The notes under the pieces: model-generated
Databases searched by the model: none
What the model was told of the DNA's origin: nothing
What the model saw: the letters and a program-made list of their open reading frames with translations, nothing else
DNA from: a candidate division CPR2 bacterium GW2011_GWC2_39_35
GTDB lineage: Bacteria > Patescibacteriota > CPR2
DNA: 64,000 nt
NCBI GenBank assembly: GCA_000995065.1
Contig: LBWX01000002.1
Location: 223,708 to 287,707, forward strand
Direction of reading: 5' to 3'
Part shown: positions 1 to 64,000 of the stretch, in pieces
How positions within the stretch are numbered: position 1 is the first letter of the stretch
Layout: the number at the start of each line of letters is the position of its first letter
Position numbers and translations under genes: made by a program

Positions 1-1
1 A

Positions 2-718
2 ATGCGGACCCCATTGGCTCAGATAGAAGGTTTTCTTTTTCTCGCCATGAAGCAGCTAGAAGAAGTAAGAGATATTAGTCCGGAAACTAAAAACAATATC
101 GAAATGGCTCATAATTCGGCAATTAACCTTATTAATCTTACAAACGATATCTTAACAGTCTTTAAACTGGATAGTAATAAAATGGAAGTCGTCTTAAAAC
201 AGGTCAAATTAAGTGATATTATTGGCGGCGTCATCAGCAATTATGAAAAAGATGTGGCAAAAAAGAATCTTAAAATTCATTATAAAAATCAATGTAAAAA
301 TGAATCCAAAATAATTACCGATGAAAGTAAATTAACTCAGATTTTATCAAATTTGGTTCAAAACGCAATTAAATTTACCGAAAGAGGATCTGTAGAAATT
401 GTTCTTAAAGAAGATAATAAAAGTTTTATTATAAAGGTTTCGGATACGGGATATGGGATCGACCACTCTGCTTTAAAACATGTTTTCGAGCGCTTTTACA
501 GGCCGGAAAATTGGGAAACCAGAAAGACTCAAGGTACGGGCCTAGGGCTTTACATCGTAAAAAACTTAGTTGAAAGATTGAGCGGAGAAATCGCTGTAGA
601 GAGCGCCAGGGACATCGGTTCAACTTTTACCTTAACCCTACCGAAGGAATACAAGAACAGCGATGACTTAAAAAAGGCTTCCGAGGAAGAGCTAAAAAAT
701 TTTATTGGAACTTTCTAA
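2..718 (+). CDS. Sensor histidine kinase, C-terminal part (gene starts upstream of window)
   Basis: The translation starts inside the H-box context (LRTPL). HATPase_c motifs are present: N-box NLVQNAIKFT, G-boxes DTGYGI and GTGLGL. Confidence 0.8.
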   Translation: MRTPLAQIEGFLFLAMKQLEEVRDISPETKNNIEMAHNSAINLINLTNDILTVFKLDSNKMEVVLKQVKLSDIIGGVISNYEKDVAKKNLKIHYKNQCKNESKIITDESKLTQILSNLVQNAIKFTERGSVEIVLKEDNKSFIIKVSDTGYGIDHSALKHVFERFYRPENWETRKTQGTGLGLYIVKNLVERLSGEIAVESARDIGSTFTLTLPKEYKNSDDLKKASEEELKNFIGTF

Positions 719-753
719 AATAACGATATAATAGAATAAAGGTAGGAGAAAAT

Positions 754-1131
754 ATGGCTAAAAAAGAAAAAATACTTGTTGTTGATGACGATAAAGGGCT
801 GTGTCAGCTTTATAAATTAACCATGGAACAAGAAGGTTACGAGGTTTTTACGGCAAATCAGGGAGAGGAAGGTCTAAGCAGAGCCTTGGAGATTAAACCG
901 GATCTTATCCTGCTTGATATAATGATGCCTATGATTCATGGTTTAAATGTCTTAGATATCTTAAAGGCAACTCCCGAAACAAAAGATTTGAAGGTTATTG
1001 TTTTATCGGCACTGTCTGACGAAGAGACAAAGAATAAGGCGAGAGAATTTGGTGCCTCAGATTATATTGTCAAATCTCAATCTACAATGGCTGAGGTTAT
1101 TGGAAGAGTCGCCGACATCCTAAATGCATAA
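754..1131 (+). CDS. Single-domain response regulator (CheY-like receiver)
   Basis: VVDDD near the N-terminus, a conserved LLDIMMP (phospho-acceptor Asp context) and a K near the C-terminus. A ribosome-binding site GGAGAA lies upstream. Confidence 0.8.
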   Translation: MAKKEKILVVDDDKGLCQLYKLTMEQEGYEVFTANQGEEGLSRALEIKPDLILLDIMMPMIHGLNVLDILKATPETKDLKVIVLSALSDEETKNKAREFGASDYIVKSQSTMAEVIGRVADILNA

Positions 1132-2091
1132 ATGCAAAAGATTTTAAGAAAAGAAAAATTAACAGAATTTTTAGAATACTTGGAGGTCAGGTATGATGTT
1201 TATGCCTTAGCAAAAAGTGGGGGAGAGCATGAATATCATTACGAAAAAGTTACCGCCAGGGATTATTCATATACGATAGGAATTTCTGAGGTTACTCCCA
1301 AACATTTCTTTTTGCCGGCAAGCCACGAGATGTTTAAGGCTCTGGGAACTTCTAGTAAAAAGAAAGTTATTTTTGGTGTCCATTACTTTGATATCGAAGC
1401 TATTTCTCTTTTAGATAAAGCTTTTAAATTTCCTATTACCGATCAGGAATTTTTTACTTTAAAAGAGAAGGTAATCATAATTGGGATGGATTACACCCCG
1501 GCGCCAAAAGAGGGTCACGATCTTTATTTGCAAATTTTAGAAGATGAATATGCGGTTACTGCCGGTTCCGGTGTAGGAGCGCGCCTCGCAAAACTTAAAT
1601 TTTTTGAGGAAGCTAAGGCTCATCCTAAAAAAGATTCCTGTCAAACTGAGGATGTGGTTAAAGATTCAAGATTGGCGGCGGCCATCAGGGAAAGCAAGGA
1701 CAGCAAAATTTGGGATGATTTATCCAAAAGATGTTTTGGCTGCGGCACCTGCAGTTACGTTTGCCCTGTTTGCTACTGCTTTGACATAAAAGATACCTTT
1801 GATCTTAAAGGAAACGCCAAAAGAGAAAGGTGTTGGGATTCCTGCATGCTTTCTAATTTTGCTACTATTGCTGGAGGATATGATTTTCGGCCGGAGCTAA
1901 GGAATCGGATTTATAACTGGTATTATCATAAATTTGTTAGAATGCCGAAAGAGCTAAAAAGGGTAGGCTGCGTTGGTTGTTCCAGATGCGTTAGCTTCTG
2001 TCCGGCTCGGATTAATATCCGCGAAGTCTTAAGTGATGTCTTAAAGGAATACGAGAAGAAACATGCCAAAAAATTTATATTATCCAAATAA
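1132..2091 (+). CDS. hydB: Hydrogenase-associated Fe-S subunit (sulfhydrogenase beta / AsrA-like)
   Basis: Two CxxCxxCxxxCP ferredoxin motifs (CFGCGTCSYVCP and CVGCSRCVSFCP). It is the first gene of a four-gene hydrogenase operon. Confidence 0.65.
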   Translation: MQKILRKEKLTEFLEYLEVRYDVYALAKSGGEHEYHYEKVTARDYSYTIGISEVTPKHFFLPASHEMFKALGTSSKKKVIFGVHYFDIEAISLLDKAFKFPITDQEFFTLKEKVIIIGMDYTPAPKEGHDLYLQILEDEYAVTAGSGVGARLAKLKFFEEAKAHPKKDSCQTEDVVKDSRLAAAIRESKDSKIWDDLSKRCFGCGTCSYVCPVCYCFDIKDTFDLKGNAKRERCWDSCMLSNFATIAGGYDFRPELRNRIYNWYYHKFVRMPKELKRVGCVGCSRCVSFCPARINIREVLSDVLKEYEKKHAKKFILSK

Positions 2092-2887
2092 AGCTAAAAT
2101 AATTTTTATTGAAGAGCAAGCGCCAGGAATGAGACTTTTCGGGATTAGATTTTCGGATAAAAATATCCATCAAAGTTTTAATTTTGTACCGGGTCAATTT
2201 GTTTTCTTGTCGCTCTTGGGTCACGGTGAATTTCCGGTTTCCATTAGCTCTCATCCAAATGAAAAAGATTGTTTAGAGCTTCTTATTAGAAATGTAGGGG
2301 CGGTTACGGGTGCCCTTTTTGGCTTAAATGTTGGGGCAGAAGTTGGTATAAGAGGCCCTTTTGGCAATGGCTTTGATATCCGGAAACTTTATGGAAAAGA
2401 TTTGGTAGTAGTTGCCGGAGGATGCGGTGTCGCTCCTCTTAGATCCTTGATGAAAGGGGTCCTTATTGAAAGAAAGAAGTTTAATAAGATATACTTCTTG
2501 TATGGGGCTAGAACTCCTAAGGACATGCTGTTTAAAAAAGACATTCAGGCTTGGCGAAAGCAATGCGGCGTTTATCTTACTGTAGATGAGCCGGATTCTA
2601 GTTGGAAAGAAAATGTCGGCCTTATTACTACTCTTTTTGGGAGTATTAGGGTAGACAAAGCGGCAGTGGCTGTTACTTGCGGCTCTCCGGCCATGTTTAA
2701 GTTTGTTCTTGTCGAGCTTAAGGCCTTGGGACTTAAAGACAGTAATATCTATTTGTCGTTAGAACGGAGAATGAAATGCGGCATCGGAAAATGTCAGCAT
2801 TGCACTTGCGGCGATAAATATGTATGTTTGGATGGACCGGTGTTTGCATTTAGTGAGATAAAAGAAAACCCAGAGGTGTTATTATGA
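2063..2887 (+). CDS. hydG: FAD/NAD(P)-binding oxidoreductase subunit with C-terminal 2Fe-2S (sulfhydrogenase gamma / PyrK-like)
   Basis: PyrK/AsrB-like fold signatures (GGCGVAPL) and a C-terminal Cys cluster CGIGKCQHCTCG. It overlaps the upstream and downstream genes. Confidence 0.65.
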   Translation: MPKNLYYPNKAKIIFIEEQAPGMRLFGIRFSDKNIHQSFNFVPGQFVFLSLLGHGEFPVSISSHPNEKDCLELLIRNVGAVTGALFGLNVGAEVGIRGPFGNGFDIRKLYGKDLVVVAGGCGVAPLRSLMKGVLIERKKFNKIYFLYGARTPKDMLFKKDIQAWRKQCGVYLTVDEPDSSWKENVGLITTLFGSIRVDKAAVAVTCGSPAMFKFVLVELKALGLKDSNIYLSLERRMKCGIGKCQHCTCGDKYVCLDGPVFAFSEIKENPEVLL

Positions 2888-3627
2888 AACATAAAGTAAA
2901 AATTGCAATTTTTGACTTAACAGACTGCGAAGGCTGCGAGCTTCAGTTCTTAGCTTTCGTCGAGAAAGTTTTGGAAATGGACGATCAATTAGAAATTACA
3001 AACTGGCGTCTGGCAAAACAGAAGAATGTCGAAGGCCCTTTTGACGTCGCTTTTATCGAAGGAAGCCCCTTAACCGAAGAAGACATCGAACTAATAAAAG
3101 AGATTAAGAAGCATTCCAAAGCGGTTGTGGCACTTGGAAATTGTGCTTCATTGGCCGGAATTCCGGGTCTCATTAATGGTGAGGAAAGAGAACGGCTTGC
3201 TAAAAAGATCTATGGCCCAAATTACAAACTAAGAGTTAGGGAAGTCCGCCCCCTCAGCCATTATATTGATGTCGATTATGAACTTCGAGGTTGTCCAGTT
3301 ACCGAGAAAGAACTGGAAGAGCTAGTATCAAGCCTAATTTCCGGCAAAAAAGTCGTGCCAAAGACTTATCCGGTATGCTTAGAATGTAAGGCAAATGGTA
3401 ATCCTTGCTTATTTTTAGAAAATAAAGCCTGTCTGGGAGCTGTTACGAAAGGTGGTTGTGGGGCACTTTGTCCGTCTCATGGTCACCGTTGCTATGGCTG
3501 TTTGGGTCCGGTCAGAGAAAACAATACTGATGCCATAACAAACCGTTTATCCGAGACGGTGGGCAAGGACGAAGCAATACGCCAGCTCGAGATTTTTGTA
3601 AATAACCCGATGATGGAGGAAAAATGA
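2884..3627 (+). CDS. hydD: NiFe hydrogenase small (delta) subunit
   Basis: N-terminal DCEGCE proximal-cluster cysteines and a C-terminal Cys-rich Fe-S region (CPSHGHRCYGC). It is translationally coupled (ATGA overlap) to the large subunit. Confidence 0.75.
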   Translation: MKHKVKIAIFDLTDCEGCELQFLAFVEKVLEMDDQLEITNWRLAKQKNVEGPFDVAFIEGSPLTEEDIELIKEIKKHSKAVVALGNCASLAGIPGLINGEERERLAKKIYGPNYKLRVREVRPLSHYIDVDYELRGCPVTEKELEELVSSLISGKKVVPKTYPVCLECKANGNPCLFLENKACLGAVTKGGCGALCPSHGHRCYGCLGPVRENNTDAITNRLSETVGKDEAIRQLEIFVNNPMMEEK

Positions 3628-4862
3628 AAAGTTTAATGAATAACTATATTACTAAGATCGAAGGACACGGAAATTTAAAAGTAAATTTTAATAACGAAAA
3701 AGTGGAGCTTCATGTAGAAGAAGGCGAACGGCTCTTTGAGGGACTTATTCTGGGGAGATATTTTGAGGATGGACCGATAATAACAGCTAGGATCTGCGGT
3801 GTTTGCCCCACGGCTCATACTTTTGCTTCGATAACAGCTTTAGAAAATGCTTTGGATATTAAGGTGTCGGATCACATCGCCACTTTAAGAAAAGTCATGC
3901 TTTCTTTGCAGATTTTTCAAAGTCATGTGCTGCACTTATTCTTTTTGGCGATCCCCGATTATTTAGGAATTGACAATTCCTTAGAGCTTGCTACTGCTAA
4001 TCCGGAAGTTTTTAACACGGTTTTATCCTTAAAGAGGTTGGCCGATGAAGGCATCGAACTTATTGGCGGGCGGCCGATTCATCCGATTACTGCCGTAGTT
4101 GGCGGCTTTACGAAGTTACCGGAATATAAGGACTTAGATGAGTATAAAAAGAAAATCGAAAAGAGCTTGATTCATGCCATAGAGGCTGCCAAAATTTTTA
4201 AGACGGTCAAATATCCGGAAGTAGAAAACGAAAAAGAGTATCTGGCACTCTTGGGATCAAACTATCCGCTTACAGGAGAGGTCGTTGTTTCCTCTCTTGG
4301 TAAGGGTTTTGAGGTCAAAGATTATCAAAAAGTTGTTACCGAAACTGTTAAAAGTTATTCGACTGCCAAGTTTTCTACCAAGGATGGCAAAGGCTTTATG
4401 GTCGGTGCAATTTCCAGGCTTAATCTAAAATATCCGCTTTTAAATAAAGAGGCTTTTGGTTTGGCTGAGGGTGAATTCCCAACCCATAATCCATTTAAGA
4501 ACAACTTAGCCCAGGCTATAGAATTGGTCCATTATATGGAAGAGATCATCGAGCTCATTGGCTCTCTAAAGGACGCTGATTTAAGTCATGCCCGGGATCA
4601 ATTTGAGGTAAAAGCTGGAGTCGGGGCTGGCTGTATCGAAGCACCAAGAGGGCTCCTATTTCATTATTATGAGCTTAATTCAAAAGGCATTATCACTAAG
4701 TGCGACATCATAACTCCAACTGCTCTAAACCTAACGAGTATCGAGGATGATGCGGAAGCGGTTCTTAAAACTAACGGCGGTATCTCGCAAGCGAAAAGGG
4801 AGCATGAGCTAGAGATGCTAGTTAGAGCCTACGATCCATGCATTACGTGCTCGGTACACTAA
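3624..4862 (+). CDS. hydA: NiFe hydrogenase large (alpha) subunit, group 3
   Basis: N-terminal L1 motif RICGVCPTAH and C-terminal L2 motif DPCITCSVH. The protein ends exactly at the His of L2, with no C-terminal extension. Confidence 0.85.
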   Translation: MKSLMNNYITKIEGHGNLKVNFNNEKVELHVEEGERLFEGLILGRYFEDGPIITARICGVCPTAHTFASITALENALDIKVSDHIATLRKVMLSLQIFQSHVLHLFFLAIPDYLGIDNSLELATANPEVFNTVLSLKRLADEGIELIGGRPIHPITAVVGGFTKLPEYKDLDEYKKKIEKSLIHAIEAAKIFKTVKYPEVENEKEYLALLGSNYPLTGEVVVSSLGKGFEVKDYQKVVTETVKSYSTAKFSTKDGKGFMVGAISRLNLKYPLLNKEAFGLAEGEFPTHNPFKNNLAQAIELVHYMEEIIELIGSLKDADLSHARDQFEVKAGVGAGCIEAPRGLLFHYYELNSKGIITKCDIITPTALNLTSIEDDAEAVLKTNGGISQAKREHELEMLVRAYDPCITCSVH

Positions 4863-4865
4863 GAA

Positions 4866-4925
4866 GAATAAAGAATCAGGAATTAAGAATAAAGTAAGTC
4901 TTGTTAGATCATAATTCTTTATTCT
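4866..4925. terminator. Imperfect long hairpin between convergent hydA and hypC (bidirectional terminator candidate)
   Basis: agaataaagaat...attctttattctttattct inverted repeats. Confidence 0.45.
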
Positions 4926-5153
4926 TTATTCTGGGCAGTGGCAATGGTCGTGGCTTTTGGAGAGTTCTAATATTTCGAGAGCGTCGGCTTCCGGCATTTT
5001 ATTGACGCCCAAATCTCCGTGAGCCATGATCCAGTCACCGACCTTAAGGTCTTGTATAAGCACAATATTCACTTTAAATAATTGGCCGTCGTGATCGACT
5101 TCGGCAAATTGGCCGTCTAATGTTTTTACTTGAACGGGAGTTGCTAAACACAC
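4926..5153 (-). CDS. hypC: Hydrogenase maturation factor HypC
   Basis: 75 aa beginning MCLATP (the HypC signature is MC(L/I)(A/G)(I/V)P). It is convergent with hydA. Confidence 0.8.
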   Translation of the reverse strand: MCLATPVQVKTLDGQFAEVDHDGQLFKVNIVLIQDLKVGDWIMAHGDLGVNKMPEADALEILELSKSHDHCHCPE

Positions 5154-5229
5154 TATTTTTGTTCCTTGTTATCTAAGGTTTATTATAAACTTTATTTTCA
5201 AAGTCGGCTAGAGAGATGTTTTGTTAGAA

Positions 5230-5278
5230 AGTCAAAACTCAAAATTCAAAAGGCAAAATTGCAGTTCAAAATTAAAAG
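5230..5278. repeat. Dispersed intergenic repeat, family 2 (TCAAAACTCAAAA..GCAAAATTGCAGTTCAAAATTAAAA)
   Basis: Near-identical copies at 16470-16520, 18451-18503 and 53041-53092. Confidence 0.7.
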
Positions 5279-5397
5279 GTATTCTTACCAAAGATAAGCG
5301 CCGGGGTGAGGGCGAAATTCAAATTGAAAAAAGTGACTTTTTCGGGTATAATCATGAAGTCAAAAAAGTTTTGTCTGTTTATTGTTTTCTGTTTTAT

Positions 5398-5473
5398 AGG
5401 CCCATAGCTCAGGGGTTAGAGCACCGTTCTTATAAAGCGGGGGTCGCGGGTTCAAATCCCGCTGGGCCTACCA
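5398..5473 (+). tRNA. tRNA with anticodon TAT (Ile, AUA-decoding), CCA encoded
   Basis: Manual cloverleaf: acceptor AGGCCCA/TGGGCCT, D-stem GCTC/GAGC, anticodon stem CCGTT/AGCGG (one G-U pair), loop CTTATAA, T-arm GCGGG-TTCAAAT-CCCGC, discriminator A then CCA. Confidence 0.7.
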
Positions 5474-5521
5474 TAGGAAAATTAGAGATTTTCCTGACAG
5501 CAAATAGCTAAAAGGGAATAT

Positions 5522-5956
5522 ATGTCAACTAAAAACCAAGAATATAAAGACGAAATCTTAGTGACACGGGTAGGGGCTCAGTGTCTTCTAGTGAAAGACA
5601 ACAAGATACTACTCGGCAAAAGAAAAAATGTTTTTGGTGATGGCCATTGGGGACTTCCCGGCGGTCATTTAGAAAAAGGGGAGACCATTCTTGAGGCAGC
5701 GGCCCGGGAGCTAGAAGAAGAGACAGGAGTAAAGGCGATTTCTAGCCAGGTTATCTCCGTTAGCGATGCAAATTTGGAAAACAATTATCATCTTCAAATT
5801 GGTGTATTGGTTACGAAATGGGATGGAGATCCTCAAATAAAAGAGCCAAATAAATGTAGCGAGCTCTCATTTTTTGCTTTAGAAGAATTGCCGGAACCAA
5901 TTTTTATTTCCGCAAAACCCCTAATCGAGAAATTTATTAAGAATGCTTTATATTAA
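5522..5956 (+). CDS. NUDIX hydrolase
   Basis: Nudix box GGHLEKGETILEAAARELEEETGV. Confidence 0.85.
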   Translation: MSTKNQEYKDEILVTRVGAQCLLVKDNKILLGKRKNVFGDGHWGLPGGHLEKGETILEAAARELEEETGVKAISSQVISVSDANLENNYHLQIGVLVTKWDGDPQIKEPNKCSELSFFALEELPEPIFISAKPLIEKFIKNALY

Positions 5957-5957
5957 A

Positions 5958-6034
5958 CTGGGATTAGCGCAACTTGAAAGCGCGCCGCGTTCGGGACACG
6001 GAGGTCGTGAGTTCGAATCCCGCATCCCCGACCA
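5958..6034 (+). tRNA. tRNA-Pro(CGG)-like with three mismatched stem pairs (possible pseudogene), CCA encoded
   Basis: Loop TTCGGGA gives anticodon CGG. D-stem GCGC/GCGC and T-loop TTCGAAT. Mismatches at 2-71 (U.C), 30-40 (C.A) and 52-62 (A.C). The T-arm is like that of tRNA-Pro(GGG) at 60872. Confidence 0.5.
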
Positions 6035-6090
6035 AGTTATTTAAAATTAAAGTTTTCTATTAGATTTGATTTACTGTTATAATATTTGTT

Positions 6091-6474
6091 ATGAAACGAT
6101 CTCCAATACCAAGTAAGGGCAAGTTAAGACTAAAGATGTTTTTAATTTTTTTAGTTATTGTGTATCTTTTTTTCTTGGTAGGTAAAACAGTCTATGAGAA
6201 TTATAAATTCAACAAGCAGCTTAGCGCGCTTCAGGATGAGATCAATGCGTCAGAAATAAAGATCAATAAAATGAAAGAAGATATCGAATATTTTAAGACG
6301 GATGAATATAGGGAGCGTGAAGCGCGGGAGAAATTAAACAAACAAAAACCGGGTGAAACCGTAATTGTAATTACTCCGGACGGAAAAGAGGCACCTAAAG
6401 CCAATATCAAGAAAGAAGAAGATCCGAATTACGTAAAATGGTGGGAATACCTATCAGGAAGACTTGAAAAATAA
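6091..6474 (+). CDS. Septum formation initiator (FtsB/DivIC-like)
   Basis: N-terminal transmembrane segment, a coiled coil, and the conserved EYREREAREKLNKQKPGETVIVI region. Confidence 0.75.
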   Translation: MKRSPIPSKGKLRLKMFLIFLVIVYLFFLVGKTVYENYKFNKQLSALQDEINASEIKINKMKEDIEYFKTDEYREREAREKLNKQKPGETVIVITPDGKEAPKANIKKEEDPNYVKWWEYLSGRLEK

Positions 6475-6598
6475 AAAATTTCTGATATAATTGGTCAGGA
6501 AGTAGGAAGTATCCCGAATCATCGGGAATAAAATAATGATATGTGCCGGTCCGATAAAAATGGAAAAGTCGTAAGGCAATCGAAAGAATAATAAATGA

Positions 6599-6673
<75 letters not shown>

Positions 6674-6891
6674 AAGTCAATAAACAAGTAACAATTTAAT
6701 GCCTTCAAAAGAGGTATTTTTTGATACCTAAATATTTGATATGTGCTAGACGTCAGTTTTTAAAAGCAATCTAAAGCGGATGCAATGATCGCCATTGAGC
6801 GTATAGTTGCCATTGATGATGGAGAGCAGCTATCTTCAACGAAGGAGTATGTCGAGATTGCGGATTAACCGACAAAAGATTTTACAGAGCT

Positions 6892-6928
6892 AGACGGCTC
6901 CCATTTGAATTACGGGAGTCGTCTTTTT
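6892..6928 (+). terminator. Rho-independent terminator
   Basis: AGACGGCTCCC-loop-GGGAGTCGTCT, an 11-bp stem with one G.U pair, followed by TTTTT. Confidence 0.6.
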
Positions 6929-7196
6929 GCTTTCTTAATATATTCTTAAGCTTTATATGGTAAAAACTTAACGTTACCGTTTTGCTGGTGATGGTTTTAG
7001 GGTTGGGAATTTAATAGACGAAAGAGTTCTTCATCGAAAAGGAAATCTTAAGACTTAAGAAACGTGAAATAGGGTTGGATTTTGGTTAATGATATCTTGA
7101 CCAATTTTCAGGTGGTTATAATAATCTTCTCCTTTTCCAATGGGAGAGTTAAAATATACTAAGATTTTAGGTTAATGAGAGGATTGGTGAAATGAA

Positions 7197-7826
7197 ATGG
7201 CAGATCTAAAACGAAAAATATTTATTGCTGCTGCTGTGATTGTGGCAATCGGTCTAATTTCTGGTATAAGTGCATATTATTATAGCTATTATCAGGATCA
7301 TAAGACCAAAACCCAAAAGGAAACTTCTAAAGATGAAAGCAAGATAAAAAAAGAAGTCAATCAAGTAGATGAAAGCACGTTTCCTAACTCAATTGCTTCA
7401 TTTAATTATTATCCTACAGGCTGGTATGTAAAAGAAAAGGGAGAGGACGTATCAATCCAAGACAGGCCTGGGACTGTGTGGTTGGGAGGTGGGATAGCGC
7501 CAAAAAACGTGCAAGATATCACTTATACAGGACGCATTATTTCCGTGGTGAAAAAAGAACTGGATGGTAAACCTTTTAACGAATGGCTTAGGGATGAGAA
7601 TGAAAATCATGTCATTAAGAATGGCTATCCAGTCCCAGAGCACATTGATGGTTTAGACGGTTTCCGTTTCGTATATTCAGAAGAAATATCTGCCGATATG
7701 CCTTTTATTTATGTATCTAACGGTTTTTCAGTTTACATCATTCGCTTCGAATCGAGCGGAGGAGAATCGGATTCGGAAGGCCTAAGAGTCTTTGAGGAAG
7801 TCATAAAGAGCTTAAATCTAAATTAA
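7197..7826 (+). CDS. Hypothetical membrane-anchored protein
   Basis: N-terminal transmembrane helix and a ribosome-binding site. No recognised domain. Confidence 0.5.
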   Translation: MADLKRKIFIAAAVIVAIGLISGISAYYYSYYQDHKTKTQKETSKDESKIKKEVNQVDESTFPNSIASFNYYPTGWYVKEKGEDVSIQDRPGTVWLGGGIAPKNVQDITYTGRIISVVKKELDGKPFNEWLRDENENHVIKNGYPVPEHIDGLDGFRFVYSEEISADMPFIYVSNGFSVYIIRFESSGGESDSEGLRVFEEVIKSLNLN

Positions 7827-7844
7827 ATAATCTTGATTTGAGGA

Positions 7845-9494
7845 GTGATATGCTTGAAATGGTATTTAAGATTCATTATTTTGCTGTGCGTCTTGGTTTC
7901 GGTATTATTACCGATAAATCCCGATTATGCTAATGCGGAAAGTGTTCATTTAAAGGTTCCTTTTATTCCCCAAGTGCCGCCTGGCCATTGGGGTTACAAA
8001 AGTAACATCGATCATGGCACGTATAATTGCGGGCAGACTTCGGCATTGATGGTAATGTCTTATTATAAGGTTGAACTGCCTGTTTCTGACAAGATCGCTG
8101 AAATAGACAACTGGTTAGCTCAAAAGTATAACGATCCGAAATATTCTGATCATAATAGCTGGTATACGGATACTGATCAACTTGCCGTATTGGCCAAGGA
8201 GTACGGAGGTTTTAAAGAAGCCAGGGCAGAAAATAATTGGAATATTGATAAACTAAAAACCGAGCTTATTAACGGTTGTCCCGTGATAGTAGCGGTACAT
8301 ATACGTATGAATTCGTCTTCTGGTGGACATTTTATGGTCTTAACAGGAATAGATGATGATTATGTGTATGTTAATGATCCAGGCCTAACAAAAGGCATCG
8401 ATAATAAGTATCCTATCTCACAGTTTAAAAGATCTTGGGCAGTTCAAAATAATGCCGTAGTTACTATTCATGAGAAGAAGAATATCGCAATTACCTTCCT
8501 CTTTGATACCACTCACAGCGTTAATGAAAAGGAAATTGAGGCTGCTAAAAGAAACGCTATTTCCGTAGTGAAGGAGCTAGCATTCTTCAAGCCTTATGTC
8601 GCTGCGGCTGATTATCGCGACGTTGTTGAAGAAGGCAAGCAAAATTCTCTGTACGGTATAGAAGGTGATTATCCTTTTAAACCAAGGTTATGTTTTACTC
8701 AGGACTTAAGGCTGGCTGAATCAACCATTAATTCCATCGCTATTGGACCAGCGGGAAGCGGTGGTAACAAGGAGGCAGAGTCAGTTTGCTCAGCTTTAAA
8801 AAGGGGAGTTTCGGGTAATGAGCTTGGCAGCTGGCCTATTGGCTCGGAGCAAAATGTAATTATTTATGGTAATGCAGGCGGTCATATAGAGAGTAAGCCG
8901 GATTCTAATGATGGAAAAGAACCGGTTACCGGCTATTATCGAAGTGATGTTGTACGCGAAGCCTTTAGAAGAGGTGTCTCAAATAGAACGATTATTTTCG
9001 GAGTAGCAACAAGTAACCAGTTTGGTGTGGTTGATGAATTTTCGCGTTACTCGAGGCTTACGGGCGGTTTTGCATCGCTTCTTAACGAAACATCCGATTA
9101 TACGCCCGAATTAGTAGCAAAAAGGGTAGCTAAAGAGATAGAAAATCGTAAGAACCTTGCTTGTGAGAATGTCGAGGTTAGGTTGCCGTCAAAACTGATT
9201 GACTTGACTAGCTTTGAGAATTCTTTTGAAGTTGATCTTGGCTTGCCATCCTCAATTAGTAGAGCGGAGGTTGATGATCTCTCGATTAGGCTTAATTTTG
9301 GAATTCCGCAATGCAAAGTTATGCCGGGAGGTAATAATCAAACTCTTAGGCTATGGTTTGAAAACGAGAGGGCAAGAAAATATCTAAAGAATGGAGCTCA
9401 AGAGATAAAGGTCTATGGTTTTTCCGTAGACAAAGAAGAAAACATAAGATATTTCTTAGGTTCAGCAAATGCGGAGGTGATACATTCGAAATAA
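7845..9494 (+). CDS. Secreted protein with N-terminal C39-like (papain-fold) cysteine peptidase domain
   Basis: YNCGQTSALMVMSYY (catalytic Cys context of Peptidase_C39_2) and GGHFMVLTGIDDDYVYVNDP (His). It has a signal peptide. The likely true start is TTG at 7854 (AGGAG nine nt upstream). Confidence 0.65.
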   Translation: MICLKWYLRFIILLCVLVSVLLPINPDYANAESVHLKVPFIPQVPPGHWGYKSNIDHGTYNCGQTSALMVMSYYKVELPVSDKIAEIDNWLAQKYNDPKYSDHNSWYTDTDQLAVLAKEYGGFKEARAENNWNIDKLKTELINGCPVIVAVHIRMNSSSGGHFMVLTGIDDDYVYVNDPGLTKGIDNKYPISQFKRSWAVQNNAVVTIHEKKNIAITFLFDTTHSVNEKEIEAAKRNAISVVKELAFFKPYVAAADYRDVVEEGKQNSLYGIEGDYPFKPRLCFTQDLRLAESTINSIAIGPAGSGGNKEAESVCSALKRGVSGNELGSWPIGSEQNVIIYGNAGGHIESKPDSNDGKEPVTGYYRSDVVREAFRRGVSNRTIIFGVATSNQFGVVDEFSRYSRLTGGFASLLNETSDYTPELVAKRVAKEIENRKNLACENVEVRLPSKLIDLTSFENSFEVDLGLPSSISRAEVDDLSIRLNFGIPQCKVMPGGNNQTLRLWFENERARKYLKNGAQEIKVYGFSVDKEENIRYFLGSANAEVIHSK

Positions 9495-9497
9495 ATA

Positions 9498-9529
9498 AGG
9501 GGGGCAGGGATAGTCTATTTACGAAAAGT
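9498..9529 (+). terminator. Rho-independent terminator
   Basis: GGGATAGTCTA-loop-TAGACTATCCC, a perfect 11-bp stem, followed by a T-rich run. Confidence 0.6.
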
Positions 9530-9644
9530 AGACTATCCCTTCTTCATTTGGCAAAAGCTTAGGATTTACGGGGGGAGGTTTGTGTGGTAAAATATAGTTC
9601 TTCAAGACATGGGTTGTAAATTCTATTGAAAGGGTGGGAAGCCG

Positions 9645-10592
9645 TTGAAATTATCGAGGTTTTTTTGCTTTGTTTTTGTTGTACATTCTCGAAAGACAAA
9701 GATAGCTGCTTTTGTAGTTGCTGCTTTGGTTGTGGCCTTAATAAGCTTTGGTGCTTTGCAAACAAATAAAAACACCGTTAAGGAAAAGAAGGTCGTAGCT
9801 TCAACACCCAAAGAGGTAACGCAAACAACCGTGCATTGCTCCGATCCTGGCCCGAACGGTGAGATTAAGGATTGGGAGAAAGAAGGTATGCCTGGTCCGG
9901 GGGTCTGTAACTACTTCGTGTTGTACGGTATCACCAAACACCTTGATGTTTATGATTTTTACGCGCTTATGGCATCAAAGCAAAAGTACGATAACTTTGC
10001 AGTTATCGAGCTTAATGATCAGGGGTTAGCTGATGGTGTGCCACCTGATGCAGAGGACTTAGAATGGCGAGTTCCTCGTAAAGTTAGGGTGGTTGCTTAT
10101 CCAGACCTTGAAAGCTACACTGGTCCAGAGGTTGGCGGGCGTTTGTATCGCTTAAATCCCAAGGTAGCTGACACATCGGAAGGCGAATGGCTACTTGAGA
10201 TCTGCGAGGAAGGTTTAGCGGTGGCTTATGTCCTTGTTAAGGGTAAAACTATACCTGAGCCAGAAACCCAAACGGTAAAAGTCAAATATGACTACGTAAA
10301 AAAGCCTTTTATTGAGGAAGGTAGCTACGAGGGAGCCGAAGGCTGGAACATCCAGTTTAAAGGCAGAACAGCGATAATTACAAAAAGTGTGGGGCTTGTG
10401 CCGACTTGTTTGGAAGCGACACACCGTGTAATTTACTATACCCCTCCGCCTGAATCAAAAAGAAGTAAAAAGATGTACGTGGTTTTGGCCAAAGGCCGTT
10501 ACCATCTCGGCAAAAAACTGACCAAGACAAAGTACATTGTTGTTACTGGAGATAAGTATTCTCTTCCTTGGGAGAAGGCGGAAGTAAGGTAA
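9645..10592 (+). CDS. Hypothetical secreted/membrane-anchored protein (TTG start)
   Basis: N-terminal hydrophobic segment. No recognised domain. Confidence 0.45.
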   Translation: MKLSRFFCFVFVVHSRKTKIAAFVVAALVVALISFGALQTNKNTVKEKKVVASTPKEVTQTTVHCSDPGPNGEIKDWEKEGMPGPGVCNYFVLYGITKHLDVYDFYALMASKQKYDNFAVIELNDQGLADGVPPDAEDLEWRVPRKVRVVAYPDLESYTGPEVGGRLYRLNPKVADTSEGEWLLEICEEGLAVAYVLVKGKTIPEPETQTVKVKYDYVKKPFIEEGSYEGAEGWNIQFKGRTAIITKSVGLVPTCLEATHRVIYYTPPPESKRSKKMYVVLAKGRYHLGKKLTKTKYIVVTGDKYSLPWEKAEVR

Positions 10593-10680
10593 TGTGCCAA
10601 AGTGATTCATACTCTCATGTCTTGAAATACCCATCATTGTAGATTCTTTAACAGAAACTGCGGCGATGGGTCTTTCTTTT

Positions 10681-11103
10681 TTATAGTTTCTGTAATAGCT
10701 TTCTAAAATATTTTCTTAAATTTGGATAGGTAAGTTTGTCTTCAACTTCATGAATCGGCACCCAGTCTACTTGGTCGCCTTCGTATTCTATGTTGGTCTC
10801 GGTGTTTAAAGGTCGCAGCAAAAACATGTGGACAACAACGTTTTTGTCTTCAAAGTCGTTGTAATATTCGTCGGGCGGTAGAGATTTAATCATTTCTGTA
10901 TCAATGCCGGTTTCTTCTTTAATTTCCCTAATGGCGGCAAATTCAAAGTCTTCGCCTTCGTCAACATGCCCCTTGGGGAAAGCCCAGTCATTGTGAAATT
11001 TGCGGTACAGTAAAAGCACGTACTTTTGGCCGTTTTCTTCCCGAAAAACTATGCCTCCGGCTTCTACAATTCTGCCTTTCTTGTCAAAAACTTTCTTTTT
11101 CAT
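10681..11103 (-). CDS. NUDIX hydrolase
   Basis: Nudix box PKGHVDEGEDFEFAAIREIKEETG. Confidence 0.85.
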   Translation of the reverse strand: MKKKVFDKKGRIVEAGGIVFREENGQKYVLLLYRKFHNDWAFPKGHVDEGEDFEFAAIREIKEETGIDTEMIKSLPPDEYYNDFEDKNVVVHMFLLRPLNTETNIEYEGDQVDWVPIHEVEDKLTYPNLRKYFRKLLQKL

Positions 11104-11273
11104 GGTTTAAGTATATACAAAAATTAGGCTTACGGCTAGGGAGATTCTTATTGAAAAACTCTATTTTTCATGCTAGAATATTCAAGTCAGAAAAGAGTCA
11201 GTGATCAAGGATCAGAGAAAGAGGCTAATTCGATATTTTTGTTCATTGCTCATTGTTTTTTGTTCCCTGACGT

Positions 11274-11350
11274 GGCAGGGTAGCTCAGTCGGTTAGAGCG
11301 TGGGAATCATAACCCCAAGGTCGCGAGTTCGATCCTCGCCCCTGCTACCA
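11274..11350 (+). tRNA. tRNA(CAT): elongator Met or Ile2-type, CCA encoded
   Basis: Acceptor GGCAGGG/CCCTGCT, loop ATCATAA, T-arm GCGAG-TTCGATC-CTCGC, A31.C39. Confidence 0.75.
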
Positions 11351-11710
11351 TTTTTCGCCGATGGAGAGAAAAATGGCGGGCCATCCGAAGATCAAAGATT
11401 TTCACTGGTTGCTAATGACCGATAGCTAATGATTAGTCATAGACTACATTTGGCACATAGTACCCTAGCATAACCATTTTACTCAAATTTGTAAAAATTA
11501 AATACAAGAGCAAGTTAATAATCACCGGAAGGTGATTTTTGTTCAATCGACTCTTGAGTAAAAAATTTATTCACTATCAATTTATTACAAAATGAGTTAC
11601 AATTTTTAAGCAGAAGAATTCTAAAATTATCTTTTTATTTTGTTTGTTGATTCGTTATAATGTATATGTTAAACTAACATACTGAAATTTGTAAAAGGAG
11701 AAGAAAGTTA

Positions 11711-13585
11711 ATGGCAAATATTCCCAAAGTTCCAAAAATACCCAAAAAAGCGAGTGAAAGTAAGGCTTCCAAGGGCTTTATATATTTTCTTATTGGGCTT
11801 GCATTATTATTCGGAATTTACAGTCTTAACGACGGTGATAAGTCTAATATCGAGAGAGTTCCAATCTCTCAGGTTGTTCAAGAGGTGAAGCAAGATCAAG
11901 TTAAAAAAATACAGGACGATAAGGGTAACTTGACGGTTGAACTTAGAGATGGTAAAAAACAAAAGACGCAGATAGGCTCCGGCCAGTCTGTTACCACGCT
12001 TCTAAAAGATTACGGCGTCGATCCGGCCAAAGTTGAAACTTTAGACGTAGTAGAGAGTACTGATGCGAGCATGTGGGTCAATATTATTCTTTCGATTCTG
12101 CCGTTTGCGGTAATTGGTTTCTTTCTATACTTCATGATGAAGCAGGCGCAAGGTTCTAATAATCAGGCCATGATGTTTGGCAAGTCGAAAGCCAGACTTT
12201 TTGGACCGGATAAAAAGAAAGTAACTTTTGCCGATGTGGCTGGGGTCGAGGAAGCAAAACAAGAACTGAACGAGATTGTAGACTTTCTTAAAAATCCCAA
12301 AAAGTTTACCGATCTTGGCGCCAAAATTCCAAAAGGTGTTTTGATGGTTGGTTTGCCCGGAACGGGTAAAACCTTGCTTTCTAGAGCTGTAGCCGGCGAA
12401 GCTGGCGTGCCGTTTTTCTCCATTTCAGGTTCTGAGTTTGTGGAAATGTTCGTGGGCGTTGGTGCCTCTAGAGTAAGAGATTTATTCCAAAGAGCCAAAA
12501 AGAACGCTCCGTGTATTATCTTTATCGATGAAATTGATGCTGTCGGCAGGCAGCGAGGTGCCGGTCTTGGTGGATCTCACGATGAAAGAGAACAGACCTT
12601 AAACCAAATCCTAGTAGAGATGGATGGTTTTGAGCAGGATACGAATGTTATTGTGATGGCAGCTACCAACCGGCCGGACGTTCTTGATCCGGCGCTACTT
12701 AGACCCGGCCGATTTGACAGAAGGGTTGTTTTAGACGCCCCCGATCTTAAGAGCCGCGTTTCTATTTTGGAAGTTCATGCTAAGGGAAAACCTCTCGAAA
12801 AAGATGTCGATCTAGAAGAAATTGCCAAGCATACCCCGGGATTTTCCGGGGCGGATCTGGCTAACTTGGTAAACGAAGCGGCAATTTTAGCCGGCAGAAG
12901 AAACTTAAAAAAGGTGAGTCAATCTGAGCTTACCGAAGCAGTAGAAAAAGTTCTTTTAGGTCCCGAGCGAAAATCTCATATATTGTCTCCAAAAGAAAAA
13001 GAGATTACGGCTTATCATGAGGCTGGCCACGCTATTGTCGGTCATCTATTACCGCATTGCGATAAAGTTCACAAGGTGTCGGTAGTGTCTAGAGGACAAG
13101 CTGGCGGCTATACCTGGAGTATTCCGGACGAAGATAAATACATGCACTCGAAGGTGGATTTCGAAGATCAAATTGCGATGATGCTTGGCGGACGAATTGC
13201 CGAAAAGGTAATTTACGGTGCTGACAATGTGACGACCGGAGCCGAGAACGATCTTCGGCAAGCGACAAAACTCGCCCGAAAAATGGTGGTTGAGTATGGC
13301 ATGTCAGAAAAAATGGGTGCCAGAGTATTTGGCCACAAAGAAGAAATGGTCTTTTTAGGCCGAGAACTTGGTGAACACACCAAGGATTATTCTGAAGCCA
13401 CAGCTAACAAAATTGATGATGAAGTAACCCGAATCATCGGTGAAGGTATTCGTAAAGCTGAAAAGATCATTAAAGACCACACAGAAAAACTAAAAACCAT
13501 CTCCAAGGAACTCTTAGAAAAAGAGATCCTAAACGCTGCCGAATTCGAAAAGATCATGGGCGGGCCAAAGAAAGTAGCAGCATAA
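11711..13585 (+). CDS. ftsH: ATP-dependent zinc metalloprotease FtsH
   Basis: N-terminal transmembrane segment, AAA Walker A GLPGTGKT, second region of homology, and the HEAGH zinc site. Confidence 0.95.
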
Positions 13586-13648
13586 TTTAGGTGGATGGGT
13601 TAATTGGTCATGGGGTTAACGGGTAGATAGGAAATTAGGCTAATAAAA

Positions 13649-13674
13649 AACGGGGCTTAACGGCCCCGTTTTGT
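13649..13674. terminator. Bidirectional rho-independent terminator between ftsH and the EamA gene
   Basis: aaaaAACGGGGC-ttaac-GCCCCGTTtttgt. Confidence 0.6.
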
Positions 13675-13721
13675 GTTTAGTCATTGCGAGGAGTCCGGCG
13701 ACGTGGCAATCTTGCTTCGCT

Positions 13722-14588
13722 TTATAGAGAAATAATAATAAGGCCACTTACTATTATAAGTCCTGCTAAATATTGTTTTGTCTGAAGTTTTTCTTTATAA
13801 ACAAGCTTTCCGTAAATAATGGAAACCATTGGTCTTGCCGATCCCACGGCTGTAACGAGACTTACCGGGGCTACTCTTACGCCGTAGTTGTAAACAAGAC
13901 CGCCAAAACCGGCAAGAATGGCAACAAAGAAAATATATTTCATACTGCTTTTATCACTTAAAGAAAAGCTCCGGTTGGTAGCTAAAATATAAACTGCTGC
14001 ACCAATTGCAACACCAGTTTCAACTAATAGCGCAGCTAAAATTGGTCCGAAGGTATTAATGGGGATCTTAATTAGAAAAAAGTAAGCCCCAAGCCCTAAG
14101 CTGCCAGCTACTGCCAGCGGTACTCCGCTTGAGTAAGAAAAAAGGTGGGATTTCTTAATCTCCTTAAAATTAATCGATATCAGAATATTTCCTAAAACAA
14201 TTAAAAAAACTGCTATTACTTGTATTGTGTTTAAGGTTTCTTTAAAGAAGATCAAGGCGAGGATAATAGTAAAGATTGCAGATGATCCCGTGATTGGTGT
14301 TACCACGCCTACTTTCCCAAGCTTAAGTGATTGATATAAAGCAATGAGCGGGATTGCTCCGAGGCTTGACACCAAAATAGTAGTGATTATTGTTTGAGGA
14401 TCTAAGAAAATATTTTCATGATTGCTGAGCAGAAAAACCAGAAGTAGTAATATGCTAATAAAGACATTGCGATAAAATAACAGTTTCTGACTTCCATCTT
14501 TCTTAGCAGGCACTTTTGAAATCGCATTTGAAAGACCATAGCTAAGCATAGACATTAGTCCAAATAAAATACCAAGCGCTGTATTCAT
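13722..14588 (-). CDS. EamA/DMT-family transporter
   Basis: About 10 transmembrane segments with the duplicated EamA pattern. Confidence 0.7.
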   Translation of the reverse strand: MNTALGILFGLMSMLSYGLSNAISKVPAKKDGSQKLLFYRNVFISILLLLVFLLSNHENIFLDPQTIITTILVSSLGAIPLIALYQSLKLGKVGVVTPITGSSAIFTIILALIFFKETLNTIQVIAVFLIVLGNILISINFKEIKKSHLFSYSSGVPLAVAGSLGLGAYFFLIKIPINTFGPILAALLVETGVAIGAAVYILATNRSFSLSDKSSMKYIFFVAILAGFGGLVYNYGVRVAPVSLVTAVGSARPMVSIIYGKLVYKEKLQTKQYLAGLIIVSGLIIISL

Positions 14589-14778
14589 AAAGAAATTTTA
14601 GCTTGATTAAGTTATTTTGTCGATGCGATTTAGATTCATGATTTGTGTCGATAAACGGAGAATCTTAGGATAATTATTCTAGTCCGGGTAATTCTAAAGT
14701 TTTTTCATTTATTCTTTGCTGTTTCGAGATCTCTATTTCGCTCTTCAAAAGATAAGCGCAAAGTGCTAAAATAGCGAG

Positions 14779-16461
14779 GTGAGAAAATACCTCTACGAGA
14801 TCTCGAGAAAGAAGCTTACCGTTGGATCAGCGGCTATTATTTTGAGCTTTACTTCGCTGGCTTCTAATATTTTAGGTTTGTACCGAGAGCGAATTATAGC
14901 TTCCATGTTTGGTACCAACTATTTTGCCGAGATTTACGGCGCCAGTTTTAGACTGCCGGATCTCATCTTTAATATTCTTATCTTAGGGGCCTTATCGGCC
15001 GCTTTTATCCCGATTTTTATAGAAAGATTAGTGGAGGACGAGGATAAAGAGTCGGCTTGGCGGCTTGCAAATTCCTTTTTAAATTTGCTTCTTATTGTTG
15101 CGGTTGTTGGGGCAATCTTAATCGCCATTTTAGCGCCATACATCGTGCCCTTACTTGTGCCTGGTTTTAAACATAAACAGGTTGGAGTGGACATGATGCA
15201 AATTACCGTGAACACCACGAGACTTCTTTTATTGTCCCCAATCTTTATGTGTATTTCGGGGGTATTTTCGGGCATCTTAAACTCTTTTAAGAGGTTTGTA
15301 GCTTATTCGATCGCACCATTAATCTATAATTTATCAATTATTATAGCCGCTATTTTTCTGGCAGAGGGACACCAAGTTCCGGTTTATGGGCTAGCAGTTG
15401 GTGTAATAATCGGTGCTTTTTTCCATGCTGCTATTCAAATTCCGGCTGTAATAGATGCGGGTTTTAAATACCGTTTCATTCTAGATTTAAAAGATAATGG
15501 TCTTCGAAAAATCGTGAGGCTTATGGGGCCCAGAACCTTCACTATTGGGGTTACGCAAATTAATTTACTAGTTGATACCATAAAAGCGTCTTATCTTGTT
15601 GGGGGCATTGCGATTCTAAACTACGCTAATAATATTCAGACTTTGCCGACGGTGGTTTTTGGAATTGCCATTGCAACGGCGGCTTTTCCATATCTTTCGG
15701 AGGCGCTATCTTCTAAGAGACAAGAAGATTTTAGAAAAGCTTTTTCCTGGAGCTTTAAAAGGATTTTGTATTTTATGATTCCGGCCTCGGTGGGTATCAT
15801 TGTTCTAAGAGCGCAGATTGTAAGACTGATTTTTGGAATCGGAAATTTTGATTGGTCTAGCACGGAGCCTACGGCTTATGTTTTGGGTATTTTTGGCTTC
15901 GGTCTGGTAGCCCAAGGACTTCTTCCTCTTTTAACACGCACTTTTTACGTTCTTCAAGACACAAAGACTCCTCTTAAGATTGCTATTATTGGAATGGTAA
16001 TAAACGCTCTTGGGACAATATTCTTGCCCGGACTTTCTTTAACACTGCCGCAAATTATTTACAATCCATCAATCGGATTTTATGTGTTATGGTACCAATT
16101 TACATTGGGGGTCGGTGGTATTGCTTTGGCGTTTATAGCGGCTGGCTTTGTAACAATGTTTATGTCTTATATAGTTCTTCATAAACGACTTGGCAATTTA
16201 CATGACGCAGATATTATTAAAGATTTTGTTAAAATTTTGCTAGCATCAATAATAATGGGTATTGTCGCTCATTACGCTTTATACCTTTTTGATCCGTTAG
16301 TTCAAAACTCGGGCGGTAAGATCGCTAAGGGACTACTTCCGCAAACAATTTTATCGATTATTTTGGCCGTTATTTCTTATTTTAGTTTGACCTTAGTTAT
16401 GAAAATCGGGGAGTCCCGGGAAATATTAAGGAAAATTCAGAAAGTATTGGCGAAAAGCTGA
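14779..16461 (+). CDS. murJ: Lipid II flippase MurJ (MviN)
   Basis: 14-TM MOP-family signature and the N-terminal SRxLGxxRE motif. Confidence 0.85.
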   Translation: MRKYLYEISRKKLTVGSAAIILSFTSLASNILGLYRERIIASMFGTNYFAEIYGASFRLPDLIFNILILGALSAAFIPIFIERLVEDEDKESAWRLANSFLNLLLIVAVVGAILIAILAPYIVPLLVPGFKHKQVGVDMMQITVNTTRLLLLSPIFMCISGVFSGILNSFKRFVAYSIAPLIYNLSIIIAAIFLAEGHQVPVYGLAVGVIIGAFFHAAIQIPAVIDAGFKYRFILDLKDNGLRKIVRLMGPRTFTIGVTQINLLVDTIKASYLVGGIAILNYANNIQTLPTVVFGIAIATAAFPYLSEALSSKRQEDFRKAFSWSFKRILYFMIPASVGIIVLRAQIVRLIFGIGNFDWSSTEPTAYVLGIFGFGLVAQGLLPLLTRTFYVLQDTKTPLKIAIIGMVINALGTIFLPGLSLTLPQIIYNPSIGFYVLWYQFTLGVGGIALAFIAAGFVTMFMSYIVLHKRLGNLHDADIIKDFVKILLASIIMGIVAHYALYLFDPLVQNSGGKIAKGLLPQTILSIILAVISYFSLTLVMKIGESREILRKIQKVLAKS

Positions 16462-16469
16462 AATATGAT

Positions 16470-16520
16470 TTCAAAGTTCAAAACTCAAAATTCAAAGTTT
16501 CAGTTCAAAATTAAAAATTA
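16470..16520. repeat. Dispersed intergenic repeat, family 2
   Basis: ttcaaaactcaaaattcaaagtttcagttcaaaattaaaa; matches the copy at 5230. Confidence 0.7.
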
Positions 16521-16633
16521 AGCACTAAGTAGCAACTCATTTGTGCGCGGAAAAATTTTGAATTTTGTGAATGATTATAAAAAAGCGAATATTTTTGCTT
16601 CAAAAAAGACACGAATTACTATATAATATACCG

Positions 16634-18430
16634 ATGAATATTCGAGACTTCTGTATCATCGCCCACATAGACCACGGCAAATCGACGTTAGCCGATCGAC
16701 TTTTGGAATTTACGGACACTGTGTCTAAGAGAGAAATGAAAGAGCAGCTCTTAGACCAGATGGATTTGGAGCGGGAACGAGGCATTACTATTAAGCTTCA
16801 GCCGGTACGGATGAATTATAATTACGGCGGCGAAACTTACGAGCTGAATCTAATTGATACTCCGGGTCACGTTGATTTTACTTACGAGGTTTCTAGGTCC
16901 CTGGCGGCGGTTGAGGGGGCCGTTCTTTTGGTGGACGCCACTCAAGGCATTCAGGCTCAGACCTTAACTAACCTTCGATTAGCTCAGGAGCAAAACCTAA
17001 AAATTATCCCGGTGATAAATAAAATCGATCTTCCCTCTGCCGAAATAGATAAAGTGGTAGAGGAAATGGTTAATGTTATCGGGGTGTCCGAAGAAGAAAT
17101 TATCCTGGCATCCGGCAAGGATGGCTCCGGTGTTAAAGAGCTTTTAGATGCTATTGTAGAGCGCATTCCAGCACCAACTATGTCTCAGTCGGTACATAGC
17201 GATGTCAAAGCTTTAATTTTTGACTCTGTTTTCAATTCGTATAAAGGAGTTATTACATACGTAAGGCTAGTTGAGGGTAGGATTAAAAAAGGAGATAAGC
17301 TAAAATTTATGGCAACCGGAAAAGAAGCAGAAGCTATAGAAGTCGGTTGTTTTAAACCTCAGCTTTCGCCAACCGATACTATCGAGGAAGGCGAAATTGG
17401 CTATATTGTAACAGGATTAAAATCGGTGCGAGACGCCAAGGTAGGAGACACAATAACAAAAGCTGTGAATTCAAGGTCTGGCCTTGAGATCAGAGAGCTG
17501 GCGGGGTTTAAGGAGATCAAGCCATTTGTTTTTGCGTCAATTTTTATGATAGACGGCGAGCCAGCCGATCTTCGGGATGCTTTAGAAAAATTGCAGCTAA
17601 ATGATGCTTCTCTTACTTTTGATCCGGAAAATTCCCCCGCCTTGGGGCTTGGGTTTAGATGCGGTTTTCTCGGCCTTTTGCATTTAGACATAGTAAAAGA
17701 AAGATTAGAACGTGAATATAACTTAAATTTACTGGTTACAACGCCGAGTGTGTCTTATGAAGTCACCCAGCAAGGCGGCAATAAACTTCGGATCCACAGT
17801 CCTTCTGAGCTTCCTGACCCGGCAACCATCGAAGAAATTGCCGAGCCTTATGTAAAATTGGAAATCATTACCCCCTCGAATTATGTGGGGACGGTGATGG
17901 AGCTTGCGAATGACGCCAGAGGCGTTTATCGCGATATGTCTTATCTGGAGGAAACAACCGCGATCTTAGCCTACGAGATTCCGCTTGCCGAAATCATTAC
18001 GAATTTTTATGATGATCTTAAGAGGGTGACTTCCGGTTACGCTTCTTATAATTACGAATTTATCGGGGATATTCCGGGCGATTTGGTAAAACTTGATATT
18101 TTGGTGGCGGGCGAAAAAGTGGATCCATTATCTCTTATTGTACCTAGAGAAAAAGCTCAGTACATTGGCCGGCCGATCCTAGAAAACTTGAGAAATGTCA
18201 TACCGAAACAGATGTTTGAAGTTTCTTTGCAAGCAGCAATTGGTTCCAAGGTGATAGCCAGAGAAACCATCTCGGCACTCCGAAAAGACGTAATCGCCAA
18301 GCTTTACGGCGGCGACTATTCAAGGAAACGAAAACTTTTAGAAAAGCAAAAAGCCGGTAAAAAGAAGATGAAAAAAATCGGCCGGGTAGACATTCCTCAA
18401 GAAGCCTTTTGGGCGATGCTTAAGAAGTAG
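16634..18430 (+). CDS. lepA: Elongation factor 4 (LepA)
   Basis: MNIRDFCIIAHIDHGKSTLADRLL G1 motif, DTPGH, NKID, and the LepA C-terminal domain. The start codon was chosen in-frame at M22 of the ORF track. Confidence 0.95.
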   Translation: MNIRDFCIIAHIDHGKSTLADRLLEFTDTVSKREMKEQLLDQMDLERERGITIKLQPVRMNYNYGGETYELNLIDTPGHVDFTYEVSRSLAAVEGAVLLVDATQGIQAQTLTNLRLAQEQNLKIIPVINKIDLPSAEIDKVVEEMVNVIGVSEEEIILASGKDGSGVKELLDAIVERIPAPTMSQSVHSDVKALIFDSVFNSYKGVITYVRLVEGRIKKGDKLKFMATGKEAEAIEVGCFKPQLSPTDTIEEGEIGYIVTGLKSVRDAKVGDTITKAVNSRSGLEIRELAGFKEIKPFVFASIFMIDGEPADLRDALEKLQLNDASLTFDPENSPALGLGFRCGFLGLLHLDIVKERLEREYNLNLLVTTPSVSYEVTQQGGNKLRIHSPSELPDPATIEEIAEPYVKLEIITPSNYVGTVMELANDARGVYRDMSYLEETTAILAYEIPLAEIITNFYDDLKRVTSGYASYNYEFIGDIPGDLVKLDILVAGEKVDPLSLIVPREKAQYIGRPILENLRNVIPKQMFEVSLQAAIGSKVIARETISALRKDVIAKLYGGDYSRKRKLLEKQKAGKKKMKKIGRVDIPQEAFWAMLKK

Positions 18431-18450
18431 GCTAATTGGTTCATGACTAA

Positions 18451-18503
18451 TTCAAAATGCAAAACTCAAAAGGCAAAATTACAGTTTAAAGGTTAAAATT
18501 GAA
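18451..18503. repeat. Dispersed intergenic repeat, family 2
   Basis: ttcaaaatgcaaaactcaaaaggcaaaattacagtttaaaggttaaaa. Confidence 0.65.
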
Positions 18504-18669
18504 AGATTTTCTAAAAAGGGTTTTTTTGTTTGAGATCGACAGCTGTCGGTGAAGAAGCAATATAATTGATTGCTTAGTTAAGAGTCGAATCTAATTAAAA
18601 TAAGGCCTCGGAGAAAAGTTTAGGTAAGCGTTTAATCACTTAACTAAAATCTAATCTTTAGCCTTATTG

Positions 18670-18699
18670 GGATTCGGACCCTGAACGGTCCGAATCCCG
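18670..18699. terminator. Perfect 12-bp hairpin (GGGATTCGGACC-ctgaac-GGTCCGAATCCC) between convergent lepA and a small membrane protein gene
   Basis: Perfect inverted repeat. There is no clear T-tract, so it may be a terminator or an RNA stability element. Confidence 0.4.
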
Positions 18700-18724
18700 T
18701 TCCACATAATCGCATAGCCTTTAT

Positions 18725-19024
18725 TTAAGGATGTGTCAGAAAATATAGAGCCATGCCGAGAGTTTCCAGGGTAAGCAAGACTGCGTATAAAATCTTTGCG
18801 GGCCATGGAATGCTTACGCTCTTATCCTTGATGTGATGATGCTCTATTACTAATGGTGTGGCAACTGTTGCTAGCAACAGTGAAACCTTTACGGTTTCAT
18901 TTGATTGGATCGGCAGAGCCAGCGATCCACAATAGACGCACATGATAAGCATCAGCATCAGGTTAGAAGAATGGACGCTTAAGCGATCTTGCATTTTACT
19001 AAGAACAACTCTAGCTGCAGTCAT
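18725..19024 (-). CDS. Hypothetical small membrane protein
   Basis: 99 aa with two or three hydrophobic helices. Confidence 0.4.
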   Translation of the reverse strand: MTAARVVLSKMQDRLSVHSSNLMLMLIMCVYCGSLALPIQSNETVKVSLLLATVATPLVIEHHHIKDKSVSIPWPAKILYAVLLTLETLGMALYFLTHP

Positions 19025-19191
19025 TGTTAAGTTACCTCCTTTCGTATCGGGATTTTAGATTGGCTTTATTATAGCAAAAAATTCCTATTTTGTTAATAGA
19101 ATAGAAAAGTAATACTAACCTAATTGTCATATTATTTGTGATATTTTTAGTTAAGATTGTTTTGGTTAGAAACTATAGTTATAATATCAGA

Positions 19192-19650
19192 ATGGACTCT
19201 TTATTTTTTCAATATTGTCCAAAAATTGCTGTATTTAGTCAGGATGGATCAAGCGTTCTTTTGTGTCGTCGAAAAGGGGAGGCGGACTACGATGGCGTGT
19301 TCTCATTCATTGGTGGCAAGATGGAGCACAAGGATTTGTCAATTATCGATGCACTGAGTAGGGAGAAGACCGAAGAGGTCGGCGAATTGTTTCGGATAAA
19401 AGTTCTGCCTCATTACAGCATTGATACTTTTTTCGTAAAGAAGGATGGCAGTCGCATGATTCTTCCTCATTATTATGCCGTGCATCAATCGGGTGAAATC
19501 AATTTAAGCGAAGAATATGATGATTATCGTTGGGTTCCTTTAAACTCCCTTGATGAATTTGAGCCAAAGATTGAAAATATTGCTTGGATTGCAACACTTT
19601 TAAGCCGCGCTGCGACAATTGCAGAGGATGAGGATTTTGTTGCCGTTTAG
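19192..19650 (+). CDS. NUDIX hydrolase
   Basis: Nudix box GGKMEHKDLSIIDALSREKTEEVGE. Start placed at the in-frame Met MDSLFF. Confidence 0.75.
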   Translation: MDSLFFQYCPKIAVFSQDGSSVLLCRRKGEADYDGVFSFIGGKMEHKDLSIIDALSREKTEEVGELFRIKVLPHYSIDTFFVKKDGSRMILPHYYAVHQSGEINLSEEYDDYRWVPLNSLDEFEPKIENIAWIATLLSRAATIAEDEDFVAV

Positions 19651-19686
19651 TTTTAAGCTGTGGCTTTGACATTTGAGTTTTGACCT

Positions 19687-21816
19687 TTGAACTTATATAA
19701 TTACCCTATGTTTGAAGTCATAAGTTGGTATTTAGCCATTTTTTTAATTGGCGCCTTGGCAGCGCCTTTAGGTTATTTTCTTTTCGGGCGACTTAAAGAT
19801 TACGGCTACCCATTTTACCGGATAATTGGACTTGGGTTTATTACCTATATTGCCTGGATTTTAGGTAGTCTTAGAATTCTGCCATTTTCTAACTTGAGTA
19901 TTCTAGTGAGTATATTCTTTTTAGCATTATCATCTTTCTTAATTGTTCATTTTAAGAAAATTCACGTAACGAAGGATTTCTTTAGGAAAGCTCTTTTATA
20001 CGAAATTATGTTTATTGTTTTTTGTTTTTTGTTTATTGCTTATAAGCTGTATCACTCCGAAATCAAAGACATCGAAAAGTTTATGGATTTTGCTTTCCTA
20101 AACGCCCTGCTTCGCACTAGCTATTTTCCGCCTCAAGATCCGTGGTTTGCTGGCGAGCCCATCAATTACTATTATTTTGGACATCTGGGGGCGGCGGTTC
20201 TTACCAAGCTAACCCTCATAAAATCCGGAGTTACCTTTAACTTGATGGTGGCTACAAATTATGTTTTTTACGTTACCGGTATTTTTTCCTTAGCTTATAA
20301 TCTTACCAAGAAATATTTTTGGTCATTTCTTGCTATTGTTATAGCGGCTTTTATGGGTAATATCAGTTTTATTATCGGCGTTTTATCGAAAGCTGAATTT
20401 AAGGCTACAAATATTATAAAAGTTCTTTTTCAGGAACAAACTTCGGTTTGGTGGGCGGAGGCGACTCGTATCATCCCCGGCACCATAAACGAGTTTCCTT
20501 TGTATAGCTTTCTTTTAGGTGATCTCCACGCTCATTATCTGGATTTGCCGTTTGTACTAACCGCTATTCTCGCTTTATTTCTAATCCTAAAAGAAGAAAC
20601 TGATCTTATTTTCAAGGTATTTTTAGGAATCCTCTTTAGTATTCTTTTTATAACAAACAGTTGGGATTATTTAATTTACGCCGTTTTTCTAATCCTAGTT
20701 CTTCTATACAGAAATGGCTTCAAAAAAGAAGGGATTTTAGAGTCATTAAAATTTGGATCGATAGTCGGGGGAGTAAGCCTAATTGGCCTGCTGCCGTTTT
20801 ATTTAAATTTTGCACCTGGTTCCCAGGGCATAAAGATAGTGACGGCGCCAAGGACCGAAATAGAACATTTCTTAATTCTTTTTTCACTCCAGATGTTTGT
20901 AGTCGCCATTTTCCTAGGGTTAAGGTTTTATAAAAAAGTGAAGGGGAAGAAAGATTTCATTCTGCCATTTCTTATTATTCTCGGTGTCGGGGCTTTTATT
21001 TTTAAGTCGGCCCAGATTCTGCCATTTTTATTTATCTTGAGTTTTCTTCTTTCTATCCTCATCTTAGAAGACAAAAAGATTAATGAGGAGGCCAAATTTA
21101 ATTATGTTTTAATTGGGATGTCCTTTTTTATAATTTTATTTTGCGAGGTTTTTTATCTGAAGGACATTTACGGGATTGATTTTCAGCGAGCTAACACCAT
21201 CTTCAAGCTCTATTATGAGCTTTGGATTTATCTGTCCCTTAGCGTGGTTTGGGTAGCTTACTATCTATGGGAGAAAAAGGAAAAGATAAATTATGTGTTT
21301 TTCCCCGTGGCTTTTATTTTATTATTAGCTTCGATCTATTATCTTCCTAATAGCGTTAAGGTTTCGGCGGATGGATTTCAAAAAAAATTAGGACTTGATG
21401 GCACTAAATACATCGAAAATAAATACCCTTATGATTATATGGCGATAGAATGGCTTAATAAAAGTGTAAAAGGCAGCAAGATTATTGCGGAAAAGCCTGG
21501 CAATAGTTATACCGATGATTCTAGGATATCAAGCTATACCGGCCTCGCTACTCCTTTGGGATGGCTGGGTCACGAATGGGGCTGGCACGGCTCTGCGGAC
21601 GGACTTGTTCCAAGAAGAGATGATGTGGCCAAATTGTATCAAACGAATGACGAAAAAGAAGCTTGGGAAATCATCGATCGATACAAAATTGATTATATTT
21701 ATATGGGCGAACTGGAAAGAAAAGATTTGGCCATAAACCCGAACTCACCCATAAATAAGCTGGGAGAGACGGTTTATAAGAATAAGAAAGTGGAAATAAT
21801 AAAAGTAAAGCGATGA
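19687..21816 (+). CDS. DUF2298 / Chlor_Arch_YYY-family polytopic membrane protein (putative GT-C-like glycosyltransferase)
   Basis: About 700 aa with many transmembrane segments, a conserved NYYYFGH motif, and a C-terminal soluble domain. Confidence 0.65.
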   Translation: MNLYNYPMFEVISWYLAIFLIGALAAPLGYFLFGRLKDYGYPFYRIIGLGFITYIAWILGSLRILPFSNLSILVSIFFLALSSFLIVHFKKIHVTKDFFRKALLYEIMFIVFCFLFIAYKLYHSEIKDIEKFMDFAFLNALLRTSYFPPQDPWFAGEPINYYYFGHLGAAVLTKLTLIKSGVTFNLMVATNYVFYVTGIFSLAYNLTKKYFWSFLAIVIAAFMGNISFIIGVLSKAEFKATNIIKVLFQEQTSVWWAEATRIIPGTINEFPLYSFLLGDLHAHYLDLPFVLTAILALFLILKEETDLIFKVFLGILFSILFITNSWDYLIYAVFLILVLLYRNGFKKEGILESLKFGSIVGGVSLIGLLPFYLNFAPGSQGIKIVTAPRTEIEHFLILFSLQMFVVAIFLGLRFYKKVKGKKDFILPFLIILGVGAFIFKSAQILPFLFILSFLLSILILEDKKINEEAKFNYVLIGMSFFIILFCEVFYLKDIYGIDFQRANTIFKLYYELWIYLSLSVVWVAYYLWEKKEKINYVFFPVAFILLLASIYYLPNSVKVSADGFQKKLGLDGTKYIENKYPYDYMAIEWLNKSVKGSKIIAEKPGNSYTDDSRISSYTGLATPLGWLGHEWGWHGSADGLVPRRDDVAKLYQTNDEKEAWEIIDRYKIDYIYMGELERKDLAINPNSPINKLGETVYKNKKVEIIKVKR

Positions 21817-21879
21817 ACTAACTTCCTTTAAAGCAATTTATGTAATATAATCTTAAAGCAATATTAGTGAGTATGCTGG

Positions 21880-22040
21880 ACAAGATGTCAAAATCCACAT
21901 TACAAATGTCAAATAAAATATCTTCGAGTCCGAGCGGCCCCAGAGCCGAAGGCCTAATGCCAAATGCATAAATTTTGACATTAAGTCATTTGTTATTCAT
22001 TTGATATTTGGGCTTTGACATTTGGATTTAATAGTATAAT
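21880..22040. repeat. Dispersed intergenic repeat, family 1 (CAAATGTCAAA / TTTGACATTTG words, long imperfect palindrome)
   Basis: Shares tgtcaaaatccaNattacaaat with 29927-29948. Inverted TTTGACATT words lie downstream. Confidence 0.7.
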
Positions 22041-22068
22041 CAAAAATTAATCTAGGATTAACGAAAAT

Positions 22069-22854
22069 ATGACCATCTTTCATGCAATAATATTAGGAGC
22101 CATCCAAGGTATTACCGAATTACTGCCGATCTCATCTTCGGCTCATTTACTTTTAATACCTAATTTTTTTGGCTGGCCAGATTTGGGTTTGGAGTTTGGG
22201 GCGGCGCTTCATCTTGGAACTTTTCTGGCTATTGCAATTTATTTTAGACAAGATCTTTCTAGATATATAAAAGGCTTTTTAAAAAGCCTAAAAAATAAAA
22301 AAGCTCAAAGTGTTGACGAGAAATTGGCTTGGTATTTGATCTTAAGCAGTGTCCCGGCAGCTTTTTTCGGGCTAATCTTAGAAGATTTGGCCGAAAAAGC
22401 TTTTAGGGCGCCAATTATAACGGCTAGCACTCTCGTTCTGGGAGCGGCTTTTTTGTGGTACGCTGATCATCACGTAAAGCTCGAAAAAAAGCTCGAAAAG
22501 ATTACTTTTAGAGACAGTCTTATAATTGGCGCAAGTCAGGCGATCGCACTTGTGCCGGGGTTTTCTCGCTCCGGAGTGACTATTAGCTTTGGCAGGATTC
22601 TGGGCTTGAGTCGGGAAGGAGCTGCTAGATTTTCTTTTCTACTGTCGGCGCCCATTACCTTTGGGGCGTCGTTATTTGAGCTTAGAAAAATTGATCATAT
22701 GGGCCCTATTTTTTTGTTTGGCATTTTAAGCGCTTTGATATTTGGCTTTTTAGCCATCAAATATCTACTTACATATGTTCAAAAAAGCAATTATAATGTT
22801 TTTGTTTATTACAGAATCGGATTAGCAATATTGGTGCTATTGGTCTTACTTTAG
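22069..22854 (+). CDS. uppP: Undecaprenyl-diphosphatase UppP (BacA)
   Basis: ILGAIQGITELLPISSSAHL and the downstream PGxSRSG motif. Confidence 0.9.
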   Translation: MTIFHAIILGAIQGITELLPISSSAHLLLIPNFFGWPDLGLEFGAALHLGTFLAIAIYFRQDLSRYIKGFLKSLKNKKAQSVDEKLAWYLILSSVPAAFFGLILEDLAEKAFRAPIITASTLVLGAAFLWYADHHVKLEKKLEKITFRDSLIIGASQAIALVPGFSRSGVTISFGRILGLSREGAARFSFLLSAPITFGASLFELRKIDHMGPIFLFGILSALIFGFLAIKYLLTYVQKSNYNVFVYYRIGLAILVLLVLL

Positions 22855-23040
22855 AGTAATCAAGTGAATTAGAAATCTTAATAAATCAAAAGATTTAGAA
22901 TGTCTAATTTCTAATTTACCTAATTGACGTAATAAAAATCCCAATGACTAATGACCAATATACAAAGAAATATTTTAGACATTTATGAATTGGGATTTGA
23001 TTAGAAATTAGTAATCAGAGCAATTAGAAATTTAACTCAT
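22855..23040. repeat. Intergenic word-repeat region (TTAGAAAT / ATTTCTAA words, direct and inverted)
   Basis: aattagaaat...atttctaattt...gattagaaattag...aattagaaattt. Confidence 0.5.
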
Positions 23041-23041
23041 C

Positions 23042-23653
23042 ATGGAGCATCTTCTTTCTTACATAACCAATATAGTTACCGGAGCCATTGAGCATATGGG
23101 TTATTTTGGTGTGGCCTTTCTTATGGCCTTAGAAAGCGCCTGCATTCCGGTGCCCTCGGAGCTTATTATGCCATATGCCGGATTTCTGGTTTCTAAGGGT
23201 AGTTTTGGGTTTTGGCAGATTGTTTTCTGGGGTACGGTTGGTCAAACATTCGGATCAATAGTTACCTATTGGATAGGAGCTACTGAGGGTCGGATTCTCT
23301 TAGAAAAATATGGTAAGTACGTGCTTATAAAAAAGAGCCATATTGAGCATGCTGATAAATGGTTTGATAAGTTTGGGCCAAGAGTGGTGTTTTTTGGACG
23401 GATGGTACCGGTAATTAGAACTTTTATTTCGTTACCCGCCGGACTTTCTGAAATGTCTTTTTCGAAGTTCGTCCTATATTCGGTTTTAGGTATTATTCCT
23501 TGGACGATTTTTCTTGGCTACCTGGGCGTTTATCTGGGGGATAATTGGAATTCGCTTAAAGTGTATTTCCACGGTGCTGATGCTATTGTGTTTGGGGCTA
23601 TAATTGGGGGGGCAGGCTACCTTATCTATAAGAACCTGTCTCGCAAAGCGTAA
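23042..23653 (+). CDS. DedA-family membrane protein
   Basis: VTT/SNARE-associated domain motifs ESACIPVPSE and FGRMVPVIRTFISLPAG. Confidence 0.8.
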   Translation: MEHLLSYITNIVTGAIEHMGYFGVAFLMALESACIPVPSELIMPYAGFLVSKGSFGFWQIVFWGTVGQTFGSIVTYWIGATEGRILLEKYGKYVLIKKSHIEHADKWFDKFGPRVVFFGRMVPVIRTFISLPAGLSEMSFSKFVLYSVLGIIPWTIFLGYLGVYLGDNWNSLKVYFHGADAIVFGAIIGGAGYLIYKNLSRKA

Positions 23654-23672
23654 GTCGGGCGGAGAAAATGAA

Positions 23673-24302
23673 ATGAATTTAGACTATTTTATCCAAATTA
23701 TCGGGGGGTATATCGAAACTTATGGTTACCTCGCTGTTTTTTTGTTAGCGCTTTTAGAGAATTCAATTTTCTTGGGCCTTGTTATTCCCGGTGAAACTTT
23801 TGTCATTTTAGCCGGTTTTTATGCCGCTCAAGGAAGATTAAGCTTAACGCTTGTCATCTTCCTCGCACTTCTGGGTGGAATTTTGGGCGGGCAGCTTGGA
23901 TATCTTTTGGGTCGTGAGGGCGAGAAAAGGCTGCTTTACAAATATAAAGACCATCTAAATATTAACGAAAAGTACAAAGCCGTTAAAAAGTTTATGAAAA
24001 TGCACGGCAATAAAACGATTTTTTTTGCTCGTTTTACAGCATTCCTTAGAGCCATTGCGCCATTTGTGGCCGGAACTTTAAAAATGCCTTATCTTAAGTT
24101 TACTTTTTGGGATGTTTTAGGGGCGTTCGTTTGGTCGATTACTATTCCCATTCTTGGGTATTATTTCGGCCAAAATTATAAAGTGCTGCATCAATATTTG
24201 GGAGATGTCGGGGTGATTTTAATTGTTGTTCTAGTTATACTAGTTTGGATTAATTTAAGAAGAAAGGCAGTCGATGAAGATTTCGAAAGAAATTCTAAAT
24301 AA
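23673..24302 (+). CDS. DedA-family membrane protein (second, tandem paralog)
   Basis: LENSIFLGLVIPGE and FFARFTAFLRAIAPFVAG. Start placed at the in-frame Met MNLDYF. Confidence 0.8.
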   Translation: MNLDYFIQIIGGYIETYGYLAVFLLALLENSIFLGLVIPGETFVILAGFYAAQGRLSLTLVIFLALLGGILGGQLGYLLGREGEKRLLYKYKDHLNINEKYKAVKKFMKMHGNKTIFFARFTAFLRAIAPFVAGTLKMPYLKFTFWDVLGAFVWSITIPILGYYFGQNYKVLHQYLGDVGVILIVVLVILVWINLRRKAVDEDFERNSK

Positions 24303-25533
24303 TGGTGCGACTTTAGTTCTGGCTCCCGTCGAAGGAGTTAAATCGACTTCGATATTTTATTTTATTAAATCAGGTTCCAGAAAAGAAAACGAGAAAAATA
24401 ACGGCATCGCTCATTTTATCGAGCACATGATGTTTAAGGGAACTACAAAAAGACCGACGGCCCTAGATATTTCTCAGGAGATCGATAGCATCGGCGCTTA
24501 TTTTAACGCTTTTACAGATAGAGAAAACACGGCCTATTATGTAAAAACAGCCGGGGAGCATCTGGGAAAAGCCTTAGACGTTTTATCGGATATGGTCTTA
24601 AGCTCTACGTTTGACGGGTCTGAAATTGAGAAAGAAAAAGGAGTCATCGTGGAAGAGATTCGAATGTATAAGGATAATCCATCTTGGCATATTGGAGACA
24701 TCTACGAAAGCCTTATTTATCAAAATTCGACTTTAGGACTTCCGATAGCCGGAGAGGAGAATACAGTAACTTCTTTTAATCGCCAAACATTCCTGGATTT
24801 TTACGGGGCAAACTATGGTGCCGAGAACATCATTCTCATACTGGTCGGAAACTTAGAAAACGAAAAGGGGAAGGCAAAAGAATTTTTAAATAAGTTTAGG
24901 GCCGGTACGGGCACTAGGGAAAATAATCCGGTGCCGCTACAGGAAAAACCGCGTTTAATTTTAGAAAGGCGAGATGTTCAGCAGGGGCAGTTTCATCTTG
25001 GAGTACCGGGATACAGCTTTACTCATCCGGATAAGTTCTCGCTGCGTTTAATGTCTATCATCTTGGGAGGAAATATGAGCTCGAGGCTTTTTTCCGAGGT
25101 CAGGGAAAAGAGAGGTCTTGCTTATTCCATCCATACGACCACAGAAGGCCTAAGCGACACCGGACATGTAACGACTTTGGCCGGCGTAGAACGATCTAAA
25201 ATATATGATGCATTAAAACTCATTCTCGAGGAGTACCAAAGAATCGGTGATGATGCAACCGAGGAAGAACTTCAGAGAGCCAAAGATTATTATAAGGGTT
25301 CGTTTGTGATTAGCCTGGAAGACACCAGTCGGATTGCCACGTTTTTGGCGTCCCAAATCTTTTATCAGGGCGACGCGCTTTCTATCGAAGAAATACTTGA
25401 AAAGATAGAAGAAGTGAAGCTCGGGGACGTAAAAAGAGTGTCTAAAGATATCTTTAAAAAAGAAAAACTCAATTTAGCCGTAATTGGACCCTATGAAAAT
25501 CGGGAAAAATTTGATAAAATACTTGAGATATAG
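24274..25533 (+). CDS. M16-family zinc peptidase (pitrilysin-like)
   Basis: Inverted zinc motif HFIEHMMFKGT with a downstream Glu. Confidence 0.8.
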   Translation: MKISKEILNNGATLVLAPVEGVKSTSIFYFIKSGSRKENEKNNGIAHFIEHMMFKGTTKRPTALDISQEIDSIGAYFNAFTDRENTAYYVKTAGEHLGKALDVLSDMVLSSTFDGSEIEKEKGVIVEEIRMYKDNPSWHIGDIYESLIYQNSTLGLPIAGEENTVTSFNRQTFLDFYGANYGAENIILILVGNLENEKGKAKEFLNKFRAGTGTRENNPVPLQEKPRLILERRDVQQGQFHLGVPGYSFTHPDKFSLRLMSIILGGNMSSRLFSEVREKRGLAYSIHTTTEGLSDTGHVTTLAGVERSKIYDALKLILEEYQRIGDDATEEELQRAKDYYKGSFVISLEDTSRIATFLASQIFYQGDALSIEEILEKIEEVKLGDVKRVSKDIFKKEKLNLAVIGPYENREKFDKILEI

Positions 25534-25653
25534 TTCAAAACTCAAAACTCAAAATTATTGAGTTCGTTTAGAAATGAGGGTTAAGGAAGAGGCATTGCCA
25601 GCTTCGACAATGGCAATTTTTACAATTTAATTTAACGAAAGGATAAATAAGGA

Positions 25654-26247
25654 ATGATTCAAGAGAGAACTTTTATTGCCATTAAGGCAGAAGCTATTCA
25701 GAGACACTTAATCGGAGAAGTAATTTCCAGATTCGAGCGTCGTGGTTTAAAACTGGTTGGTATGAAGATGATTGTGGCTACCAAAGATATTGTTGGCAAA
25801 CACTATCCGGATAGTGACGATTGGTATATTCCAACCGGAACCAAGGCTTGGGAAGGTTACAAAAAAAGAGGCGTTGAAATAAAAGAAACTCCAAAAGAAT
25901 TAGGAGTTAAAATCAGAGAGCAACTCATGGATTACTTTGTTGACCGGCCGCTTATTACCATGGTTTGGGAAGGGCCTCACGCTGTCCAGTTAGGCCGAAA
26001 AACTGTTGGAGTTACCAATCCTTTAGAAGCAGCTCCCGGAACCATCAGAGGCGATTTTTCCGTTGATTCTTATGAGTTAGCCGATGGCTTAGGAAGAGTC
26101 GTCCAGACATTGGTGCATGCTTCCGGATCGACAGAAGAAGCGGAAGACGAAATCAAACTTTGGTTTAAGCCGGAAGAATTAATCGATTATGATATGATTA
26201 CCGGCCGTCTTGTTACCGGCAAGGATTGGGGAAAAGTCAAGAAATAG
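25654..26247 (+). CDS. ndk: Nucleoside diphosphate kinase with a ~50-aa insertion
   Basis: ERTFIAIK start, the GEVISRFERRGLKLVGMK region and the active-site histidine in HASGSTEEAEDEIKLWF. It is 197 aa against about 140 for typical Ndk. Confidence 0.7.
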   Translation: MIQERTFIAIKAEAIQRHLIGEVISRFERRGLKLVGMKMIVATKDIVGKHYPDSDDWYIPTGTKAWEGYKKRGVEIKETPKELGVKIREQLMDYFVDRPLITMVWEGPHAVQLGRKTVGVTNPLEAAPGTIRGDFSVDSYELADGLGRVVQTLVHASGSTEEAEDEIKLWFKPEELIDYDMITGRLVTGKDWGKVKK

Positions 26248-26344
26248 ATCAAAAATCAAAGCTCAAAGATCAAAGATCAAGGATGCAGATAAGATTTTAG
26301 GAATTCATTTTTGATCCTTTATCTTTAATCTTTGAGCTTTCGAT
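26248..26344. repeat. Long imperfect palindrome of ATCAAAG words immediately upstream of tRNA-Arg
   Basis: atcaaagctcaaagatcaaagatcaagg ... gatcctttatctttaatctttgagctttcgat. Confidence 0.55.
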
Positions 26345-26421
26345 GCCCCCGTAGCTCAGTCGGATAGAGCGAGGCACTCCTAACGCCTAGGCCAGAGGTT
26401 CGATTCCTCTCGGGGGCACCA
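26345..26421 (+). tRNA. tRNA-Arg(CCT), CCA encoded
   Basis: Acceptor GCCCCCG/CGGGGGC, loop CTCCTAA, T-arm AGAGG-TTCGATT-CCTCT, A31.C39. Confidence 0.8.
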
Positions 26422-26587
26422 TTTAAAAAATAAAATCTCAAAGCTCAAAGATCAAACATTCGGACAATCTTAATATCGACGGTTGATGTGTTGAGGATTA
26501 TGATATTAACACGTGGGACTTAAAGCTTTGGAGAGAGAATCTAAATCTAGCGAAAAGTTAGGCATTACCTAATATTTCAAATTTAAA

Positions 26588-26878
26588 CTAATTCGATGAT
26601 CCATAAATTTCTTTAACTTTCTCTAAGAAATGATCAGACGCTTTAAGGAGAACTTTATTATCAATGCCTTCTAGCTCTAAAAGGGAAAGAGTAAGCAAGT
26701 AGATATCGGCTACTTCTTCCTTAAAATGACCTGGTCTATCCTCATTCTCTTTTAACCTGGTTAGCTTGATTAAATGCTTGCCGATCTCTTCTAAGACATG
26801 GTAAAATTTTCCTTTTTCGTCATGATGGCTTCCATATAATTCCAATATTTCGCTAACATCCTGTTTGATTTTATCCAA
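26588..26878 (-). CDS. MazG-like nucleotide pyrophosphohydrolase (small, all-alpha)
   Basis: EExxE...EExxD pattern (EEIGKHLIKL ... EEVADIYLLTL). Confidence 0.55.
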   Translation of the reverse strand: MDKIKQDVSEILELYGSHHDEKGKFYHVLEEIGKHLIKLTRLKENEDRPGHFKEEVADIYLLTLSLLELEGIDNKVLLKASDHFLEKVKEIYGSSN

Positions 26879-26980
26879 ATAAAGCTCCTATCTTATTTTT
26901 AAATATTATATTCTAAATTCGACGCTTAACAAACTGAAATTTTGCCTTTTCCCTTTTGCATTTTGAGTTATAATATATTT

Positions 26981-27502
26981 ATGCAGTTATCAGTCGAGTT
27001 AAAACCGGGCGAAGAGGAGATCCAAAATATCGAGTGCAGTCTTTACGCTGAGAGATCGTGGTCTATTTACGGTTTGCCATTTTTTACCCTTTTTGGCATC
27101 ATAGGTGTTTTTAATTCGAGATCTTATGTGGTTCTTTTGTCTTTTGTCTTTTTGGTGATTCTTTGGAGTTGGGGCCTTTACCGCTGGCTCTTGTGGTACT
27201 TTACAAATTATATTCTTACCAACCAGAGATTTATTGTAATCGATCAACTTGGAATATTTAAAAAAGAGGTAAAGGAGCTTAGCCTCGATAGGATTTTAGA
27301 TATCACTTATGACCAGCATGGGATGGCGGCCAACATGGCTCATTATGGCGATCTACATATCATTGGAATTGGGCTGACGCTAGATATCTATGACGTCAAG
27401 CATCCAGCCAAAGTAAGGGATATGATCTTGGACGCCAGGCCCAAGGGAAGCAAACTTACAACAAAAGATGTTGTTAATCTCTTAAAAACTAACAAACCGT
27501 AA
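26981..27502 (+). CDS. Membrane protein with bacterial PH (bPH_2/YdbT-like) domain
   Basis: Two transmembrane helices followed by the ILTNQRFIVIDQ ... DRILDITYDQ region. Start set at an internal Met because the upstream ORF extension runs through a promoter-like AT-rich region. Confidence 0.5.
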   Translation: MQLSVELKPGEEEIQNIECSLYAERSWSIYGLPFFTLFGIIGVFNSRSYVVLLSFVFLVILWSWGLYRWLLWYFTNYILTNQRFIVIDQLGIFKKEVKELSLDRILDITYDQHGMAANMAHYGDLHIIGIGLTLDIYDVKHPAKVRDMILDARPKGSKLTTKDVVNLLKTNKP

Positions 27503-27559
27503 AATTGTTTTTTTGTAATAATTGGGTTATTATATATTTGTAAGGAGGAACTGACTAAA

Positions 27560-28486
27560 ATGGGTAAAATATCAAACCTTTCTAAGGTTATAAATTTTGT
27601 AAAAAAGAAAGTTTTTTTGTATTCGCTTAGCGGCTTTTTAGCTTTAGTTGTCGCTTTAATTATTATTTTCGGGATCGGGATTTATAAATATGGCTGGAAC
27701 AATGCTGCTGCCAAAGTGGCGACAAGGATTGTGCCTTACCCGGCAATTATTGTAAATGGCGACTCGGTTACGGTTGCTGACTATCAAAATCGTCTCGATG
27801 CTTTAAAAAATTATCAAAAAGAATACAAAAAAGTTGATTTTAATTCCGAGGATGGTAAAAAAGTTTTAGCTGATATCAAAAGTCAAATTACCGATCAAAT
27901 TAAGGAAGATTTGATTATTTCTGACTACGCTTTAAAAAATAAGATGAGTGTGGGTGATTGGGAAGTAGACGCCGAATATACAAGATTGGTTGATGCAAAC
28001 GGTGGCGAAGAAAATTTAAAAACTGTTCTTTTAAAGTATTATGGCTGGAGTACCGATGAATTTAAGGGCCAGTTAAAAGCCAAGATGTTAAGACAAAAGG
28101 TTGCTGAAAAAGTGACAGGGGATGATGTTTTAAACAAGGAAGCAAAAACCAAGGCCGAACAAGTTCTTGCGGAAGTAAAAAACGGCGGTGATTTTGCCGA
28201 GCTGGCTAAAAAATATAGCCAGGATACTTCGGCCGCCGAGGGTGGTGATTTAGGTTTCTTTGGAAAAGGGAAAATGGTTAAGGAATTTGAAGATGCCGCT
28301 TTTGCTCTAAAGAAAGATGAAGTTTCGGGAGTTGTAAAAACTGTTTACGGGTACCACATCATCAAAGTAACGGATGTAAAAAAGGATGAAGTTAAGGCAA
28401 GCCATATTCTAATTAAAGGTAAAAGCTTTCAGGATTGGCTAAACGAACAGATAAAGGCTGCTAAAGTTAAGAGCTACTTGAAGTAG
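27560..28486 (+). CDS. PpiC-type peptidyl-prolyl cis-trans isomerase (parvulin; PrsA/SurA-like), membrane-anchored
   Basis: GGDLGFFGKGKMVKEFEDAAFALKKDEVSGVVKTVYGYHIIKV. Confidence 0.85.
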   Translation: MGKISNLSKVINFVKKKVFLYSLSGFLALVVALIIIFGIGIYKYGWNNAAAKVATRIVPYPAIIVNGDSVTVADYQNRLDALKNYQKEYKKVDFNSEDGKKVLADIKSQITDQIKEDLIISDYALKNKMSVGDWEVDAEYTRLVDANGGEENLKTVLLKYYGWSTDEFKGQLKAKMLRQKVAEKVTGDDVLNKEAKTKAEQVLAEVKNGGDFAELAKKYSQDTSAAEGGDLGFFGKGKMVKEFEDAAFALKKDEVSGVVKTVYGYHIIKVTDVKKDEVKASHILIKGKSFQDWLNEQIKAAKVKSYLK

Positions 28487-28513
28487 TTTCTTGAAAATCA
28501 AATGCAAAAAGCC

Positions 28514-28541
28514 AGCCACAGGAGAGTTTCTGTGGCTTTTT
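28514..28541 (+). terminator. Rho-independent terminator
   Basis: AGCCACAG-gagagtttc-CTGTGGCT followed by TTTT. Confidence 0.7.
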
Positions 28542-28544
28542 AAT

Positions 28545-28660
28545 TCCAAATGTCAAAGCTCAAATGTCAACTCAAATCCTAATTCCAAATGTCAAAAATT
28601 TAAGCATTAATTCATTTGACATTCATTTGTAATTTGGATTTTGGCATTTGTCATTTTTGC
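28545..28660. repeat. Dispersed intergenic repeat, family 1
   Basis: Three direct CAAATGTCAA words followed by inverted TTGACATTCATTTG and GCATTTGTCATTTTTG. Confidence 0.7.
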
Positions 28661-28681
28661 CTGATTGAATTTTTAGCGTAA

Positions 28682-29917
28682 ATGGAATATAATTATTCGG
28701 ATATGAAGACAGAGTTAATCTTACCCGCAGGAGACTTATATAAAGCCAAAATTGCTTTTCTGTATGGTGCGGATGCATGTTATGGCGGCTTAGCGAAATA
28801 TTCGCTTCGGAAAGCCGAAGTGGATTTCGATTTTGATACCTTAAAAGAAGCGATTCGCTATGCCCATTCATTCGGCAAAAAATTTTTTGTCACGTTTAAT
28901 ATTTTTGCCCACAATTATAATCTCGAAAAAATCGAAGAGGATATCAAAAAAGTGGCAGAGTTTAAACCGGATGCCATTATTGCTTCAGATCCGGGTATTA
29001 TTCAATTTGTAAGAGAAAACAGCGACATTCCAGTTCATCTGAGTACTCAGGCCAACACAACAAATTGGCAGTCCGTTAAATTTTGGCAGGACTTAGGAAT
29101 AAAGCGAATTGTACTCGCAAGAGAACTAGCTTTAAAGGAGATTCAGGAAATTCACAACAAAGTGCCGGACGTCGAACTTGAGGTTTTCGTCCATGGCGCC
29201 ATGTGTATCTCGTATTCTGGTAGATGTCTTCTTTCTGCAGTCATGACGGGTCGGGAAGCGAATCAGGGCGATTGCGCCCAGCCATGCCGCTGGCTTTATA
29301 AAGGCCAAATAGAAGAGAAGATGCGTCCCGGGGATTTTTTTCCGGTTAGAGAAGACGAAAACGGCACTTATATCTTTAATTCTAAAGATTTAAGGCTAAT
29401 CGAACATCTGCCGGAGCTTATTAAAGCCGGTGTTACTGGTTTTAAGGTGGAAGGAAGGAACAAGAGCGAGTATTATGTTGCAGTGATTGCCAGGGCTTAT
29501 AAAAAAGCGTTGGAGGCCTTTAAGGCAGGCAAATTTTTAGATTGTTTAGAGGAATTAAGGGCTGAAACCGAAACTATAAATTATCGGGATTACACAACCG
29601 GATTTTTATTTGGTGAAGCTAAAAAAGGTGAAGTGTATCCGGATCGAGTGCAGATTCGAACCCATAATTTCTTAGGCGTTATCGAAGAATATGATAACGG
29701 GTTTGCCAAAATTCCGATTAGGAACCAATTTAAAATTAGTGACGAGATAGAGATTATCACTCCCAACAAGATCTTTAAAGAGAAAGTAGGGGCAATTCTA
29801 GACCGGAACAAACAAGTAGTAGAGGTTGCCAATCCCGGTGCCAAAGAACACATAGCGTATGTTAAACTATCGAGGGAATATCCGAAGTACGCTATGGTTA
29901 GGAAAAGACTTAAATAA
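28682..29917 (+). CDS. Peptidase U32 family protein
   Basis: ELILPAGDL ... YGADACYGG N-terminal TIM-barrel signature and the conserved Cys-containing CISYSGRCLLS region. Confidence 0.8.
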   Translation: MEYNYSDMKTELILPAGDLYKAKIAFLYGADACYGGLAKYSLRKAEVDFDFDTLKEAIRYAHSFGKKFFVTFNIFAHNYNLEKIEEDIKKVAEFKPDAIIASDPGIIQFVRENSDIPVHLSTQANTTNWQSVKFWQDLGIKRIVLARELALKEIQEIHNKVPDVELEVFVHGAMCISYSGRCLLSAVMTGREANQGDCAQPCRWLYKGQIEEKMRPGDFFPVREDENGTYIFNSKDLRLIEHLPELIKAGVTGFKVEGRNKSEYYVAVIARAYKKALEAFKAGKFLDCLEELRAETETINYRDYTTGFLFGEAKKGEVYPDRVQIRTHNFLGVIEEYDNGFAKIPIRNQFKISDEIEIITPNKIFKEKVGAILDRNKQVVEVANPGAKEHIAYVKLSREYPKYAMVRKRLK

Positions 29918-30045
29918 ATGTCAAATGTCAAAATCCAAATTACAAATCAAATCCTAATGTCAAATTCTTTAATTTCATTTGTTATTAAGTCATTAAACAT
30001 TCATTTGGCATTTGAAATTTGAGCTTTGACATTTTAATGGCTCGT
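29918..30045. repeat. Dispersed intergenic repeat, family 1
   Basis: aaatgtcaaatgtcaaaatccaaattacaaatcaaatcc ... inverted ttgacatt copies. Confidence 0.7.
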
Positions 30046-30109
30046 CAAATTAGAGTTTAATTAAAAACAATATTTGTTCACCCATTAAAGCTTAAGAGGA
30101 ATATAAGAT

Positions 30110-31213
30110 ATGTCTTTTACGAACAGATTGAACAATTTAGTAGATCAGCTTAAGCGGAATGATCTAGATGCGCTTATTGTTACTAACCTGAAGAATATTT
30201 ATTATCTAACCGGCTATTTCGCGCTTGCCGGTGATTCAATTCAAAGTTTTAGGGATCCAGAAGCAGTCCTTATGGTCACCAAAAAAGAATTAATTATTAT
30301 GGCTGATAAAAGAAGTGCCGGATCAGTTAAAAATGTTAAAGAAACACGATTTCTTGAATTCCCTTATCCTTTTAGTCATAAGGCCCTGGATAAAATTTTA
30401 AGTGAACTTGGTGGCGTTAAAAATGTTGGTTTTGAGGCCGATAGCTTAATTTACGGTGAGGCCAAAGATCTTTTAGGGGGCAAGAAATATAATTTTATTG
30501 ATGCATCGGAGATTATTAAAAATTTAAGAACAACAAAAGATCCTCAGGAAATAGAGTATTTGACAAAAGCAGCCGAGGTTACAGATCTGGCTTTTCAACA
30601 TATTGTAAAAAAAATAAATTTAGGTATGACCGAAAAAGAGATTTCTAGGGAAATTCAAGCTTTTTTATTTAAAGAAGGCGACGGTGTTGCTTTCGGGCCG
30701 ATAGTAGCTTCCGGGGTTGGGTCGGCTATTCCGCATTACAGGCCGACAGATAAAAAGATTAAGAAAGGCGACATGCTTCTTCTTGATTTTGGCGGTGCTT
30801 ATAAAGGTTACTTGGGAGATATGACTCGGACGATTTTTCTTGGTAAACCCACTGAAAGGCAAAAAGAGGTTTATAATCTCGTTTTAAAAGCTCAACAAGA
30901 AGCGTTAAAAACTATAAGGCCTGGCATTAGGGCCTCAAAACCTCATGAAACTGTGCTTCGCTTTTTTGGTACAGAAAATTTGGCTGAAAATTTTCTTCAC
31001 GGCACCGGTCATGGAGTTGGCCTTAATATTCACGAAGCACCATCTTTAAGTCCGAGAGGAGACTCAAAAATTAGAGAAGGTATGGTCTTTTCAGTAGAGC
31101 CCGGGCTATATTTTGAAAACTGGGGCGGCGTTCGGATTGAGGATGTCGTTACTGTAACTAAAGATGGATATCGAAATCTGACAAGATCGAGTAAAGAGAT
31201 GATTATCATCTGA
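30110..31213 (+). CDS. M24-family Xaa-Pro aminopeptidase
   Basis: Metal ligands DxGGxYxGY...D...HGTGHGVGLNIHE...E...E. Confidence 0.85.
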   Translation: MSFTNRLNNLVDQLKRNDLDALIVTNLKNIYYLTGYFALAGDSIQSFRDPEAVLMVTKKELIIMADKRSAGSVKNVKETRFLEFPYPFSHKALDKILSELGGVKNVGFEADSLIYGEAKDLLGGKKYNFIDASEIIKNLRTTKDPQEIEYLTKAAEVTDLAFQHIVKKINLGMTEKEISREIQAFLFKEGDGVAFGPIVASGVGSAIPHYRPTDKKIKKGDMLLLDFGGAYKGYLGDMTRTIFLGKPTERQKEVYNLVLKAQQEALKTIRPGIRASKPHETVLRFFGTENLAENFLHGTGHGVGLNIHEAPSLSPRGDSKIREGMVFSVEPGLYFENWGGVRIEDVVTVTKDGYRNLTRSSKEMIII

Positions 31214-31364
31214 GTGGCATTTTAACTATATGACGAAGGCTAATTTATATAATTGAATCCAGAATATTGTATTTAGAATTTAGAATGGGAATGCAGAATA
31301 TAGGGACAAATAATTCTAAAATTCTTTATTCCTTTTCTAGATGCTAGATTCCAAATTCTATATT

Positions 31365-31610
31365 CTAAGTTTCCTTCCTCACCACAAAAACCTCTTGCAC
31401 GGCGCCATGGCCTTTTAGGAGATATTTTTCTCCAGTCTCGGTTTTATATTGAAATGTTAGTTCGGTTTTGGTAAACGATCTGCTTGGCTTAATGGGTCCC
31501 GGGATTACGCTCACAATATCTTCGGCCTTAGCAAATTCTTGCAGGACTCTTAGTCCGCCATCAATTATACTATGCTCTCTCTTTATTTTATTAAAGCGAT
31601 ATTTCATCAT
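31365..31610 (-). CDS. Short ORF resembling the C-terminal part of RibD_C/DHFR-family reductases (possible gene remnant)
   Basis: 81 aa with weak similarity only. It is flanked by unusually long non-coding sequence. Confidence 0.25.
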   Translation of the reverse strand: MMKYRFNKIKREHSIIDGGLRVLQEFAKAEDIVSVIPGPIKPSRSFTKTELTFQYKTETGEKYLLKGHGAVQEVFVVRKET

Positions 31611-31853
31611 CTGATTATATTCGATTTTTTCTTATTTATGAACAATTTAATAAAAACTTAAGCATTTTTTAATTAATCGTTAAAGATAATGCCAGATAAT
31701 GCAATAAAGGGTTCTTTGTGAAGTAGTTGCGTTCAGCTGAAACTGCAGATATTTTAAATTATCCAACAAATAGATATTAAACATTTCTATGTTTACCCGG
31801 ATATTATTTATAAGTTGAATGAGTAAACCTAATATGATTAAATGATTAGGAAT

Positions 31854-32528
31854 ATGAGAATATTACTAACAGAAGATAATAAGGATTTAGCCAAATCTAT
31901 TAAGGCTGCCTTAGAATCTGAGTGCTATGAGGTTGACTTGGCAGGTGATGGTGAAAAGGCATCTTTTTTGGCGCGGACAAACGATTATGATCTCATCATT
32001 TTAGACATTAACCTTCCAAAAAAAGACGGGAAGCAAGTTTGCACTGAGATCAGAGAGGATGGCAAGATTGTGCCAATACTCATGCTATCTGTAATATCAG
32101 AAATTGGCACCAAAGTAGATTTGCTCGATACTGGAGCTGACGACTATCTGACAAAACCATTTTCCCAAAAAGAGCTTTTGGCAAGAATTAGGGCCCTTCT
32201 AAGGCGACCCCAGGAGATTAAAGGCGAGGTTTTGGAAGTCGGGGATCTTATTGTTGACACGAAAAAGCACATTGTTAAGAGAAAAGGCAGCAATATCGAT
32301 CTTACGATAAAAGAATACATTTTGCTTGAGTATCTGATAAAAAATGCCGAATCTGTACTTACCCGAAGTATGATCTTGGAGCATGTATGGGATATGAATG
32401 CTGATCTTTTTTCGAATGCTATAGAAGTTCATATTTCAAACTTGAGAAAAAAGATTGATCTTGCCGGCATGAAAAAACTAATCCATACTGTGCCTGGCAG
32501 GGGGTATAAACTGGAGCTCAAAAAATAA
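31854..32528 (+). CDS. OmpR/PhoB-family response regulator
   Basis: Receiver domain (ILLTEDN, DLIILDINLP) plus a winged-helix trans_reg_C domain. AGGAA lies 4 nt upstream of the chosen ATG. Confidence 0.85.
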   Translation: MRILLTEDNKDLAKSIKAALESECYEVDLAGDGEKASFLARTNDYDLIILDINLPKKDGKQVCTEIREDGKIVPILMLSVISEIGTKVDLLDTGADDYLTKPFSQKELLARIRALLRRPQEIKGEVLEVGDLIVDTKKHIVKRKGSNIDLTIKEYILLEYLIKNAESVLTRSMILEHVWDMNADLFSNAIEVHISNLRKKIDLAGMKKLIHTVPGRGYKLELKK

Positions 32529-32791
32529 TTAATATTTTCTTAATATCTTTTTAAGGATTATCTAGTAATGTGGGCTTAGGTCGAGAATTATTAAATTAAT
32601 AAGGAGGAGGGGAAATGAAAGAAGTTCTTTTAAAGGCCCTTGTCGACAAAAATTCTAGATCCACAGCCGAACTTACAAAAGTTGCAGTGTCCGAAACTAC
32701 CAGTATGCCTTGGAGCGATGTCGCCGTTCCGTAAATCTTTTTTAAAACAGACCCGGTTTTTTCGTTTTATGGTTTTTATGGTACAATAATC

Positions 32792-34189
32792 TTGAAAATG
32801 AACCAGTTTTTCTACAACTTGGTTAAACCAAGGTCTAAAGATGAGGACACTAAGCGGCAAGAGTTTATCTTAAATATTTTGCTGGCTGGTGTTCTTGTTT
32901 TGGCATTTATGGCTTTTTTATCGGCCTTTTTTGCATCAATAGCTGTGGGAGAATACCGGGGGGTTCCCGTATTATTTATCTTAATATTATTTCTAATTTT
33001 TCTGGGTTTATATAAGTTATCAAGGCTCGGATATTATCGGACATCTTCCTACATACTTATCTCTTTTTTCCTCATTCCTTCTGCTTACACGGCTCTTTAT
33101 TATGGATTTGAGACGCCCCAGGTTCTTTTAACTTATTCAGTCGTTATAATTATGTCAGGTATTTTAATCAGTACTCGTTTTTCCTGGATAGTGACCTTGG
33201 CTATTACCACGCTCACTCTGGGATTTGCCTATTTACAAATCCAGGGAACGATAAAGCCGAATCTATATTGGAAGAAAGAAACAGCCGGAGTCGATGATGC
33301 TTTTGTTTTTGTTTTTTCCTTTATAAACATTATGATAGTGGCTTGGCTTTCGAATAGAGAGATTGAAAAATCCTTAAAAAGGGCGAGACGTTCCGAAGCG
33401 GCGTTAAAAAAGGAAAGGGATCTTTTAGAAGTTAAGGTTGAGGAAAGGACAAGGGCTTTAAAAGAATCTCAGGCCGAGAAAATGACTCAATTATCAAGGT
33501 TTGCAGAATTCGGTCGTCTGGCTTCGGGCGTTTTTCATGACCTAATTAATCCTCTTACTATCGTGTCTCTAAACTTAGAGAACATCAAAGATTCTAGTCA
33601 TAAGGAGTTAAACAATGTAAATTCAAGTATTAAAAGAGCAACGGATGCCAGCCGGAGGATGGAAAGCTTTATTTTGGCAATTAAAAGACAGCTTAGCCAG
33701 CAGGGGTCGCTAGAGAAGTTTAATGTATGCGAAGAAATAAGGCAAGTGGCCCAGATTCTATCTTTCAAAGCTCAAAAAGCCGATGTTTCAATAAAGCTTA
33801 AAGGCAAAAATGATGTTTTTCTCTATGGCAATTCCTTAAAATTCTATCAGGTGGTCTCTAACATTATTTCTAATGCTATCGATGCCTATTATGAATTTGG
33901 ATCGGCACATAACCGTATTGTTTCGGTTGATTGTGTAAGGAAGGGTAAAAAATTTAGAATTACCATTCAGGATTGGGGCAAGGGAATTGCGTCTCAGAAT
34001 AAAGAAAAGATTTTTACCCCCTTTTTTACTACCAAGGATGTCGAGAATGGTACCGGCATTGGACTCTCGATTGCCAAGGAGGCTGTAGAAAAGGATTTTG
34101 GCGGGACTATTAGTGTAAACAGTACAGTAGGCAAAGGTACGGTTTTTACAATCGATTTACCTATAATAGAGCCTAAAAAGGATGATTAA
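32792..34189 (+). CDS. Membrane sensor histidine kinase
   Basis: Multiple N-terminal transmembrane segments, HisKA H-box FHDLINPLT, and HATPase_c motifs (N, G1 DWGKGI, G2 GTGIGL). Confidence 0.85.
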   Translation: MKMNQFFYNLVKPRSKDEDTKRQEFILNILLAGVLVLAFMAFLSAFFASIAVGEYRGVPVLFILILFLIFLGLYKLSRLGYYRTSSYILISFFLIPSAYTALYYGFETPQVLLTYSVVIIMSGILISTRFSWIVTLAITTLTLGFAYLQIQGTIKPNLYWKKETAGVDDAFVFVFSFINIMIVAWLSNREIEKSLKRARRSEAALKKERDLLEVKVEERTRALKESQAEKMTQLSRFAEFGRLASGVFHDLINPLTIVSLNLENIKDSSHKELNNVNSSIKRATDASRRMESFILAIKRQLSQQGSLEKFNVCEEIRQVAQILSFKAQKADVSIKLKGKNDVFLYGNSLKFYQVVSNIISNAIDAYYEFGSAHNRIVSVDCVRKGKKFRITIQDWGKGIASQNKEKIFTPFFTTKDVENGTGIGLSIAKEAVEKDFGGTISVNSTVGKGTVFTIDLPIIEPKKDD

Positions 34190-36140
34190 AAGTAATCTTA
34201 AAGATGCAATTAATTTAGCCACTTCTTTTTTACTGGCCGAGCAAAGAGCAGATGGTAGTTTTTTAGATTATGCCTGGGAAGCTCATGGGGGTGGATCCAA
34301 ATGGGAGAGGCATACCATTTTTTCTGCTGCGATTGTTCTTTTAAGTTTGTCCGAGCTTACGGAGTCCGAGGATCTAAAAGCTTTAAAGAAGAGAGCGGCA
34401 AATTTTCTTTTGGCCCAAAAAAGCAATCGTTGGTCTTTTAACTATTGGACTAAAGGTTCTAACGAGCAAAAAACGATGCCATATCCGGATGATCTCGATG
34501 ATACTAGCTGCGCCCTAGCGGCTCTTTTAAAATATGATAAAAGATTAATTGACGGCAAAGTAATGGCGCATCTTATAAAAATTTTAACGTCTTTAGAGGC
34601 CGAGGAAGGAGGACCGTATTATACGTGGTTTAAAGAGGGTAAGAATTCTAAAAATTGGAAGGATATTGATCTTGCGGTTAACTCCAATGTTGGTTTTTTG
34701 TTATCTCTTTTCGAGATTTCTCTGCCAAATATCGAAAAGTTAATGGAAGACCATATATTCAAAGAAGATTTTTCCTCGCCTTATTATGCATCGCCCTTTT
34801 CTCAAATTTATTTCATTTCTAGAACTTATAATGGAAAATTAAAAGAAAACATAATCAACTATCTTTTAAAAAGAGATACAAATGGGATTTGGAATAATCC
34901 TTTTGATACTGCATTGGCTCTTAATTCTCTTATCAATTTAGGTTGCAAGTCGAAAGAATTGGAAAACGGGATTAATTATCTTTTAAAAAGCCTCAAAAAA
35001 GAAAGCCGGAAATCTTACCCGTTTGTGGTGGAATCCGTAAAAAACAGAAAGATGATTTTAAGTGGCTCTCCGGCAATAACTATTGCTATGTCCTTAGAGG
35101 CTATCGAAAAATACCGGAAAATTTTAGAAGCGGACAACGGACTTAAAGATAAGAGCGTCTTGAAAATGAGTGAGCCTATGAGTATTAAAAATGAAATCTT
35201 AAAAAAGTCAAAAGACCGTTTTAAATCTACCGATCCCGAGTTTAAAAAGTTTGCAGTGGGCTATATTGATCGGATTGTGGGTGGAAACACGGGCGATCTC
35301 ATTGCCTTATTTCCTTACGAATTTAGAGAGTCATTAGGCCCTGTGGGCAAAAAAGTAAGCAATAAGATGATTATTAGTTTGGGATTAGCTAACTTAAATG
35401 GTTGGACAGCTTATACTATTTACGATAATTTTTTTGATGGGGAGGGTGATCCTAAGAGTCTCTCTCTAGCTAACCTTTGCTTAAGAGAGTTAGCGCTACT
35501 ATATAAAGGTGTTTTACGTCAAAATAAAGATTTTATACCGATATTTGTTAAAATAATGGATAGAATTGACGAGGCTAATTATAAGGAAACAAAGAACGGT
35601 TATTTTGAGGTTAAAAAGGACATCATATCAATTCCCAGAGCATTACCAGAGTACGGCGACCTTTCGGGTTTGGCCCAAAAATCATTAGGCCATGGACTTG
35701 GCCCCATGGCTATTCTTTGCTTCCTGGGTTATGGTAATGAGAGTTTAGAGTTTAAAGGATTTTTAGATTGGCTCATTAACTATCTTGTTACGCGCCAGTT
35801 AAATGATGATCTTCATGATTGGGAAGAAGATTTAAAGGCCGGCCGGATTACCGAAGTAGTCGCCGCTCTGATAAAGAATTGGCAATTAAAGACTAAAAAA
35901 GAGAAAATCAACATAAGGAAGGATTTACTAGAACTTCAAAAGATATTTTGGTACGAGGTGATCGAGGGCATGGCTCAGGAAATATTGATTCACGCGGAGG
36001 CTGCAAAAAAATCTATCGCCAAAATAAAGATTATTAAAAATCCTCAACGTCTTAATAATTTCTTAGTTCCATTAGAGGAATCCGCCAAAAAATCCCTTTC
36101 AGAAAGGGAAAATATGATTAAGTTTTTATCTAGTTATTAG
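34182..36140 (+). CDS. Alpha/alpha-toroid (prenyltransferase/terpene-cyclase-like) protein; overlaps the histidine kinase stop
   Basis: N-terminal QRADGSF (QxxDGxW/F-like) repeat, DLDDTS (nt 34491-34508) matching the class II DxDDT(A/S) motif, and DDLHD (DDxxD-like) near residue 540. Function unproven. Confidence 0.4.
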   Translation: MIKSNLKDAINLATSFLLAEQRADGSFLDYAWEAHGGGSKWERHTIFSAAIVLLSLSELTESEDLKALKKRAANFLLAQKSNRWSFNYWTKGSNEQKTMPYPDDLDDTSCALAALLKYDKRLIDGKVMAHLIKILTSLEAEEGGPYYTWFKEGKNSKNWKDIDLAVNSNVGFLLSLFEISLPNIEKLMEDHIFKEDFSSPYYASPFSQIYFISRTYNGKLKENIINYLLKRDTNGIWNNPFDTALALNSLINLGCKSKELENGINYLLKSLKKESRKSYPFVVESVKNRKMILSGSPAITIAMSLEAIEKYRKILEADNGLKDKSVLKMSEPMSIKNEILKKSKDRFKSTDPEFKKFAVGYIDRIVGGNTGDLIALFPYEFRESLGPVGKKVSNKMIISLGLANLNGWTAYTIYDNFFDGEGDPKSLSLANLCLRELALLYKGVLRQNKDFIPIFVKIMDRIDEANYKETKNGYFEVKKDIISIPRALPEYGDLSGLAQKSLGHGLGPMAILCFLGYGNESLEFKGFLDWLINYLVTRQLNDDLHDWEEDLKAGRITEVVAALIKNWQLKTKKEKINIRKDLLELQKIFWYEVIEGMAQEILIHAEAAKKSIAKIKIIKNPQRLNNFLVPLEESAKKSLSERENMIKFLSSY

Positions 36141-36784
36141 TTAATAAGCTCTTTATCCAGAGCTTCTTTTTTTAGTTTTGCGTAGAGCTTCGTTAGGGTT
36201 TTAGAGAAGCCGATTCGGGGTAATTGCATTTCGTCTAACGATTCTATATTAGCCTTAACATCGCTCCATCCTTGGTTAGAAACTAGCCTCTGAAGAGTAC
36301 CGCTTAGCCTATCTAAACCTTGAGTAATTTTTGATTCCAGTGATTCATGTTTCTCGTACTCTTCCCATAACAAGCTTAACTCTTTTCGAAGCATTGTTGG
36401 GAGATCAGAGAATATCTCTTGAGCCGCTTTATCCTCAAGCTCTTTTTTGTTGAGCCGTCCCGCATGATCCCAGGCCGAGATATCGCCGGATTTAATCTCG
36501 ACAAGGTCATGCATCAAGGCCATTTTAAAGATCTTTTCGAGGTCTAATTGGGTATCAAATTCTTGTTCAAGCTCATTCCTTAAGAGCCAGCAATTAAGGG
36601 CTACGGACCAGGAATGCTCGGCTGAATTTTCGCGCCTTTGGGGGGTGGCGTCAACCGCCCTTTCTATTTTTTTAAGTTCGGTGCAAAGCTTAATAAAGTC
36701 ATAAATTGAATCAATGTTTTTATCCATGTAAGCCATTATATCACAAGCCTTACCCTTTTCTACAATAATAAACCTATTATACAA
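36137..36784 (-). CDS. HD-domain phosphohydrolase (YfbR-like 5'-deoxynucleotidase family)
   Basis: HSWSVA ... HDLVE metal-binding H...HD...D pattern. Confidence 0.7.
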   Translation of the reverse strand: MYNRFIIVEKGKACDIMAYMDKNIDSIYDFIKLCTELKKIERAVDATPQRRENSAEHSWSVALNCWLLRNELEQEFDTQLDLEKIFKMALMHDLVEIKSGDISAWDHAGRLNKKELEDKAAQEIFSDLPTMLRKELSLLWEEYEKHESLESKITQGLDRLSGTLQRLVSNQGWSDVKANIESLDEMQLPRIGFSKTLTKLYAKLKKEALDKELIN

Positions 36785-36906
36785 TTCTTTTTACAAAGCC
36801 AAAACAGTTGAGTAGATAATGCTTGTTGCCATTGGCTTGACAAGGAAATTGGTTTGGGATACCGTGCTAAGAAACATTAGGGGTTTTATAATCTTTCGGA
36901 GGATAT

Positions 36907-39072
36907 ATGCGGGGCACTCTAAACAAATACTTTGGATATAATAACTTTTTGCCGCTTCAGGAAGACGTCATAAAGGATGTTCTTAAAGGACAAGATGTCT
37001 TGGTTTTGATGCCGACTGGTGGGGGAAAGTCGCTTTGCTATCAGCTTCCGGCTTTAATCCTTAATGGTATAACGATTGTGGTATCGCCTCTTATTGCCCT
37101 CATGAAGGATCAGGTGGATGCTTTAGTCTTAAACGGTGTTCCGGCGGCTTTAATAAACAGCTCTCTCGATTTTTCCCAGATCGATACAATAAAAGCACAA
37201 CTTCAAAAGGGCGAGTTTAAAATTCTTTATGTGGCTCCGGAAAGGTTGATGATGCCGGTATTCCTTCAATTTTTAAAAGGGCTTAAAGTGAGTCTTTTTG
37301 CCGTAGATGAAGCCCATTGCATTTCCGAATGGGGGCATGATTTTCGGCCGGAATATCGTCAGCTTAAGAGCCTTAAGGAGAATTTTCCAAACATTCCTAT
37401 TATTGCCCTTACGGCAACGGCGACAAGCAAAGTGCAAAGTGACATTGCCAGTGAGCTCAATATTCCCGACTCCAAACGTTACAAAGCCAGTTTTTTAAGA
37501 AAAAATCTTCAAATTAAAATTAAGTCCAAAGCAAATGTTTACGAGCAGCTCCTGGGTTACCTAGAAGAGCATCGAAAAGATTCCGGCATTATTTACTGCC
37601 AAAGCCGAAAGCAAGTTGATAGTTTGACCTTTGATCTTAGTGCATCGGGATTTAGAGCACTTCCGTATCACGCCGGCCTAACTGCCAAAGAAAGGAGTAG
37701 CAACCAAGAGCGGTTTATAAAAGATGATGTGGAAATAATTGTCGCTACCATTGCTTTTGGCATGGGTATCGATAAACCGAATGTGCGTTTCGTCGTCCAC
37801 TATGACTTGCCAAAAAATGTCGAAGGCTATTATCAGGAGATAGGAAGGGCCGGACGAGACAGTCTTAAAAGTGATTGCCTTCTCTTTTTTAACTATGGCG
37901 ATAAGGCAAAAATCGAGCATTTTATCAGGCAAAAAGAAGATCTAAGGGAAAGGGAGATTGCTAATCTTAAACTTAAGGAGATGGTCAACTATTGCATCAA
38001 CAATAATTGCCGACACAAAGTCTTGCTTCAATATTTTGGCGAGGATTTTACTGAGACGAACTGCGGGGCGTGCGATATCTGTTTAGAGCCCAGAGAAACC
38101 TTTGACGCCACCATTGAGGCTCAAAAAGTAATCTCTTGCGTTCATCGGGCTAAGGAACGATTTGGTATGAATCATATTATAGATATTTTGATTGGTTCCA
38201 AGAGCCAGAAGATCATTGGGAGAAATCACGATAAATTATCAACTTATGGTATTGGCAGAGATCACTCTAAATCGAAATGGCAGCTTATAGTTAGGGAGCT
38301 AATTCGGGCCGGATATCTTGATTTGGAGGGAGATGAGTATCCGGTTTTAAGGTTAAATACTAAAAGCAAGCTGGTGCTTGCTGGAAAAGAAGAAGTAACG
38401 ATCGTTAAGCCAAAGATAGAGCTCGGAAAAACTAAAACGCAAAGGCAAGTTAAGATTGATTCTAAAGATATTGATTATGAACTTTTTGAAATTTTACGAG
38501 CTTTAAGAAAAACCTTAGCCGACAAAGAAGGTTTGCCGCCATACATTATTTTTCCTGACACAACTCTAAATGAAATGGCAGTATATTATCCCGGGAGCCT
38601 AGAAGGGCTAAAAAGCATTAGTGGTGTTGGAGAGGCTAAGCTTCAAAGATATGGGGAATTATTTTTAAAAAGCATAACCGAGTATTGTGATAATAAAGGC
38701 ATTGAGACGAAAGCGTCAATAATAAAGCATCAATTTTCGGCTAAAAGAACAATAAGGCCTTCGGAAGCTAATTCTGGTACCATCAGAGAAACCCTAGCCT
38801 TTTATCGCCAAGGTCTGACCTTGGCAGAAATGGCGGCTAAAAAATCGGTGGTTGTTGGCACCATCGTCTCTCATTTAGAAAAAATTATTTTATCAGGGGA
38901 AGAAATAGATATTAATCGTTTTGTTTCTCTTAAGGATCAGAAAATAATCGAAAAAGCTATGGCGGAGGTGGGTCCCGGAATGCTTCGTCCCATCAAAGAT
39001 ACGCTTGGCGGCAAATTTTCTTACGAGCAGATCAGGCTGGTAAGAGTAGCTTTGGGCCAGAAACAAAATTAA
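36907..39072 (+). CDS. recQ: ATP-dependent DNA helicase RecQ
   Basis: Helicase motifs (PTGGGKS, DEAH, SAT), RecQ zinc-binding Cys cluster, RQC and a C-terminal HRDC domain. Confidence 0.95.
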   Translation: MRGTLNKYFGYNNFLPLQEDVIKDVLKGQDVLVLMPTGGGKSLCYQLPALILNGITIVVSPLIALMKDQVDALVLNGVPAALINSSLDFSQIDTIKAQLQKGEFKILYVAPERLMMPVFLQFLKGLKVSLFAVDEAHCISEWGHDFRPEYRQLKSLKENFPNIPIIALTATATSKVQSDIASELNIPDSKRYKASFLRKNLQIKIKSKANVYEQLLGYLEEHRKDSGIIYCQSRKQVDSLTFDLSASGFRALPYHAGLTAKERSSNQERFIKDDVEIIVATIAFGMGIDKPNVRFVVHYDLPKNVEGYYQEIGRAGRDSLKSDCLLFFNYGDKAKIEHFIRQKEDLREREIANLKLKEMVNYCINNNCRHKVLLQYFGEDFTETNCGACDICLEPRETFDATIEAQKVISCVHRAKERFGMNHIIDILIGSKSQKIIGRNHDKLSTYGIGRDHSKSKWQLIVRELIRAGYLDLEGDEYPVLRLNTKSKLVLAGKEEVTIVKPKIELGKTKTQRQVKIDSKDIDYELFEILRALRKTLADKEGLPPYIIFPDTTLNEMAVYYPGSLEGLKSISGVGEAKLQRYGELFLKSITEYCDNKGIETKASIIKHQFSAKRTIRPSEANSGTIRETLAFYRQGLTLAEMAAKKSVVVGTIVSHLEKIILSGEEIDINRFVSLKDQKIIEKAMAEVGPGMLRPIKDTLGGKFSYEQIRLVRVALGQKQN

Positions 39073-39194
39073 TTTTTAAAATGAATTGGAATAGCCATAG
39101 CAATTAAGTGTTTGCCGTTTTATCTGATGACATCTTTATTTATGGATAAATTATCTAAAGGCAAATTTTACTGGAAAGCCAAAGCGAGACCGAA

Positions 39195-41006
39195 CTAATC
39201 GAGAACATATTTGATAAGCTCATCCGGCTCGCCAGCTTGATGGCCCCAAAGTTTTGCATAGAGACCATTTTGTTTTATTAACTTGTCATGCGTCCCGTCT
39301 TCAACAATTTGGCCTTCGCTGAGCACCAGTATCCGATCCAGGTGCTTAATAGTTGATAGTCGGTGAGCAATAACGATCGCCGTTTTGTCTTTCATCAGCT
39401 CCCACAGACCTTCCTGTATGTATTTCTCCGATTCCGAATCAAGAGAACTCGTTGCCTCATCCAAAACAAGTATGGGAGCTTTCTTTAAAAGGGCTCTGGC
39501 AATGGCCACTCTTTGCCTTTGACCGCCTGAGAGTTTGATGCCGCGTTCTCCAACCAAAGTTTCGTATCCTTGGGGAAGTTGCTTGATAAATTCATCTGAA
39601 TGAGCAATTTTTGCTGCCTTAATAACTTCTTCTTTAGTGGCTTTTTCATTTCCGTAAGCAATATTTTCAAATAAGGATCGATGAAAAAGTAGGGGTTCTT
39701 GGGGGACATAAGAAATTGCTTGGCGAAGCGAACTTTGAGTAACAGCTCTTATCGGTTGGCCGTCAATAAGGATATCTCCGGACTCAGGATCGATAAACCT
39801 TAAAAGTAATTTTGTGATTGTCGTTTTGCCGCCTCCGCTTGGTCCAACCAGGCCAACCTTCTCTTTGGTTTTGATATCCAAAACAAAGCTCTTTAAAAAG
39901 CTATCATCATCTTCGTTGTGATCGTCAAAATAACTAAAATTGACGTTTGCAAAAGAGATGTCTCCTCTTTCTACCTTTAGCTCCTTGGCATTTTCGGCGT
40001 CTCTAATGGCTGGCGGTTCAGTAAAAAGTTGGGTAAATTCCGCCGCTTCGCTTACGGAGGATTCTAAATTGCGATAAATCTTATTGATATGCCAAAATAC
40101 TCTTGTTACTTGAGCGTAATATGAGAAAACAACAACGATCGCACCGGCATTTAAGCCGAGGGTTTGGGCAAAAAATATGGCAGCTGCTAAGCCGGCAACA
40201 TTCGTAAAGACGTAAATTGGTGAAACGACAGTATCGTAACGTAAGTTGTGAAAATCGGCTGCTTCTTTGAACTTTTTAGTGTAAAGGTCGACGTGTTCCC
40301 CAAAGACCTTGTATTCATAATCTTCTTTCGCAAAAGATTTGATCGCCAGAATATTAGTCAAAGAGTCAGATCTACGGCCGGCCAATTTACTTCCGGCATC
40401 GTGTCTTTGGGCAACAAGCTTGACTCTTTTTTTGATTATCGGTATGGCTATCGCAATCATTATAAAGATGCAAACAATCAAAATAGTGGGAATCCACGGA
40501 GAATACCGCCATAATATAAAAAAAGCAAACAGCATAGGGATAATTTCTGAAAATATATTAAAGCTAAAAACGTCAATTACCTTTTCAAAGTTCAATGGAT
40601 AGGCAATAGATTTTTTTGTTAATGTACCGACAAAATTATTGGAAAAAAAATCGTAATCTTTCTCGGCTAGTAACTTGAAAGATTTTTTAGCCAGGGTATT
40701 GATGCCCTTTGTTTCCACTTTTATCAAAAAGTGTATCCCTATTCGCCAAAGGACCTCGCCAAGCATCCATCCAAAGGCAAATAGGAAAATATAGGTTGCC
40801 GATAAAGAAAGAGAAATTTGTCCTTGGCCTACAAACGTGTCGACTAGGTGGGCTACAATCAGCGGAGGAACGTAAACAACAAGAATGCTGCCGATGCCGG
40901 GCACAATCATGGCAATAATCGATTGCCATGGGTTGGCACGCAGTTGGCCCCAGTAATCCTTAATGACTTGATTTACCGCTTTTTTTGTAATCAGTTTTTC
41001 GTTCAT
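39195..41006 (-). CDS. ABC exporter, fused permease/ATPase (MsbA-like)
   Basis: Six N-terminal transmembrane segments, Walker A GPSGGGKTT, signature LSGGQRQRVAIARAL, and Walker B ILVLDEATS. Confidence 0.9.
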   Translation of the reverse strand: MNEKLITKKAVNQVIKDYWGQLRANPWQSIIAMIVPGIGSILVVYVPPLIVAHLVDTFVGQGQISLSLSATYIFLFAFGWMLGEVLWRIGIHFLIKVETKGINTLAKKSFKLLAEKDYDFFSNNFVGTLTKKSIAYPLNFEKVIDVFSFNIFSEIIPMLFAFFILWRYSPWIPTILIVCIFIMIAIAIPIIKKRVKLVAQRHDAGSKLAGRRSDSLTNILAIKSFAKEDYEYKVFGEHVDLYTKKFKEAADFHNLRYDTVVSPIYVFTNVAGLAAAIFFAQTLGLNAGAIVVVFSYYAQVTRVFWHINKIYRNLESSVSEAAEFTQLFTEPPAIRDAENAKELKVERGDISFANVNFSYFDDHNEDDDSFLKSFVLDIKTKEKVGLVGPSGGGKTTITKLLLRFIDPESGDILIDGQPIRAVTQSSLRQAISYVPQEPLLFHRSLFENIAYGNEKATKEEVIKAAKIAHSDEFIKQLPQGYETLVGERGIKLSGGQRQRVAIARALLKKAPILVLDEATSSLDSESEKYIQEGLWELMKDKTAIVIAHRLSTIKHLDRILVLSEGQIVEDGTHDKLIKQNGLYAKLWGHQAGEPDELIKYVLD

Positions 41007-41125
41007 TCTAAGTTTGTTTCCCTACTACTAAATTAAATTATAGCAATTAATAGTTGAGTGTTAAAGAATTTGAAAGATAAAGAAGCTGAAAAATATTTTT
41101 TAAAAAAAATAGTGCTTAATAATAA

Positions 41126-41158
41126 AACCGCCGGTTGCGTGAACCCGACGGTTTTTTT
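41126..41158. terminator. Hairpin with flanking A- and T-tracts (bidirectional terminator candidate)
   Basis: aaaaCCGCCGG-ttgcgtgaac-CCGACGGttttttt. Confidence 0.45.
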
Positions 41159-41183
41159 ATTTGGATTACGGAATATGCTAAGC

Positions 41184-41996
41184 TTACTCAACCTGAAATG
41201 AACGCAGAAAGATTTCTGCTTGACTGATGGTTTGCCACAGTTTTTTTCTCTTCTCCCTAAGTTTCCGCCTCTCGTCTAAACTAAGATGTGTTAGGGAAAG
41301 CCCTGAAACATTGCGGTTAGGTACGATATTATCCAGAGAACCCACATGCGCTATTTTATCGTAATAATCATTGATATAGGCTATCTGCCTGTCAGTTAAC
41401 AGGTGACCGTACACTTTGAGAAGAATTTTTATTCTTTCAAATTCCATGGTAAGTTGCATCCAGCTCTCACTTGGACAAGGCTCGACATCTTCAGGCTTAA
41501 GATCGTTTGCAAGCTTCTCTGCTGTATCCCTTGTAAACCAACCTCCCCATGGCTGATCCCTTGAAGCACGGCGCGCAAGTTCAGCAATCTCATCTTCATA
41601 GATTTCGTCTTCGCGCTGGTATTCGTGTTCTTCGATTGCATCGGCAATGAAATAGAATAGAATCCAGTGCACAGGAAAATCTTTGGAAAGAAATAGGAGA
41701 AGATCTTCTGCACTTTCTGCGAGCTTAGTTGCAAGCTTGTTGCTAAAAACAAACTCATCAAGCAGTTCCCGGGTGTCTTGGTGTCGTATTGTTTTTATCG
41801 TGTCTTCCATTAACCGTTCGTATGGATTTCTCAGGCCAGTAACCGCCGTGGCAAAGAGCATTGCCTTAAAGATATCGTACAAATCGAGCGCATCTTGTGC
41901 CAAGAGTATTGTCTTCCCCTTTCTGTTCTCGTCAAGTTCAACAGTGACTTTGCCAATTACTTCTTCTAATGTCTGACACAAGGGATCATCAATCAT
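41184..41996 (-). CDS. Hypothetical protein (first gene of the accessory island)
   Basis: 270 aa, acidic, no recognised domain. Confidence 0.4.
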   Translation of the reverse strand: MIDDPLCQTLEEVIGKVTVELDENRKGKTILLAQDALDLYDIFKAMLFATAVTGLRNPYERLMEDTIKTIRHQDTRELLDEFVFSNKLATKLAESAEDLLLFLSKDFPVHWILFYFIADAIEEHEYQREDEIYEDEIAELARRASRDQPWGGWFTRDTAEKLANDLKPEDVEPCPSESWMQLTMEFERIKILLKVYGHLLTDRQIAYINDYYDKIAHVGSLDNIVPNRNVSGLSLTHLSLDERRKLREKRKKLWQTISQAEIFLRSFQVE

Positions 41997-42171
41997 AATC
42001 TTATTCCTTCCACTCGGAGGTTTATATTCAATTGCTAAGATTGCATGGCAATTTGCCGATGTTACAGGATATCACAAAAAGACGTTTTTGTACATAATTT
42101 CGAAGGAATTTCGAGTCGCTCCTGAATTTAACATCAAAACTGCAGTGGAAAAGAAGATAATTGCTTTAATC

Positions 42172-42251
42172 TAGTCATCCCTGTGGAAGCGGGGATTCGG
42201 GAAGAGCGTATCTAGAAAAGGTCTGGATTCCAGACTCCGCGGGAATGACAA
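42172..42251 (-). mobile_element. MITE-like element, diverged copy 1 (terminal inverted repeats GTCATCCCTGTG ... CGCGGGAATGACAA)
   Basis: Its ends align with the reverse complement of the copy at 50276-50359. It lies in the divergent promoter region of the island. Confidence 0.5.
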
Positions 42252-42491
42252 GCATTTAATTTGTAAATAATCCAAAACGCTAGAATTCCGAACATCCTCC
42301 AACAAGCTACATTCGAATTACCAATCCTTAGTATCAATAATGTACTCACGAATTAATAAAATAAGAATAAGCTTAAAAATCACTGTACTTTTTTGAGCTG
42401 TGCTTTTGATTTTCCGCCTAACATTGAAGGAACATTGAAGGAAAAATCTTTGACCAATAGTTAGATAAATGATATAATTTCAGACTAATAG

Positions 42492-45224
42492 TTGCGGTAC
42501 AGTTACTTGAAAACTGAATATTTATCAGTGAACATAGGAGATTTAGGATTAGGAAAAGGAGTGGATTTCGTGAAAGAGATAGTAGTAGAGCAAGGCGCAG
42601 GGGATGAAGAAAAAAGAATGATTGAAAACATGCGAGGGATAGCAGTGGATGATGCGGAATTCGTAATAATGGCAGAAGAAAAGAAAGACACAGTGAATAA
42701 AAAACTATGGCTTGAAAACATGACGCGGATAACCGAAGATGATCTTCAATTCGTTTCGGGCACGGCTTGGAGGTTCTATAAACAGAATTCCATACTATTG
42801 GGAATGCTGGGTATAGACTTTTGTAGCCTGGAAGATGCGGCTTTCGGCGGTATGGAGGATGCGTGTAAAAGATACGATGAGACAAGAGGAAAAAGCTTGC
42901 GAGGATTCTATTACATTCGGGTTGTCGGAAGCATGTGGGATTTCATAAGAAGCCGCTCGCTTATCTCCAGATCAGCTCTAAAGGCCATAAAGGAAGTTCA
43001 GAGCTATGTTGCAAGCCAAAGCCAAGATGGCCGTGTAGTAACAAGCTCGGAGATATATGAAATATTTTCCGAGGCTCACGTAATGGCAATGGCGCAATCT
43101 AATAACAGGGTCGCTTTTCCGCTGTCGCTGGATCAAATTGTGTTGTATGGCGGCCAAGGGGGCAGGGTACAGGCTGAGACTTCTTATCATAACCTCATTT
43201 CTGATGATAGCGATACTGAAGACGATGCGACTTACCAGCAGGCTCTTGAAGAGCTTCGTGATGTCATCAAAGAGGTTAGTCTTAACTATGGTTCGTCGCC
43301 CGAGGTGAAGGAAAGAGCATTGTCGTTAATGGAAAAACGGTATAATTTCGATAGCGACTCAAAAGCTCCTTCGTTTAGGGAGCTAGGAGATGAATTCGGT
43401 TGTACCGAAAGTCGAGTAAGCCAAATTCACAGTAAGCTAATCAGCAAGCTGAAGGATGAAGAACCTGCATTGGATATTCTTAGGGACCTGGCGAGCAGGA
43501 TTAGCCGTCAAGGCATCTCTTCTCGTCAATCTGTTCGGATAGTATCCTTTGGTCAGCCGGACCTGACTCCTCCTCCGCACATTCGCCAGAAAAGAAGAAT
43601 ATCTAAACGTGAAGATGTCTACGACAAAAATGTAGCATCAGAGGAAACGTTGTTGGAGGCGGAGGATATTGAAGTCGAAGGAGTATCCGATGACAGCAGC
43701 ACCCCTCAGGATACTAAAGCTGTTTTTTTGTTTGATTCAGACATCAGGGCCTATAAGATTATGCTCGATTTATTGAAGAAGAGCAAAGATGGATTGGTGC
43801 GACTCAAAGAAAAGCATAAGGTTACTGATGAAGTACTTCTAAAGCTTAGGCGCAAGGGCTTTGCGATAATGCAAAGTGACGGCTCTGTGCTGGTGCAGAA
43901 GAAGAAATACATCAGGATGCCAGATCCTGAGTCAGAGTCCAGGCAGGATAAAGCTGTTTTTTCTTCGAGGAAAGCTAGGATTAAAGATAGCGAACCAGGG
44001 AAACGAGGGGCGCGAAAACTCACTGATTCTGATTGGGAGGAGCGCCACAAAGAGACGCTCGCGAAACTTTATGAGCGTTTCCCAGACGGATGTGTCGTTG
44101 GCGGACTGGGGACGATCTTTATCGAACTGAATATGAGAGGAGGTTTCAATTATCTTAAGAGATTCAAAGAAGACTCCGGTTTTCTGGAGGAGACTAGTCG
44201 CCTAAGGCATAGTTTTTCTGAGAAGGCAGAAGCTTATCTGGAATCTATAGGCAAGATCCTAATCAAGACGGAACCGGAGGATGTGCCCGAAGAGTCCAAA
44301 AACATAACTGCCACATCCGGAAAACCCGGAAGACAAAAGCTCTCTTCTGACCATTGGAGTGCTCGTCATAAAGAGACGCTAAAAAAACTCTACGACCAAT
44401 TCCCCGATGGATGGGTCATTGGTGGACTGAGTACGGTCTTTAAGGATCTGGGCATTGTCGGAGGACAGAGTTATCTTCAGAGGTTCAGAGACGTATCTGG
44501 TTTCCTTCTAAAGGTCAATGGATGGAAACATTGTTTCTCTGATGAGGCAATTGCCTATCTGGAATCGATTGGGCTAACCATTATCGAGCCAGAAGAGGAC
44601 GACTCGCTGGAAACCGATGATATCTCGACTTCAGGATCAAGAAGAGGCGGAAGGCGGAAGCTTACTGATGCAGACTGGGATGTTCGTTTGAGAGTCACGG
44701 TAGAGAAGCTTCATGAACGATTCCCAGATGGGTGGATAGTCGGTTCCCTGACTGAGATCTTTAGAGACTTAGGCATCAAGGGAGGATACAACTATCTTCA
44801 CAGGTTCAGAGAGTCCTTCTACATTCGCAAGGTTAAACATAGACAACATCGCCTTACCGATATTGCCAGCAGGTATCTCGAATCGATTGGAAAGAATATA
44901 ATCGAATCGGATCCAGGGAAGTACGATCAGGAACGATTCTTGCGGTCTTCCCAAAAGGCGGTCGAGATTTTAACGCCCATGGTTAAAACTATGAAGCAAG
45001 ATGACTGGCTTGCTGAGTTCTTGAGTAATGTTGTGCAAGAGAACGGTGGCTTTTGTTACAAAACGGATCTTGAAACTACTTGCAAAGACAAATATGGTTT
45101 TGTAAAAAAAGTCATGCTTAAGACTGCACGAAATGACGGGTACGTCAGCGAGGAAAGTGGCGGTAGCGGCGAGATAACCGAAAAAGGACAGGAGTTCTTA
45201 AGACAGAAGGGCTATATTAACTAA
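42492..45224 (+). CDS. Sigma-70-family-like protein (regions 2 and 4) fused to a ~590-aa C-terminal extension with three ~95-aa tandem repeats
   Basis: Region 2-like YDETRGKSLRGFYYIRVVGSMWDFIRSRS and region 4-like FRELGDEFGCTESRVSQIHSKLISKLK. Three repeats of LTD.DWE.RHKETL.KLYE.FPDGWV.GGL.T.F..LGI.GG..YL.RF...SGFL......S..A.AYLESIG. The gene looks locally GC-richer. Confidence 0.55.
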   Translation: MRYSYLKTEYLSVNIGDLGLGKGVDFVKEIVVEQGAGDEEKRMIENMRGIAVDDAEFVIMAEEKKDTVNKKLWLENMTRITEDDLQFVSGTAWRFYKQNSILLGMLGIDFCSLEDAAFGGMEDACKRYDETRGKSLRGFYYIRVVGSMWDFIRSRSLISRSALKAIKEVQSYVASQSQDGRVVTSSEIYEIFSEAHVMAMAQSNNRVAFPLSLDQIVLYGGQGGRVQAETSYHNLISDDSDTEDDATYQQALEELRDVIKEVSLNYGSSPEVKERALSLMEKRYNFDSDSKAPSFRELGDEFGCTESRVSQIHSKLISKLKDEEPALDILRDLASRISRQGISSRQSVRIVSFGQPDLTPPPHIRQKRRISKREDVYDKNVASEETLLEAEDIEVEGVSDDSSTPQDTKAVFLFDSDIRAYKIMLDLLKKSKDGLVRLKEKHKVTDEVLLKLRRKGFAIMQSDGSVLVQKKKYIRMPDPESESRQDKAVFSSRKARIKDSEPGKRGARKLTDSDWEERHKETLAKLYERFPDGCVVGGLGTIFIELNMRGGFNYLKRFKEDSGFLEETSRLRHSFSEKAEAYLESIGKILIKTEPEDVPEESKNITATSGKPGRQKLSSDHWSARHKETLKKLYDQFPDGWVIGGLSTVFKDLGIVGGQSYLQRFRDVSGFLLKVNGWKHCFSDEAIAYLESIGLTIIEPEEDDSLETDDISTSGSRRGGRRKLTDADWDVRLRVTVEKLHERFPDGWIVGSLTEIFRDLGIKGGYNYLHRFRESFYIRKVKHRQHRLTDIASRYLESIGKNIIESDPGKYDQERFLRSSQKAVEILTPMVKTMKQDDWLAEFLSNVVQENGGFCYKTDLETTCKDKYGFVKKVMLKTARNDGYVSEESGGSGEITEKGQEFLRQKGYIN

Positions 45225-45298
45225 ACTGTATAGGCGAGGTGACAAAAGGGACCGGTTCTTAATTTGAAGCTAATACTACTTAATGTTTTATTAAGTAA

Positions 45299-45790
45299 AT
45301 GCTTCATTTTAAGAATCGGTCCCGAATTATTTATGGGTTTTACTTCTCAATTACTCATGAAGACGATGAAATGAGAGGCCTTATTAGCAAAACCGACCAC
45401 AAGACACTGGCTCTTTGGAGTATTGATTGTGCGGAAAGAGTTATGCACTATTTTGAAACAGAATACACCGATGATCCTCGGCCTCGCGAAGCTATCAACA
45501 CTCTTCAGGAATGGATTAAAACGAGTAAATTCAGTATGAGGATTATCCGTCAAGCATCGTTAGCCTCACACGCCGCAGCCAAAGAGATTGGCAATGATAG
45601 TCCGGCTGCATCCGCAGCACATGCAGCTGGACAAGCCGTTGCGACTGCTCATGTATCAACGCATTCTTATGGACCTGCCGTATATGCTCAACAAGCTGTT
45701 TTTAAAGCTACAAACTCGTTAGACGCTGTTCAAAAAGAGAGGGATTGGCAATTTCAGCATTTGCTAGACCTTGGGGCCAAGAAGTACTAA
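45299..45790 (+). CDS. Putative immunity-protein-like all-alpha protein (LALW..DCAE..PRPRE family, Ala/His-rich)
   Basis: HKTLALWSIDCAERVMHYFE, DDPRPREAINTLQEWI, and the AASAAHAAGQAVATAHVSTH repeat typical of small orphan 'immunity protein' ORFs. The likely start is the internal MRGLIS. Confidence 0.5.
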   Translation: MLHFKNRSRIIYGFYFSITHEDDEMRGLISKTDHKTLALWSIDCAERVMHYFETEYTDDPRPREAINTLQEWIKTSKFSMRIIRQASLASHAAAKEIGNDSPAASAAHAAGQAVATAHVSTHSYGPAVYAQQAVFKATNSLDAVQKERDWQFQHLLDLGAKKY

Positions 45791-46075
45791 TTGCGACAAA
45801 TAAGTACTTAGCAGATTAGATTATTTGCATCATTAATAAAATAAGCTACCGAGAAATAGCTTATTAAGTATGCGTTCCATTTGGCGAGCCGAGATGTGCT
45901 TGAACTACTTCGTTTAACCGTGTTAATTTCAGACGTTCGTACTAGTATCTAGTTTCCATAATATGTATGATCAAATTAGATTAATAATGGGGTTATATGT
46001 GGGAGAAAATTAAAGATACTGTACTTTTGCATCAAGCGCAAAGCATAGTATTGTCTTTGATCGTTATTATCGGTA

Positions 46076-46426
46076 TTGCAGGCACCAGCTACTTTGTATT
46101 TCAAAAAGGTAATTCAAAATAATAATACGAAAGAAGGCACTCCTAGCAGTAGTACGGGGTCGTGCAGTGGGTTAGTCAAGTTTGGTGCCGTCTCAGTGGA
46201 GAAAGATCCGGCAGGAGATTCGGGGGCGTGGTTACGATTCGGCTATACGGCCGAAAAGGAGCTTAATTGTCAGTACACGATCACCTTCTACGACAGTCGA
46301 GAAGAGATAATCCGAACAATCCCAAATGTTGAAGATACCTTTCAATCTCCGAGCGGCCAGATCTATAATGGCTACAGCAGTACACCCTACCAATCAGGCA
46401 TGTCTGCAAAAGTTATCGTCAACTAG
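46076..46426 (+). CDS. Hypothetical small secreted protein (start uncertain; an overlapping upstream 41-aa transmembrane ORF sits in the -1 frame)
   Basis: 116 aa with a Ser/Thr-rich N-terminus and no known domain. Confidence 0.35.
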   Translation: MQAPATLYFKKVIQNNNTKEGTPSSSTGSCSGLVKFGAVSVEKDPAGDSGAWLRFGYTAEKELNCQYTITFYDSREEIIRTIPNVEDTFQSPSGQIYNGYSSTPYQSGMSAKVIVN

Positions 46427-46516
46427 TTTATAGTTCAGAGATTATAAAAACGCAAATACCGTGCTCAAAAGAGAACCGTCCCCTAAAAGTCTTACTGGAA
46501 CTATTCAATACTTACT

Positions 46517-47530
46517 TCATTCCTTTGAAGTGTATTTGAAGTTCACATCACGTTGTTTGGTAGGGAGCTGAAAACCGTCAATTTCAAAGGGATATGCAAG
46601 CACCCCGCCGGGGAAAGTCGCGTCGGGGCTGTAGCTCTTCCAATAGAAGAACGAGGTTGGCTGAACCCAATGCAGATTTTGGTTGCCCTGTTTTACGGTC
46701 AGATTTTTTGATTTGTCTGGCACCTTGAAACAAAATGAAGCAAAGGAGTGCTCGCCCACGTTCCCGGCATATCCGACCAGCTCCCCTCGTTTTACCGTCC
46801 GACCAATGAGCGCTTTGCAGGCTTTGGCGTTACCTTTCGAGGGAACTACATAATCATCAACTGGATAGAAAAGATGCCCTTCGGCCTGGTTATTTTTAGC
46901 GCCCCATTCAACATCATCACAATCTGAATTTTGGTAGTGCCCTTGCATTAAAGGCGAAGTATATAAATGATAAAGAATAATAGTCATTCCTGGCCAGTCA
47001 GGACTAGCAGATTCAAAAGTCAGCTCGATATCATTCATCGGTGTGTATTTTTTCCCGTCTGCTCCAATCCCAGATTCGCTGCTTTGATTCTTGAAACCAA
47101 CCAATGTCATATCTATTGGCGCAAGTAATGGTGCCTTGCTCTTAAGTTCGAATTCCATGCCACGCTTACCAGAATATGGCGTCGTCTTTGAATGAGAACC
47201 AACTTTGGGGCCGAGAGTAACAATATCTGAGTCAGCCCCTGTACCACCATACATTTCCGTATGAGTATTAATACCTTCCATGTTGGATGGGGGTGAAGTA
47301 ATCGCGGATACGCTTGTTGTGGGTACAGTTGGGATAGAAGTTGGCGAAGACATAGTGCTTGGTATCGATTTTTTGCTCTGTTTTTTTCCAGCCTTATTCA
47401 CTATTCCAAGACCAGCCAAAGCAAGTACAATTACAATAATAATTAAAATAAGCCCCATCCACCAATATTTTTTTAAGAAAGGTTTTTTGCTTGAAGGCTC
47501 ATTTTTCTCTTGATTGTTATCCAGCTCCAT
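46517..47530 (-). CDS. Membrane-anchored LytM/M23-like domain protein with degenerate active-site motifs
   Basis: Transmembrane helix, Ser/Thr/Pro-rich linker, and VKRGELVGYAGNVGEHSFASFCFKV resembling the M23 C-terminal G.V.kGq.IG.vG.TG.stGPHLHFE but lacking the HxH. Confidence 0.35.
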   Translation of the reverse strand: MELDNNQEKNEPSSKKPFLKKYWWMGLILIIIVIVLALAGLGIVNKAGKKQSKKSIPSTMSSPTSIPTVPTTSVSAITSPPSNMEGINTHTEMYGGTGADSDIVTLGPKVGSHSKTTPYSGKRGMEFELKSKAPLLAPIDMTLVGFKNQSSESGIGADGKKYTPMNDIELTFESASPDWPGMTIILYHLYTSPLMQGHYQNSDCDDVEWGAKNNQAEGHLFYPVDDYVVPSKGNAKACKALIGRTVKRGELVGYAGNVGEHSFASFCFKVPDKSKNLTVKQGNQNLHWVQPTSFFYWKSYSPDATFPGGVLAYPFEIDGFQLPTKQRDVNFKYTSKE

Positions 47531-47616
47531 TTGCTATAACTATACCACAAAATTAGCTTATTTTAGTATGCGTTCTATTCGGCGAGGTTAGTAGCGTTGG
47601 AACCTGCTCAAAATTC

Positions 47617-48306
47617 CTAACTTATATCCAAATCCCAAAGGATTGTCTTGAATAGTTCGTCACGATATTGGTTTAAAAAGTCATGATTTCCGTCAAGATT
47701 GATAATTCGGCTATTCTTTATGAGCCTAAGATTGTTGAAATCCATAACCTCGTCATTGATTGCATAAATAAGGGTAAGTTCGGTTTTCTTCGCTAGATTG
47801 TTGTAAAGTGAAACTACATCTGTTGTAAATCTTTCAGCCCAGTATTCTGGAGGGATGACAGTCACAGAACCATCGCTTCTACGTCTTCGGGTAATGTTGT
47901 AGAAATCTAATTGATTATCGGCAAGAGCCGTATAACGTTTCTGTAAATCTTCGATTTTAGTTTGAAAAAATGGTGATACTCCGATCACTTTTTCTACCTT
48001 GTCCGAGTTTTGACAGAGAGTTGGTATTAGGCTTCCCTGTGAATGCCCGATGATAATAATACTTTTGTATCTCTCGTCCCTGACTAGCTCATTGATGTGT
48101 TTCTGAAGGATGGACGCCTGGTCAGAAAAAGGTACAGCAAAAAGCTCCTTAGAATCCCCATCAAACTTATTGTAATTAAATTGTTTTGTTACAAATCCCC
48201 GTGATTCTAGCATAGACGCTAAAAAGGAAAATAGTCCTCGGGCATCTTTCATAACCCCAAAGCCATGCGAAAATAATATTACTGTATCTTGTGGTTTGTA
48301 TTTCAT
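47617..48306 (-). CDS. Alpha/beta-hydrolase fold protein
   Basis: Nucleophile elbow IIIGHSQGS and N-terminal HGFG. Confidence 0.6.
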   Translation of the reverse strand: MKYKPQDTVILFSHGFGVMKDARGLFSFLASMLESRGFVTKQFNYNKFDGDSKELFAVPFSDQASILQKHINELVRDERYKSIIIIGHSQGSLIPTLCQNSDKVEKVIGVSPFFQTKIEDLQKRYTALADNQLDFYNITRRRRSDGSVTVIPPEYWAERFTTDVVSLYNNLAKKTELTLIYAINDEVMDFNNLRLIKNSRIINLDGNHDFLNQYRDELFKTILWDLDIS

Positions 48307-48493
48307 GTCTAGATATTAGCAAAAAAAGTGCTTTGCAGAAAGGCTATTTTGCGTCATTAACAGAAATAAGCTGACCAAAGTCAGCTTATTCAGGATCTTA
48401 GGACAACCGGCCCCTAAGGCTTTCCTATTTTAACCACCACCAAAGGTGGTTGTGAAAATATGGCGATCCGAGTAGCGCAGGAACTAAATTAGA

Positions 48494-49879
48494 CTAAATA
48501 GTTGTAAAATAAGTTTTAAATTCACCTCTTTTGGCAATGATTTCCTTCAACTTTGCGCTATCGATACCCAACACACTTAGCAGTGATATTTTCATATATA
48601 TCTCTAGAACGATATTTACTCTAAACAATTCGACTGACGTAAGCAACTTATTTGAGCTCATTTTTAATGCATGCACGTAATTATTCCTAGTGTTTACAAT
48701 CTTTTTAATAATTTCATCATCCAATCCAATAGCTCCAGCATCTATGCAAAACGCCTCAATATCCTTCATTTTTCCCCTTAAAGAAAATTCAAAACCAAAA
48801 GCTGCCATGCTTTTTAATTTTTCTGCGTCGTCTTCAGATAGCGGCGCCGTTACTTTTTTCAACCATTCTTTATGCTCTTTCTTCCGCTTGTCAGTTACTG
48901 GATTGAGAAATCTTTTATGGAAAGATTCAACCGAAGATATCAGAGATAAAAATTTTGTAATGTCGGAAGCATTACCACTCCGACATGTTTTGATTGATTC
49001 CCATATTTCTCTTATTTCTTCATAATTATTAAACCAATATTTAATCATATTTTTCTTGATTTCATCTCTGATGTCCTCAAATTCAAATAACAACGAATAA
49101 GCACTTTCTCTCTCTGGCAATTGAAATGTGGCTGGAGAACTCAAGGATATTATGCTTAAAGTTGGGCTAATTTTTTTGCGAGGTCCTTTAAGATCTGAAG
49201 AAAAAATAATTTGATTAGTTTGCTCTTTAAATAAAAAGTTAAAAAATTCCTCAACAACTTTTAACATTATGACGGCTGACCAATAAGTCTGCTCATTAGA
49301 GAACTCAATTCTAATTAAATCATTATGAACTGCCCTAAATGATCTATCATATTGAAAATCAACTTGAAAATTCGTACTCATTTTCAAAGTACCATATGGC
49401 GGCAGTTCTACATCAAAATAATAGTTTTTTTTGTTCTTAAAACTTCTTGAATCACCATCAAAGTCTAGCAAGTTATCGTTAAAGAAAGTGTGAATGCCAG
49501 GTATTTCGCACTCAATATTCTTGATTTTCACTGGTATTTCCTTGTTACTCCAATTCTGTACAACGGCTAGCATCGAAGTAAAGTAAAGATCACTTTTACT
49601 GTAGAAGGGAATTCTTTTGTAGCCATTGAGATCGAATAATTTTATGCGAGAAAAATCACTTTTAGCTGCCGCATAATTAAATTTTTTAGGAAAATCTTCT
49701 AAATTTTTCCCTTGAATGTTCAATTCGAGGGATAAATCTGGAAAGCTTAGAAAGCCGTTCTTTTTTATTCCATTTCCAAAGGACCACATTCTTTTTTCTT
49801 TATAAGCATACAGTCCGTCAACTTTCGTGGTTAAGTCAATGTATGGTTCTTTAGAGAAAATTGTATTATTCTTTGCCAT
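48494..49879 (-). CDS. Hypothetical protein with C-terminal HEPN-like Rx4H motif (Abi/ApeA-like defence candidate)
   Basis: KIVNTRNNYVHA (R-x4-H) about 55 residues from the C-terminus in a predicted helical region. No other recognisable domain. Confidence 0.35.
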   Translation of the reverse strand: MAKNNTIFSKEPYIDLTTKVDGLYAYKEKRMWSFGNGIKKNGFLSFPDLSLELNIQGKNLEDFPKKFNYAAAKSDFSRIKLFDLNGYKRIPFYSKSDLYFTSMLAVVQNWSNKEIPVKIKNIECEIPGIHTFFNDNLLDFDGDSRSFKNKKNYYFDVELPPYGTLKMSTNFQVDFQYDRSFRAVHNDLIRIEFSNEQTYWSAVIMLKVVEEFFNFLFKEQTNQIIFSSDLKGPRKKISPTLSIISLSSPATFQLPERESAYSLLFEFEDIRDEIKKNMIKYWFNNYEEIREIWESIKTCRSGNASDITKFLSLISSVESFHKRFLNPVTDKRKKEHKEWLKKVTAPLSEDDAEKLKSMAAFGFEFSLRGKMKDIEAFCIDAGAIGLDDEIIKKIVNTRNNYVHALKMSSNKLLTSVELFRVNIVLEIYMKISLLSVLGIDSAKLKEIIAKRGEFKTYFTTI

Positions 49880-50043
49880 ATTTCACAAAAATTAGCATAC
49901 CGATCGGCATGCTAATTGCTTAGTAGGTCGACCGGTGGTTAATCGGTCTGTTATTTATTATTATTTGCCCTTCGACAAGCTCTCCTCGAGTCTGAGCGAC
50001 CTCGGAGTCGAAGACAGGGCATTTTCCGCCTTGCGGCGTAAAA

Positions 50044-50120
50044 TGGCGACCCGGACCAGACTCGAACTGGCGACCTCCTGCGTGACAGGCAGGCGTTCTA
50101 ACCAACTGAACTACCGGGCC
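50044..50120 (-). tRNA. tRNA-Asp(GTC), CCA encoded
   Basis: Reverse complement GGCCCGG..GCTT.., anticodon arm CCTGC-CTGTCAC-GCAGG, T-arm CGCCA-GTTCGAG-TCTGG, 3' GGTCGCCA. Confidence 0.85.
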
Positions 50121-50223
50121 TTAATTAGGAAGAAGGAATAATTAAGAAGCAAAAATTCTTCCTTATTACTTTTTCCTGTTTTGAACCTTCATAATATACC
50201 AAAAAAAGGGGGGAATGTAAAGA

Positions 50224-50386
50224 ATATGTCCCTGAACCACCCTCACTTTTTCAAAAACAAGAAAAATAACTCTAGTTGTCATTCCCGCGTAGGCGGGAAT
50301 CTAGGAAACTCATTACATTTCCAAGCCTTCTGGATCCTAAGTTTTCACGGGGATGACAAAAAGTGAGAGTAGTTCAGGATATGTCC
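50224..50386 (+). mobile_element. Composite MITE-like element: inner 84-nt element (50276-50359, terminal inverted repeats TTGTCATTCCCG / CGGGGATGACAA) nested within 28-nt outer inverted repeats
   Basis: Outer inverted repeats atatgtccctgaaccaccctcacttttt and aaaagtgagagtagttcaggatatgtcc. Internal hairpin ATTCCCGC-gtag-GCGGGAAT. A second, diverged copy lies at 42172-42251. Confidence 0.55.
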
Positions 50387-50396
50387 TGCGGGGGTG

Positions 50397-50729
50397 TTAT
50401 TTTTTTGCTCTCAAGGCTTTTTTAAAATTGCCGTCAAATTTATCTAAAAATTCATGGAGTTCGATTAGTTCGTCGGCGGAAATCTCTTCGGCTTCCTCAA
50501 ATTTCTTTAATTCGCCTCGTATAAGATCTAATTTATTTTTTTGAGGGTTCATAATGACGGTGGCCATTACCGCCAAGTCGCAATGCTGGCAGTTCATTTC
50601 CAATAAATAAGAAAAATTAAAAGTCCCCAAATACTTGATTTCGTTTTTGTCGTATGCCTTACCGCAAAGAGGGCATTTAAGCGTGCTTTTTAGTTTTTCT
50701 AGGATTTTGTTAAATTCTTTTTCGCTCAT
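50397..50729 (-). CDS. Zinc-ribbon (CxxC...CxxC) small protein
   Basis: CPLCGK ... CQHCD. Confidence 0.45.
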   Translation of the reverse strand: MSEKEFNKILEKLKSTLKCPLCGKAYDKNEIKYLGTFNFSYLLEMNCQHCDLAVMATVIMNPQKNKLDLIRGELKKFEEAEEISADELIELHEFLDKFDGNFKKALRAKK

Positions 50730-50741
50730 GCCGGTATTCTA

Positions 50742-52445
50742 TCACACCTCTACTTTGTTTTCATCTTTTTTCACGCATTTTGGCGTTACGTACCAGCCGA
50801 TGTATTGTCCAAACATCACTCTAGTTTGGGATTCTAGGGCCGGAAAAGTACTAAGACAAATAACTATCGGAGGTAAAAACAGCCATTGTGAAATCATAGA
50901 AACCATTTTTAATTTAGAGTATTTCTTGGGTCTCTTGGGAAGCAGGATGATGCTAATCCACATGGAAATTACGAGACCAATGGCTGTAACAGTTAGAATT
51001 CGGCTAGCCACAATAGGTAGATTATGGGCGATGGCGCTGGTATCTCCAAATTCGGGATTTAAAAAGAGGGGAAGCCAGGCGACAAAGGCGACAATCAGAG
51101 ATCCGGTGGCAAGTTGTACCGTGCCTTCGTAATGGCGCCAAACCTGAAGCAGGCGATACCAAAGCGGGATGTTAGTATTATTGATAGCGTTAATAACAAT
51201 GTAGGGGAAATCGGAGACGCCATAATACCAGCGCCGTCTTTGAAGATACTGGGCTTTTAAAGTTCTTAAATAGGAATTAGACAATACGGCGTCGCAGTAA
51301 ACAGGGACAAAGATAGGAATCACGGAATATTCTCCATCGAAAGAGAAGAAAGAGCGCCAATATTGTTTTCCATCTTCAACGATGCTAAATCTATCCCAAT
51401 AATCAACAATTTCTAAAGCTTTAAGGCTCATGGCGTGGCCGGCAAAGTTTCTGAGCCTTCTAAGCCTAATGGATTCTATCATCTGCCAAAAAGATGAATT
51501 AACGGCCATTACTCTATTTGGAGCCGGTGTATCCCAAAGATTATTATGGAATAGGGGGATAGACTGAAAACTCTTATTATGTCGATCCGGCGTGGTAACG
51601 AACTTATAGGCAAGGGCGGCCAAGTAATCCGGATGAACCTTGGTATCGCAGTCTAAGGAAGAAACAATAACTTGCTCCGATTTGATGCCTTTTTCATGAA
51701 GCATTTTTCTTATCTCTTTTGCGGCCCAGGATACGGCTGCTCCCTTAACCTTTCCTTCGTCTGGCAGGCCATCCGGGTGTTCTAGGGTTAAGAATTCGAA
51801 AAATTTGCCGTGATTGTATTTTTTACGTAGAATTTGGGCGTTTTCCCTAAATCTTTCTTTGTCTCTCTCCTCGCCTACTAAGCAGTAAATTACCTTGTTC
51901 AAGGGATAATTACTTTTCAGGAGCGCCTCAGCGGCCGGCTCTAAAGCCTCTATCTCTTCTTTATGGGTGGGAAAAATAATTACTTGATAAACTTCTTGCC
52001 AATCGGCAATCGAATCCTGATTTCCATGAAGATGGCTTAAGTCCCTAATTTTGTGGAGCAGGAGGTTGTATTCTGCTCTTAGTTTTTTGGCTTTTCTAAA
52101 GCTTAATTTTTCCATTCGTTTCTTTAAAGATCCAAGCTCTTTTTGGGTTTTCTTATATGCGGCGTCAACATTTTCGGTTTCTTTGCATCTTTTGAGCCAA
52201 TCGAAAGATAAGCTTACCTGAAAGTTTTTATAGGCAACCAGAATACTCTTGGAGACGTTTAAGGCCCTAAAGAACCAATACAGGTCGTAAGCAATGATGT
52301 AATACATTACTACAACCGGATTTATGATAGAAAACACAATCGGAAAGACGAGAACCGTCCAGGTTGTGGCTCCGGGAATAATTTCTAATAGTCTTATGAA
52401 TTTATGGTTTTCGGTTAATCGAGTTCTAAAATTTTGGGATATCAT
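50742..52445 (-). CDS. Processive family-2 glycosyltransferase (cellulose/chitin/hyaluronan-synthase-like), integral membrane
   Basis: DxD (DCDTKVH), Q(Y)LQRRRW (the QxxRW motif), and N- and C-terminal transmembrane segments. Confidence 0.8.
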   Translation of the reverse strand: MISQNFRTRLTENHKFIRLLEIIPGATTWTVLVFPIVFSIINPVVVMYYIIAYDLYWFFRALNVSKSILVAYKNFQVSLSFDWLKRCKETENVDAAYKKTQKELGSLKKRMEKLSFRKAKKLRAEYNLLLHKIRDLSHLHGNQDSIADWQEVYQVIIFPTHKEEIEALEPAAEALLKSNYPLNKVIYCLVGEERDKERFRENAQILRKKYNHGKFFEFLTLEHPDGLPDEGKVKGAAVSWAAKEIRKMLHEKGIKSEQVIVSSLDCDTKVHPDYLAALAYKFVTTPDRHNKSFQSIPLFHNNLWDTPAPNRVMAVNSSFWQMIESIRLRRLRNFAGHAMSLKALEIVDYWDRFSIVEDGKQYWRSFFSFDGEYSVIPIFVPVYCDAVLSNSYLRTLKAQYLQRRRWYYGVSDFPYIVINAINNTNIPLWYRLLQVWRHYEGTVQLATGSLIVAFVAWLPLFLNPEFGDTSAIAHNLPIVASRILTVTAIGLVISMWISIILLPKRPKKYSKLKMVSMISQWLFLPPIVICLSTFPALESQTRVMFGQYIGWYVTPKCVKKDENKVEV

Positions 52446-52452
52446 TTTTCTC

Positions 52453-52827
52453 CTAGACTAAATATACAAATAAAGATGTTTGAATTAAAAGTAGCAGCGA
52501 TATAAGGGCGCTAAGAACAGCTAAGGTGTAGGAAATAAACTGCTCAGAATTATAATATTTTGTGGCGATTATGCTATTGATAAAGAAAATAATAGTCCCC
52601 AACAAGGGCATATAATATAGCTTATACCAATGTCCGATAGTCTTAGAGTAAGAACTATAACGAATAGGAATCTCAAATTCGGTTGGCTTAATATTTAGAA
52701 TCAAGTAACTAAGCGTTGACAGCAAGATAATAATACTAACTATCCACGAAGTAATAATAATTTTATTTCGGATGATTAGTTTGAAATTATGTTTTAATAA
52801 TTCGATTTCTTGGCTAATTTTACGCAT
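52453..52827 (-). CDS. Small 3-TM membrane protein (likely co-transcribed with the glycosyltransferase)
   Basis: Hydrophobic helices; 8-nt gap to the downstream gene. Confidence 0.4.
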   Translation of the reverse strand: MRKISQEIELLKHNFKLIIRNKIIITSWIVSIIILLSTLSYLILNIKPTEFEIPIRYSSYSKTIGHWYKLYYMPLLGTIIFFINSIIATKYYNSEQFISYTLAVLSALISLLLLIQTSLFVYLV

Positions 52828-52845
52828 ATTTTTTTGATTAATGAT

Positions 52846-52920
52846 TTGGAGCCGATGGGCGGGATCGAACCGCCACTCTTCGCTTTACGAAAGCGCTGCT
52901 TTACCATTAAGCTACATCGG
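52846..52920 (-). tRNA. tRNA-Thr(CGT), CCA encoded
   Basis: Reverse complement GCCGATG TA GCTT..AAGC, loop TTCGTAA, T-arm GGCGG-TTCGATC-CCGCC, 3' CATCGGC-T-CCA. One G27.A43 mismatch. Confidence 0.75.
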
Positions 52921-53040
52921 CGGCATGCAACGTAAGGTATGTGGAGAGGTTAATCCATCCCCTTAACTTAAGTTAAATTGACAATAAAAAACAAGGCATT
53001 TCACCTCTTAAACATGATTATTTTAACATATATTTGAAGA

Positions 53041-53092
53041 AATTCAAAATTCAAAAATCAAAAGGCAAAATTTCAATGCAAAGTTTAAAATT
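53041..53092. repeat. Dispersed intergenic repeat, family 2
   Basis: aattcaaaattcaaaaatcaaaaggcaaaatttcaatgcaaagtttaaaatt. Confidence 0.65.
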
Positions 53093-53099
53093 TTAGACA

Positions 53100-53564
53100 T
53101 TAAAAGAAAAGACTTTTCTTTTCTAGATAATTAGCGCTTTTTTCGAATCCAAATTTTTCATAAAAGGGGAAGTTTTTAGAGCTGGTTCCTAGAGTAAATT
53201 GAGTTTTAGGAAATTTCTCCAAACATTTCTCAACTAATTTTTTTCCTATTCCTTGTCTTTGGTATGTTGGCAACACGGCTAAATCATAAATGACTGATCT
53301 TGTGGTTTTATCAGTCAGAACTCTAGCTATACCAATTAGCTTGTTATTATCCCACGCTGATAAAACATATGTCGAATTCTTAAAAGAATCATAAAGAACG
53401 TCGTCCTTATCTTCTGCGTCAATAAATAGAGTGTCGTTGGCAATGCTATCAACTATTTCCATAGTTGCAGGTTTGTTATCCGGAGATTTGATCCAGCCTA
53501 CTAAGTTAAAGAGATTATATAGTTGGTCTTTATTTAGATCGTTAGTTTCTTTAAATGTAATCAT
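53100..53564 (-). CDS. GNAT-family N-acetyltransferase
   Basis: Motif A QRQGIGKKLV. Confidence 0.75.
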   Translation of the reverse strand: MITFKETNDLNKDQLYNLFNLVGWIKSPDNKPATMEIVDSIANDTLFIDAEDKDDVLYDSFKNSTYVLSAWDNNKLIGIARVLTDKTTRSVIYDLAVLPTYQRQGIGKKLVEKCLEKFPKTQFTLGTSSKNFPFYEKFGFEKSANYLEKKSLFF

Positions 53565-53602
53565 ACTTAATACTTTATTCTTTATACTTAATTCTTCTTA
53601 AT

Positions 53603-53676
53603 TGGAGCGAGTGAGGGGAATCGAACCCCCGTTTCAACCTTGGGAAGGTCGCGTTCTGCCATTGAACCACACTCGC
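53603..53676 (-). tRNA. tRNA-Gly(CCC), CCA encoded
   Basis: Reverse complement GCGAGTG TG GTTC..GAAC, loop TTCCCAA, T-arm GGGGG-TTCGATT-CCCCT. Confidence 0.8.
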
Positions 53677-53798
53677 AGAGTTAGGAAACAATTAATAATA
53701 AACAACTAAAAAGTTAGAAAAGACTTTTAGTTCTTTAAATTGTTAAGCTTTGTTTCTAATATTTTACATCAATTTTCAATCAGCCATAAGCAACTTGC

Positions 53799-54269
53799 TT
53801 ATTTTATTGTCTTTTCAATCAGATCGATTACGGCTTGTTCTTTGGTAGAAATAAATGCAAATGCAATTGATAATAGAACGTGGTCGATGTATAAGTCCAC
53901 CCTTTTTTCTATTTCAAAGACCTCATCGGCTGTTAGCTCGACATTTTTGGCAAGGACTCGTAAGTGTCTCCAAAGCCTGTCTCTAAATAAGACGAAAACA
54001 TCTAATACGGTTTCTAAATTTTTTCCTTCGGGGGCTCTTTTGAAGCCAATCTCGGTTCCAATTTCGACAATTCTTTGCTCGTGGAGTCTGGCCTCGGTTC
54101 GAAGATTTACAAGAGTCGCTTCAAAAATCCTGGATCCATACTCCGTAATGTCTTCTTCAATATCAGGATAATTAAGCTTCGATTCTTTAACGCTGTCTTT
54201 CCAATATAAAAAAAAATCTTCTTTTGTTTCTTCTAGTTTAGAGGCTAGTGTTTTAAGGTTGTTGTACAT
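53799..54269 (-). CDS. Hypothetical protein
   Basis: 156 aa, helical, no recognised domain. Confidence 0.4.
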   Translation of the reverse strand: MYNNLKTLASKLEETKEDFFLYWKDSVKESKLNYPDIEEDITEYGSRIFEATLVNLRTEARLHEQRIVEIGTEIGFKRAPEGKNLETVLDVFVLFRDRLWRHLRVLAKNVELTADEVFEIEKRVDLYIDHVLLSIAFAFISTKEQAVIDLIEKTIK

Positions 54270-54433
54270 TGTTTCCCCGAATTAGATTTAATTATAGAAT
54301 TTTTTAAAGTTAAACTCAAGCAGAGATGGTTTGCGGCTACCAGCAATTAACAACGGAACCCCAGGGCTTCTTACTAACACTTGAAATTTTCTTTCTTTTG
54401 TTGTAAACTTCATATGTTTATTGGAGCAAAGAA

Positions 54434-55099
54434 ATGGAAAAGCCTACATTAAAGGCGAAAAGTAGAGAAGACGGGATAAAAGCAAAAGCCCTAAGAAGAG
54501 CTGGTTTAATTCCGGGTGTTATTTATGGTAAAGGAACCAAGAATATCCCGATAGCATTTGATAAGCTCGAATTTGTCAAATTATATCGAGAAGCTGGTCA
54601 TACGATGCTTGTTCATCTTAAAATTGACGATGATAAGGCAAAAAATGTTCTTATTCATCGTCTAGAAAACGATGCTGTAAAGGGTCATGTGCAGCATGTT
54701 GATTTTTATGCTGTAAAAATGACGGAAAAGATTGTAACCTTGGTTCCGTTAAACTTCGTTGGCGAATCTGAAGCAGTTGAGACTCTTGACGGCACCATGG
54801 TAAGACAAAAGGATGAGGTTGAGGTTGAGGCGTTGCCGGGAGATTTACCGCAGCACATTGACGTCGATATTACTAAGCTTGCTGCTTTTGACGATGTGAT
54901 TCATATCGAAGACTTAGAAGCACCGGAAGGGGTTAAGATTCTGGGCGACCCAGAAGAAACCATTGCTTTTGTTGAACCGCCAAGGTCCGAAGAAGAAATG
55001 GCTGAACTTGAAGAGCCGATTGAAGAAGCATTGCCGAGTGAAGAAGAAGGAGAAGTAGCTGAGAAAGCTGCAGAGGAAGAGACTAAAGAAACTGAATAG
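54434..55099 (+). CDS. rplY: Ribosomal protein bL25 (Ctc form, acidic C-terminal tail)
   Basis: N-terminal LKAKSREDGIKAKALRRAGLIPGVIYGKG and the beta-barrel region. Confidence 0.85.
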   Translation: MEKPTLKAKSREDGIKAKALRRAGLIPGVIYGKGTKNIPIAFDKLEFVKLYREAGHTMLVHLKIDDDKAKNVLIHRLENDAVKGHVQHVDFYAVKMTEKIVTLVPLNFVGESEAVETLDGTMVRQKDEVEVEALPGDLPQHIDVDITKLAAFDDVIHIEDLEAPEGVKILGDPEETIAFVEPPRSEEEMAELEEPIEEALPSEEEGEVAEKAAEEETKETE

Positions 55100-55120
55100 A
55101 CATTAAGACAATATTAAAAA

Positions 55121-55145
55121 AACGGGCATTATTGCCCGTTTTTTG
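55121..55145 (+). terminator. Rho-independent terminator after rplY
   Basis: AACGGGCA-ttat-TGCCCGTT followed by TTTTT. Confidence 0.7.
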
Positions 55146-55158
55146 TTATACTAAAATC

Positions 55159-56289
55159 ATGAAAGAAAAGCCAAGAAAACATCCTAAAAATAATAGGGAA
55201 GAAAAGCCAAAAGATATTAAAGGAAACCGGTTTACAAGGTTTGTAAAAAAGCATAAGATTTCGATTATTGCTGTTGTCAGTAGTTTGTTTTTGGCATTGG
55301 GCATCATTGTGGCGGCTTATTGGCCCAAAGGCGAAATTGATTTGGGTATTCCAAAGGAAGGCAAGCCAAAAAAAGTTACAAAACAAGAAGAGCCAAAATA
55401 TGAGATGCCGCTTTCCGGAGTCAAGGTTACAAACGAGAATCTAACCAAGCGCCGTCCTTTTGCGGTCTCTATTGAGAACTCTCCCGAAGCAAGGCCTCAA
55501 TCAAGCCTTAATATGGCTGATATAGTGTACGAAACGGTAGCTGAAGGCGGTATTACAAGATTCCTGGCTTTTTATCAGCAGAACGAGCCCAATGAAATTG
55601 GCCCTGTAAGGTCTGCTAGAACATATTTTCTAGACTGGGTGATGCCTTACGATGCAGTTTTTGTGCATGCCGGAGGAAGTGAAGCGGCTTTAAACCTCAT
55701 CCGCTCGTTAGGGATTAAGGAGATTGATGACTTAAAAGGCGATAAGGCTTTTTGGCGGGACAATTCAAGATATGCGCCCCATAATGACTATACTAATTAT
55801 AGTAAGATTAAAAATGTGGCTTTAAAAAAAGGATTTGATCTCGATTATAACGTAGCGGGATATAGCTTTAAGGATGACCTTAAAAAAGAAGAAAGGCTCG
55901 AGGCTCAAACCATCAATGTTAGTTTTTCCAGCGCTTCATATAATGTTTCCTGGCAGTACAATAAGGAGCGAAACTTGTACAATAGATTAATTGCTGGCAC
56001 GCCTCATTTAGACAGGGTGACGGACAAGCAAATAATGGCAAAAAACATTGTTGTTCAGGAGGTGCTGCAGTTTCCATCAAGCACAGCAGAACAGCATTCG
56101 AAAAAGACCGTCGGATCGGGTAATGCCACTATCTTTTTAGATGGTCAGGCGGTCAAAGCAATATGGAAAAAGGCAGATAGGAAATCGCCAACCAGGTTTT
56201 ATGATGCAGCCGGAAACGAAATTAAGTTTAATCGGGGCCAAACATGGTTTGAGGTTATAACTCAGTTTGGTTCGGTTAAGGCAGGCTAA
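55159..56289 (+). CDS. DUF3048 (YerB-like) domain protein, membrane-anchored
   Basis: PFAVSIENSPEARPQSSLNMADIVYE..GGITRFLAF. The start is placed after the terminator, at the in-frame Met MKEKPRK. Confidence 0.65.
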   Translation: MKEKPRKHPKNNREEKPKDIKGNRFTRFVKKHKISIIAVVSSLFLALGIIVAAYWPKGEIDLGIPKEGKPKKVTKQEEPKYEMPLSGVKVTNENLTKRRPFAVSIENSPEARPQSSLNMADIVYETVAEGGITRFLAFYQQNEPNEIGPVRSARTYFLDWVMPYDAVFVHAGGSEAALNLIRSLGIKEIDDLKGDKAFWRDNSRYAPHNDYTNYSKIKNVALKKGFDLDYNVAGYSFKDDLKKEERLEAQTINVSFSSASYNVSWQYNKERNLYNRLIAGTPHLDRVTDKQIMAKNIVVQEVLQFPSSTAEQHSKKTVGSGNATIFLDGQAVKAIWKKADRKSPTRFYDAAGNEIKFNRGQTWFEVITQFGSVKAG

Positions 56290-56652
56290 GAGAAGATGGA
56301 TAAAGAATTTGTAAAAAACAAAATAGTTAGTTTAAGGGTGTTTTTTCTCGTCTTTGCCTACAAAGGACATTTAAGGATCAGGAGCGTCCATGACCATCTT
56401 TTCTCAAAAGGAGGAACATACAGGCGTTGGTCGGAAAACCCTTATTCCGATTCTGTTCATAAGGCAGTTTTGCTGGCTTATCTGCTTTCCTTAATTATTT
56501 TTACCTACTTTAATCCTCGATAACTAATTATTTTTCCCTCAAAAAGAACAAAAATTTTGTTCTTTTTTGTTTTTTGTTGTATGATGTCTAAGGGAAGAAG
56601 TTTAGCTTTTCCTTAAACTTTGTTATAATGCGCTTAAATAAGGAGTCTAAAG

Positions 56653-57243
56653 ATGCTCGAACAATTATTTGGCTCAAAAACTAGAGTAAAACTCTTAAGT
56701 CTCTTCTTTAACAATCCCCATCGTTCGTTTTACGTGAGGGAGATTACTCGTAAAGTAGATGAACAGATTAACTCTGTAAGAAGAGAACTGGCTAACTTGC
56801 AAGATCACGGGATTGTTGCGTCTCTTGCCAAGAACGGCAAGCTCTACTATGGTCTTAACAATAAATATGAATTTGCCAAAGAATTTAAATCTATTTTTAA
56901 GGCGGCGGACGTACCTCAGAAAGAGGATAACGAGGAAAAATTAGTTGTTCGATTTAAGCGAACGGGAAGTGTCGATATCGTTTTAATGATGGGATATTTT
57001 GTTCAGGATAGCGAGAGCCCCTTAGACTTGTTTATAGTTGGCAAATTGGATAAGAAAAAATTAAGAAACGTGGTAAGCGAGCTCGAAAAAGACGCTGGTA
57101 AGGAACTTAATTTTTGTGTGATGACCAAAGACGAGTATGAGTATCGAAGTACCTTGTACGATCGTTTTATTATAGATGTCATGGCTCATCCCAAAATCAC
57201 TTTAATTAATAAGCTGGAAAATGTTGGAGCGGCAAATGAATAA
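56653..57243 (+). CDS. Winged-helix DNA-binding domain protein (putative transcriptional regulator)
   Basis: N-terminal KTRVKLLSLFFNNPHRSFYVREITRKVDEQINSVRRELANLQDHGIV (ArsR/Lrp-like wHTH). Confidence 0.45.
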   Translation: MLEQLFGSKTRVKLLSLFFNNPHRSFYVREITRKVDEQINSVRRELANLQDHGIVASLAKNGKLYYGLNNKYEFAKEFKSIFKAADVPQKEDNEEKLVVRFKRTGSVDIVLMMGYFVQDSESPLDLFIVGKLDKKKLRNVVSELEKDAGKELNFCVMTKDEYEYRSTLYDRFIIDVMAHPKITLINKLENVGAANE

Positions 57244-58282
57244 AGAAAGAGTAACGGTTGATATAAGTGTTTGGTCTGTATTAAAAGTAATATTAGCTCT
57301 TATTTTAGTAGCGCTAGTTTACTATCTAAGAGAAATAATTATACTGGTTTTTATTGCTTTTATTTTGACAACGACCTTAGAGCCAACTATCGATAGACTC
57401 CAGAGGAGAAAAGTTCCGAGGGGACTCGCCATTGCAGGGTCGTTTGCCGTAATTATTAGCATCGTCTATTTAGCTTTTGCTTCTATTATTCCTAAGCTGT
57501 CTGAACAAATAAGTGTTCTAGCCGGTAATTTGCCAACTATTGTTCAGCAATTAGGAAATCAGCTTTTTGCAAACAATCCTCAATTGGCGTCTGATTTATC
57601 CAATCAGGCAATAGAATATGCTAAAAATTTTAGGGCTTCGGTGCCTTCTGGTTTGGTGAGCGGCTTTTTTTCTACGGCGGCAGGTGTTTTTGGCTTTTTT
57701 GTAAGCGTAATTGCGGTCCTAGCCCTTACTTTTTATATGCTTTTAGAGAAAGTGGGTGCAGGAAGACCAATCTTTAAATATATCCCTGTTAATGAAAAAA
57801 ATAGGGCTATTCACATTTTTGATAAGATAACAAAGAAGCTAAGTAATTGGCTTAAAGGGCAGTTTGTTTTGTCTGGTTTTATCGGTGTTATTACTTATAT
57901 TGTGCTCATGGTAGTCGGCCTTAGAGATATGGCTTTGGCTTTAAGTCTATTTGCGGCTCTTATGGAGCTTATCCCTGTAATCGGTCCTTTTATCGCGCTA
58001 ATTCCGGCGGCTCTTCTGGCGCTCACAATTTCTCCGGCGACAGCTATAGCAGTCATGATTGCCTATCTAATAATTCAGCAGATAGAAAACCACATTTTAG
58101 TGCCTCAAGTAATGAGAAAAGCGGTGGGATTAAGTCCGCTCGTTATTCTTGTCGGAATTCTGATCGGCGCTAAAGTTTTAGGAATAATTGGAATCTTGCT
58201 AGCCGTACCCATTATTGCTTCTCTCCATGTTATTCTAGAAGAACTTTATGGGGCAAATAGCAAAACTCAAACACGACATTAA
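57221..58282 (+). CDS. AI-2E family transporter (PerM/UPF0118)
   Basis: Eight transmembrane segments and a conserved proline-rich ELIPVIGPFIALIPAA segment. Confidence 0.8.
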   Translation: MLERQMNKERVTVDISVWSVLKVILALILVALVYYLREIIILVFIAFILTTTLEPTIDRLQRRKVPRGLAIAGSFAVIISIVYLAFASIIPKLSEQISVLAGNLPTIVQQLGNQLFANNPQLASDLSNQAIEYAKNFRASVPSGLVSGFFSTAAGVFGFFVSVIAVLALTFYMLLEKVGAGRPIFKYIPVNEKNRAIHIFDKITKKLSNWLKGQFVLSGFIGVITYIVLMVVGLRDMALALSLFAALMELIPVIGPFIALIPAALLALTISPATAIAVMIAYLIIQQIENHILVPQVMRKAVGLSPLVILVGILIGAKVLGIIGILLAVPIIASLHVILEELYGANSKTQTRH

Positions 58283-58313
58283 CACTACGTAAAAGATATT
58301 TTAAGGAGGATAC

Positions 58314-58937
58314 TTGGAAATTATTTGGTATGGACAAAGTGCCTTTAAACTGACGGGAAAAAATATAACGATTTTTATGGATCCTTATTCTGAACCAGAA
58401 AAATACAAATGGAAACCAATCAAAACCGCGGCCGATGTGGTTATTATTACTCATGATCATTGGGATCATAACAATGTAGCGGCCATATCCGGTGATCCTG
58501 TGGTTTTTGATATGCCTGGAGATTACGAAGTAAAAGGAATTACCTTTAAGGGTATAGAATCCAGACACGGCGCGGATGTTGATCTTCCAAATACTATGTT
58601 TGTGATTAAAATTGATGACATGACGGTGGCACATTTGGGTGATCTGGGCGAATCGTTATCATCTACCCAATTGGAAAAACTAAACGGAGTGGACGTATTG
58701 CTGGTGCCAGTTGGGGGAACATATACACTAGATGACGAAGAGGCAGTTGGAGTGGTGAACCAGATTGAACCCAAAATTATTATTCCAATGCATTATGGGC
58801 CGAATCATCCAGAATTGCTGCCAGTTGATAATTTTGTAAAAGAGATCGGTATGGAGCCGGAGAAAACAGCCAAGCTAAAAATCGTAAAGAAAGATTTGCC
58901 CGAAGAGCCGAAATTAGTAATCTTGGAAATACAATAG
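58314..58937 (+). CDS. Metallo-beta-lactamase-fold hydrolase (UPF0173-like)
   Basis: IITHDHWDH metal-binding motif and the N-terminal MEIIWYGQSAFKL. Confidence 0.75.
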   Translation: MEIIWYGQSAFKLTGKNITIFMDPYSEPEKYKWKPIKTAADVVIITHDHWDHNNVAAISGDPVVFDMPGDYEVKGITFKGIESRHGADVDLPNTMFVIKIDDMTVAHLGDLGESLSSTQLEKLNGVDVLLVPVGGTYTLDDEEAVGVVNQIEPKIIIPMHYGPNHPELLPVDNFVKEIGMEPEKTAKLKIVKKDLPEEPKLVILEIQ

Positions 58938-59079
58938 ATAGGTTAATAGGCTAATGGGTGGATGGCTAATAGGTTTGCAAGTTACTAGGTAAAGGGCTTC
59001 ATCTTGGCGTCATCCAGGACCTCCTCATTTTAGAGTTAAGAGTCAAGAAGAAAGAGCAAAGTAAAATTAGGAGCTAAAT

Positions 59080-59658
59080 ATGAAAGTTTTAGGGATAGTC
59101 GGATCTTTTAGAAGCGGAGGTAATACCGAGATTACGGTAAGAGAAGCCTTAGAGCGTGCCAAAGAAAAGGGAGCAGAAACCGACATCATTTTGTTAAAAG
59201 ACTATCAGATAAATCCATGTCGAGGTTGCGGGGCCTGCAAAGACGGCGAATGTATTCAAAAAGATAATATGAAGAAACTTATTCCTAAAATAACGAGCGC
59301 TGACGCTATTATTATCGGGAGCCCGGTTTATTATGGCGGCATTACGGGCGGTCTTAAATGTCTCTTAGATCGTTTTCGTCCATTAAAGCTTAATGGTGAC
59401 CAATTAAAGAATAAAATTGGCGGAATTATTGTTGTTGGAAATCGCTGGGGGCATACAAACGTTATGGAAACAATCAACCATTTCTTTTGCGCTCAAGGCA
59501 TGTTATCTGTACCAATTTTTACTCATCCTGGCATGGGGGCTCAAATTATTGCTTCTCAAATTGGCGACGCTGCAAAGAACGAAGATAACCTTGTTGTATC
59601 GAGAATGGTCGGGGAGAGAGTGGTAGAAATTTTTGAGGCTATGAATAAAAATGAATGA
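59080..59658 (+). CDS. NADPH-dependent FMN reductase / iron-sulfur flavoprotein-like
   Basis: Flavodoxin-like GIVGSFRSGGNTE and a compact Cys cluster CRGCGACKDGEC. Confidence 0.7.
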   Translation: MKVLGIVGSFRSGGNTEITVREALERAKEKGAETDIILLKDYQINPCRGCGACKDGECIQKDNMKKLIPKITSADAIIIGSPVYYGGITGGLKCLLDRFRPLKLNGDQLKNKIGGIIVVGNRWGHTNVMETINHFFCAQGMLSVPIFTHPGMGAQIIASQIGDAAKNEDNLVVSRMVGERVVEIFEAMNKNE

Positions 59659-59835
59659 TTTAAAAAGTATTCTAACTCCTAAATAATTGGGAAAGTGATG
59701 ACATATATGATATTGCATTGCATTGGGCTGACAAATCAATCGAAAATTGTCTTGAGTCAGAAAAATTATGGAAGCTAGTTAGAAAATAGCTAAAGGACCA
59801 AGTAGAAAAATCAAGAATCTACAAAAATTAGAAAT

Positions 59836-59860
59836 TCAAAAACCCCCTTCCGGGAGTTTT
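59836..59860. terminator. Short GC hairpin with flanking A/T tracts (terminator for rpmB on the minus strand)
   Basis: aaaaaCCCCCttccGGGAGtttt. Confidence 0.45.
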
Positions 59861-59884
59861 ATCAAGTTTTTTTACGAATTAAGT

Positions 59885-60082
59885 TTAAGCAGCTTTTGCT
59901 GCGTTTTTTGATTGCGTTTTAATGCATTTGGCGCAGGCTTTAACTCTTAAAGTCTTGTTATCAACAACCACGGTGGTTTGCTGAATATTTGGGAGCCAAC
60001 GTCTTTTAGTTTTTCGGTGAGAGTGGCTGACGGAAAAGCCGGAAATTGCTCCTTTGCCACAGATTGTGCAAACATTTGCCAT
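59885..60082 (-). CDS. rpmB: Ribosomal protein bL28
   Basis: MANVCTICGKGAISG...SHSHRKTKRRWLPN. Confidence 0.85.
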   Translation of the reverse strand: MANVCTICGKGAISGFSVSHSHRKTKRRWLPNIQQTTVVVDNKTLRVKACAKCIKTQSKNAAKAA

Positions 60083-60155
60083 TTATTTCTCCTTGAATAT
60101 AATTGTATTAATACGAGAAAAATGATATCATAATTAAGTTAAAAAGTCAATTATT

Positions 60156-60779
60156 ATGGAAACTACATTCGCATCATTTCTCTTTAAATTTCTGATAATG
60201 GCTGTTGCTTTTTTTGTGGCTATTACGATTCACGAATTTGCTCATGCCTGGACAGCAAATTATCTGGGAGATGACACAGCAAAACATCATGGTCGGATAT
60301 CTTTAAATCCCATTGTTCATTTTGATCCAATAGGCTCATCCATGATTCTTATAGGGCTTTTGCTTCAGGCGCCTTATGTTTTCGGATGGGGTAAGCCGGT
60401 TCCTGTAAATCCGAACCGTTTTAGTAACCCTAAAGTAGGATGGGCCTTGGTTTCTTTTGCCGGACCGTTAGCTAACCTTGTGTTAGTTTTATTTTTTAGC
60501 TTGGCCGCTAAAGTGTCGGGCAATTTTGCTATTGCCAGTTTGCTCGAAAACTTTATTTGGATAAACATCATCTTAGCTGTATTTAATCTAATGCCAATAC
60601 CTCCTCTCGACGGCTCTAAAATACTGTATGCGTTTTTACCTAAAAATGTTGATATTTATCAGCTTGAAGCTGCCGGGCCTTTTATTCTCTTATTTCTTCT
60701 TTTTACAGGAGCGCTTCATAGCATTATGTGGCCGGTTGTGACAATGGTGATGAGTATAGTCGGGATATATTCAATCTAG
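60156..60779 (+). CDS. M50-like site-2-protease-family membrane metalloprotease
   Basis: HEFAHA (HExxH) within a transmembrane helix and a downstream LDG motif (PPLDGSK). Confidence 0.8.
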   Translation: METTFASFLFKFLIMAVAFFVAITIHEFAHAWTANYLGDDTAKHHGRISLNPIVHFDPIGSSMILIGLLLQAPYVFGWGKPVPVNPNRFSNPKVGWALVSFAGPLANLVLVLFFSLAAKVSGNFAIASLLENFIWINIILAVFNLMPIPPLDGSKILYAFLPKNVDIYQLEAAGPFILLFLLFTGALHSIMWPVVTMVMSIVGIYSI

Positions 60780-60787
60780 AGGTCTTG

Positions 60788-60870
60788 CGGTAATAGTAGC
60801 ATAGTTGGCCTAATGCGCTGGACTGTGGGGGTCCAGAGATCGCCCGTACGGGGGTCCCCCGTATTAGTAA
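60788..60870 (+). pseudogene. Degenerate tRNA-Pro-like sequence ending in a perfect 17-nt palindrome (TACGGGGGTCCCCCGTA)
   Basis: D-arm GCAT-AGTTGGCCTA-ATGC and anticodon-arm CTGGA..GGG..TCCAG parallel the adjacent tRNA-Pro(GGG). The anticodon loop is 9 nt or carries G33. There is no T-arm and no pairing acceptor. Confidence 0.45.
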
Positions 60871-60871
60871 T

Positions 60872-60947
60872 CGGAGCGTGGCGTAGTTGGTAGCGCGCTG
60901 GGCTGGGGGTCCAGAGGTCGTGGGTTCGAATCCCGCCGCTCCGACCA
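60872..60947 (+). tRNA. tRNA-Pro(GGG), CCA encoded
   Basis: Acceptor CGGAGCG/CGCTCCG, D-stem GCGT/GCGC, anticodon arm CTGGG-CTGGGGG-TCCAG, T-arm GTGGG-TTCGAAT-CCCGC. Confidence 0.85.
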
Positions 60948-61057
60948 TTTTACGCCACTGAAGCGGGAAATGGTCCAAATTAAGAATTATGTTTGGTTTA
61001 TGGCTTCAAGTGGCAGGCCGGGGACAGGAAACAGTAATCAGTTAACAGGAATTAGAA

Positions 61058-61600
61058 ATGCTTGAAAAAAAATGGCAACTTCTAAACTCGGAAAGTGTTT
61101 TAGATTGCAAATGGCTGAAAGTAGAGAAAAATAGCTACAAAACTCCTGCCGGACGTGAGATACCTGAGTATTATGTGGAGGCTGATGCTGATTCGGCGGT
61201 AATTTTTTGTATAACCGAGGATGATAAGGTCTTAATTGAAGAGCAGTATCGAGCTGGTCTGGGAAAAGTAAGCTTAGATCTGCCGGGAGGACGGATTGAT
61301 GATGGTGAAGATGCCTCAGAAGCTATTAAGCGCGAGCTTTTAGAAGAAACTGGTTACGAAGCTCAGAATGTCGAGTTTCTAGGAAAATTTTCAAAAAATC
61401 CCGCCCGATCAAGAAATTTTCACTATATTTACTTTGCCGAGAATGTCAAAAAGGTAAGCGATCCTCACACGGATGATAGAGATGATATAAAATTACTGCA
61501 GGTACCATTAGAAGAGATATTTGATTATCTAAATGATGGTAAAATCGAATGTATCGGTTGTGCAGCGGCAATTAGTCTTGTAAAAAATAGATTTAATTAA
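61058..61600 (+). CDS. NUDIX hydrolase (ADP-ribose pyrophosphatase-like)
   Basis: Nudix box GGRIDDGEDASEAIKRELLEETGY. Confidence 0.85.
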   Translation: MLEKKWQLLNSESVLDCKWLKVEKNSYKTPAGREIPEYYVEADADSAVIFCITEDDKVLIEEQYRAGLGKVSLDLPGGRIDDGEDASEAIKRELLEETGYEAQNVEFLGKFSKNPARSRNFHYIYFAENVKKVSDPHTDDRDDIKLLQVPLEEIFDYLNDGKIECIGCAAAISLVKNRFN

Positions 61601-61611
61601 AAGGAAATCAT

Positions 61612-62034
61612 ATGGCAGGCATTTTAGACATTTACACTGATGGTGGAGCCAGGGGAAATCCAGGCCATTCCGGGATAGGGGTAGTTTTTAAAGTAAATGG
61701 CGAAGTGGTTGCCAATTTTAAAGAATATATTGGTATTACCACCAACAATCAGGCCGAATATCAGGCGGTTCTTTTAGCCATAAAGCATTTAAAAAATTTT
61801 CCTCATGAAGCCGTAAATTTTTATTTAGATAGCCAATTAGTAGTTTGTCAGGTGAACGGCACTTATAAGGTAAAGAACGCCGAATTAAGGCCATTGTATC
61901 AGCAAATTAAGGATATGCTATTTTTTGAAAACGTCAAGTTTGCCTATATTCCTCGTGAGAAAAATCAGGAAGCAGATAGGCTCGTAAATCAAGCCATAGA
62001 TGGGTATCTCAATAATAAAACTACTAGCCAATAA
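61612..62034 (+). CDS. rnhA: Ribonuclease HI
   Basis: DIYTDGGARGNPG (catalytic Asp), NNQAEYQAVLLAI, and DSQLVVCQ... Confidence 0.85.
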   Translation: MAGILDIYTDGGARGNPGHSGIGVVFKVNGEVVANFKEYIGITTNNQAEYQAVLLAIKHLKNFPHEAVNFYLDSQLVVCQVNGTYKVKNAELRPLYQQIKDMLFFENVKFAYIPREKNQEADRLVNQAIDGYLNNKTTSQ

Positions 62035-62136
62035 CTCATAGACAAACAAAACACTTGTCAGATAAATAGAAAAAATGAGATTATATTTATAGGAGCGTTT
62101 TTTTAATACAATGCTACCATTGTTTATTTTTGAAAA

Positions 62137-63708
62137 ATGGAAAACAAAACAAATACAATTGAGAAAGTTGACGTTACCCTGAAAGACATCGTAAAGGAAT
62201 CTGAGGGTAAGGTAAAAAAACCGTCTAGGATAAAGCCGCATCATAAAAAAATTGCCGCTTGGATGGTTATTTTAATTGTGGTCTTTTCGCTTCTTATTAT
62301 TGTGGCCGGCGCTATTTATGCTCATCAATCAATTTATGAGAATAAGGTTTATCCGGGAGTTGTTGTTTGGGGTGAGCCGGTTGGCGGTAAAACCGTAAAT
62401 GAAGTCCAGCAGCTAATAACAGACAAGGTTAAAAATTATAAGGTTACTTTAGCTAGCCCAGATCAAACTTATGAGCCAACGGCCGACGAACTTGGACTTG
62501 TGTTTAACATCGAAACTATGGCTCTAAGCGCTTATTCTAAGGGAAGGACGGGATCGTTCACAAATAATATTGTTACCAGAACGAGGCTTTTAGGCATGAA
62601 CATCGAATGGAATCCGGCAAAAAACTTCTTTCGGGCTAAAGAACTTGAGATTTCGCCGAGCTTTACTTTTTATGAAACGAAACTGGATAATTATATTGCA
62701 AAGATTTCCGAGAACCTGACTATTAAGGAAAAAGATTCGGAAGTTAAGGTAAATGGGGGAAGCATAGAGATTGTCCCGGCCGTATACGGACGCCAGGTAG
62801 AGACAGAAGATTTGAGCAAGGATTTAAAGGGTGCTGTTAAGAGACTTCAGTCTAAAATGATCGAGATAAAAACAATATCGGTTAAACCTAAAATTGTTGA
62901 TACGGCTGCTGATAAGGTAGTAAGTGAGGCTCAGGAAATAACTAACCGCCCGGTTGCTCTTACTTATCTTGCTGAGACTTATAAGCCCGACAAAGAAACC
63001 ATTACTTCTTGGGTCGTGTTTGTAAAAGAAGAAAGCTCCGAGAACTATAAATTAGTAGTTGATCCCGCTAAGATGAAAAATTATTTCTCATTTTTGTCAT
63101 CTAAGATTTATGCGGCTCCGGTACATAAGAAAGTAAAAGTCGAAAACGGGGGTGCCCAGACTGTAACTCAGGAAGGGAAGGACGGTATCGCATTAGACGA
63201 AGGCTTGCTTGGCAGACAAATCGCTGATGCATTACCAAAAAGTGAGGCCATCAATATAGCTATTCCGACTTATGCCATAAAATATAAAACTGAATACGAA
63301 AACGTGTTGGTGGCAGATTGGGCTAAATATATTGAGATTAATATTTCTACTCAGACAATGACGGCTTATGAGCAGGGCGGCAAAATTGTCGGCCAGTGGA
63401 AAGTAACCACCGGAGCAAGCTATACCCCCACACCGGTTGGAACATGGCTCATTCATGGAAAAACGGCGGTTACAAGGATGACGGGGGGAACGCCCGGAAT
63501 TGATTATTATGACCTACCGAATGTTCATTGGGTGAGTTGGTTTAAGGGCGGCGGGTACTCTATCCACGAAGCCTATTGGCGAACCAGTTTTGGCGGCATG
63601 GATTATACCTGGAATGGGTCTCACGGGTGCGTTAATTCGCCAATTGATGTGGCCAAATTTATTTACGACTGGGCGCCGGTTGGAACTCCGGTGGTAGTAC
63701 ACTATTAA
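62137..63708 (+). CDS. L,D-transpeptidase family protein (YkuD catalytic domain), membrane-anchored
   Basis: N-terminal transmembrane segment and the C-terminal catalytic SHGCVNSP motif with the upstream His. Confidence 0.8.
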   Translation: MENKTNTIEKVDVTLKDIVKESEGKVKKPSRIKPHHKKIAAWMVILIVVFSLLIIVAGAIYAHQSIYENKVYPGVVVWGEPVGGKTVNEVQQLITDKVKNYKVTLASPDQTYEPTADELGLVFNIETMALSAYSKGRTGSFTNNIVTRTRLLGMNIEWNPAKNFFRAKELEISPSFTFYETKLDNYIAKISENLTIKEKDSEVKVNGGSIEIVPAVYGRQVETEDLSKDLKGAVKRLQSKMIEIKTISVKPKIVDTAADKVVSEAQEITNRPVALTYLAETYKPDKETITSWVVFVKEESSENYKLVVDPAKMKNYFSFLSSKIYAAPVHKKVKVENGGAQTVTQEGKDGIALDEGLLGRQIADALPKSEAINIAIPTYAIKYKTEYENVLVADWAKYIEINISTQTMTAYEQGGKIVGQWKVTTGASYTPTPVGTWLIHGKTAVTRMTGGTPGIDYYDLPNVHWVSWFKGGGYSIHEAYWRTSFGGMDYTWNGSHGCVNSPIDVAKFIYDWAPVGTPVVVHY

Positions 63709-63805
63709 ATAGGAAATAGGAAATAGGAAATAGGAAATAGGAAATAGGAAATAGGAAATAGGAAATAGGAAATAGGAAATAGGAAATAGGAAATAGGAAA
63801 TAGGA
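63708..63805. repeat. Tandem heptanucleotide repeat (AATAGGA) x14
   Basis: A perfect 98-nt microsatellite starting at the stop codon of the L,D-transpeptidase gene, followed by the inverted word TCCTAATT. Confidence 0.95.
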
Positions 63806-64000
63806 ATCTCATTCCTAATTATCCTTAAAGCCCTGATCTTTGAAACAAAAAAAGACCTTTTGGTCTGTCATTTATATTCTTAAAATGAATGACAAGAGAG
63901 AAAGAATTTTTTGCGACCTCGCCGGGCAAGGGTAGCAGCAGAGCAAATGGATTTTCGATACATGATCGTTTTTCTCATTTGAATAACTGCTATCCTTTAT

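Follow-up and report, generated by a model that had tools for sequence, protein, structure and literature searches.

A group 3b [NiFe]-hydrogenase operon with an extension-less large subunit in a candidate division CPR2 bacterium

The sulfhydrogenases SHI and SHII of P. furiosus (HydBGDA/ShyBCDA) and the Hyh enzyme of T. kodakarensis are built from the same four subunits, encoded in the same beta-gamma-delta-alpha order, as the hydrogenase found in the 64-kb stretch of DNA analysed here (the window). Fe-S and FAD/NAD motifs are conserved between these Thermococcales enzymes and that of the window, as is the L2 motif DPCI(T/S)CSVH, in which the window has Thr for Ser; subunit identity, however, is just about 35–40%. 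Moreover, the large-subunit precursors of the Thermococcales carry a four-residue tail (-VVRL in SHI), and SHI is inactive unless FrxA removes it (PMC2865534), whereas the window HydA is tail-less. The window also differs in its host, a mesophilic CPR bacterium with a small genome, and in having RR-HK-RR genes and a tailed hypC beside the operon, unlike the Thermococcales 3b enzymes.

For CPR bacteria, a four-subunit group 3b form named 'hyd1' has been published, in which the large and small subunits are encoded together with AsrA/AsrB-like beta and gamma subunits and a hypC-like family occurs in the neighbourhood (Jaffe 2020, PMC7304191). The CPR host and the exact gene arrangement are shared with the window, the likeness being one of arrangement. 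The word 'maturation' is absent from that paper, and its passages on 'hyd1' mention neither the C-terminus nor receiver/kinase synteny. Large subunits that end at or near the L2 His/Arg, like that of the window, belong to groups 2b and 2d (H2 sensors), 4c (CO-dehydrogenase-linked), 4e (Ech) and 4g. No endopeptidase step is therefore needed, but the Hyp machinery remains in use (PMC7294309, PMC12134894). Group 3b is not among the extension-less groups named in either paper, and the window enzyme differs from those groups in subunit architecture as well. With regard to HypC, the proteins HybG, HoxL and HupF are each an additional chaperone of the HypC family whose gene adjoins that of a particular hydrogenase. 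They share Cys2 and the PF01455 fold with the window HypC, relatives of which coexist in some genomes with a canonical hypC-hypD-hypE. The HupF type has a longer extension, in contrast to the short His/Cys-rich tail (SHDHCHCPE) of the window protein.

Gene layout and group assignment

The genes hydB, hydG, hydD and hydA follow each other on the + strand with overlaps of 29, 4 and 4 nt, hypC is convergent with hydA, and hydB is directly preceded by the genes of a histidine kinase and a stand-alone receiver (Table 1). The ORF coordinates bear out the original prediction of four overlapping genes in beta-gamma-delta-alpha order with a convergent hypC.

Table 1. Features of the hydrogenase locus (positions in the window)
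Feature	Position	Strand	Support
histidine kinase, C-terminal 238 aa	2..718	+	Pfam HATPase_c 102.7 bits, HisKA; cut by window start
stand-alone receiver, 125 aa	754..1131	+	Pfam Response_reg 87.2 bits
hydB, beta subunit, 319 aa	1132..2091	+	Pfam Fer4_22 103 bits
hydG, gamma subunit, 274 aa	2063..2887	+	Pfam NAD_binding_1, DHODB_Fe-S_bind, FAD_binding_6
hydD, delta subunit, 247 aa	2884..3627	+	Pfam Oxidored_q6 71.5 bits
hydA, alpha subunit, 412 aa	3624..4862	+	Pfam NiFeSe_Hases
AT-rich long inverted repeat, hydA/hypC junction	4865..4932	.	RNA fold
hypC paralogue, 75 aa, GTG start	4926..5153	-	Pfam HupF_HypC 60.2 bits, cutoff 28.5

The receiver-hyd locus was present in 23 contigs (ENA, Logan and NCBI assemblies) and a gene from the opposite end of the window in 22. 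In at least 22 contigs the assembly of the locus is identical; L081 matched the window with 100% identity over 1200 bases. The full 412-aa large subunit was encoded at three of the four displayed places among the 23 receiver-hyd contigs, and NCBI entry DDW69_04475, from a candidate division CPR2 bacterium, is identical to HydA. An upstream assembly error truncating the HydA C-terminus, the possibility raised against the original prediction, is excluded by the identical locus in these contigs and by the same end in homologues and related loci.

The best solved relative of each subunit is the matching subunit of P. furiosus sulfhydrogenase I (9nez A-D/9e15), which places the enzyme in group 3b. 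HydB, an AsrA-like Fe-S electron-transfer protein with two CxxCxxCxxxCP-type motifs, had SHI beta as its sole PDB match (9nez_B, E = 5e-31) and NCBIfam scores of 124 bits for ShyB, 116 for HydB and 90 for AsrA. For HydG, an AsrB/PyrK-like diaphorase that binds FAD and NAD(P) and has a [2Fe-2S] motif at its C-terminus, the top PDB match was SHI gamma (9nez_C, E = 6e-53), and hydrogenase gamma (249 bits), ShyC (215 bits) and HydG (194 bits) were the scoring families. The [NiFe]-hydrogenase small subunit HydD, with its Fe-S cluster chain, matched SHI delta best (9e15_A, E = 5e-49; Cys motifs aligned) and scored 178 bits for HydD and 173 for ShyD. HydA scored 272 bits for ShyA and 264 for HydA, compared to 161 for VhuA and 126 for FrhA; among solved structures, the scores were 238 bits for SHI alpha and 236 for T. 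kodakarensis HyhL, above 193 for Mvh and 129 for a 3d-type enzyme. Relatives from 3a, 3c and 3d thus score clearly below the group 3b references, and ShyA-D/HydA-D are the best or near-best NCBIfam families for all four subunits. These matches agree with the predicted Group-3 sulfhydrogenase type and hydBGDA order, and specify the group as 3b. It should be underlined that the NCBIfam scores are far under the equivalog cutoffs (ShyA: 272 vs 700), so that specificity for NAD or NADP, or for sulfur reduction, is not safely transferable.

HydA has the L1 motif RICGVCPTAH (Cys58, Cys61) and the L2 motif DPCITCSVH (Cys406, Cys409), with the metal-ligand Cys motifs intact and all 67 positions that are invariant in a 41-sequence alignment retained. 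As judged by these features, the operon encodes a normal-looking four-subunit cytoplasmic group 3b [NiFe]-hydrogenase, and the variation in its maturation is modest and clade-wide.

Spread of the extension-less large subunit

The 3' end of hydA reads GAT CCA TGC ATT ACG TGC TCG GTA CAC TAA, the stop codon standing directly after His412, and a second in-frame TAA follows two codons further on. In the SHI and HyhL precursors (428 aa) the motif His is at position 424, and the tail of the reference 3b enzymes is only four residues long. HydA also ends at the His in all of the 120 closest homologues listed (45–100% identity) and, as read from the DNA, in 74 of 80 loci from GTDB species representatives; these loci are biased towards the window subclade because the scan used the peptide pattern RAYDPCIT. 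The DNA, the homologues and the loci agree with the earlier claim that HydA ends at the His of DPCxxCxxH and lacks a C-terminal peptide. When full-length representatives at 50% identity were considered, 45 of 118 ended at the His, and 37 of these 45, including the window protein, formed one contiguous block in a rough neighbour-joining tree. Members of the extension-less clade come from CPR, DPANN, Altiarchaeota, Desulfobulbales and Nitrospirae. Extension-less HydA is a fixed trait of a large, mostly uncultivated group 3b subclade and is not peculiar to the window genome. That it is subclade-wide, and that the reference 3b tails are so short, makes the extension-less state less surprising.

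Without a tail on HydA, the HybD/FrxA-type endopeptidase step has no substrate and is dispensable, as can be read straight from the sequence. The sole endopeptidase gene in the 80 loci was found in L077, beside a large subunit with a 7-aa tail; across these loci, as far as their gene content tells, endopeptidase absence tracks extension-less HydA.

HypC and other maturation genes

The window HypC starts with MCLATP, containing the essential Cys2, and ends in the His/Cys-rich tail SKSHDHCHCPE; its TIGR00074 score of 46.5 bits is slightly under the cutoff of 48. A HypC-like gene adjoins the hydrogenase in 45 of 78 loci. Tails of about 10–20 residues with at least three His/Cys were seen in 17 of 46 small HypCs, compared to none or one such residue in the five hypD/E-linked HypCs. 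The HypC tree separates the hypD/E-linked HypCs from a group containing the window protein, those of L001 and L062 and, from L005 and L011, the second HypC, which has a tail; L005 and L011 also carry hypC-hypD-hypE. By its sequence, the window hypC is a distinct hydrogenase-linked paralogue.

When the window was searched by tblastn with HypD, HypE, HypF, endopeptidase, HydE-fusion and HydG queries, only hypC was matched, and its whole-length Pfam annotation gave no further hyp gene and no endopeptidase. Neither was found in the 9.2 kb upstream (L081) or in about 10 kb downstream (L088). The earlier observation that no other hyp genes are nearby therefore holds over about 83 kb of the roughly 0.5-Mb scaffold, with hypC alone present. 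The 80 related loci contained no hypA or hypB motifs. Many HypDs of Patescibacteria came up in a HypD search, with none labelled CPR2 among the 120 matches listed.

Several related loci have other neighbours. HypC::HydE fusions, with or without HydG, occur in eight extension-less loci, and a hypC-EamA-DUF6390 operon in about 15–21; L005 has a short HypF with Kae1-like domains only, and L011 and L066 gave similar weak partial HypF matches. None of these unusual neighbours is present in the window. HypC::HydE was also seen where no NiFe gene is near, and in one case an [FeFe]-hydrogenase fragment lies about 10 kb away; the fusion may for this reason serve [FeFe] enzymes.

Upstream two-component genes, proposed function and the hydA-hypC junction

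The kinase is complete in L081 (8289-9965): 558 aa with PAS_4/PAS_9, HisKA and HATPase_c domains, about five TM helices (hydrophobic segments within residues 19–170) and the H-box SHEMRTPL. The receiver next to hydB, whose stop codon abuts the hydB ATG, has Response_reg as its sole domain. VVDDD forms its acidic pocket, LLDIMMP contains the acceptor Asp, and the conserved Ser and Lys are present too. A second receiver (122 aa) lies 5' of the kinase. The original prediction of a kinase and a stand-alone receiver was correct for both genes but incomplete, as the upstream order is RR-HK-RR. No output domain was found in either receiver, which makes direct transcriptional control by them unlikely. 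Ten loci have a homologous receiver directly 5' of hydB, and L001 and L062 repeat the RR-HK-RR order; given this recurring adjacency, regulation of the hydrogenase by the two-component system is plausible.

We consider it likely that the product of the locus is a heterotetrameric (alpha-delta-beta-gamma) [NiFe]-hydrogenase of group 3b, located in the cytoplasm of a fermentative CPR2 bacterium, with HydA translated already processed and with a paralogous hypC. HydA would hold the NiFe(CN)2CO site and HydD the Fe-S relay, and the AsrA/AsrB-like HydB and HydG would carry electrons to or from NAD(P)(H) via Fe-S clusters and FAD, so that the enzyme could vent surplus reductant as H2 or use H2 to regain NAD(P)H; the direction is proposed by analogy to P. 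furiosus SHI. Synthesis of HydA in its 'processed' form would bypass the final, nickel-dependent proof-reading cleavage of canonical maturation. Apo-HydA presumably receives the Fe(CN)2CO unit from the HypC paralogue, whose His/Cys-rich tail may contribute metal binding; genes for the other Hyp functions are assumed to lie in another part of the genome. RR-HK-RR and hydBGDA probably form one transcription unit, and the recurring synteny suggests that the former may make the expression or activity of the hydrogenase responsive to a membrane/PAS-sensed signal.

A streamlined or unconventional maturation, in which part or all of HypABDEF is missing and the tailed HypC acts as nickel chaperone, or in which a non-Hyp route of related lineages is used, seems unlikely. 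The solitary hypC within 83 kb, the lack of hypA/hypB motifs in all 80 loci, the strong enrichment of His/Cys tails in hydrogenase-linked HypCs and the odd neighbours in related loci (HypC::HydE, hypC-EamA-DUF6390, short HypF) point in this direction. However, hyp genes frequently lie apart from the structural genes, which gives their absence from 83 kb little weight, and many Patescibacteria have HypD. In genomes with hypC-hypD-hypE, the orthologue of the window HypC is the second HypC, which suggests function alongside the canonical set. In addition, metal binding by the tail is putative, the odd neighbour genes are absent from the window, and HypC::HydE may belong with [FeFe] enzymes.

We give very little credence to a H2- or redox-sensing module, with the hydrogenase as input of RR-HK-RR like group 2b HoxBC-HoxJ-HoxA. 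The large subunit does lack an extension, as in group 2b regulatory hydrogenases, and a PAS-containing kinase and two receivers adjoin in apparently the same operon, with receiver-hydB synteny in 10 loci; but the sequences are of group 3b and not group 2, and the complete NAD(P)-linked beta/gamma diaphorase module is one that sensors do not have. The extension is missing in 74 of 80 loci, whereas two-component genes accompany only about 10–12, and HydD, at 247 aa vs 256–266 aa for SHI delta chains, is without an additional docking extension at its C-terminus. That the enzyme is a non-functional relic, not maturable in a reduced genome and decaying, is highly improbable too. Although hypC is the sole maturation gene found in the window, and one assembly (P0002, L082) has an in-frame 12-aa deletion removing the invariant His153 and Pro154, none of the four ORFs is disrupted and their overlaps are translationally coupled, the window HydA retains every invariant and ligand position, the locus recurs in its 23 contigs with full-length HydA at three of the four displayed places, and the clade has many members and is well conserved between phyla.

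At the hydA-hypC junction, the fold of 4855-4935 had an energy of -19.6 kcal/mol (z = -3.66), and none of 200 shuffles was as stable. A simple terminator scan, which requires G+C-rich stems, made no call here. The AT-rich inverted repeat overlaps the hypC stop codon and is probably a bidirectional terminator for hydA and hypC.

Identity and setting of the hydrogenase operon

The hydB, hydG, hydD and hydA genes form a compact operon in which successive genes overlap by 29, 4 and 4 nt (ORF listing); their coordinates, together with those of flanking elements and of accessory regions on other contigs, are collected in the table. A sulfhydrogenase-type enzyme of hydBGDA organisation had been the original prediction, and this was borne out, as all four subunits are closest to their counterparts in soluble sulfhydrogenase I (SHI) of Pyrococcus furiosus, with groups 3a, 3c and 3d scoring lower for the alpha subunit. 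Searches against the PDB, in which SHI is represented by 9nez/9e15, matched HydA to SHI alpha (238 bits) and then to HyhL, the large subunit from Thermococcus kodakarensis (236 bits), compared with 193 bits for Mvh (3c), 143 bits for the F420-type (3a) and 129 bits for the NAD-reducing (3d) enzymes. The best solved relatives of the hydD and hydG products were SHI delta (170 bits) and SHI gamma (183 bits), and SHI beta was the only PDB match for the hydB product (111 bits). Both nickel-iron ligand motifs are intact in HydA, L1 (RICGVCPTAH) at residues 56-65 and L2 (DPCITCSVH) at residues 404-412, and the NCBIfam scores for ShyA and HydA compare with 161 bits for VhuA and 126 bits for FrhA.

Coordinates of the hydrogenase operon, its flanking elements and accessory gene regions (unprefixed positions refer to the window)
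Feature	Location	Strand	Description
histidine kinase, C-terminal part	2-718		upstream of hydB
stand-alone receiver	754-1131		125 aa; stop codon abuts hydB start codon
hydB	1132-2091	+	319 aa, Fe-S beta subunit; Fer4_22, best families ShyB, HydB, AsrA
hydG	2063-2887	+	274 aa, FAD/NAD(P) plus 2Fe-2S gamma subunit; ShyC, HydG, AsrB-like
hydD	2884-3627	+	247 aa, small subunit; Oxidored_q6, best families HydD, ShyD
hydA	3624-4862	+	412 aa, [NiFe] large subunit; ShyA 272 bits, HydA 264 bits
AT-rich hairpin	4865-4932		between hydA and hypC; -19.6 kcal/mol, z = -3.66
hypC	4926-5153	-	75 aa, convergent to hydA; PF01455 60.2 bits
HypC::HydE-bearing region	L037:9269-12153	-	beside [NiFe]-hydrogenase genes
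HypC::HydE-bearing region	L015:9691-11199	-	beside [NiFe]-hydrogenase genes
HypC::HydE	L085:10001-11281		long contig, away from NiFe hydrogenase
HypC::HydE	L086:1564-2829		long contig, away from NiFe hydrogenase
HypC::HydE	L087:10001-11284		long contig, away from NiFe hydrogenase
hypC-EamA-DUF6390	L030:11033-12832	-	example of the operon
hypC-EamA-DUF6390	L024:2746-4629	-	example of the operon
hypC-EamA-DUF6390	L027:12011-13880	-	example of the operon

The synteny is likewise conserved, the B-G-D-A gene order being kept in most of 78 related loci, and an AsrA-like beta subunit (Fe-S) and an AsrB-like gamma subunit (FAD/NAD(P), 2Fe-2S) are encoded together with the small and large subunits. Since SHI-type proteins are the best relatives of all four subunits, with AsrA- and AsrB-like proteins as beta and gamma, we assign the operon to the group 3b (NADP-coupled or sulfhydrogenase-type) [NiFe]-hydrogenases; the assignment is based on ranked similarity scores and on a neighbour-joining tree, itself rough, of 3b-like representatives. 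The HydA scores are nevertheless far below the NCBIfam equivalog cutoffs (700 bits for ShyA and 880 bits for HydA), and the remaining three subunits also fall well short of theirs; judged by these scores, the enzyme is therefore a distant group 3b member rather than an orthologue of either isoenzyme, SHI or SHII. Jaffe et al. 2020 (PMC7304191) have described group 3b "hyd1" enzymes from CPR bacteria, and with these the present operon shares the CPR host, the co-located large, small, beta and gamma subunits and the hypC-like neighbour. By this gene content it would be an ordinary member of the published CPR hydrogenase clade. We infer a cytoplasmic hydrogenase, predicted to use NAD(P) as cofactor and to run in both directions, that may vent or recover reducing equivalents in a fermentative CPR bacterium.

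With regard to source, the large subunit is identical to DDW69_04475, an NCBI protein labelled candidate division CPR2 bacterium, and the locus recurs in assemblies held by ENA (Rifle ANAN16), Logan and NCBI, having been read in 23 contigs. One of these regions (L081) is 100% identical to the window across 1200 bases and adds 9.2 kb upstream, and another contig (L088) adds about 10 kb downstream. A gene for a secreted-looking 549-aa protein with papain-like Peptidase_C39_2 and Peptidase_C70 domains (7845-9494) was kept downstream of the locus in all assemblies seen. The hairpin between hydA and hypC is probably a terminator shared by the two genes; promoter and terminator scans gave counts in the real sequence no better than in shuffled sequence, and an Rfam scan of the window revealed no riboswitch near the operon, only tRNAs being matched.

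An assembly of the same organism (L082) encodes a HydA variant, P0002 (L082:12871-14073), from which 12 aa (RPIHPITAVVGG) have been lost in frame; the gap lies between two GG repeats and corresponds to window positions 4071-4106. The deletion takes out the invariant residues His153, Pro154 and Gly161, and would represent either a slipped-repeat variant, in which the enzyme is probably inactivated, or else an assembly artefact.

The C-terminus of the large subunit

When [NiFe]-hydrogenases are assembled, cleavage of a C-terminal extension after the His of the L2 motif is treated as the final checkpoint and as almost universal. HydA has no such cleavable peptide: the protein ends ...DPCITCSVH and is followed at once by TAA, with a second in-frame TAA two codons on, and the +1 frame past this end yields only an unrelated 12-aa peptide. 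That HydA might have been cut short by an assembly error or a frameshift is ruled out by these stop codons, and a truncation artefact is further rejected because 23 contigs carry the locus and the homologues share the same end. All of the best 120 homologues (45-100% identity; CPR, Altiarchaeota and uncultured organisms) end at the His. When loci from GTDB species representatives were read at the DNA level, 74 of the 80 stopped straight after the His and six had tails of 6-17 aa (for example FLEVKFV), in a set that was found with the pattern RAYDPCIT and is hence biased towards the extension-less subclade. The 74 include loci from Patescibacteria, Altiarchaeota, DPANN, Desulfurivibrionaceae/Desulfobulbales, Nitrospirae, Thermodesulfobacteriota and Zixibacteria. 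The large subunit stopping exactly at the motif His, as originally noticed in the DNA, is thus retained across these homologues and loci; the observation of a hydrogenase operon with such a subunit is confirmed and its interpretation supported.

When 1.84 billion 50%-identity representatives were scanned with HMMER, an unbiased approach, 491 matches were obtained at E <= 1e-30. Of the best representatives, 118 were full-length; 45 of these stop at the His and 73 have tails of at least 4 aa, mostly 4-24 aa, and none of the 18 closest has an extension. One contiguous block of a neighbour-joining tree held 37 extension-less representatives, the window protein among them, with a few further extension losses outside it and a minimum of seven state changes. 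Consistent with the extension-less state elsewhere, the 80 loci contain a single endopeptidase gene, in L077, where the adjoining large subunit has a 7-aa tail. The extension-less end is a genuine, clade-wide variant of group 3b and not a singular oddity.

The precursors of SHI and HyhL are 428 aa long with the His at position 424, and so have four more residues, whereas the window HydA has none. In SHI, FrxA has to cleave off these residues (-VVRL), and no activity is obtained in the absence of a protease (Sun et al. 2010, PMC2865534). Naturally extension-less groups given in reviews are 2b, 2d, 4c, 4e and 4g, with 3b absent (PMC12134894; PMC7294309), and our literature search found no paper stating that group 3b enzymes lack the C-terminal extension. 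Group 3b can accordingly be added to the list of cleavage-free [NiFe]-hydrogenases. The addition is a modest one. Group 3b tails are already the shortest, and one large subclade has none. This "pre-processed" 3b branch is large and mostly uncultivated (CPR, DPANN, Altiarchaeota, Desulfobulbales and Nitrospirae). It follows that an endopeptidase gene missing from these small genomes is no surprise and does not point to an incomplete pathway. Extension-less 3b enzymes may also be easier to express heterologously, production of P. furiosus SHI in E. coli needing its own protease.

HypC and the maturation genes

The small protein encoded convergently to hydA starts with MCLATP and exceeds the PF01455 cutoff of 28.5 bits, and its TIGR00074 score (46.5 bits) is marginally below the cutoff of 48. 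Its size, Met-Cys start and PF01455 fold fit the HypC/HupF/HybG chaperone family (about 70-90 aa), and a HypC neighbours the hydrogenase in 45 of 78 loci, usually in convergent orientation. It would hand over the iron unit to the hydrogenase. No further hyp genes had been noticed nearby, and this held over about 83 kb of a roughly 0.5-Mb scaffold. In the 64-kb window, tblastn with HypD, HypE, HypF, endopeptidase, HypC::HydE and HydG maturase queries from related loci matched only hypC; motif scans for HypA, HypB and endopeptidase found nothing there; and Pfam on essentially all window ORFs gave no hyp gene besides hypC, the rest being housekeeping genes (FtsH, MurJ, LepA, BacA, NDK, RecQ, ribosomal proteins and others). 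Nor were hyp genes seen in the 9.2 kb upstream or the approximately 10 kb downstream. A HypD homology search listed 120 Patescibacteria HypDs with at least 65% identity, and none among the matches listed was labelled CPR2.

The window HypC ends in the tail SHDHCHCPE (codons within 4926-4970, minus strand), compared with SSCHHSHK in L001 and CHHHHDHTHEHAHSH in L028. At least three His/Cys residues were present in the tails of 17 of 46 HypCs, and the five HypCs in hypC-hypD-hypE operons had none or one. His/Cys-rich tails were seen in L001, L005, L011, L014, L028, L030, L031, L034 and L046, GHCHNCGHDCH being another example. The tails are alike in composition and not in sequence, which suggests putative metal binding, a role that is speculation at this stage. 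A tree of HypC proteins places that of the window with those of L001 and L062 and with the second, tailed HypC of L005 and L011, two loci in which hypC-hypD-hypE is found as well. On the simplest reading, the window HypC is a hydrogenase-dedicated paralogue that would work with a canonical Hyp set encoded elsewhere. We regard as improbable a more radical reading for the extension-less 3b subclade including CPR2, namely a stripped-down, non-canonical [NiFe]-cofactor insertion without the endopeptidase checkpoint and without HypA/HypB, in which the His/Cys-tailed HypC would be both iron-unit and nickel chaperone and Fe(CN)2CO would perhaps not come from HypDEF. Candidate sources of Fe(CN)2CO under such a scheme may be two gene sets beside related operons, a HypC::HydE fusion with HydG and a hypC-EamA-DUF6390 module. 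Tailed HypC, DUF6390 and HypC::HydE are in any case candidate accessory maturation genes in reduced genomes.

The fusion was observed at eight loci (L014, L015, L022, L035, L037, L044, L049 and L065), where a small hypC and a gene for the approximately 425-aa HypC::HydE protein lie beside extension-less 3b genes. It consists of an N-terminal HypC domain (TIGR00074 55.6 bits) and a HydE-type radical-SAM maturase (equivalog scores 266 and 253, cutoff 254.6). A bona fide HydG (553 bits, CX2CX22C motif) occurs in five of the eight (L035, L037, L044, L049 and L065). These maturases are of the [FeFe]-hydrogenase type, and neither HydF nor an [FeFe] HydA was found in the same locus. HypC::HydE is widespread in Patescibacteria, where the NCBI annotation is simply HydE, and our literature search found no paper describing it. 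Its client enzyme is ambiguous, because on L085-L087 the fusion is not beside a NiFe hydrogenase and L086 holds an [FeFe]-hydrogenase large-subunit fragment (PF02906) about 10 kb from it. A role for HydE/HydG-type maturases in serving these NiFe enzymes was rejected: the fusion, with HydG in five cases, lies beside 8 of 80 operons and the fusion also occurs elsewhere, so that the link is not an exclusive one, and the genes are absent from the window.

The second module, an operon of hypC, an EamA-family transporter gene and a DUF6390 gene (PF19927) convergent to hydA, recurs in Patescibacteria and DPANN, at about 15-21 loci. YCGP and KPHHxFHV are conserved motifs of DUF6390, whose C-terminal region is weakly HypC-like, and the operon may be an uncharacterised hydrogenase accessory module. 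Neither DUF6390 nor its neighbour EamA had a tblastn match in the window at E <= 1e-3, and the window's own EamA gene (13722-14588) does not match the hydrogenase-neighbour EamA. Moreover, L005 encodes a short HypF of 377 aa (14598-15979, minus strand) with Kae1-like C-terminal domains only, lacking the acylphosphatase, zinc-finger and YrdC domains and adjoining the second, His/Cys-tailed hypC. Similar weak partial HypF matches were obtained in L011 and L066, loci also with hypC-hypD-hypE.

Two-component genes and other features of the region

The sequence added by L081 reveals the upstream order receiver (122 aa), histidine kinase (558 aa) and receiver (125 aa). In the kinase, about five transmembrane helices and a PAS domain are accompanied by the H-box SHEMRTPL and HATPase_c, and the 125-aa receiver has the acidic pocket VVDDD and the phospho-acceptor Asp in LLDIMMP, all as expected of two-component proteins; an output (DNA-binding) domain is present in neither receiver. 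In ten loci (the window, L001, L014-L016, L019, L020, L023, L025 and L062), hydB is directly preceded by a homologous stand-alone receiver, and L001 and L062 also repeat the receiver-kinase-receiver order. Such recurrence favours a functional link between the two-component genes and the hydrogenase, which they would then regulate. As the receivers have no DNA-binding domain, candidate mechanisms are a phosphorelay, protein-protein interaction or a phosphate sink.

In group 2b regulatory hydrogenases, an extension-less large subunit works with a histidine kinase and a response regulator; the window has the extension-less end and the adjacent signalling genes, and by analogy the enzyme might serve as an H2 sensor. 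Such a role appears unlikely, however, as the best matches lie in group 3b, neither a group 2 affiliation nor the two-subunit HupUV/HoxBC architecture was found, and the operon differs from group 2b by its diaphorase module of beta and gamma subunits. The two-component genes are, moreover, missing from most extension-less loci. Elsewhere in the window a second two-component pair is encoded, a response regulator of the OmpR type that carries a DNA-binding domain (31842-32528) and a histidine kinase (32792-34189). This pair is a possible output partner of the output-less receivers on the hydrogenase side.

Immediately downstream of the hypC region lies a tRNA-Ile gene with anticodon TAT (UAU) at 5398-5473, with two tRNA-Met(CAT) genes near it (6599-6673 and 11274-11350). 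tRNA-Ile(UAU) is an uncommon bacterial way of reading AUA codons. An islet at 42492-49879 comprises a 910-aa ORF without Pfam match (42492-45224), an Imm5-like immunity protein gene (45299-45790), several ORFs of unknown function and the gene for a 461-aa HEPN_Apea-domain protein (48494-49879, minus strand); at 48-50 kb the GC content is low (0.35) and the GC skew reversed. This is possibly a toxin-immunity or defence islet. NUDIX hydrolase genes are unusually numerous for a small genome, with four separate ones (5522-5956; 10681-11103, minus strand; 19138-19650; 61058-61600) in the 64 kb.

Follow-up and report, generated by a model that had tools for sequence, protein, structure and literature searches.

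A tRNA-Ile gene with a UAU anticodon in a CPR2 bacterium and a likely lysidine-independent reading of AUA

Introduction

The genome of the candidate division CPR2 bacterium GW2011_GWC2_39_35, an inhabitant of the Rifle aquifer, carries, within a stretch of 64,000 nucleotides that was analysed as a whole (contig LBWX01000002.1; referred to below as the window), a tRNA gene whose anticodon reads UAU, which raises the question of how this bacterium decodes the isoleucine codon AUA. In the canonical solution AUA is read by tRNA-Ile2(CAU) carrying the lysidine that is made by TilS, an enzyme commonly regarded as almost universal among bacteria and as indispensable to them. The 29 confident open reading frames (ORFs) of the window, which has a G+C content of 39%, contain 236 AUA codons, or 22% of all isoleucine codons, and 206 AUG codons. 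With AUA this frequent and outnumbering AUG, the genome needs a decoder for it; AUA is a major codon of the CPR2 bacterium and requires an efficient reader.

Structure and identity of the tRNA gene

The gene and the putative promoter that precedes it comprise the following features:

5324..5352, plus strand: sigma-70-type promoter-like site, TTGAAA-17 nt-TATAAT, agreeing with the consensus at 11 of 12 positions
5398..5473, plus strand: tRNA-Ile(UAU) gene of 76 nt that includes its own CCA, identified by ARAGORN, Rfam, its Ile-type acceptor stem and compensatory changes
5431..5433, plus strand: anticodon TAT (U34 A35 U36) within the loop C32-U33-U34-A35-U36-A37-A38, from ARAGORN and a reading of the sequence

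A first-pass annotation of the window had described a tRNA with canonical 7/4/5/5 arms, U33, A37 and the anticodon TAT, and every one of these structural details is borne out by ARAGORN, Rfam and our reading of the sequence. Of the nine tRNA genes that ARAGORN detects in the window, one is tRNA-Ile(tat), on the plus strand at exactly 5398..5473, where the annotation had placed it; its anticodon is assigned to position 34. The Rfam family RF00005, which has a gathering score of 29, matches positions 5398-5470 at 70.5 bits, the top score among the nine tRNAs. The sequence, AGGCCCATAGCTCAGGGGTTAGAGCACCGTTCTTATAAAGCGGGGGTCGCGGGTTCAAATCCCGCTGGGCCTACCA, folds into an acceptor stem of 7 bp (AGGCCCA/TGGGCCT) that is Watson-Crick throughout, a D stem of 4 bp (GCTC/GAGC), an anticodon stem of 5 bp (CCGTT/AGCGG) that includes one G-U pair, and a T stem of 5 bp (GCGGG/CCCGC), and it ends in the discriminator A73 and a gene-encoded CCA. 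The promoter-like site ends 46 nt from the 5' end of the tRNA, and, judging by the consensus match, the tRNA may be transcribed from this site of its own. An identical TAT gene was also found in six other independent assemblies of the same organism, all with T at position 34.

The acceptor stem points to isoleucine. Published discriminators mark tRNA-Ile(CAT) by G3-C70 or A3-U70 together with C4-G69 and C5-G68, Met and fMet by C3-G70, and fMet additionally by A11-U24 with G12-C23 (PMC1635315). By these discriminators the window tRNA, with G3-C70, C4-G69, C5-G68 and A73, is of the Ile type, unlike the C3-G70 of Met and fMet. With the anticodon masked, the identity of the UAU tRNA body is 0.69 to Ile2(CAT), 0.70 to Ile(GAT), 0.62 to both Met and Val, and 0.48 to fMet. 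A choice between Ile2(CAU) and Ile1(GAU) as the ancestor of the UAU tRNA was attempted on this basis and abandoned, the masked identities of 0.69 and 0.70 being uninformative. In Escherichia coli, the identity set of the isoleucyl-tRNA synthetase (IleRS) comprises the discriminator A73, A37 and A38 of the anticodon loop and U12-A23, with a further element, C29-G41, in the anticodon stem. A73, A37, A38, T12 and A23 can all be read off the window sequence; the E. coli element in the anticodon stem is absent, its place being taken by G29-C41. Pair 29-41 varies freely among the UAU tRNAs of CPR bacteria, which argues that it is probably no identity element in these tRNAs.

In an alignment of 50 distinct UAU tRNAs, 18 of the 21 stem pairs show compensatory changes on both sides, and positions C32-A37 are invariant in all 50. 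Such a combination of covarying stems and an invariant loop argues that UAU tRNA genes are old and under selection. Judged by its sequence features, the window gene is a bona fide isoleucine tRNA with a UAU anticodon, and expressed-looking.

Spread of tRNA-Ile(UAU) among bacteria

A census based on a pattern of the D arm and a YTTATAA anticodon loop, with one genome per species, gave at least 120 matches, and ARAGORN called tRNA-Ile(tat) in 115 of the 120 listed. Of these confirmed matches, 65 come from sources labelled as CPR/Patescibacteria (Parcubacteria, Saccharibacteria, Microgenomates classes, Dojkabacteria, Peribacteria and others), and 32 further sources are metagenome-assembled genomes (MAGs) labelled "uncultured bacterium" or, oddly, "Gammaproteobacteria", many with low G+C or CPR-type tRNA clusters. 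The remaining sources among them are Ignavibacteria, Dormiibacterota, Bacteroidota, Clostridia, one chlamydia, a MAG labelled Planctomycetota, and Streptomyces plasmids. Overall, TAT is kept in more than 130 lineages. The first-pass annotation had called a genomically encoded UAU anticodon rare; this agrees with the literature on bacteria at large, where UAU tRNA-Ile species are "very few" (PMC3919564) and rare generally (PMC1635315), but it does not hold for CPR bacteria, in which such genes are abundant (at least 115 confirmed, mostly CPR).

In 21 of the loci listed, ftsH falls within the 8-kb block that holds the tRNA, in one of two layouts. The order ftsH, Ile(UAU), Val/Leu tRNAs is found mostly in loci labelled as Parcubacteria and Saccharibacteria. 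The order Ile(UAU), fMet, Met, ftsH, which is that of the window, occurs in loci labelled as Woesebacteria and Dojkabacteria and in one labelled as Saccharibacteria.

Genomic neighbourhood and the CAU tRNAs

The window layout is anchored by three further features:

6599..6673, plus strand: initiator tRNA-fMet(CAU), a member of the conserved Ile(UAU)-fMet-Met cluster, recognised by its C1xU72 mismatch, A11 and G12, and GGG/CCC in the anticodon stem
11274..11350, plus strand: elongator tRNA-Met(CAU), 361 nt upstream of ftsH, recognised by C3-G70, A4-U69, G5-C68 and A73
11711..13585, plus strand: ftsH, the syntenic anchor, from Pfam annotation

The full order is tRNA-Ile(UAU), a NUDIX gene, tRNA-Pro, divIC, tRNA-fMet, three ORFs, a NUDIX gene on the minus strand, tRNA-Met, ftsH, eamA (minus strand), murJ and lepA. 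The genes flanking tRNA-Ile(UAU) are housekeeping or hydrogenase genes. The space directly upstream of ftsH, which in relatives is the site of tilS, is occupied by tRNA-Met and a divergent NUDIX gene.

Two tRNAs with CAT anticodons had been noted in the window, and ARAGORN finds them at 6599-6673 and 11274-11350. The proposal that the 6599 gene is initiator-like agrees with its C1xU72 mismatch and A11/G12, and the suggestion that the 11274 gene might be elongator Met rather than Ile2 is upheld by C3-G70, A4-U69 and G5-C68; orthologues sharing the acceptor stem of the latter adjoin initiator tRNAs in CPR loci. By the acceptor-stem discriminators, no CAU tRNA of the Ile2 type is present within the 64-kb window.

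Search for tilS

No match to a TilS profile was found in the 64-kb window, including the region upstream of ftsH; the six other assemblies of the same organism and the 120 census loci among the matches listed, 21 of which include ftsH, gave none either. Pfam and NCBIfam likewise identify neither tilS nor ileS among the window ORFs, and a tblastn search with E. coli TilS gave no match in the window or the census loci. That query is a weak one, reaching one true TilS (in locus L135) at only E = 8e-6, and a profile built from 26 TilS sequences was used instead, with the negative result unchanged. In 1.92 Mb of comparison sequence the profile recovers 28 tilS genes, all of which end 0.08-2.5 kb upstream of ftsH, and the 10 candidates tested all pass NCBIfam TIGR02432, scoring 143-197 bits where 93.6 is required. 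Protein searches with TilS returned no CPR2-named TilS among the best matches, about a quarter of which were named. The TilS substrate, C34, is itself absent from the window tRNA-Ile: with T in place of C at position 34, lysidine cannot form, and TilS is left without a substrate.

tilS and tRNA-Ile(TAT) in relatives

Because the census loci had been selected for having the tRNA, we built an independent sample anchored on FtsH, comprising 80 metagenome loci retrieved with the window FtsH at 52-78% identity, or 65 lineages when grouped at 95% identity. In this sample one lineage has tilS near ftsH and TAT in the same locus, 24 have only tilS, 18 have only TAT and 22 have neither (Fisher's exact p = 2.7e-4, a significance inflated by the fact that kinship among lineages is ignored). 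Restricting the comparison to well-flanked loci gives one with both, 15 with tilS only, 12 with TAT only and nine with neither (p = 0.0016). The pattern is clear: tilS and tRNA-Ile(TAT) nearly exclude each other in the relatives, and just one of the 19 TAT lineages has tilS nearby. The 22 lineages out of 65 with neither system near ftsH show that the synteny is not obligatory. AUA use in ftsH does not differ between the groups, at 0.26-0.30 in tilS lineages versus 0.27-0.28 in TAT lineages.

Every Ile2-like tRNA(CAT) gene, defined by G3-C70 and in most cases C4-G69 and C5-G68 as well, comes from a tilS-positive locus; these genes occupy the sites that TAT takes elsewhere: beside tilS in L133 and L136, just downstream of ftsH in L174, and in the order Ile2(CAT)-fMet...Met-tilS-ftsH in L192 and L194. 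The closest relatives of the window, L128-L132 (FtsH 76-78% identical), have the window layout, without tilS, and a TAT tRNA that is 87-90% identical to that of the window across two measures. The order TAT-...-fMet-Met-ftsH-murJ-lepA, without tilS, in L128 and the window can be set beside Ile2(CAT)-tilS-ftsH-murJ-lepA in L133 and TAT-divIC-fMet-Met...tilS-ftsH-murJ in L135. The last of these belongs to the lineage that has both systems (L134/L135; Patescibacteria, 60% G+C), with the tRNA at L135:1792 and an intact tilS at 7802-9109 whose product scores 142.9 bits against TIGR02432. Named homologues of this TilS are annotated as "Patescibacteria group bacterium" and those of the L192 TilS as "Candidatus Saccharimonadales", from which it follows that lysidine users and UAU users are intermingled within CPR, together with one or more lineages that combine the two systems. 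The L134/L135 lineage is a redundant intermediate stage, and the states seen here (both, tilS only, UAU only) match the stages proposed by Taniguchi et al. for the replacement of tilS (PMC3575796).

Discussion

The absence of tilS from the window and from the site upstream of ftsH, together with its near-exclusion with TAT in relatives, makes a lysidine-independent strategy likely in the CPR2 bacterium. The first-pass annotation had proposed that a UAU anticodon implies a different decoding strategy. The same two lines of evidence speak for this proposal; one related lineage carries both systems.

Several known systems help to rationalise how such a strategy could work. The nearest is tRNA-Ile2(UAU) of Mycoplasma mobile (PMC3575796, PMC1635315), which shares with the CPR2 gene a genomic UAU on an Ile-type body, the use of AUA, the lack of an Ile2-type tRNA(CAU) and the lack of tilS where it would be expected (here, the window and the ftsH site). 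It differs in that M. mobile is a single species of Tenericutes, whereas the CPR case concerns many lineages of Patescibacteria. In M. mobile U34 is unmodified, IleRS carries Arg865, and discrimination depends on the ribosome (PMC3575796). A Bacillus subtilis suppressor of a tilS deletion, tRNA-Ile1 G34U, sustains near wild-type growth without TilS on a UAU tRNA-Ile alone (Kohrer et al. 2014, PMC3919564), and its unmodified U34 binds AUA far better than AUG on cognate ribosomes (PMC3919564). That tRNA is a laboratory mutant of tRNA-Ile1(GAU), whereas the CPR gene is natural and ancient. Bifidobacterium and Neorickettsia likewise have a tRNA-Ile(UAU) in the absence of tilS, as the CPR2 bacterium probably does, and they depend on an IleRS of the eukaryote/archaeal type (PMC3575796). 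No ileS gene lies within the 64-kb window, and the class-Ia synthetases of the comparison loci are valyl-tRNA synthetases (ValRS); a search of these loci with E. coli IleS gave, in CPR, ValRS matches and no IleRS. With the canonical system of tRNA-Ile2(CAU), lysidine and TilS, the CPR2 gene has in common the decoding of AUA, the acceptor signature G3-C70, C4-G69, C5-G68 and A73, and the chromosomal positions that tRNA-Ile2(CAU) takes in relatives, beside ftsH or in an Ile-fMet-Met cluster; it differs in having T34 rather than C34 and in the absence of tilS from its conserved site.

On these grounds we consider it probable that in the CPR2 bacterium the UAU tRNA-Ile reads AUA directly, taking the place of tRNA-Ile2(CAU) and TilS. 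The tRNA would be made from its own promoter and charged with isoleucine, and AUA would be read by U34-A pairing. Synteny and the anticorrelation in relatives, for a genome whose longest contig runs to 522 kb and of which 64 kb were examined, suggest that tilS and tRNA-Ile2(CAU) would both have been lost from the whole genome. By analogy with M. mobile and the B. subtilis suppressor, an IleRS tolerating U34 would charge the tRNA, and properties of the tRNA and the ribosome would hold misreading of AUG low.

The proposed loss is what a redundant arrangement would deny: tilS and tRNA-Ile2(CAU) could lie elsewhere in the genome, with the UAU tRNA as a second, parallel decoder of AUA, as in the intermediate of Taniguchi et al. 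Both systems do occur together in some bacteria (PMC3575796), the L134/L135 lineage combines a bona fide TilS with the same TAT-divIC-fMet-Met cluster, and our view covers 64 kb of the genome. We nevertheless regard redundancy in the CPR2 bacterium as unlikely, given that no tilS precedes ftsH at the conserved site, either in the window or in L128-L132, that tilS accompanies TAT so seldom in the FtsH-anchored lineages (one of 19), and that the best, partly named TilS matches include none named CPR2.

Two further readings question the gene itself. One C-to-T change could in principle turn a CAT gene into TAT, and the window gene might then be a pseudogene or an undetermined tRNA, such as a recent C34-to-T mutant of tRNA-Ile2, or might not be used for isoleucine. 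This seems very improbable for a gene with the top Rfam score in the window, a strong promoter-like site and TAT fixed in six assemblies, whose L128 orthologue, 87-90% identical, has kept TAT; more than 130 lineages do likewise, with covarying stems and an unchanging anticodon loop, and AUA is abundant with no other decoder visible in the window. That the gene was acquired recently, horizontally or from a phage, as a supplement to the host set and independently of any loss of tilS, is a reading with a precedent in the tRNA-Ile(UAU) genes on mobile DNA elsewhere, such as the Streptomyces plasmids (L013, L093), but it is, if anything, even harder to credit here: the Ile(UAU)-fMet-Met-ftsH position is kept in CPR2 relatives, Woesebacteria and Dojkabacteria, and the gene is flanked by housekeeping and hydrogenase genes, with no mobile-element genes adjoining it. 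The gene is conserved, its stems covary, TAT is fixed from one assembly to the next and the synteny is kept, and on these grounds we reject both the pseudogene and the recent-transfer readings.

Direct reading of AUA by a UAU tRNA-Ile is a mechanism already known in kind (TilS-independent, of the M. mobile type), and in this respect the window gene is a moderate surprise. The wide spread of UAU tRNA-Ile in CPR and its site-for-site alternation with tilS are apparently unreported in the searchable literature, where a search for work linking CPR/Patescibacteria with lysidine or tilS found nothing relevant. A broader proposal, which we put forward tentatively and hold to be rather doubtful as it stands, is that large parts of CPR, including CPR2, have dropped TilS and lysidine and read AUA by tRNA-Ile(UAU), perhaps with a lineage-specific solution to the AUA/AUG problem (a new U34 modification, or an adaptation of IleRS or the ribosome unlike that of M. 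mobile). If true, no other bacterial group that decodes AUA without lysidine would come near CPR in size. The both-system, tilS-only and UAU-only stages that coexist in the lineages compared here offer a natural series in which to study the replacement of an essential tRNA-modification system and the separation of AUA from AUG without lysidine. For annotators there is also a warning, in that a missing tilS is no sign of an incomplete CPR genome.

Other observations

Among the listed census matches, 16 MAGs with tRNA-Ile(UAU) are titled 'uncultured Gammaproteobacteria' (L016, L017, L031, L040, L054, L061 and others); these are probably mislabelled CPR genomes, because several are poor in G+C or share tRNA clusters of the CPR type. 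The initiator tRNA of L017 is identical to that of Patescibacteria loci. On Streptomyces plasmid or plasmid-like contigs (L013 and L093; 67-69% G+C), tRNA-Ile(UAU) adjoins tRNA-Leu(UAA), a pair that decodes A-ending codons, which are rare in the host. In Microgenomates-type loci (L007, L011, L017, L054, L056, L063, L117), tRNA-Ile(UAU) adjoins an odd initiator-like tRNA (TGCGGGGTAGTGTACGGCTGCACG...), whose D arm departs from the canonical form. ValRS (TIGR00422, 850-910 bits) stands beside tRNA-Ile(UAU), usually with tRNA-Val(GAC), in the Parcubacteria-type loci L012, L028, L081 and L106, and about 9.5 kb from tRNA-Ile(UAU) and tRNA-Val in L164. The TilS proteins of L133:8269-9999 and L136:1952-3661 have an extra N-terminal extension of about 150 aa with a zinc-ribbon-like CxxC...CxxC pattern, absent from ordinary TilS.

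Directly upstream of the window tRNA, at 1132-5153, lie four NiFe hydrogenase genes (Fe-S, FAD/NAD-binding, small and large subunits) and hypC, a cluster that is kept in the CPR2 relative L128. The 64 kb contain four NUDIX hydrolase genes (5522-5956; 10681-11103, minus strand; 19138-19650; 61058-61600), two of which flank the tRNA cluster. A U32-family protein encoded at 28682-29917 on the plus strand has its best match to TrhP, the prephenate-dependent tRNA U34 hydroxylase, at 420.5 bits, below the equivalog cut-off of 534 bits, and scores 181 bits for UbiU; if active, this TrhP-like protein would need to spare tRNA-Ile(UAU), the decoding of which would otherwise be broadened. Further downstream, a protein of 910 aa that contains a FliA-like sigma-factor region (42492-45224, plus strand) is followed by an Imm5-like immunity protein (45299-45790, plus strand), and an Apea-like HEPN protein (48494-49879, minus strand) is encoded nearby; judging from these domains, the region 42492-49879 may be a toxin/immunity or defence neighbourhood.

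Among the other tRNAs of the window, tRNA-Pro(CGG) (5958-6034, plus strand) reaches only 39.9 bits with Rfam versus 63-70 for the other eight, and the usual GG is missing from its D loop (AACTTGAAA). The 3' CCA is gene-encoded in all nine. The elongator tRNA-Met at 11274-11350 on the plus strand has a G1-U72 wobble and, at the base of its anticodon stem, the mismatch A31xC39, in place of which A31xA39 is frequent in CPR tRNA-Met orthologues (L033, L066, L095 and others).

Follow-up and report, generated by a model that had tools for sequence, protein, structure and literature searches.

Intergenic spacers of a CPR2 bacterium are decayed seven-base tandem repeats, often followed by an inverted copy

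Heptamer arrays and hairpins between genes

The window, the whole stretch of DNA analysed here, comprises 64,000 nt from candidate division CPR2 bacterium GW2011_GWC2_39_35 (GCA_000995065.1 LBWX01000002.1:223708-287707). Its host is an ultra-small bacterium of groundwater. The intergenic DNA of the window, which has a GC content of 35%, contains decayed seven-base tandem repeats, often followed by an inverted copy; where the inverted copy is present, the spacer folds as a long A/T-rich hairpin (Table 1).

An earlier note on this DNA described spacers built from words of 10-11 nt. The true unit is shorter, a degenerate heptamer. Autocorrelation of the spacers gives a self-identity of 0.5-0.7 at lag 7, against a background of 0.26. 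A sliding test detects 36 periodic regions in the window at lag 7, as compared to 3-10 at lags 4, 5, 8, 10, 11 and 13; 28 of the 36 are intergenic, while intergenic DNA is 15% of the window. TRF reports a period of 7 or 14 in 34 of 64 rows, and of about 190 distances from one CAAA to the next, taken across 31 elements, 110 equal 7. The CAAA/TTTG core of the heptad is conserved and the other three nucleotides vary. Several unrelated vocabularies lie side by side in this one genome, the words of the window being CAAAWNN, AAGAATA, TAGAATn and AAATAGG. Nine arrays overlap or adjoin a 3' end, and five adjoin the 5' end of a tRNA or coding sequence.

Table 1. Heptamer arrays and hairpin spacers of the window
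Feature	Position	Strand	Remarks
AAGAATA-word hairpin	4863..4932	+	NiFe-hydrogenase operon end
F2 copy	5228..5285	+	one-armed unit
T-rich heptads GTTTTGT CTGTTTA TTGTTTT CTGTTTT	5368..5398	+	end at tRNA-Ile 5' end
T-rich heptads	11235..11270	+	end 3 nt before tRNA-Met
F2 copy	16468..16521	+	begins 1-8 nt past MurJ stop codon
F2 copy	18450..18510	+	after LepA; 8-nt words precede
F1d	19662..19699	+	T-rich F1 words only (GGCTTTGACATTTGAGTTTTGACCTTTGA)
F1a palindrome	21885..22024	+	arms 21885-21917, 21989-22021
TTAGAAAT-word hairpin spacer	22858..23032	+	spacer 187 nt, z -4.3/-5.4
(TCAAAAC)x2.9	25534..25564	+	begins at M16 stop codon; small hairpin 25546-25564
ATCAAAG-word hairpin	26248..26343	+	27-nt arms, 93% complementary, z -6.5
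L' array	26433..26459	+	3' of tRNA-Arg
F1b palindrome	28545..28660	-	F1c copy in inverted orientation
F1c palindrome	29912..30035	+	arms 29916-29959, 29991-30034
TAGAAT-word hairpin	31250..31370	.	between convergent M24 and DUF2103 genes
AAGAAGG-word inverted array	50127..50183	-	6 nt upstream of tRNA-Asp
F2 copy	53040..53095	+	antisense to neighbouring minus-strand gene
8-nt-period array ATAGGnTA	58938..58990	+	begins at stop codon
Perfect (AAATAGG)x14.3	63707..63806	+	overlaps YkuD stop codon

The elements form a series without break, from a perfect tandem array through one-armed arrays to palindromes. At one end stands the AAATAGG array, closed by a single inverted word (TAGGAATctcATTCCTA, 63801-63817). 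The window and L048 each carry 14 copies of the unit and L050 carries 15, all in short-read assemblies in which copy number is uncertain, and L047 and L049 have an assembly gap or break at this position. The difference between assemblies suggests that slippage is ongoing. The one-armed arrays include the copies of the F2 unit, TTCAAAAyTCAAAAyTCAAAAGGCAAAATTnCAGTTCAAAnTTAAAA; the copy at 18450 occupies a position orthologous to a conserved hairpin of two relatives, L007 and L008. An array similar to that at 58938 lies at 13586-13645, upstream of a canonical terminator (13651-13668). Many one-armed arrays have no fold (z about 0; e.g., 5228, 16468, 18450, 53040 and 58938).

To many other arrays an inverted copy has been added, giving long A/T-rich imperfect palindromes. 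Such palindromes had been proposed from inspection, and they are real: the arms measure 44, 33 and 27 nt and are 75%, 73% and 93% complementary, respectively. Seven spacers (4863, 21880, 22855, 26248, 28545, 29912 and 31250) fold far better than their shuffles, with z of -3.2 to -6.8 on the better-folding strand and minimum free energies of approximately -20 to -45 kcal/mol. Folding is about as good on the sense as on the antisense strand, which indicates no G-U asymmetry. The purine-rich arm comes first in 10 of 10 hairpins of the window. At 4863 the stop codon lies inside the first unit, and at 50127 the heptad signal is clear and the fold weak (z -1.3). The 26248 hairpin extends from the NDK stop codon to within 1 nt of tRNA-Arg. 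As this leaves no space for a promoter, the tRNA is necessarily transcribed through the hairpin. Across the tRNA, the L' array is complementary to the right arm of this hairpin and holds an exact 18-nt copy of its left arm (26257-26274 = 26439-26456).

The dispersed F1 family

One vocabulary recurs between spacers. With up to one mismatch, CAAATGTCAAA has 18 matches, as compared to 2.58 +/- 1.44 in dinucleotide shuffles, none of which reached 18; exact AATGTCAAA has 12, with 1.16 expected. Fifteen of the 18 fall within 21885-22024, 28545-28660, 29912-30035 and 19662-19699. The first three of these were recognized in the earlier note and the fourth had been missed. The longer shared stretch that it reported is confirmed and reads tgtcaaaatccaCattacaaat at 21886 and tgtcaaaatccaAattacaaat at 29926; F1b and F1c have further exact blocks of 18-19 nt in common, in opposite orientation and swapped between arms. 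F1 is thus a true dispersed family, with at least four copies within 10 kb of the window. Rather than diverging from one consensus, the copies combine reshuffled words into mosaics.

The copies differ in their surroundings. The F1a loop holds a 33-nt GC-rich insert (21922-21954), and a close copy that differs by a 33-nt insert lies upstream of trigger factor in a metagenome contig, L100. F1b sits between a canonical terminator (28514-28537) and a predicted promoter (28665-28693), the F1c array begins inside the U32 stop codon (TAAATGTCAAATGTC), and F1d overlaps a predicted promoter, TTGAGT-17-TATAAT, at 19673-19701. Small-protein genes were considered and rejected, as the reading frames of F1a, F1b and F1c are unlike in both frame and sequence.

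The other-word spacers at 22855, 26248 and 31250 do carry direct and inverted arrays, as had been noted. These are local, and TTAGAAAT and ATCAAAG are not dispersed families: neither is enriched across the window (14 matches with 9.3 expected, and 19 with 16.6 expected).

This last result, together with the low GC content of the spacers, is what one would expect if the pattern were an artefact, whether of A/T-rich base composition or of the assembly. That reading has a negligible probability, and the shuffling and lag controls rule it out: dinucleotide shuffles never equal the observed counts or fold energies, and the signal is peculiar to lag 7. Moreover, AT-rich control loci lack the signal, and independent assemblies from ENA, NCBI and JGI have identical spacers.

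Relatives, origin and possible roles

At two junctions of the window, related loci lack the spacer. Where the window has the 187-nt spacer at 22858, L007 and L008 have an overlapping TAAATG stop/start, and where it has 252 nt at the F1a junction, they have a gap of 6 nt; the BacA-VTT gap in L043 is 1 nt. Comparison of these loci indicates that both spacers were inserted, as a derived state, at junctions where relatives have coupled or nearly contiguous genes. The missing DNA at both junctions exceeds one element, with no exact F1-only empty site among L007, L008 and L043.

One orthologous hairpin spacer, that of L007 and L008, is identical at 128 of 148 positions (86%), versus 61-65% at 4-fold sites (P = 3e-9), and one arm is identical at 61 of 61 positions although silent sites of the two species are near saturation. 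The 31250 hairpin aligns in part with its L008 orthologue, including one block conserved at 21 of 22 nt. The L007-L008 identity suggests some constraint on their hairpin spacer.

Spacers of like architecture and other words are found in Candidatus Moranbacteria and on many metagenome contigs, so that heptamer-hairpin spacers occur in other CPR bacteria (Patescibacteria) too. The intergenic lag-7 excess is 0.047 in the window, 0.042 in L008 and 0.076 in the Moranbacteria locus L186, whose neighbouring spacers have a GGTATCA vocabulary in common; in 24 control loci, none with the architecture, it ranges from -0.035 to +0.017. In L007/L008 and L188 the two arms stand in the opposite order to the purine-first hairpins of the window.

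We assign a probability of roughly 0.6 to the reading that the word palindromes are decayed heptanucleotide arrays of the STRR/LSSR class, made by slippage and fold-back copying. Replication slippage would create the arrays and lengthen them by 7 nt at a time. A second arm would then be copied from a small seed hairpin by fold-back or template switching, a candidate seed being the inverted word that closes the AAATAGG array. Spread to nearby spacers may involve ectopic template switching or recombination, with no transposase. The mosaic sharing of blocks between copies is compatible with the earlier suggestion of recombination hotspots. Slippage alone does not account for the coexistence of several word families, for the purine-first order of arms throughout the window, or for the fully identical arm of L007 and L008. 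It also counts against slippage that the spacers of six near-identical strains show no variation.

Alternatively, F1 and possibly F2 could be MITE- or REP-like mobile elements, non-autonomous and inserted between genes by an enzyme acting in trans. The density of F1 and its close L100 copy, the opposite orientations of F1b and F1c (a marker lies 7:7 in either arm on metagenome contigs), the insertion of spacers between once-coupled genes, and similar elements in other lineages are all consistent with this proposal. It is nevertheless doubtful. F1a, F1b and F1c have no target-site duplication or fixed termini, their ends differ, and no single consensus underlies the mosaics. Neither direct scan nor precomputed annotation places a transposase or RAYT among the approximately 45 window proteins covered, and none of 17 viral matches has a heptamer-hairpin context. 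The continuum from perfect array to palindrome also argues against insertion, and a small heptad vocabulary can explain an 18-mer shared across lineages.

If the slippage-derived arrays have a role at all, it would at most be that of intercistronic RNA hairpins. The arrays may be transcribed together with their flanking genes, and intercistronic or 3' AU hairpins of -20 to -40 kcal/mol could block 3' exonucleases or serve as double-strand processing sites. They might also insulate neighbouring genes, and T-rich arms could provide TTGAnn (-35-like) words to downstream promoters.

The earlier note envisaged a system of hairpin-forming spacers acting as terminators, RNA stability elements or recombination hotspots, and proposed to check for a preference for operon 3' ends. 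Such a system, made of short words, does exist between genes beyond chance; neither the terminator role nor the 3'-end preference was borne out. Arrays occur in 19 of 43 3'-end spacers versus 2 of 8 divergent ones (p = 0.44), so a preference is not demonstrable in the window. The word hairpins score -33 to -77 on the d'Aubenton-Carafa discriminant, as compared to +13.5 and +22.1 for the window's two canonical terminators (28514 and 13651), and a terminator pattern scan did not flag these hairpins. The word hairpins are not canonical intrinsic terminators. They could instead be the lineage's factor-independent bidirectional terminators or attenuators, with an A-rich 5' arm and U-rich 3' arm in nested hairpin-plus-U-tract units. 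Such a function would fit their position after stop codons and at operon ends (e.g., 4863, past the hydrogenase operon), the leading purine-rich arm, the single canonical intergenic terminator within 16-33 kb, and a small AT-rich hairpin of L043 at the orthologous NDK-tRNA spacer. Besides the discriminant, several placements make it unlikely: F1b comes immediately after a canonical terminator, the 26248 hairpin adjoins a tRNA with no promoter space, and L186 hairpins occupy entire stop-to-start gaps within apparent operons. L007/L008 and L188 have arms of reverse polarity, and relatives manage without these spacers.

A further possibility, and a rather improbable one, is that the heptads are tandem sites for a putative protein with a 7-nt register, either a single-strand RNA binder of the cold-shock-domain or S1 type or, as with the heptads of omega protein, a DNA-bound ribbon-helix-helix protein. 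Such a protein would regulate translation, access to promoters or the formation of the hairpin. The strict register with its constant CAAA/TTTG core and three variable nucleotides points this way, as do conservation above neutral (including the 61 identical nt), lineage-specific words common to adjacent spacers such as GGTATCA in L186, and comparable proposals for TAACTGA and Nostoc heptamers. The T-rich words (nnCTTTG) may also resemble the reported heptamer preferences of CspB/CspE. Against such sites stand the several unrelated vocabularies of one genome and a window in which the candidate protein was not found. The perfect array of another word, AAATAGG, argues that arrays arise regardless of a fixed motif.

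It is conceivable, if improbable, that the A-rich/T-rich palindromes form a Patescibacteria-wide, selectively maintained class with lineage words (CAAAWNN in CPR2, GGTATCA in a Moranbacterium), read in 7-nt steps by a putative nucleic-acid-binding protein, for example one that attaches to the U-rich arm by a cold-shock domain. This reader would then decide whether an intercistronic hairpin forms, and with it read-through, processing or translation of the next gene. The palindromes would represent a regulatory layer where classical regulators are very few, not repeat debris.

Comparison with known repeat systems

The statement that no known feature type explains these spacers was too strong, as the arrays are of the same kind as the STRR/LSSR heptamers of cyanobacteria, Beggiatoaceae and others. 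Other classes fit less well. Integron attC sites, imperfect palindromes that follow a cassette ORF and end in core sites, were rejected, with no RYYYAAC ... GTTRRRY pair on either strand of seven spacers; the genes that flank these spacers are syntenic housekeeping genes. In Rfam, only tRNAs score above the gathering threshold, and at E <= 5 only spurious miRNA-precursor-like matches are added. Intrinsic (bidirectional) terminators likewise place past the stop codon a hairpin that is A-rich on its 5' side and U-rich on its 3' side; the stems here are long, AT-rich and mismatched, with large loops, strongly negative scores and canonical terminators nearby.

REP/BIME of enterobacteria, known stabilisers of upstream mRNA, also consist of imperfect palindromes outside genes; they lie in transcribed spacers in either orientation and combine into mosaics. 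However, REP has a 35-40-nt GC-rich unit, a conserved GTAG head, a RAYT transposase and no 7-nt periodicity. It was rejected here, as the heptads are AT-rich and without a conserved head and the window has no Y1 transposase. MITEs (Correia, ERIC, RUP) are similarly short dispersed palindromes between genes, co-transcribed and sometimes parts of promoters; unlike the F1 copies, they are of fixed length, with inverted repeats conserved at their termini and duplication of the target site.

The omega protein of pSM19035 binds contiguous 7-bp units, direct and inverted, with one dimer per heptad. This compares in manner of working only: omega heptads form a plasmid promoter/centromere site of one motif, WATCACW, and the window yielded neither such a protein nor such a motif.

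Closer relatives are found among heptamer repeats. According to the summary in PMC4679880, heptanucleotides are the commonest class of long SSR, ascribed to polymerase slippage (Mrazek 2007). TAACTGA repeats of marine Beggiatoaceae are likewise intergenic heptamer tandems of patchy phylogenetic distribution, for which S1, Csp or CsrA binding has been proposed; they have one dominant word in 2-6 copies just upstream of start codons, inverted in 1 of 170 (MacGregor 2015, PMC4679880). CPR2 arrays differ in being many-worded and 3'-proximal, with inverted arms the rule. As in the STRR of Nostoc PCC 7120, there are head-to-tail 7-nt units, biased to non-coding DNA, many per genome and near gene boundaries; unit number is polymorphic in AAATAGG, on short-read assemblies. 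The cyanobacterial STRR1-3 words are not present, and the sole match to a published Nostoc heptamer is the F2 word TTCAAAA, identical to that of the TTCAAAA/TTTTGAA repeats (bioRxiv 10.1101/2022.06.06.494920). Unlike STRR, the CPR2 arrays are mostly degenerate, often have an inverted partner array with which they form palindromes of 70-160 nt, adjoin stop rather than start codons, and form dispersed mosaic families in Patescibacteria with genomes of about 1 Mb. They are a new form of the heptamer-repeat DNA already known from cyanobacteria.

Heptamer words and the hairpins built from them

The earlier note had described the spacers as built from recurring 10-11-nt words, and a shuffling test of the window shows these to be real and non-random: CAAATGTCAAA, with at most one mismatch, has 18 matches against 2.58 ± 1.44 in shuffles, and AATGTCAAA has 12 against 1.16 expected. 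The matches of the enriched words sit in four spacers, the three originally recognized and that of F1d, the fourth copy of the dispersed palindrome family F1 (see table). Of the further words that had been proposed, TTAGAAAT and ATCAAAG lack window-wide enrichment; their spacers are local arrays and do not form dispersed families.

These words are degenerate heptamers. Identity of the sequence with itself at lag 7 is 0.5-0.7 within arrays, compared to 0.26 in coding DNA, and the pooled intergenic DNA of the whole window has a lag-7 peak. In a sliding test of 21 comparisons, lag 7 gives 36 periodic regions, 28 of them intergenic, with intergenic DNA making up 15% of the window. Lags 4, 5, 8, 10, 11 and 13 give 3-7 regions each; lags 6, 9 and 12 give 10-18, nearly all in coding DNA because of codon periodicity. 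Period 7 or 14 is assigned in 34 of 64 TRF rows, and two arrays have period 8.

The proposal that these spacers form hairpins is also upheld. Against dinucleotide shuffles, the better-folding strand reaches z scores of -3.2 to -6.8 for seven spacers, at 4863, 21880, 22855, 26248, 28545, 29912 and 31250, and the top inverted repeats of the whole window lie at 29916/29991 (44-nt arms), 26258/26314 (27 nt, 93%) and 21885/21989 (33 nt). One-armed arrays have z near 0. Sense and antisense strands of the hairpins fold equally, so nothing here points to RNA in particular over DNA; a two-sequence covariation test of the TAGAAT hairpin at 31250 found compensatory changes at 2 of 20 pairs.

The youngest member is the perfect AAATAGG array, which overlaps the YkuD stop codon with its first unit and carries one inverted word, TAGGAATctcATTCCTA, at its 3' end. 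Other same-species assemblies hold 14 (L048) or 15 (L050) copies, and the site is a run of Ns in L047 and a contig end in L049. The two copy numbers and the breaks, all in short-read assemblies, are taken as evidence for what would be ongoing slippage in 7-nt steps.

Slippage products may also enter coding sequence. Heptad-periodic T-rich runs lie within membrane-protein genes (20002-20051 and 27124-27163), and a (GGTATCA)x4 run lies within an apparent LeuRS reading frame of a Moranbacteria MAG (L186, 1890-1934). Arrays of the words ACAGGAA/ACAGTAA/TCAGTTA occur at 61015-61059 and at about 11320-11345 of L008, a CPR2-related genome; on the opposite strand TCAGTTA reads TAACTGA, the Beggiatoaceae heptamer, and AACAGT resembles the cyanobacterial STRR3 word.

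Dispersed families and inserted repeats

Positions of repeat families, arrays and accessory-looking genes in the window
Feature	Position	Strand	Remark
F1a	21885-22024	+	
F1b	28545-28660	-	
F1c	29912-30035	+	
F1d	19662-19699	+	
F2 copies	5228, 16468, 18450, 53040		one-armed
F2, short form	25534		
(AAATAGG)x14.3	63707-63806		perfect
Period-8 arrays	13586, 58938		
GC-richer repeat class	42180-42260, 50280-50375, 13686-13721		also in many L007/L008 spacers
Imm5-like immunity protein	45299-45790		accessory-looking block
HEPN_Apea protein	48494-49879		accessory-looking block

F1 copies have exact blocks of 11-19 nt in common. Over 18 nt, the F1b left arm is the reverse complement of the F1c right arm, and the other arm pair is likewise related over 19 nt; the element is thus asymmetric, and F1b carries it inverted. 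A close match to F1a lies upstream of the trigger-factor gene on another contig, L100, from the JGI metagenome dataset (Ga0209000) that also yielded L050; the two copies differ mainly by a 33-nt GC-rich insert, which F1a has in its loop. In the second family, F2, the unit measures about 48 nt and reads TTCAAAAyTCAAAAyTCAAAAGGCAAAATTnCAGTTCAAAnTTAAAA.

Insertions seem to favour the loops of palindromes. The F1a loop holds a small GC-rich element at 21922-21954 (cttcgagtccgagcg... / ccttcgacaagctc...cgagtc..gagcg), with related copies at 49968-50020, at about 11360-11440 of L008, and in the loop of an F1-like element on an unrelated metagenome contig (L065). A separate, GC-richer repeat class (gtcattcccgc...gcgggaatcc and gtcattgcgag...gtggcaatc) is scattered intergenically in all three CPR2 genomes.

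The spacers examined contain neither attC cores nor conserved small ORFs, no transposase occurs among the window proteins scanned, and arrays and hairpins match no Rfam family at gathering or permissive thresholds. A reading as DNA uptake sequences was rejected, there being no single, evenly spread conserved word.

Gene context, relatives and possible roles

Nine arrays overlap or adjoin a 3' end, and in several of them the first unit includes the stop codon; five adjoin the 5' end of a tRNA or CDS. In sense orientation, 10 of the 11 arrays beside 3' ends are purine/A-rich and those at 5' ends are mostly T-rich; the purine-rich arm comes first in all ten window hairpins inspected. Arrays are found in 19 of 43 spacers holding a 3' end versus 2 of 8 divergent spacers (p = 0.44), so the suspected preference for operon 3' ends is not demonstrated. 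They cluster regionally, in 12 of 14 spacers at 16-31 kb and 0 of 13 at 32-50 kb. Within the array-free 32-50 kb region falls much of an accessory-looking block (41184-50729) of slightly higher GC that lacks heptad arrays and encodes several proteins without Pfam hits, one of 910 aa, besides the Imm5-like and HEPN_Apea proteins of the table. At 1132-4862, four genes with Fer4, FAD/NAD-binding, Oxidored_q6 and NiFe-hydrogenase large-subunit domains look like a cytoplasmic hydrogenase operon, with the 4863 hairpin at its end.

The leader (26321-26340) and trailer (26440-26459) of tRNA-Arg, 20 nt each and 90% complementary, enclose the tRNA like a processing stalk, and the trailer array contains an 18-nt exact copy of the left arm of the upstream 26248 hairpin. 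A tRNA-Ile with anticodon UAU, which is uncommon in bacteria, lies at 5398-5473 and is overlapped by a spurious 96-aa ORF (5221-5511). Just upstream of tRNA-Pro(GGG), at about 60800-60871, the sequence resembles a degenerate partial copy of that tRNA.

The U32 peptidase encoded at 28682-29917 recurs in identical sequence on Rifle-aquifer assemblies GCA_000995395.1 and GCA_000995385.1 and on ENA ANAN16-1 scaffolds, and a 513-kb Rifle ENA scaffold (ERZ28564304 scaffold_4) equals the window at 100% over 21 kb; the cluster of this peptidase bears the name candidate division CPR2. Spacers did not vary among strains (L001-L006 and L044 versus L007), whose sequences, 99.8-100% identical, are too close to be informative. 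Among species of the genome collection, CPR2 GW2011_GWC2_39_10 (L007, 76% aa) and bacterium CG2_30_37_16 of the Howlettbacteria group (L008, 75% aa) come nearest; the protein search found no relative between 76% and 100% identity.

At the BacA-VTT junction, L007 and L008 have a TAAATG stop/start overlap and the relative L043 a 1-nt gap, while the window has a 187-nt hairpin spacer; at the DUF2298-BacA junction, 6 nt in L007 and L008 correspond to a 252-nt hairpin spacer. Both window spacers are therefore derived and were inserted between genes that had been coupled. The NDK-to-tRNA-Arg spacer forms a hairpin in the window, L007 and L008 with different words in each (F1-type in L008), and L043 has a small AT-rich hairpin at this position. 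Downstream of LepA, the orthologous hairpin spacers of L007 and L008 are identical at 128 of 148 positions (86%, P = 3e-9), including 61 successive bases spanning the right arm, compared to 61-65% at 4-fold sites. Some hairpins are thus conserved well above neutral expectation and others replaced outright, and the 86% figure keeps a functional reading possible. In L007, a 132-nt insertion (1778-1909), absent from L008, sits exactly in the loop of this hairpin; with ends CGCGCAT...ATGCGTG, AATAT on both flanks and the gtggcaatc motif of other repeats, it looks MITE-like.

The terminator role suggested earlier is weakened. In our own implementation of the d'Aubenton-Carafa discriminant, word hairpins score -33 to -77, compared to +13.5 and +22.1 for canonical terminators at 28514 and 13651. 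F1b directly follows a canonical terminator, and hairpins in L186 lie inside apparent operons. The 26248 hairpin ends 1 nt before tRNA-Arg; with no space for a promoter in between, transcription must pass through the hairpin. RNase P cleavage at the tRNA 5' end would leave an NDK message ending in this hairpin, which suggests a 3'-protective role. Most plausibly, the elements would act as hairpins between cistrons or at 3' ends and not as canonical terminators; a heptad code read by a protein is possible.

The T-rich arm words contain TTGAnn. In one predicted promoter (19673-19701) the -35 is an array word, and another (28665-28693) begins just past F1b. As a general rule this reading was rejected: 19673 fits and 28665 is adjacent, but F1a (14-nt spacer), F1c and 26248 do not fit. 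A Rut-site reading of the A-rich arms was also set aside, several vocabularies being G-rich and C-poor.

Distribution, origin and known heptamer repeats

Intergenic DNA has a lag-7 excess of 0.047 in the window and of 0.042 in L008, compared to -0.035 to +0.017 in 24 non-CPR2 loci; three more distant CPR relatives have an excess of about 0 and no word hairpins. When metagenome contigs were scanned for exact matches to the F1 18-mer CAAAATCCAMATTACAAA, at least 118 stretches were returned. Among the matches listed, about 30 of the 80 loci fetched place this marker within an A-rich CAAAWNN array, a loop and a T-rich NNWTTTG array. In such elements a heptad spacing of 7 dominates, the marker uses either arm equally (7:7), and the position is between co-directional housekeeping genes, e.g. 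ParB, DnaG, Der, SerRS, Map and Tig. One such contig (L085, 49% GC) is assigned to Candidatus Moranbacteria, judging from the names of its ParB homologues. The Moranbacteria MAG GCA_030648835.1 (L186) has the vocabulary GGTATCA/TGATACC, a lag-7 excess of 0.076, and hairpins (z -4.2 and -5.7) that occupy entire stop-to-start gaps; a second Moranbacterium (L188) provides a pyrimidine-first example. The one Minisyncoccota locus examined has no such element, and in viral contigs, a negative control, all 17 marker matches are ordinary coding sequence outside any heptad context. Because the heptad vocabulary is small, the 18-mer may recur in several lineages by convergence rather than transfer.

The elements are STRR-like arrays of degenerate heptamers that have commonly been doubled to give palindromes. 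Their spread is invasive enough for operons to be split, and constraint acts on some copies at least. Most likely, they would arise by slippage together with fold-back or template-switch copying, followed by local spread. Although the genomes of CPR/Patescibacteria are tiny and gene-dense, arrays in this lineage take up as much as about 250 nt per spacer and have even split translationally coupled genes. If the arrays are mutational debris, 7-nt slippage can remodel operon structure in streamlined genomes, and lag 7 is a simple signature for tracing the process. If they are functional, a major radiation of uncultured bacteria has a post-transcriptional or insulating device that had not been described. 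Their practical consequences are broken short-read assemblies, spurious small ORFs and spurious promoter/terminator calls.

A literature search turned up no account of comparable arrays or palindromes in CPR bacteria, and the closest parallels come from other groups. In many prokaryotes, heptanucleotide repeats are reported to be the most abundant class of long SSRs, with polymerase slippage as the ascribed cause (Mrazek 2007, as cited in PMC4679880). Beggiatoaceae, cyanobacteria and Bacteroidetes have intergenic TAACTGA repeats, for which binding by Csp, S1 or CsrA has been proposed (PMC4679880). In Nostoc PCC 7120, TTCAAAA/TTTTGAA arrays lie near promoters and start codons, with regulatory effects reported (bioRxiv 10.1101/2022.06.06.494920); the F2 word TTCAAAA is the same heptamer.
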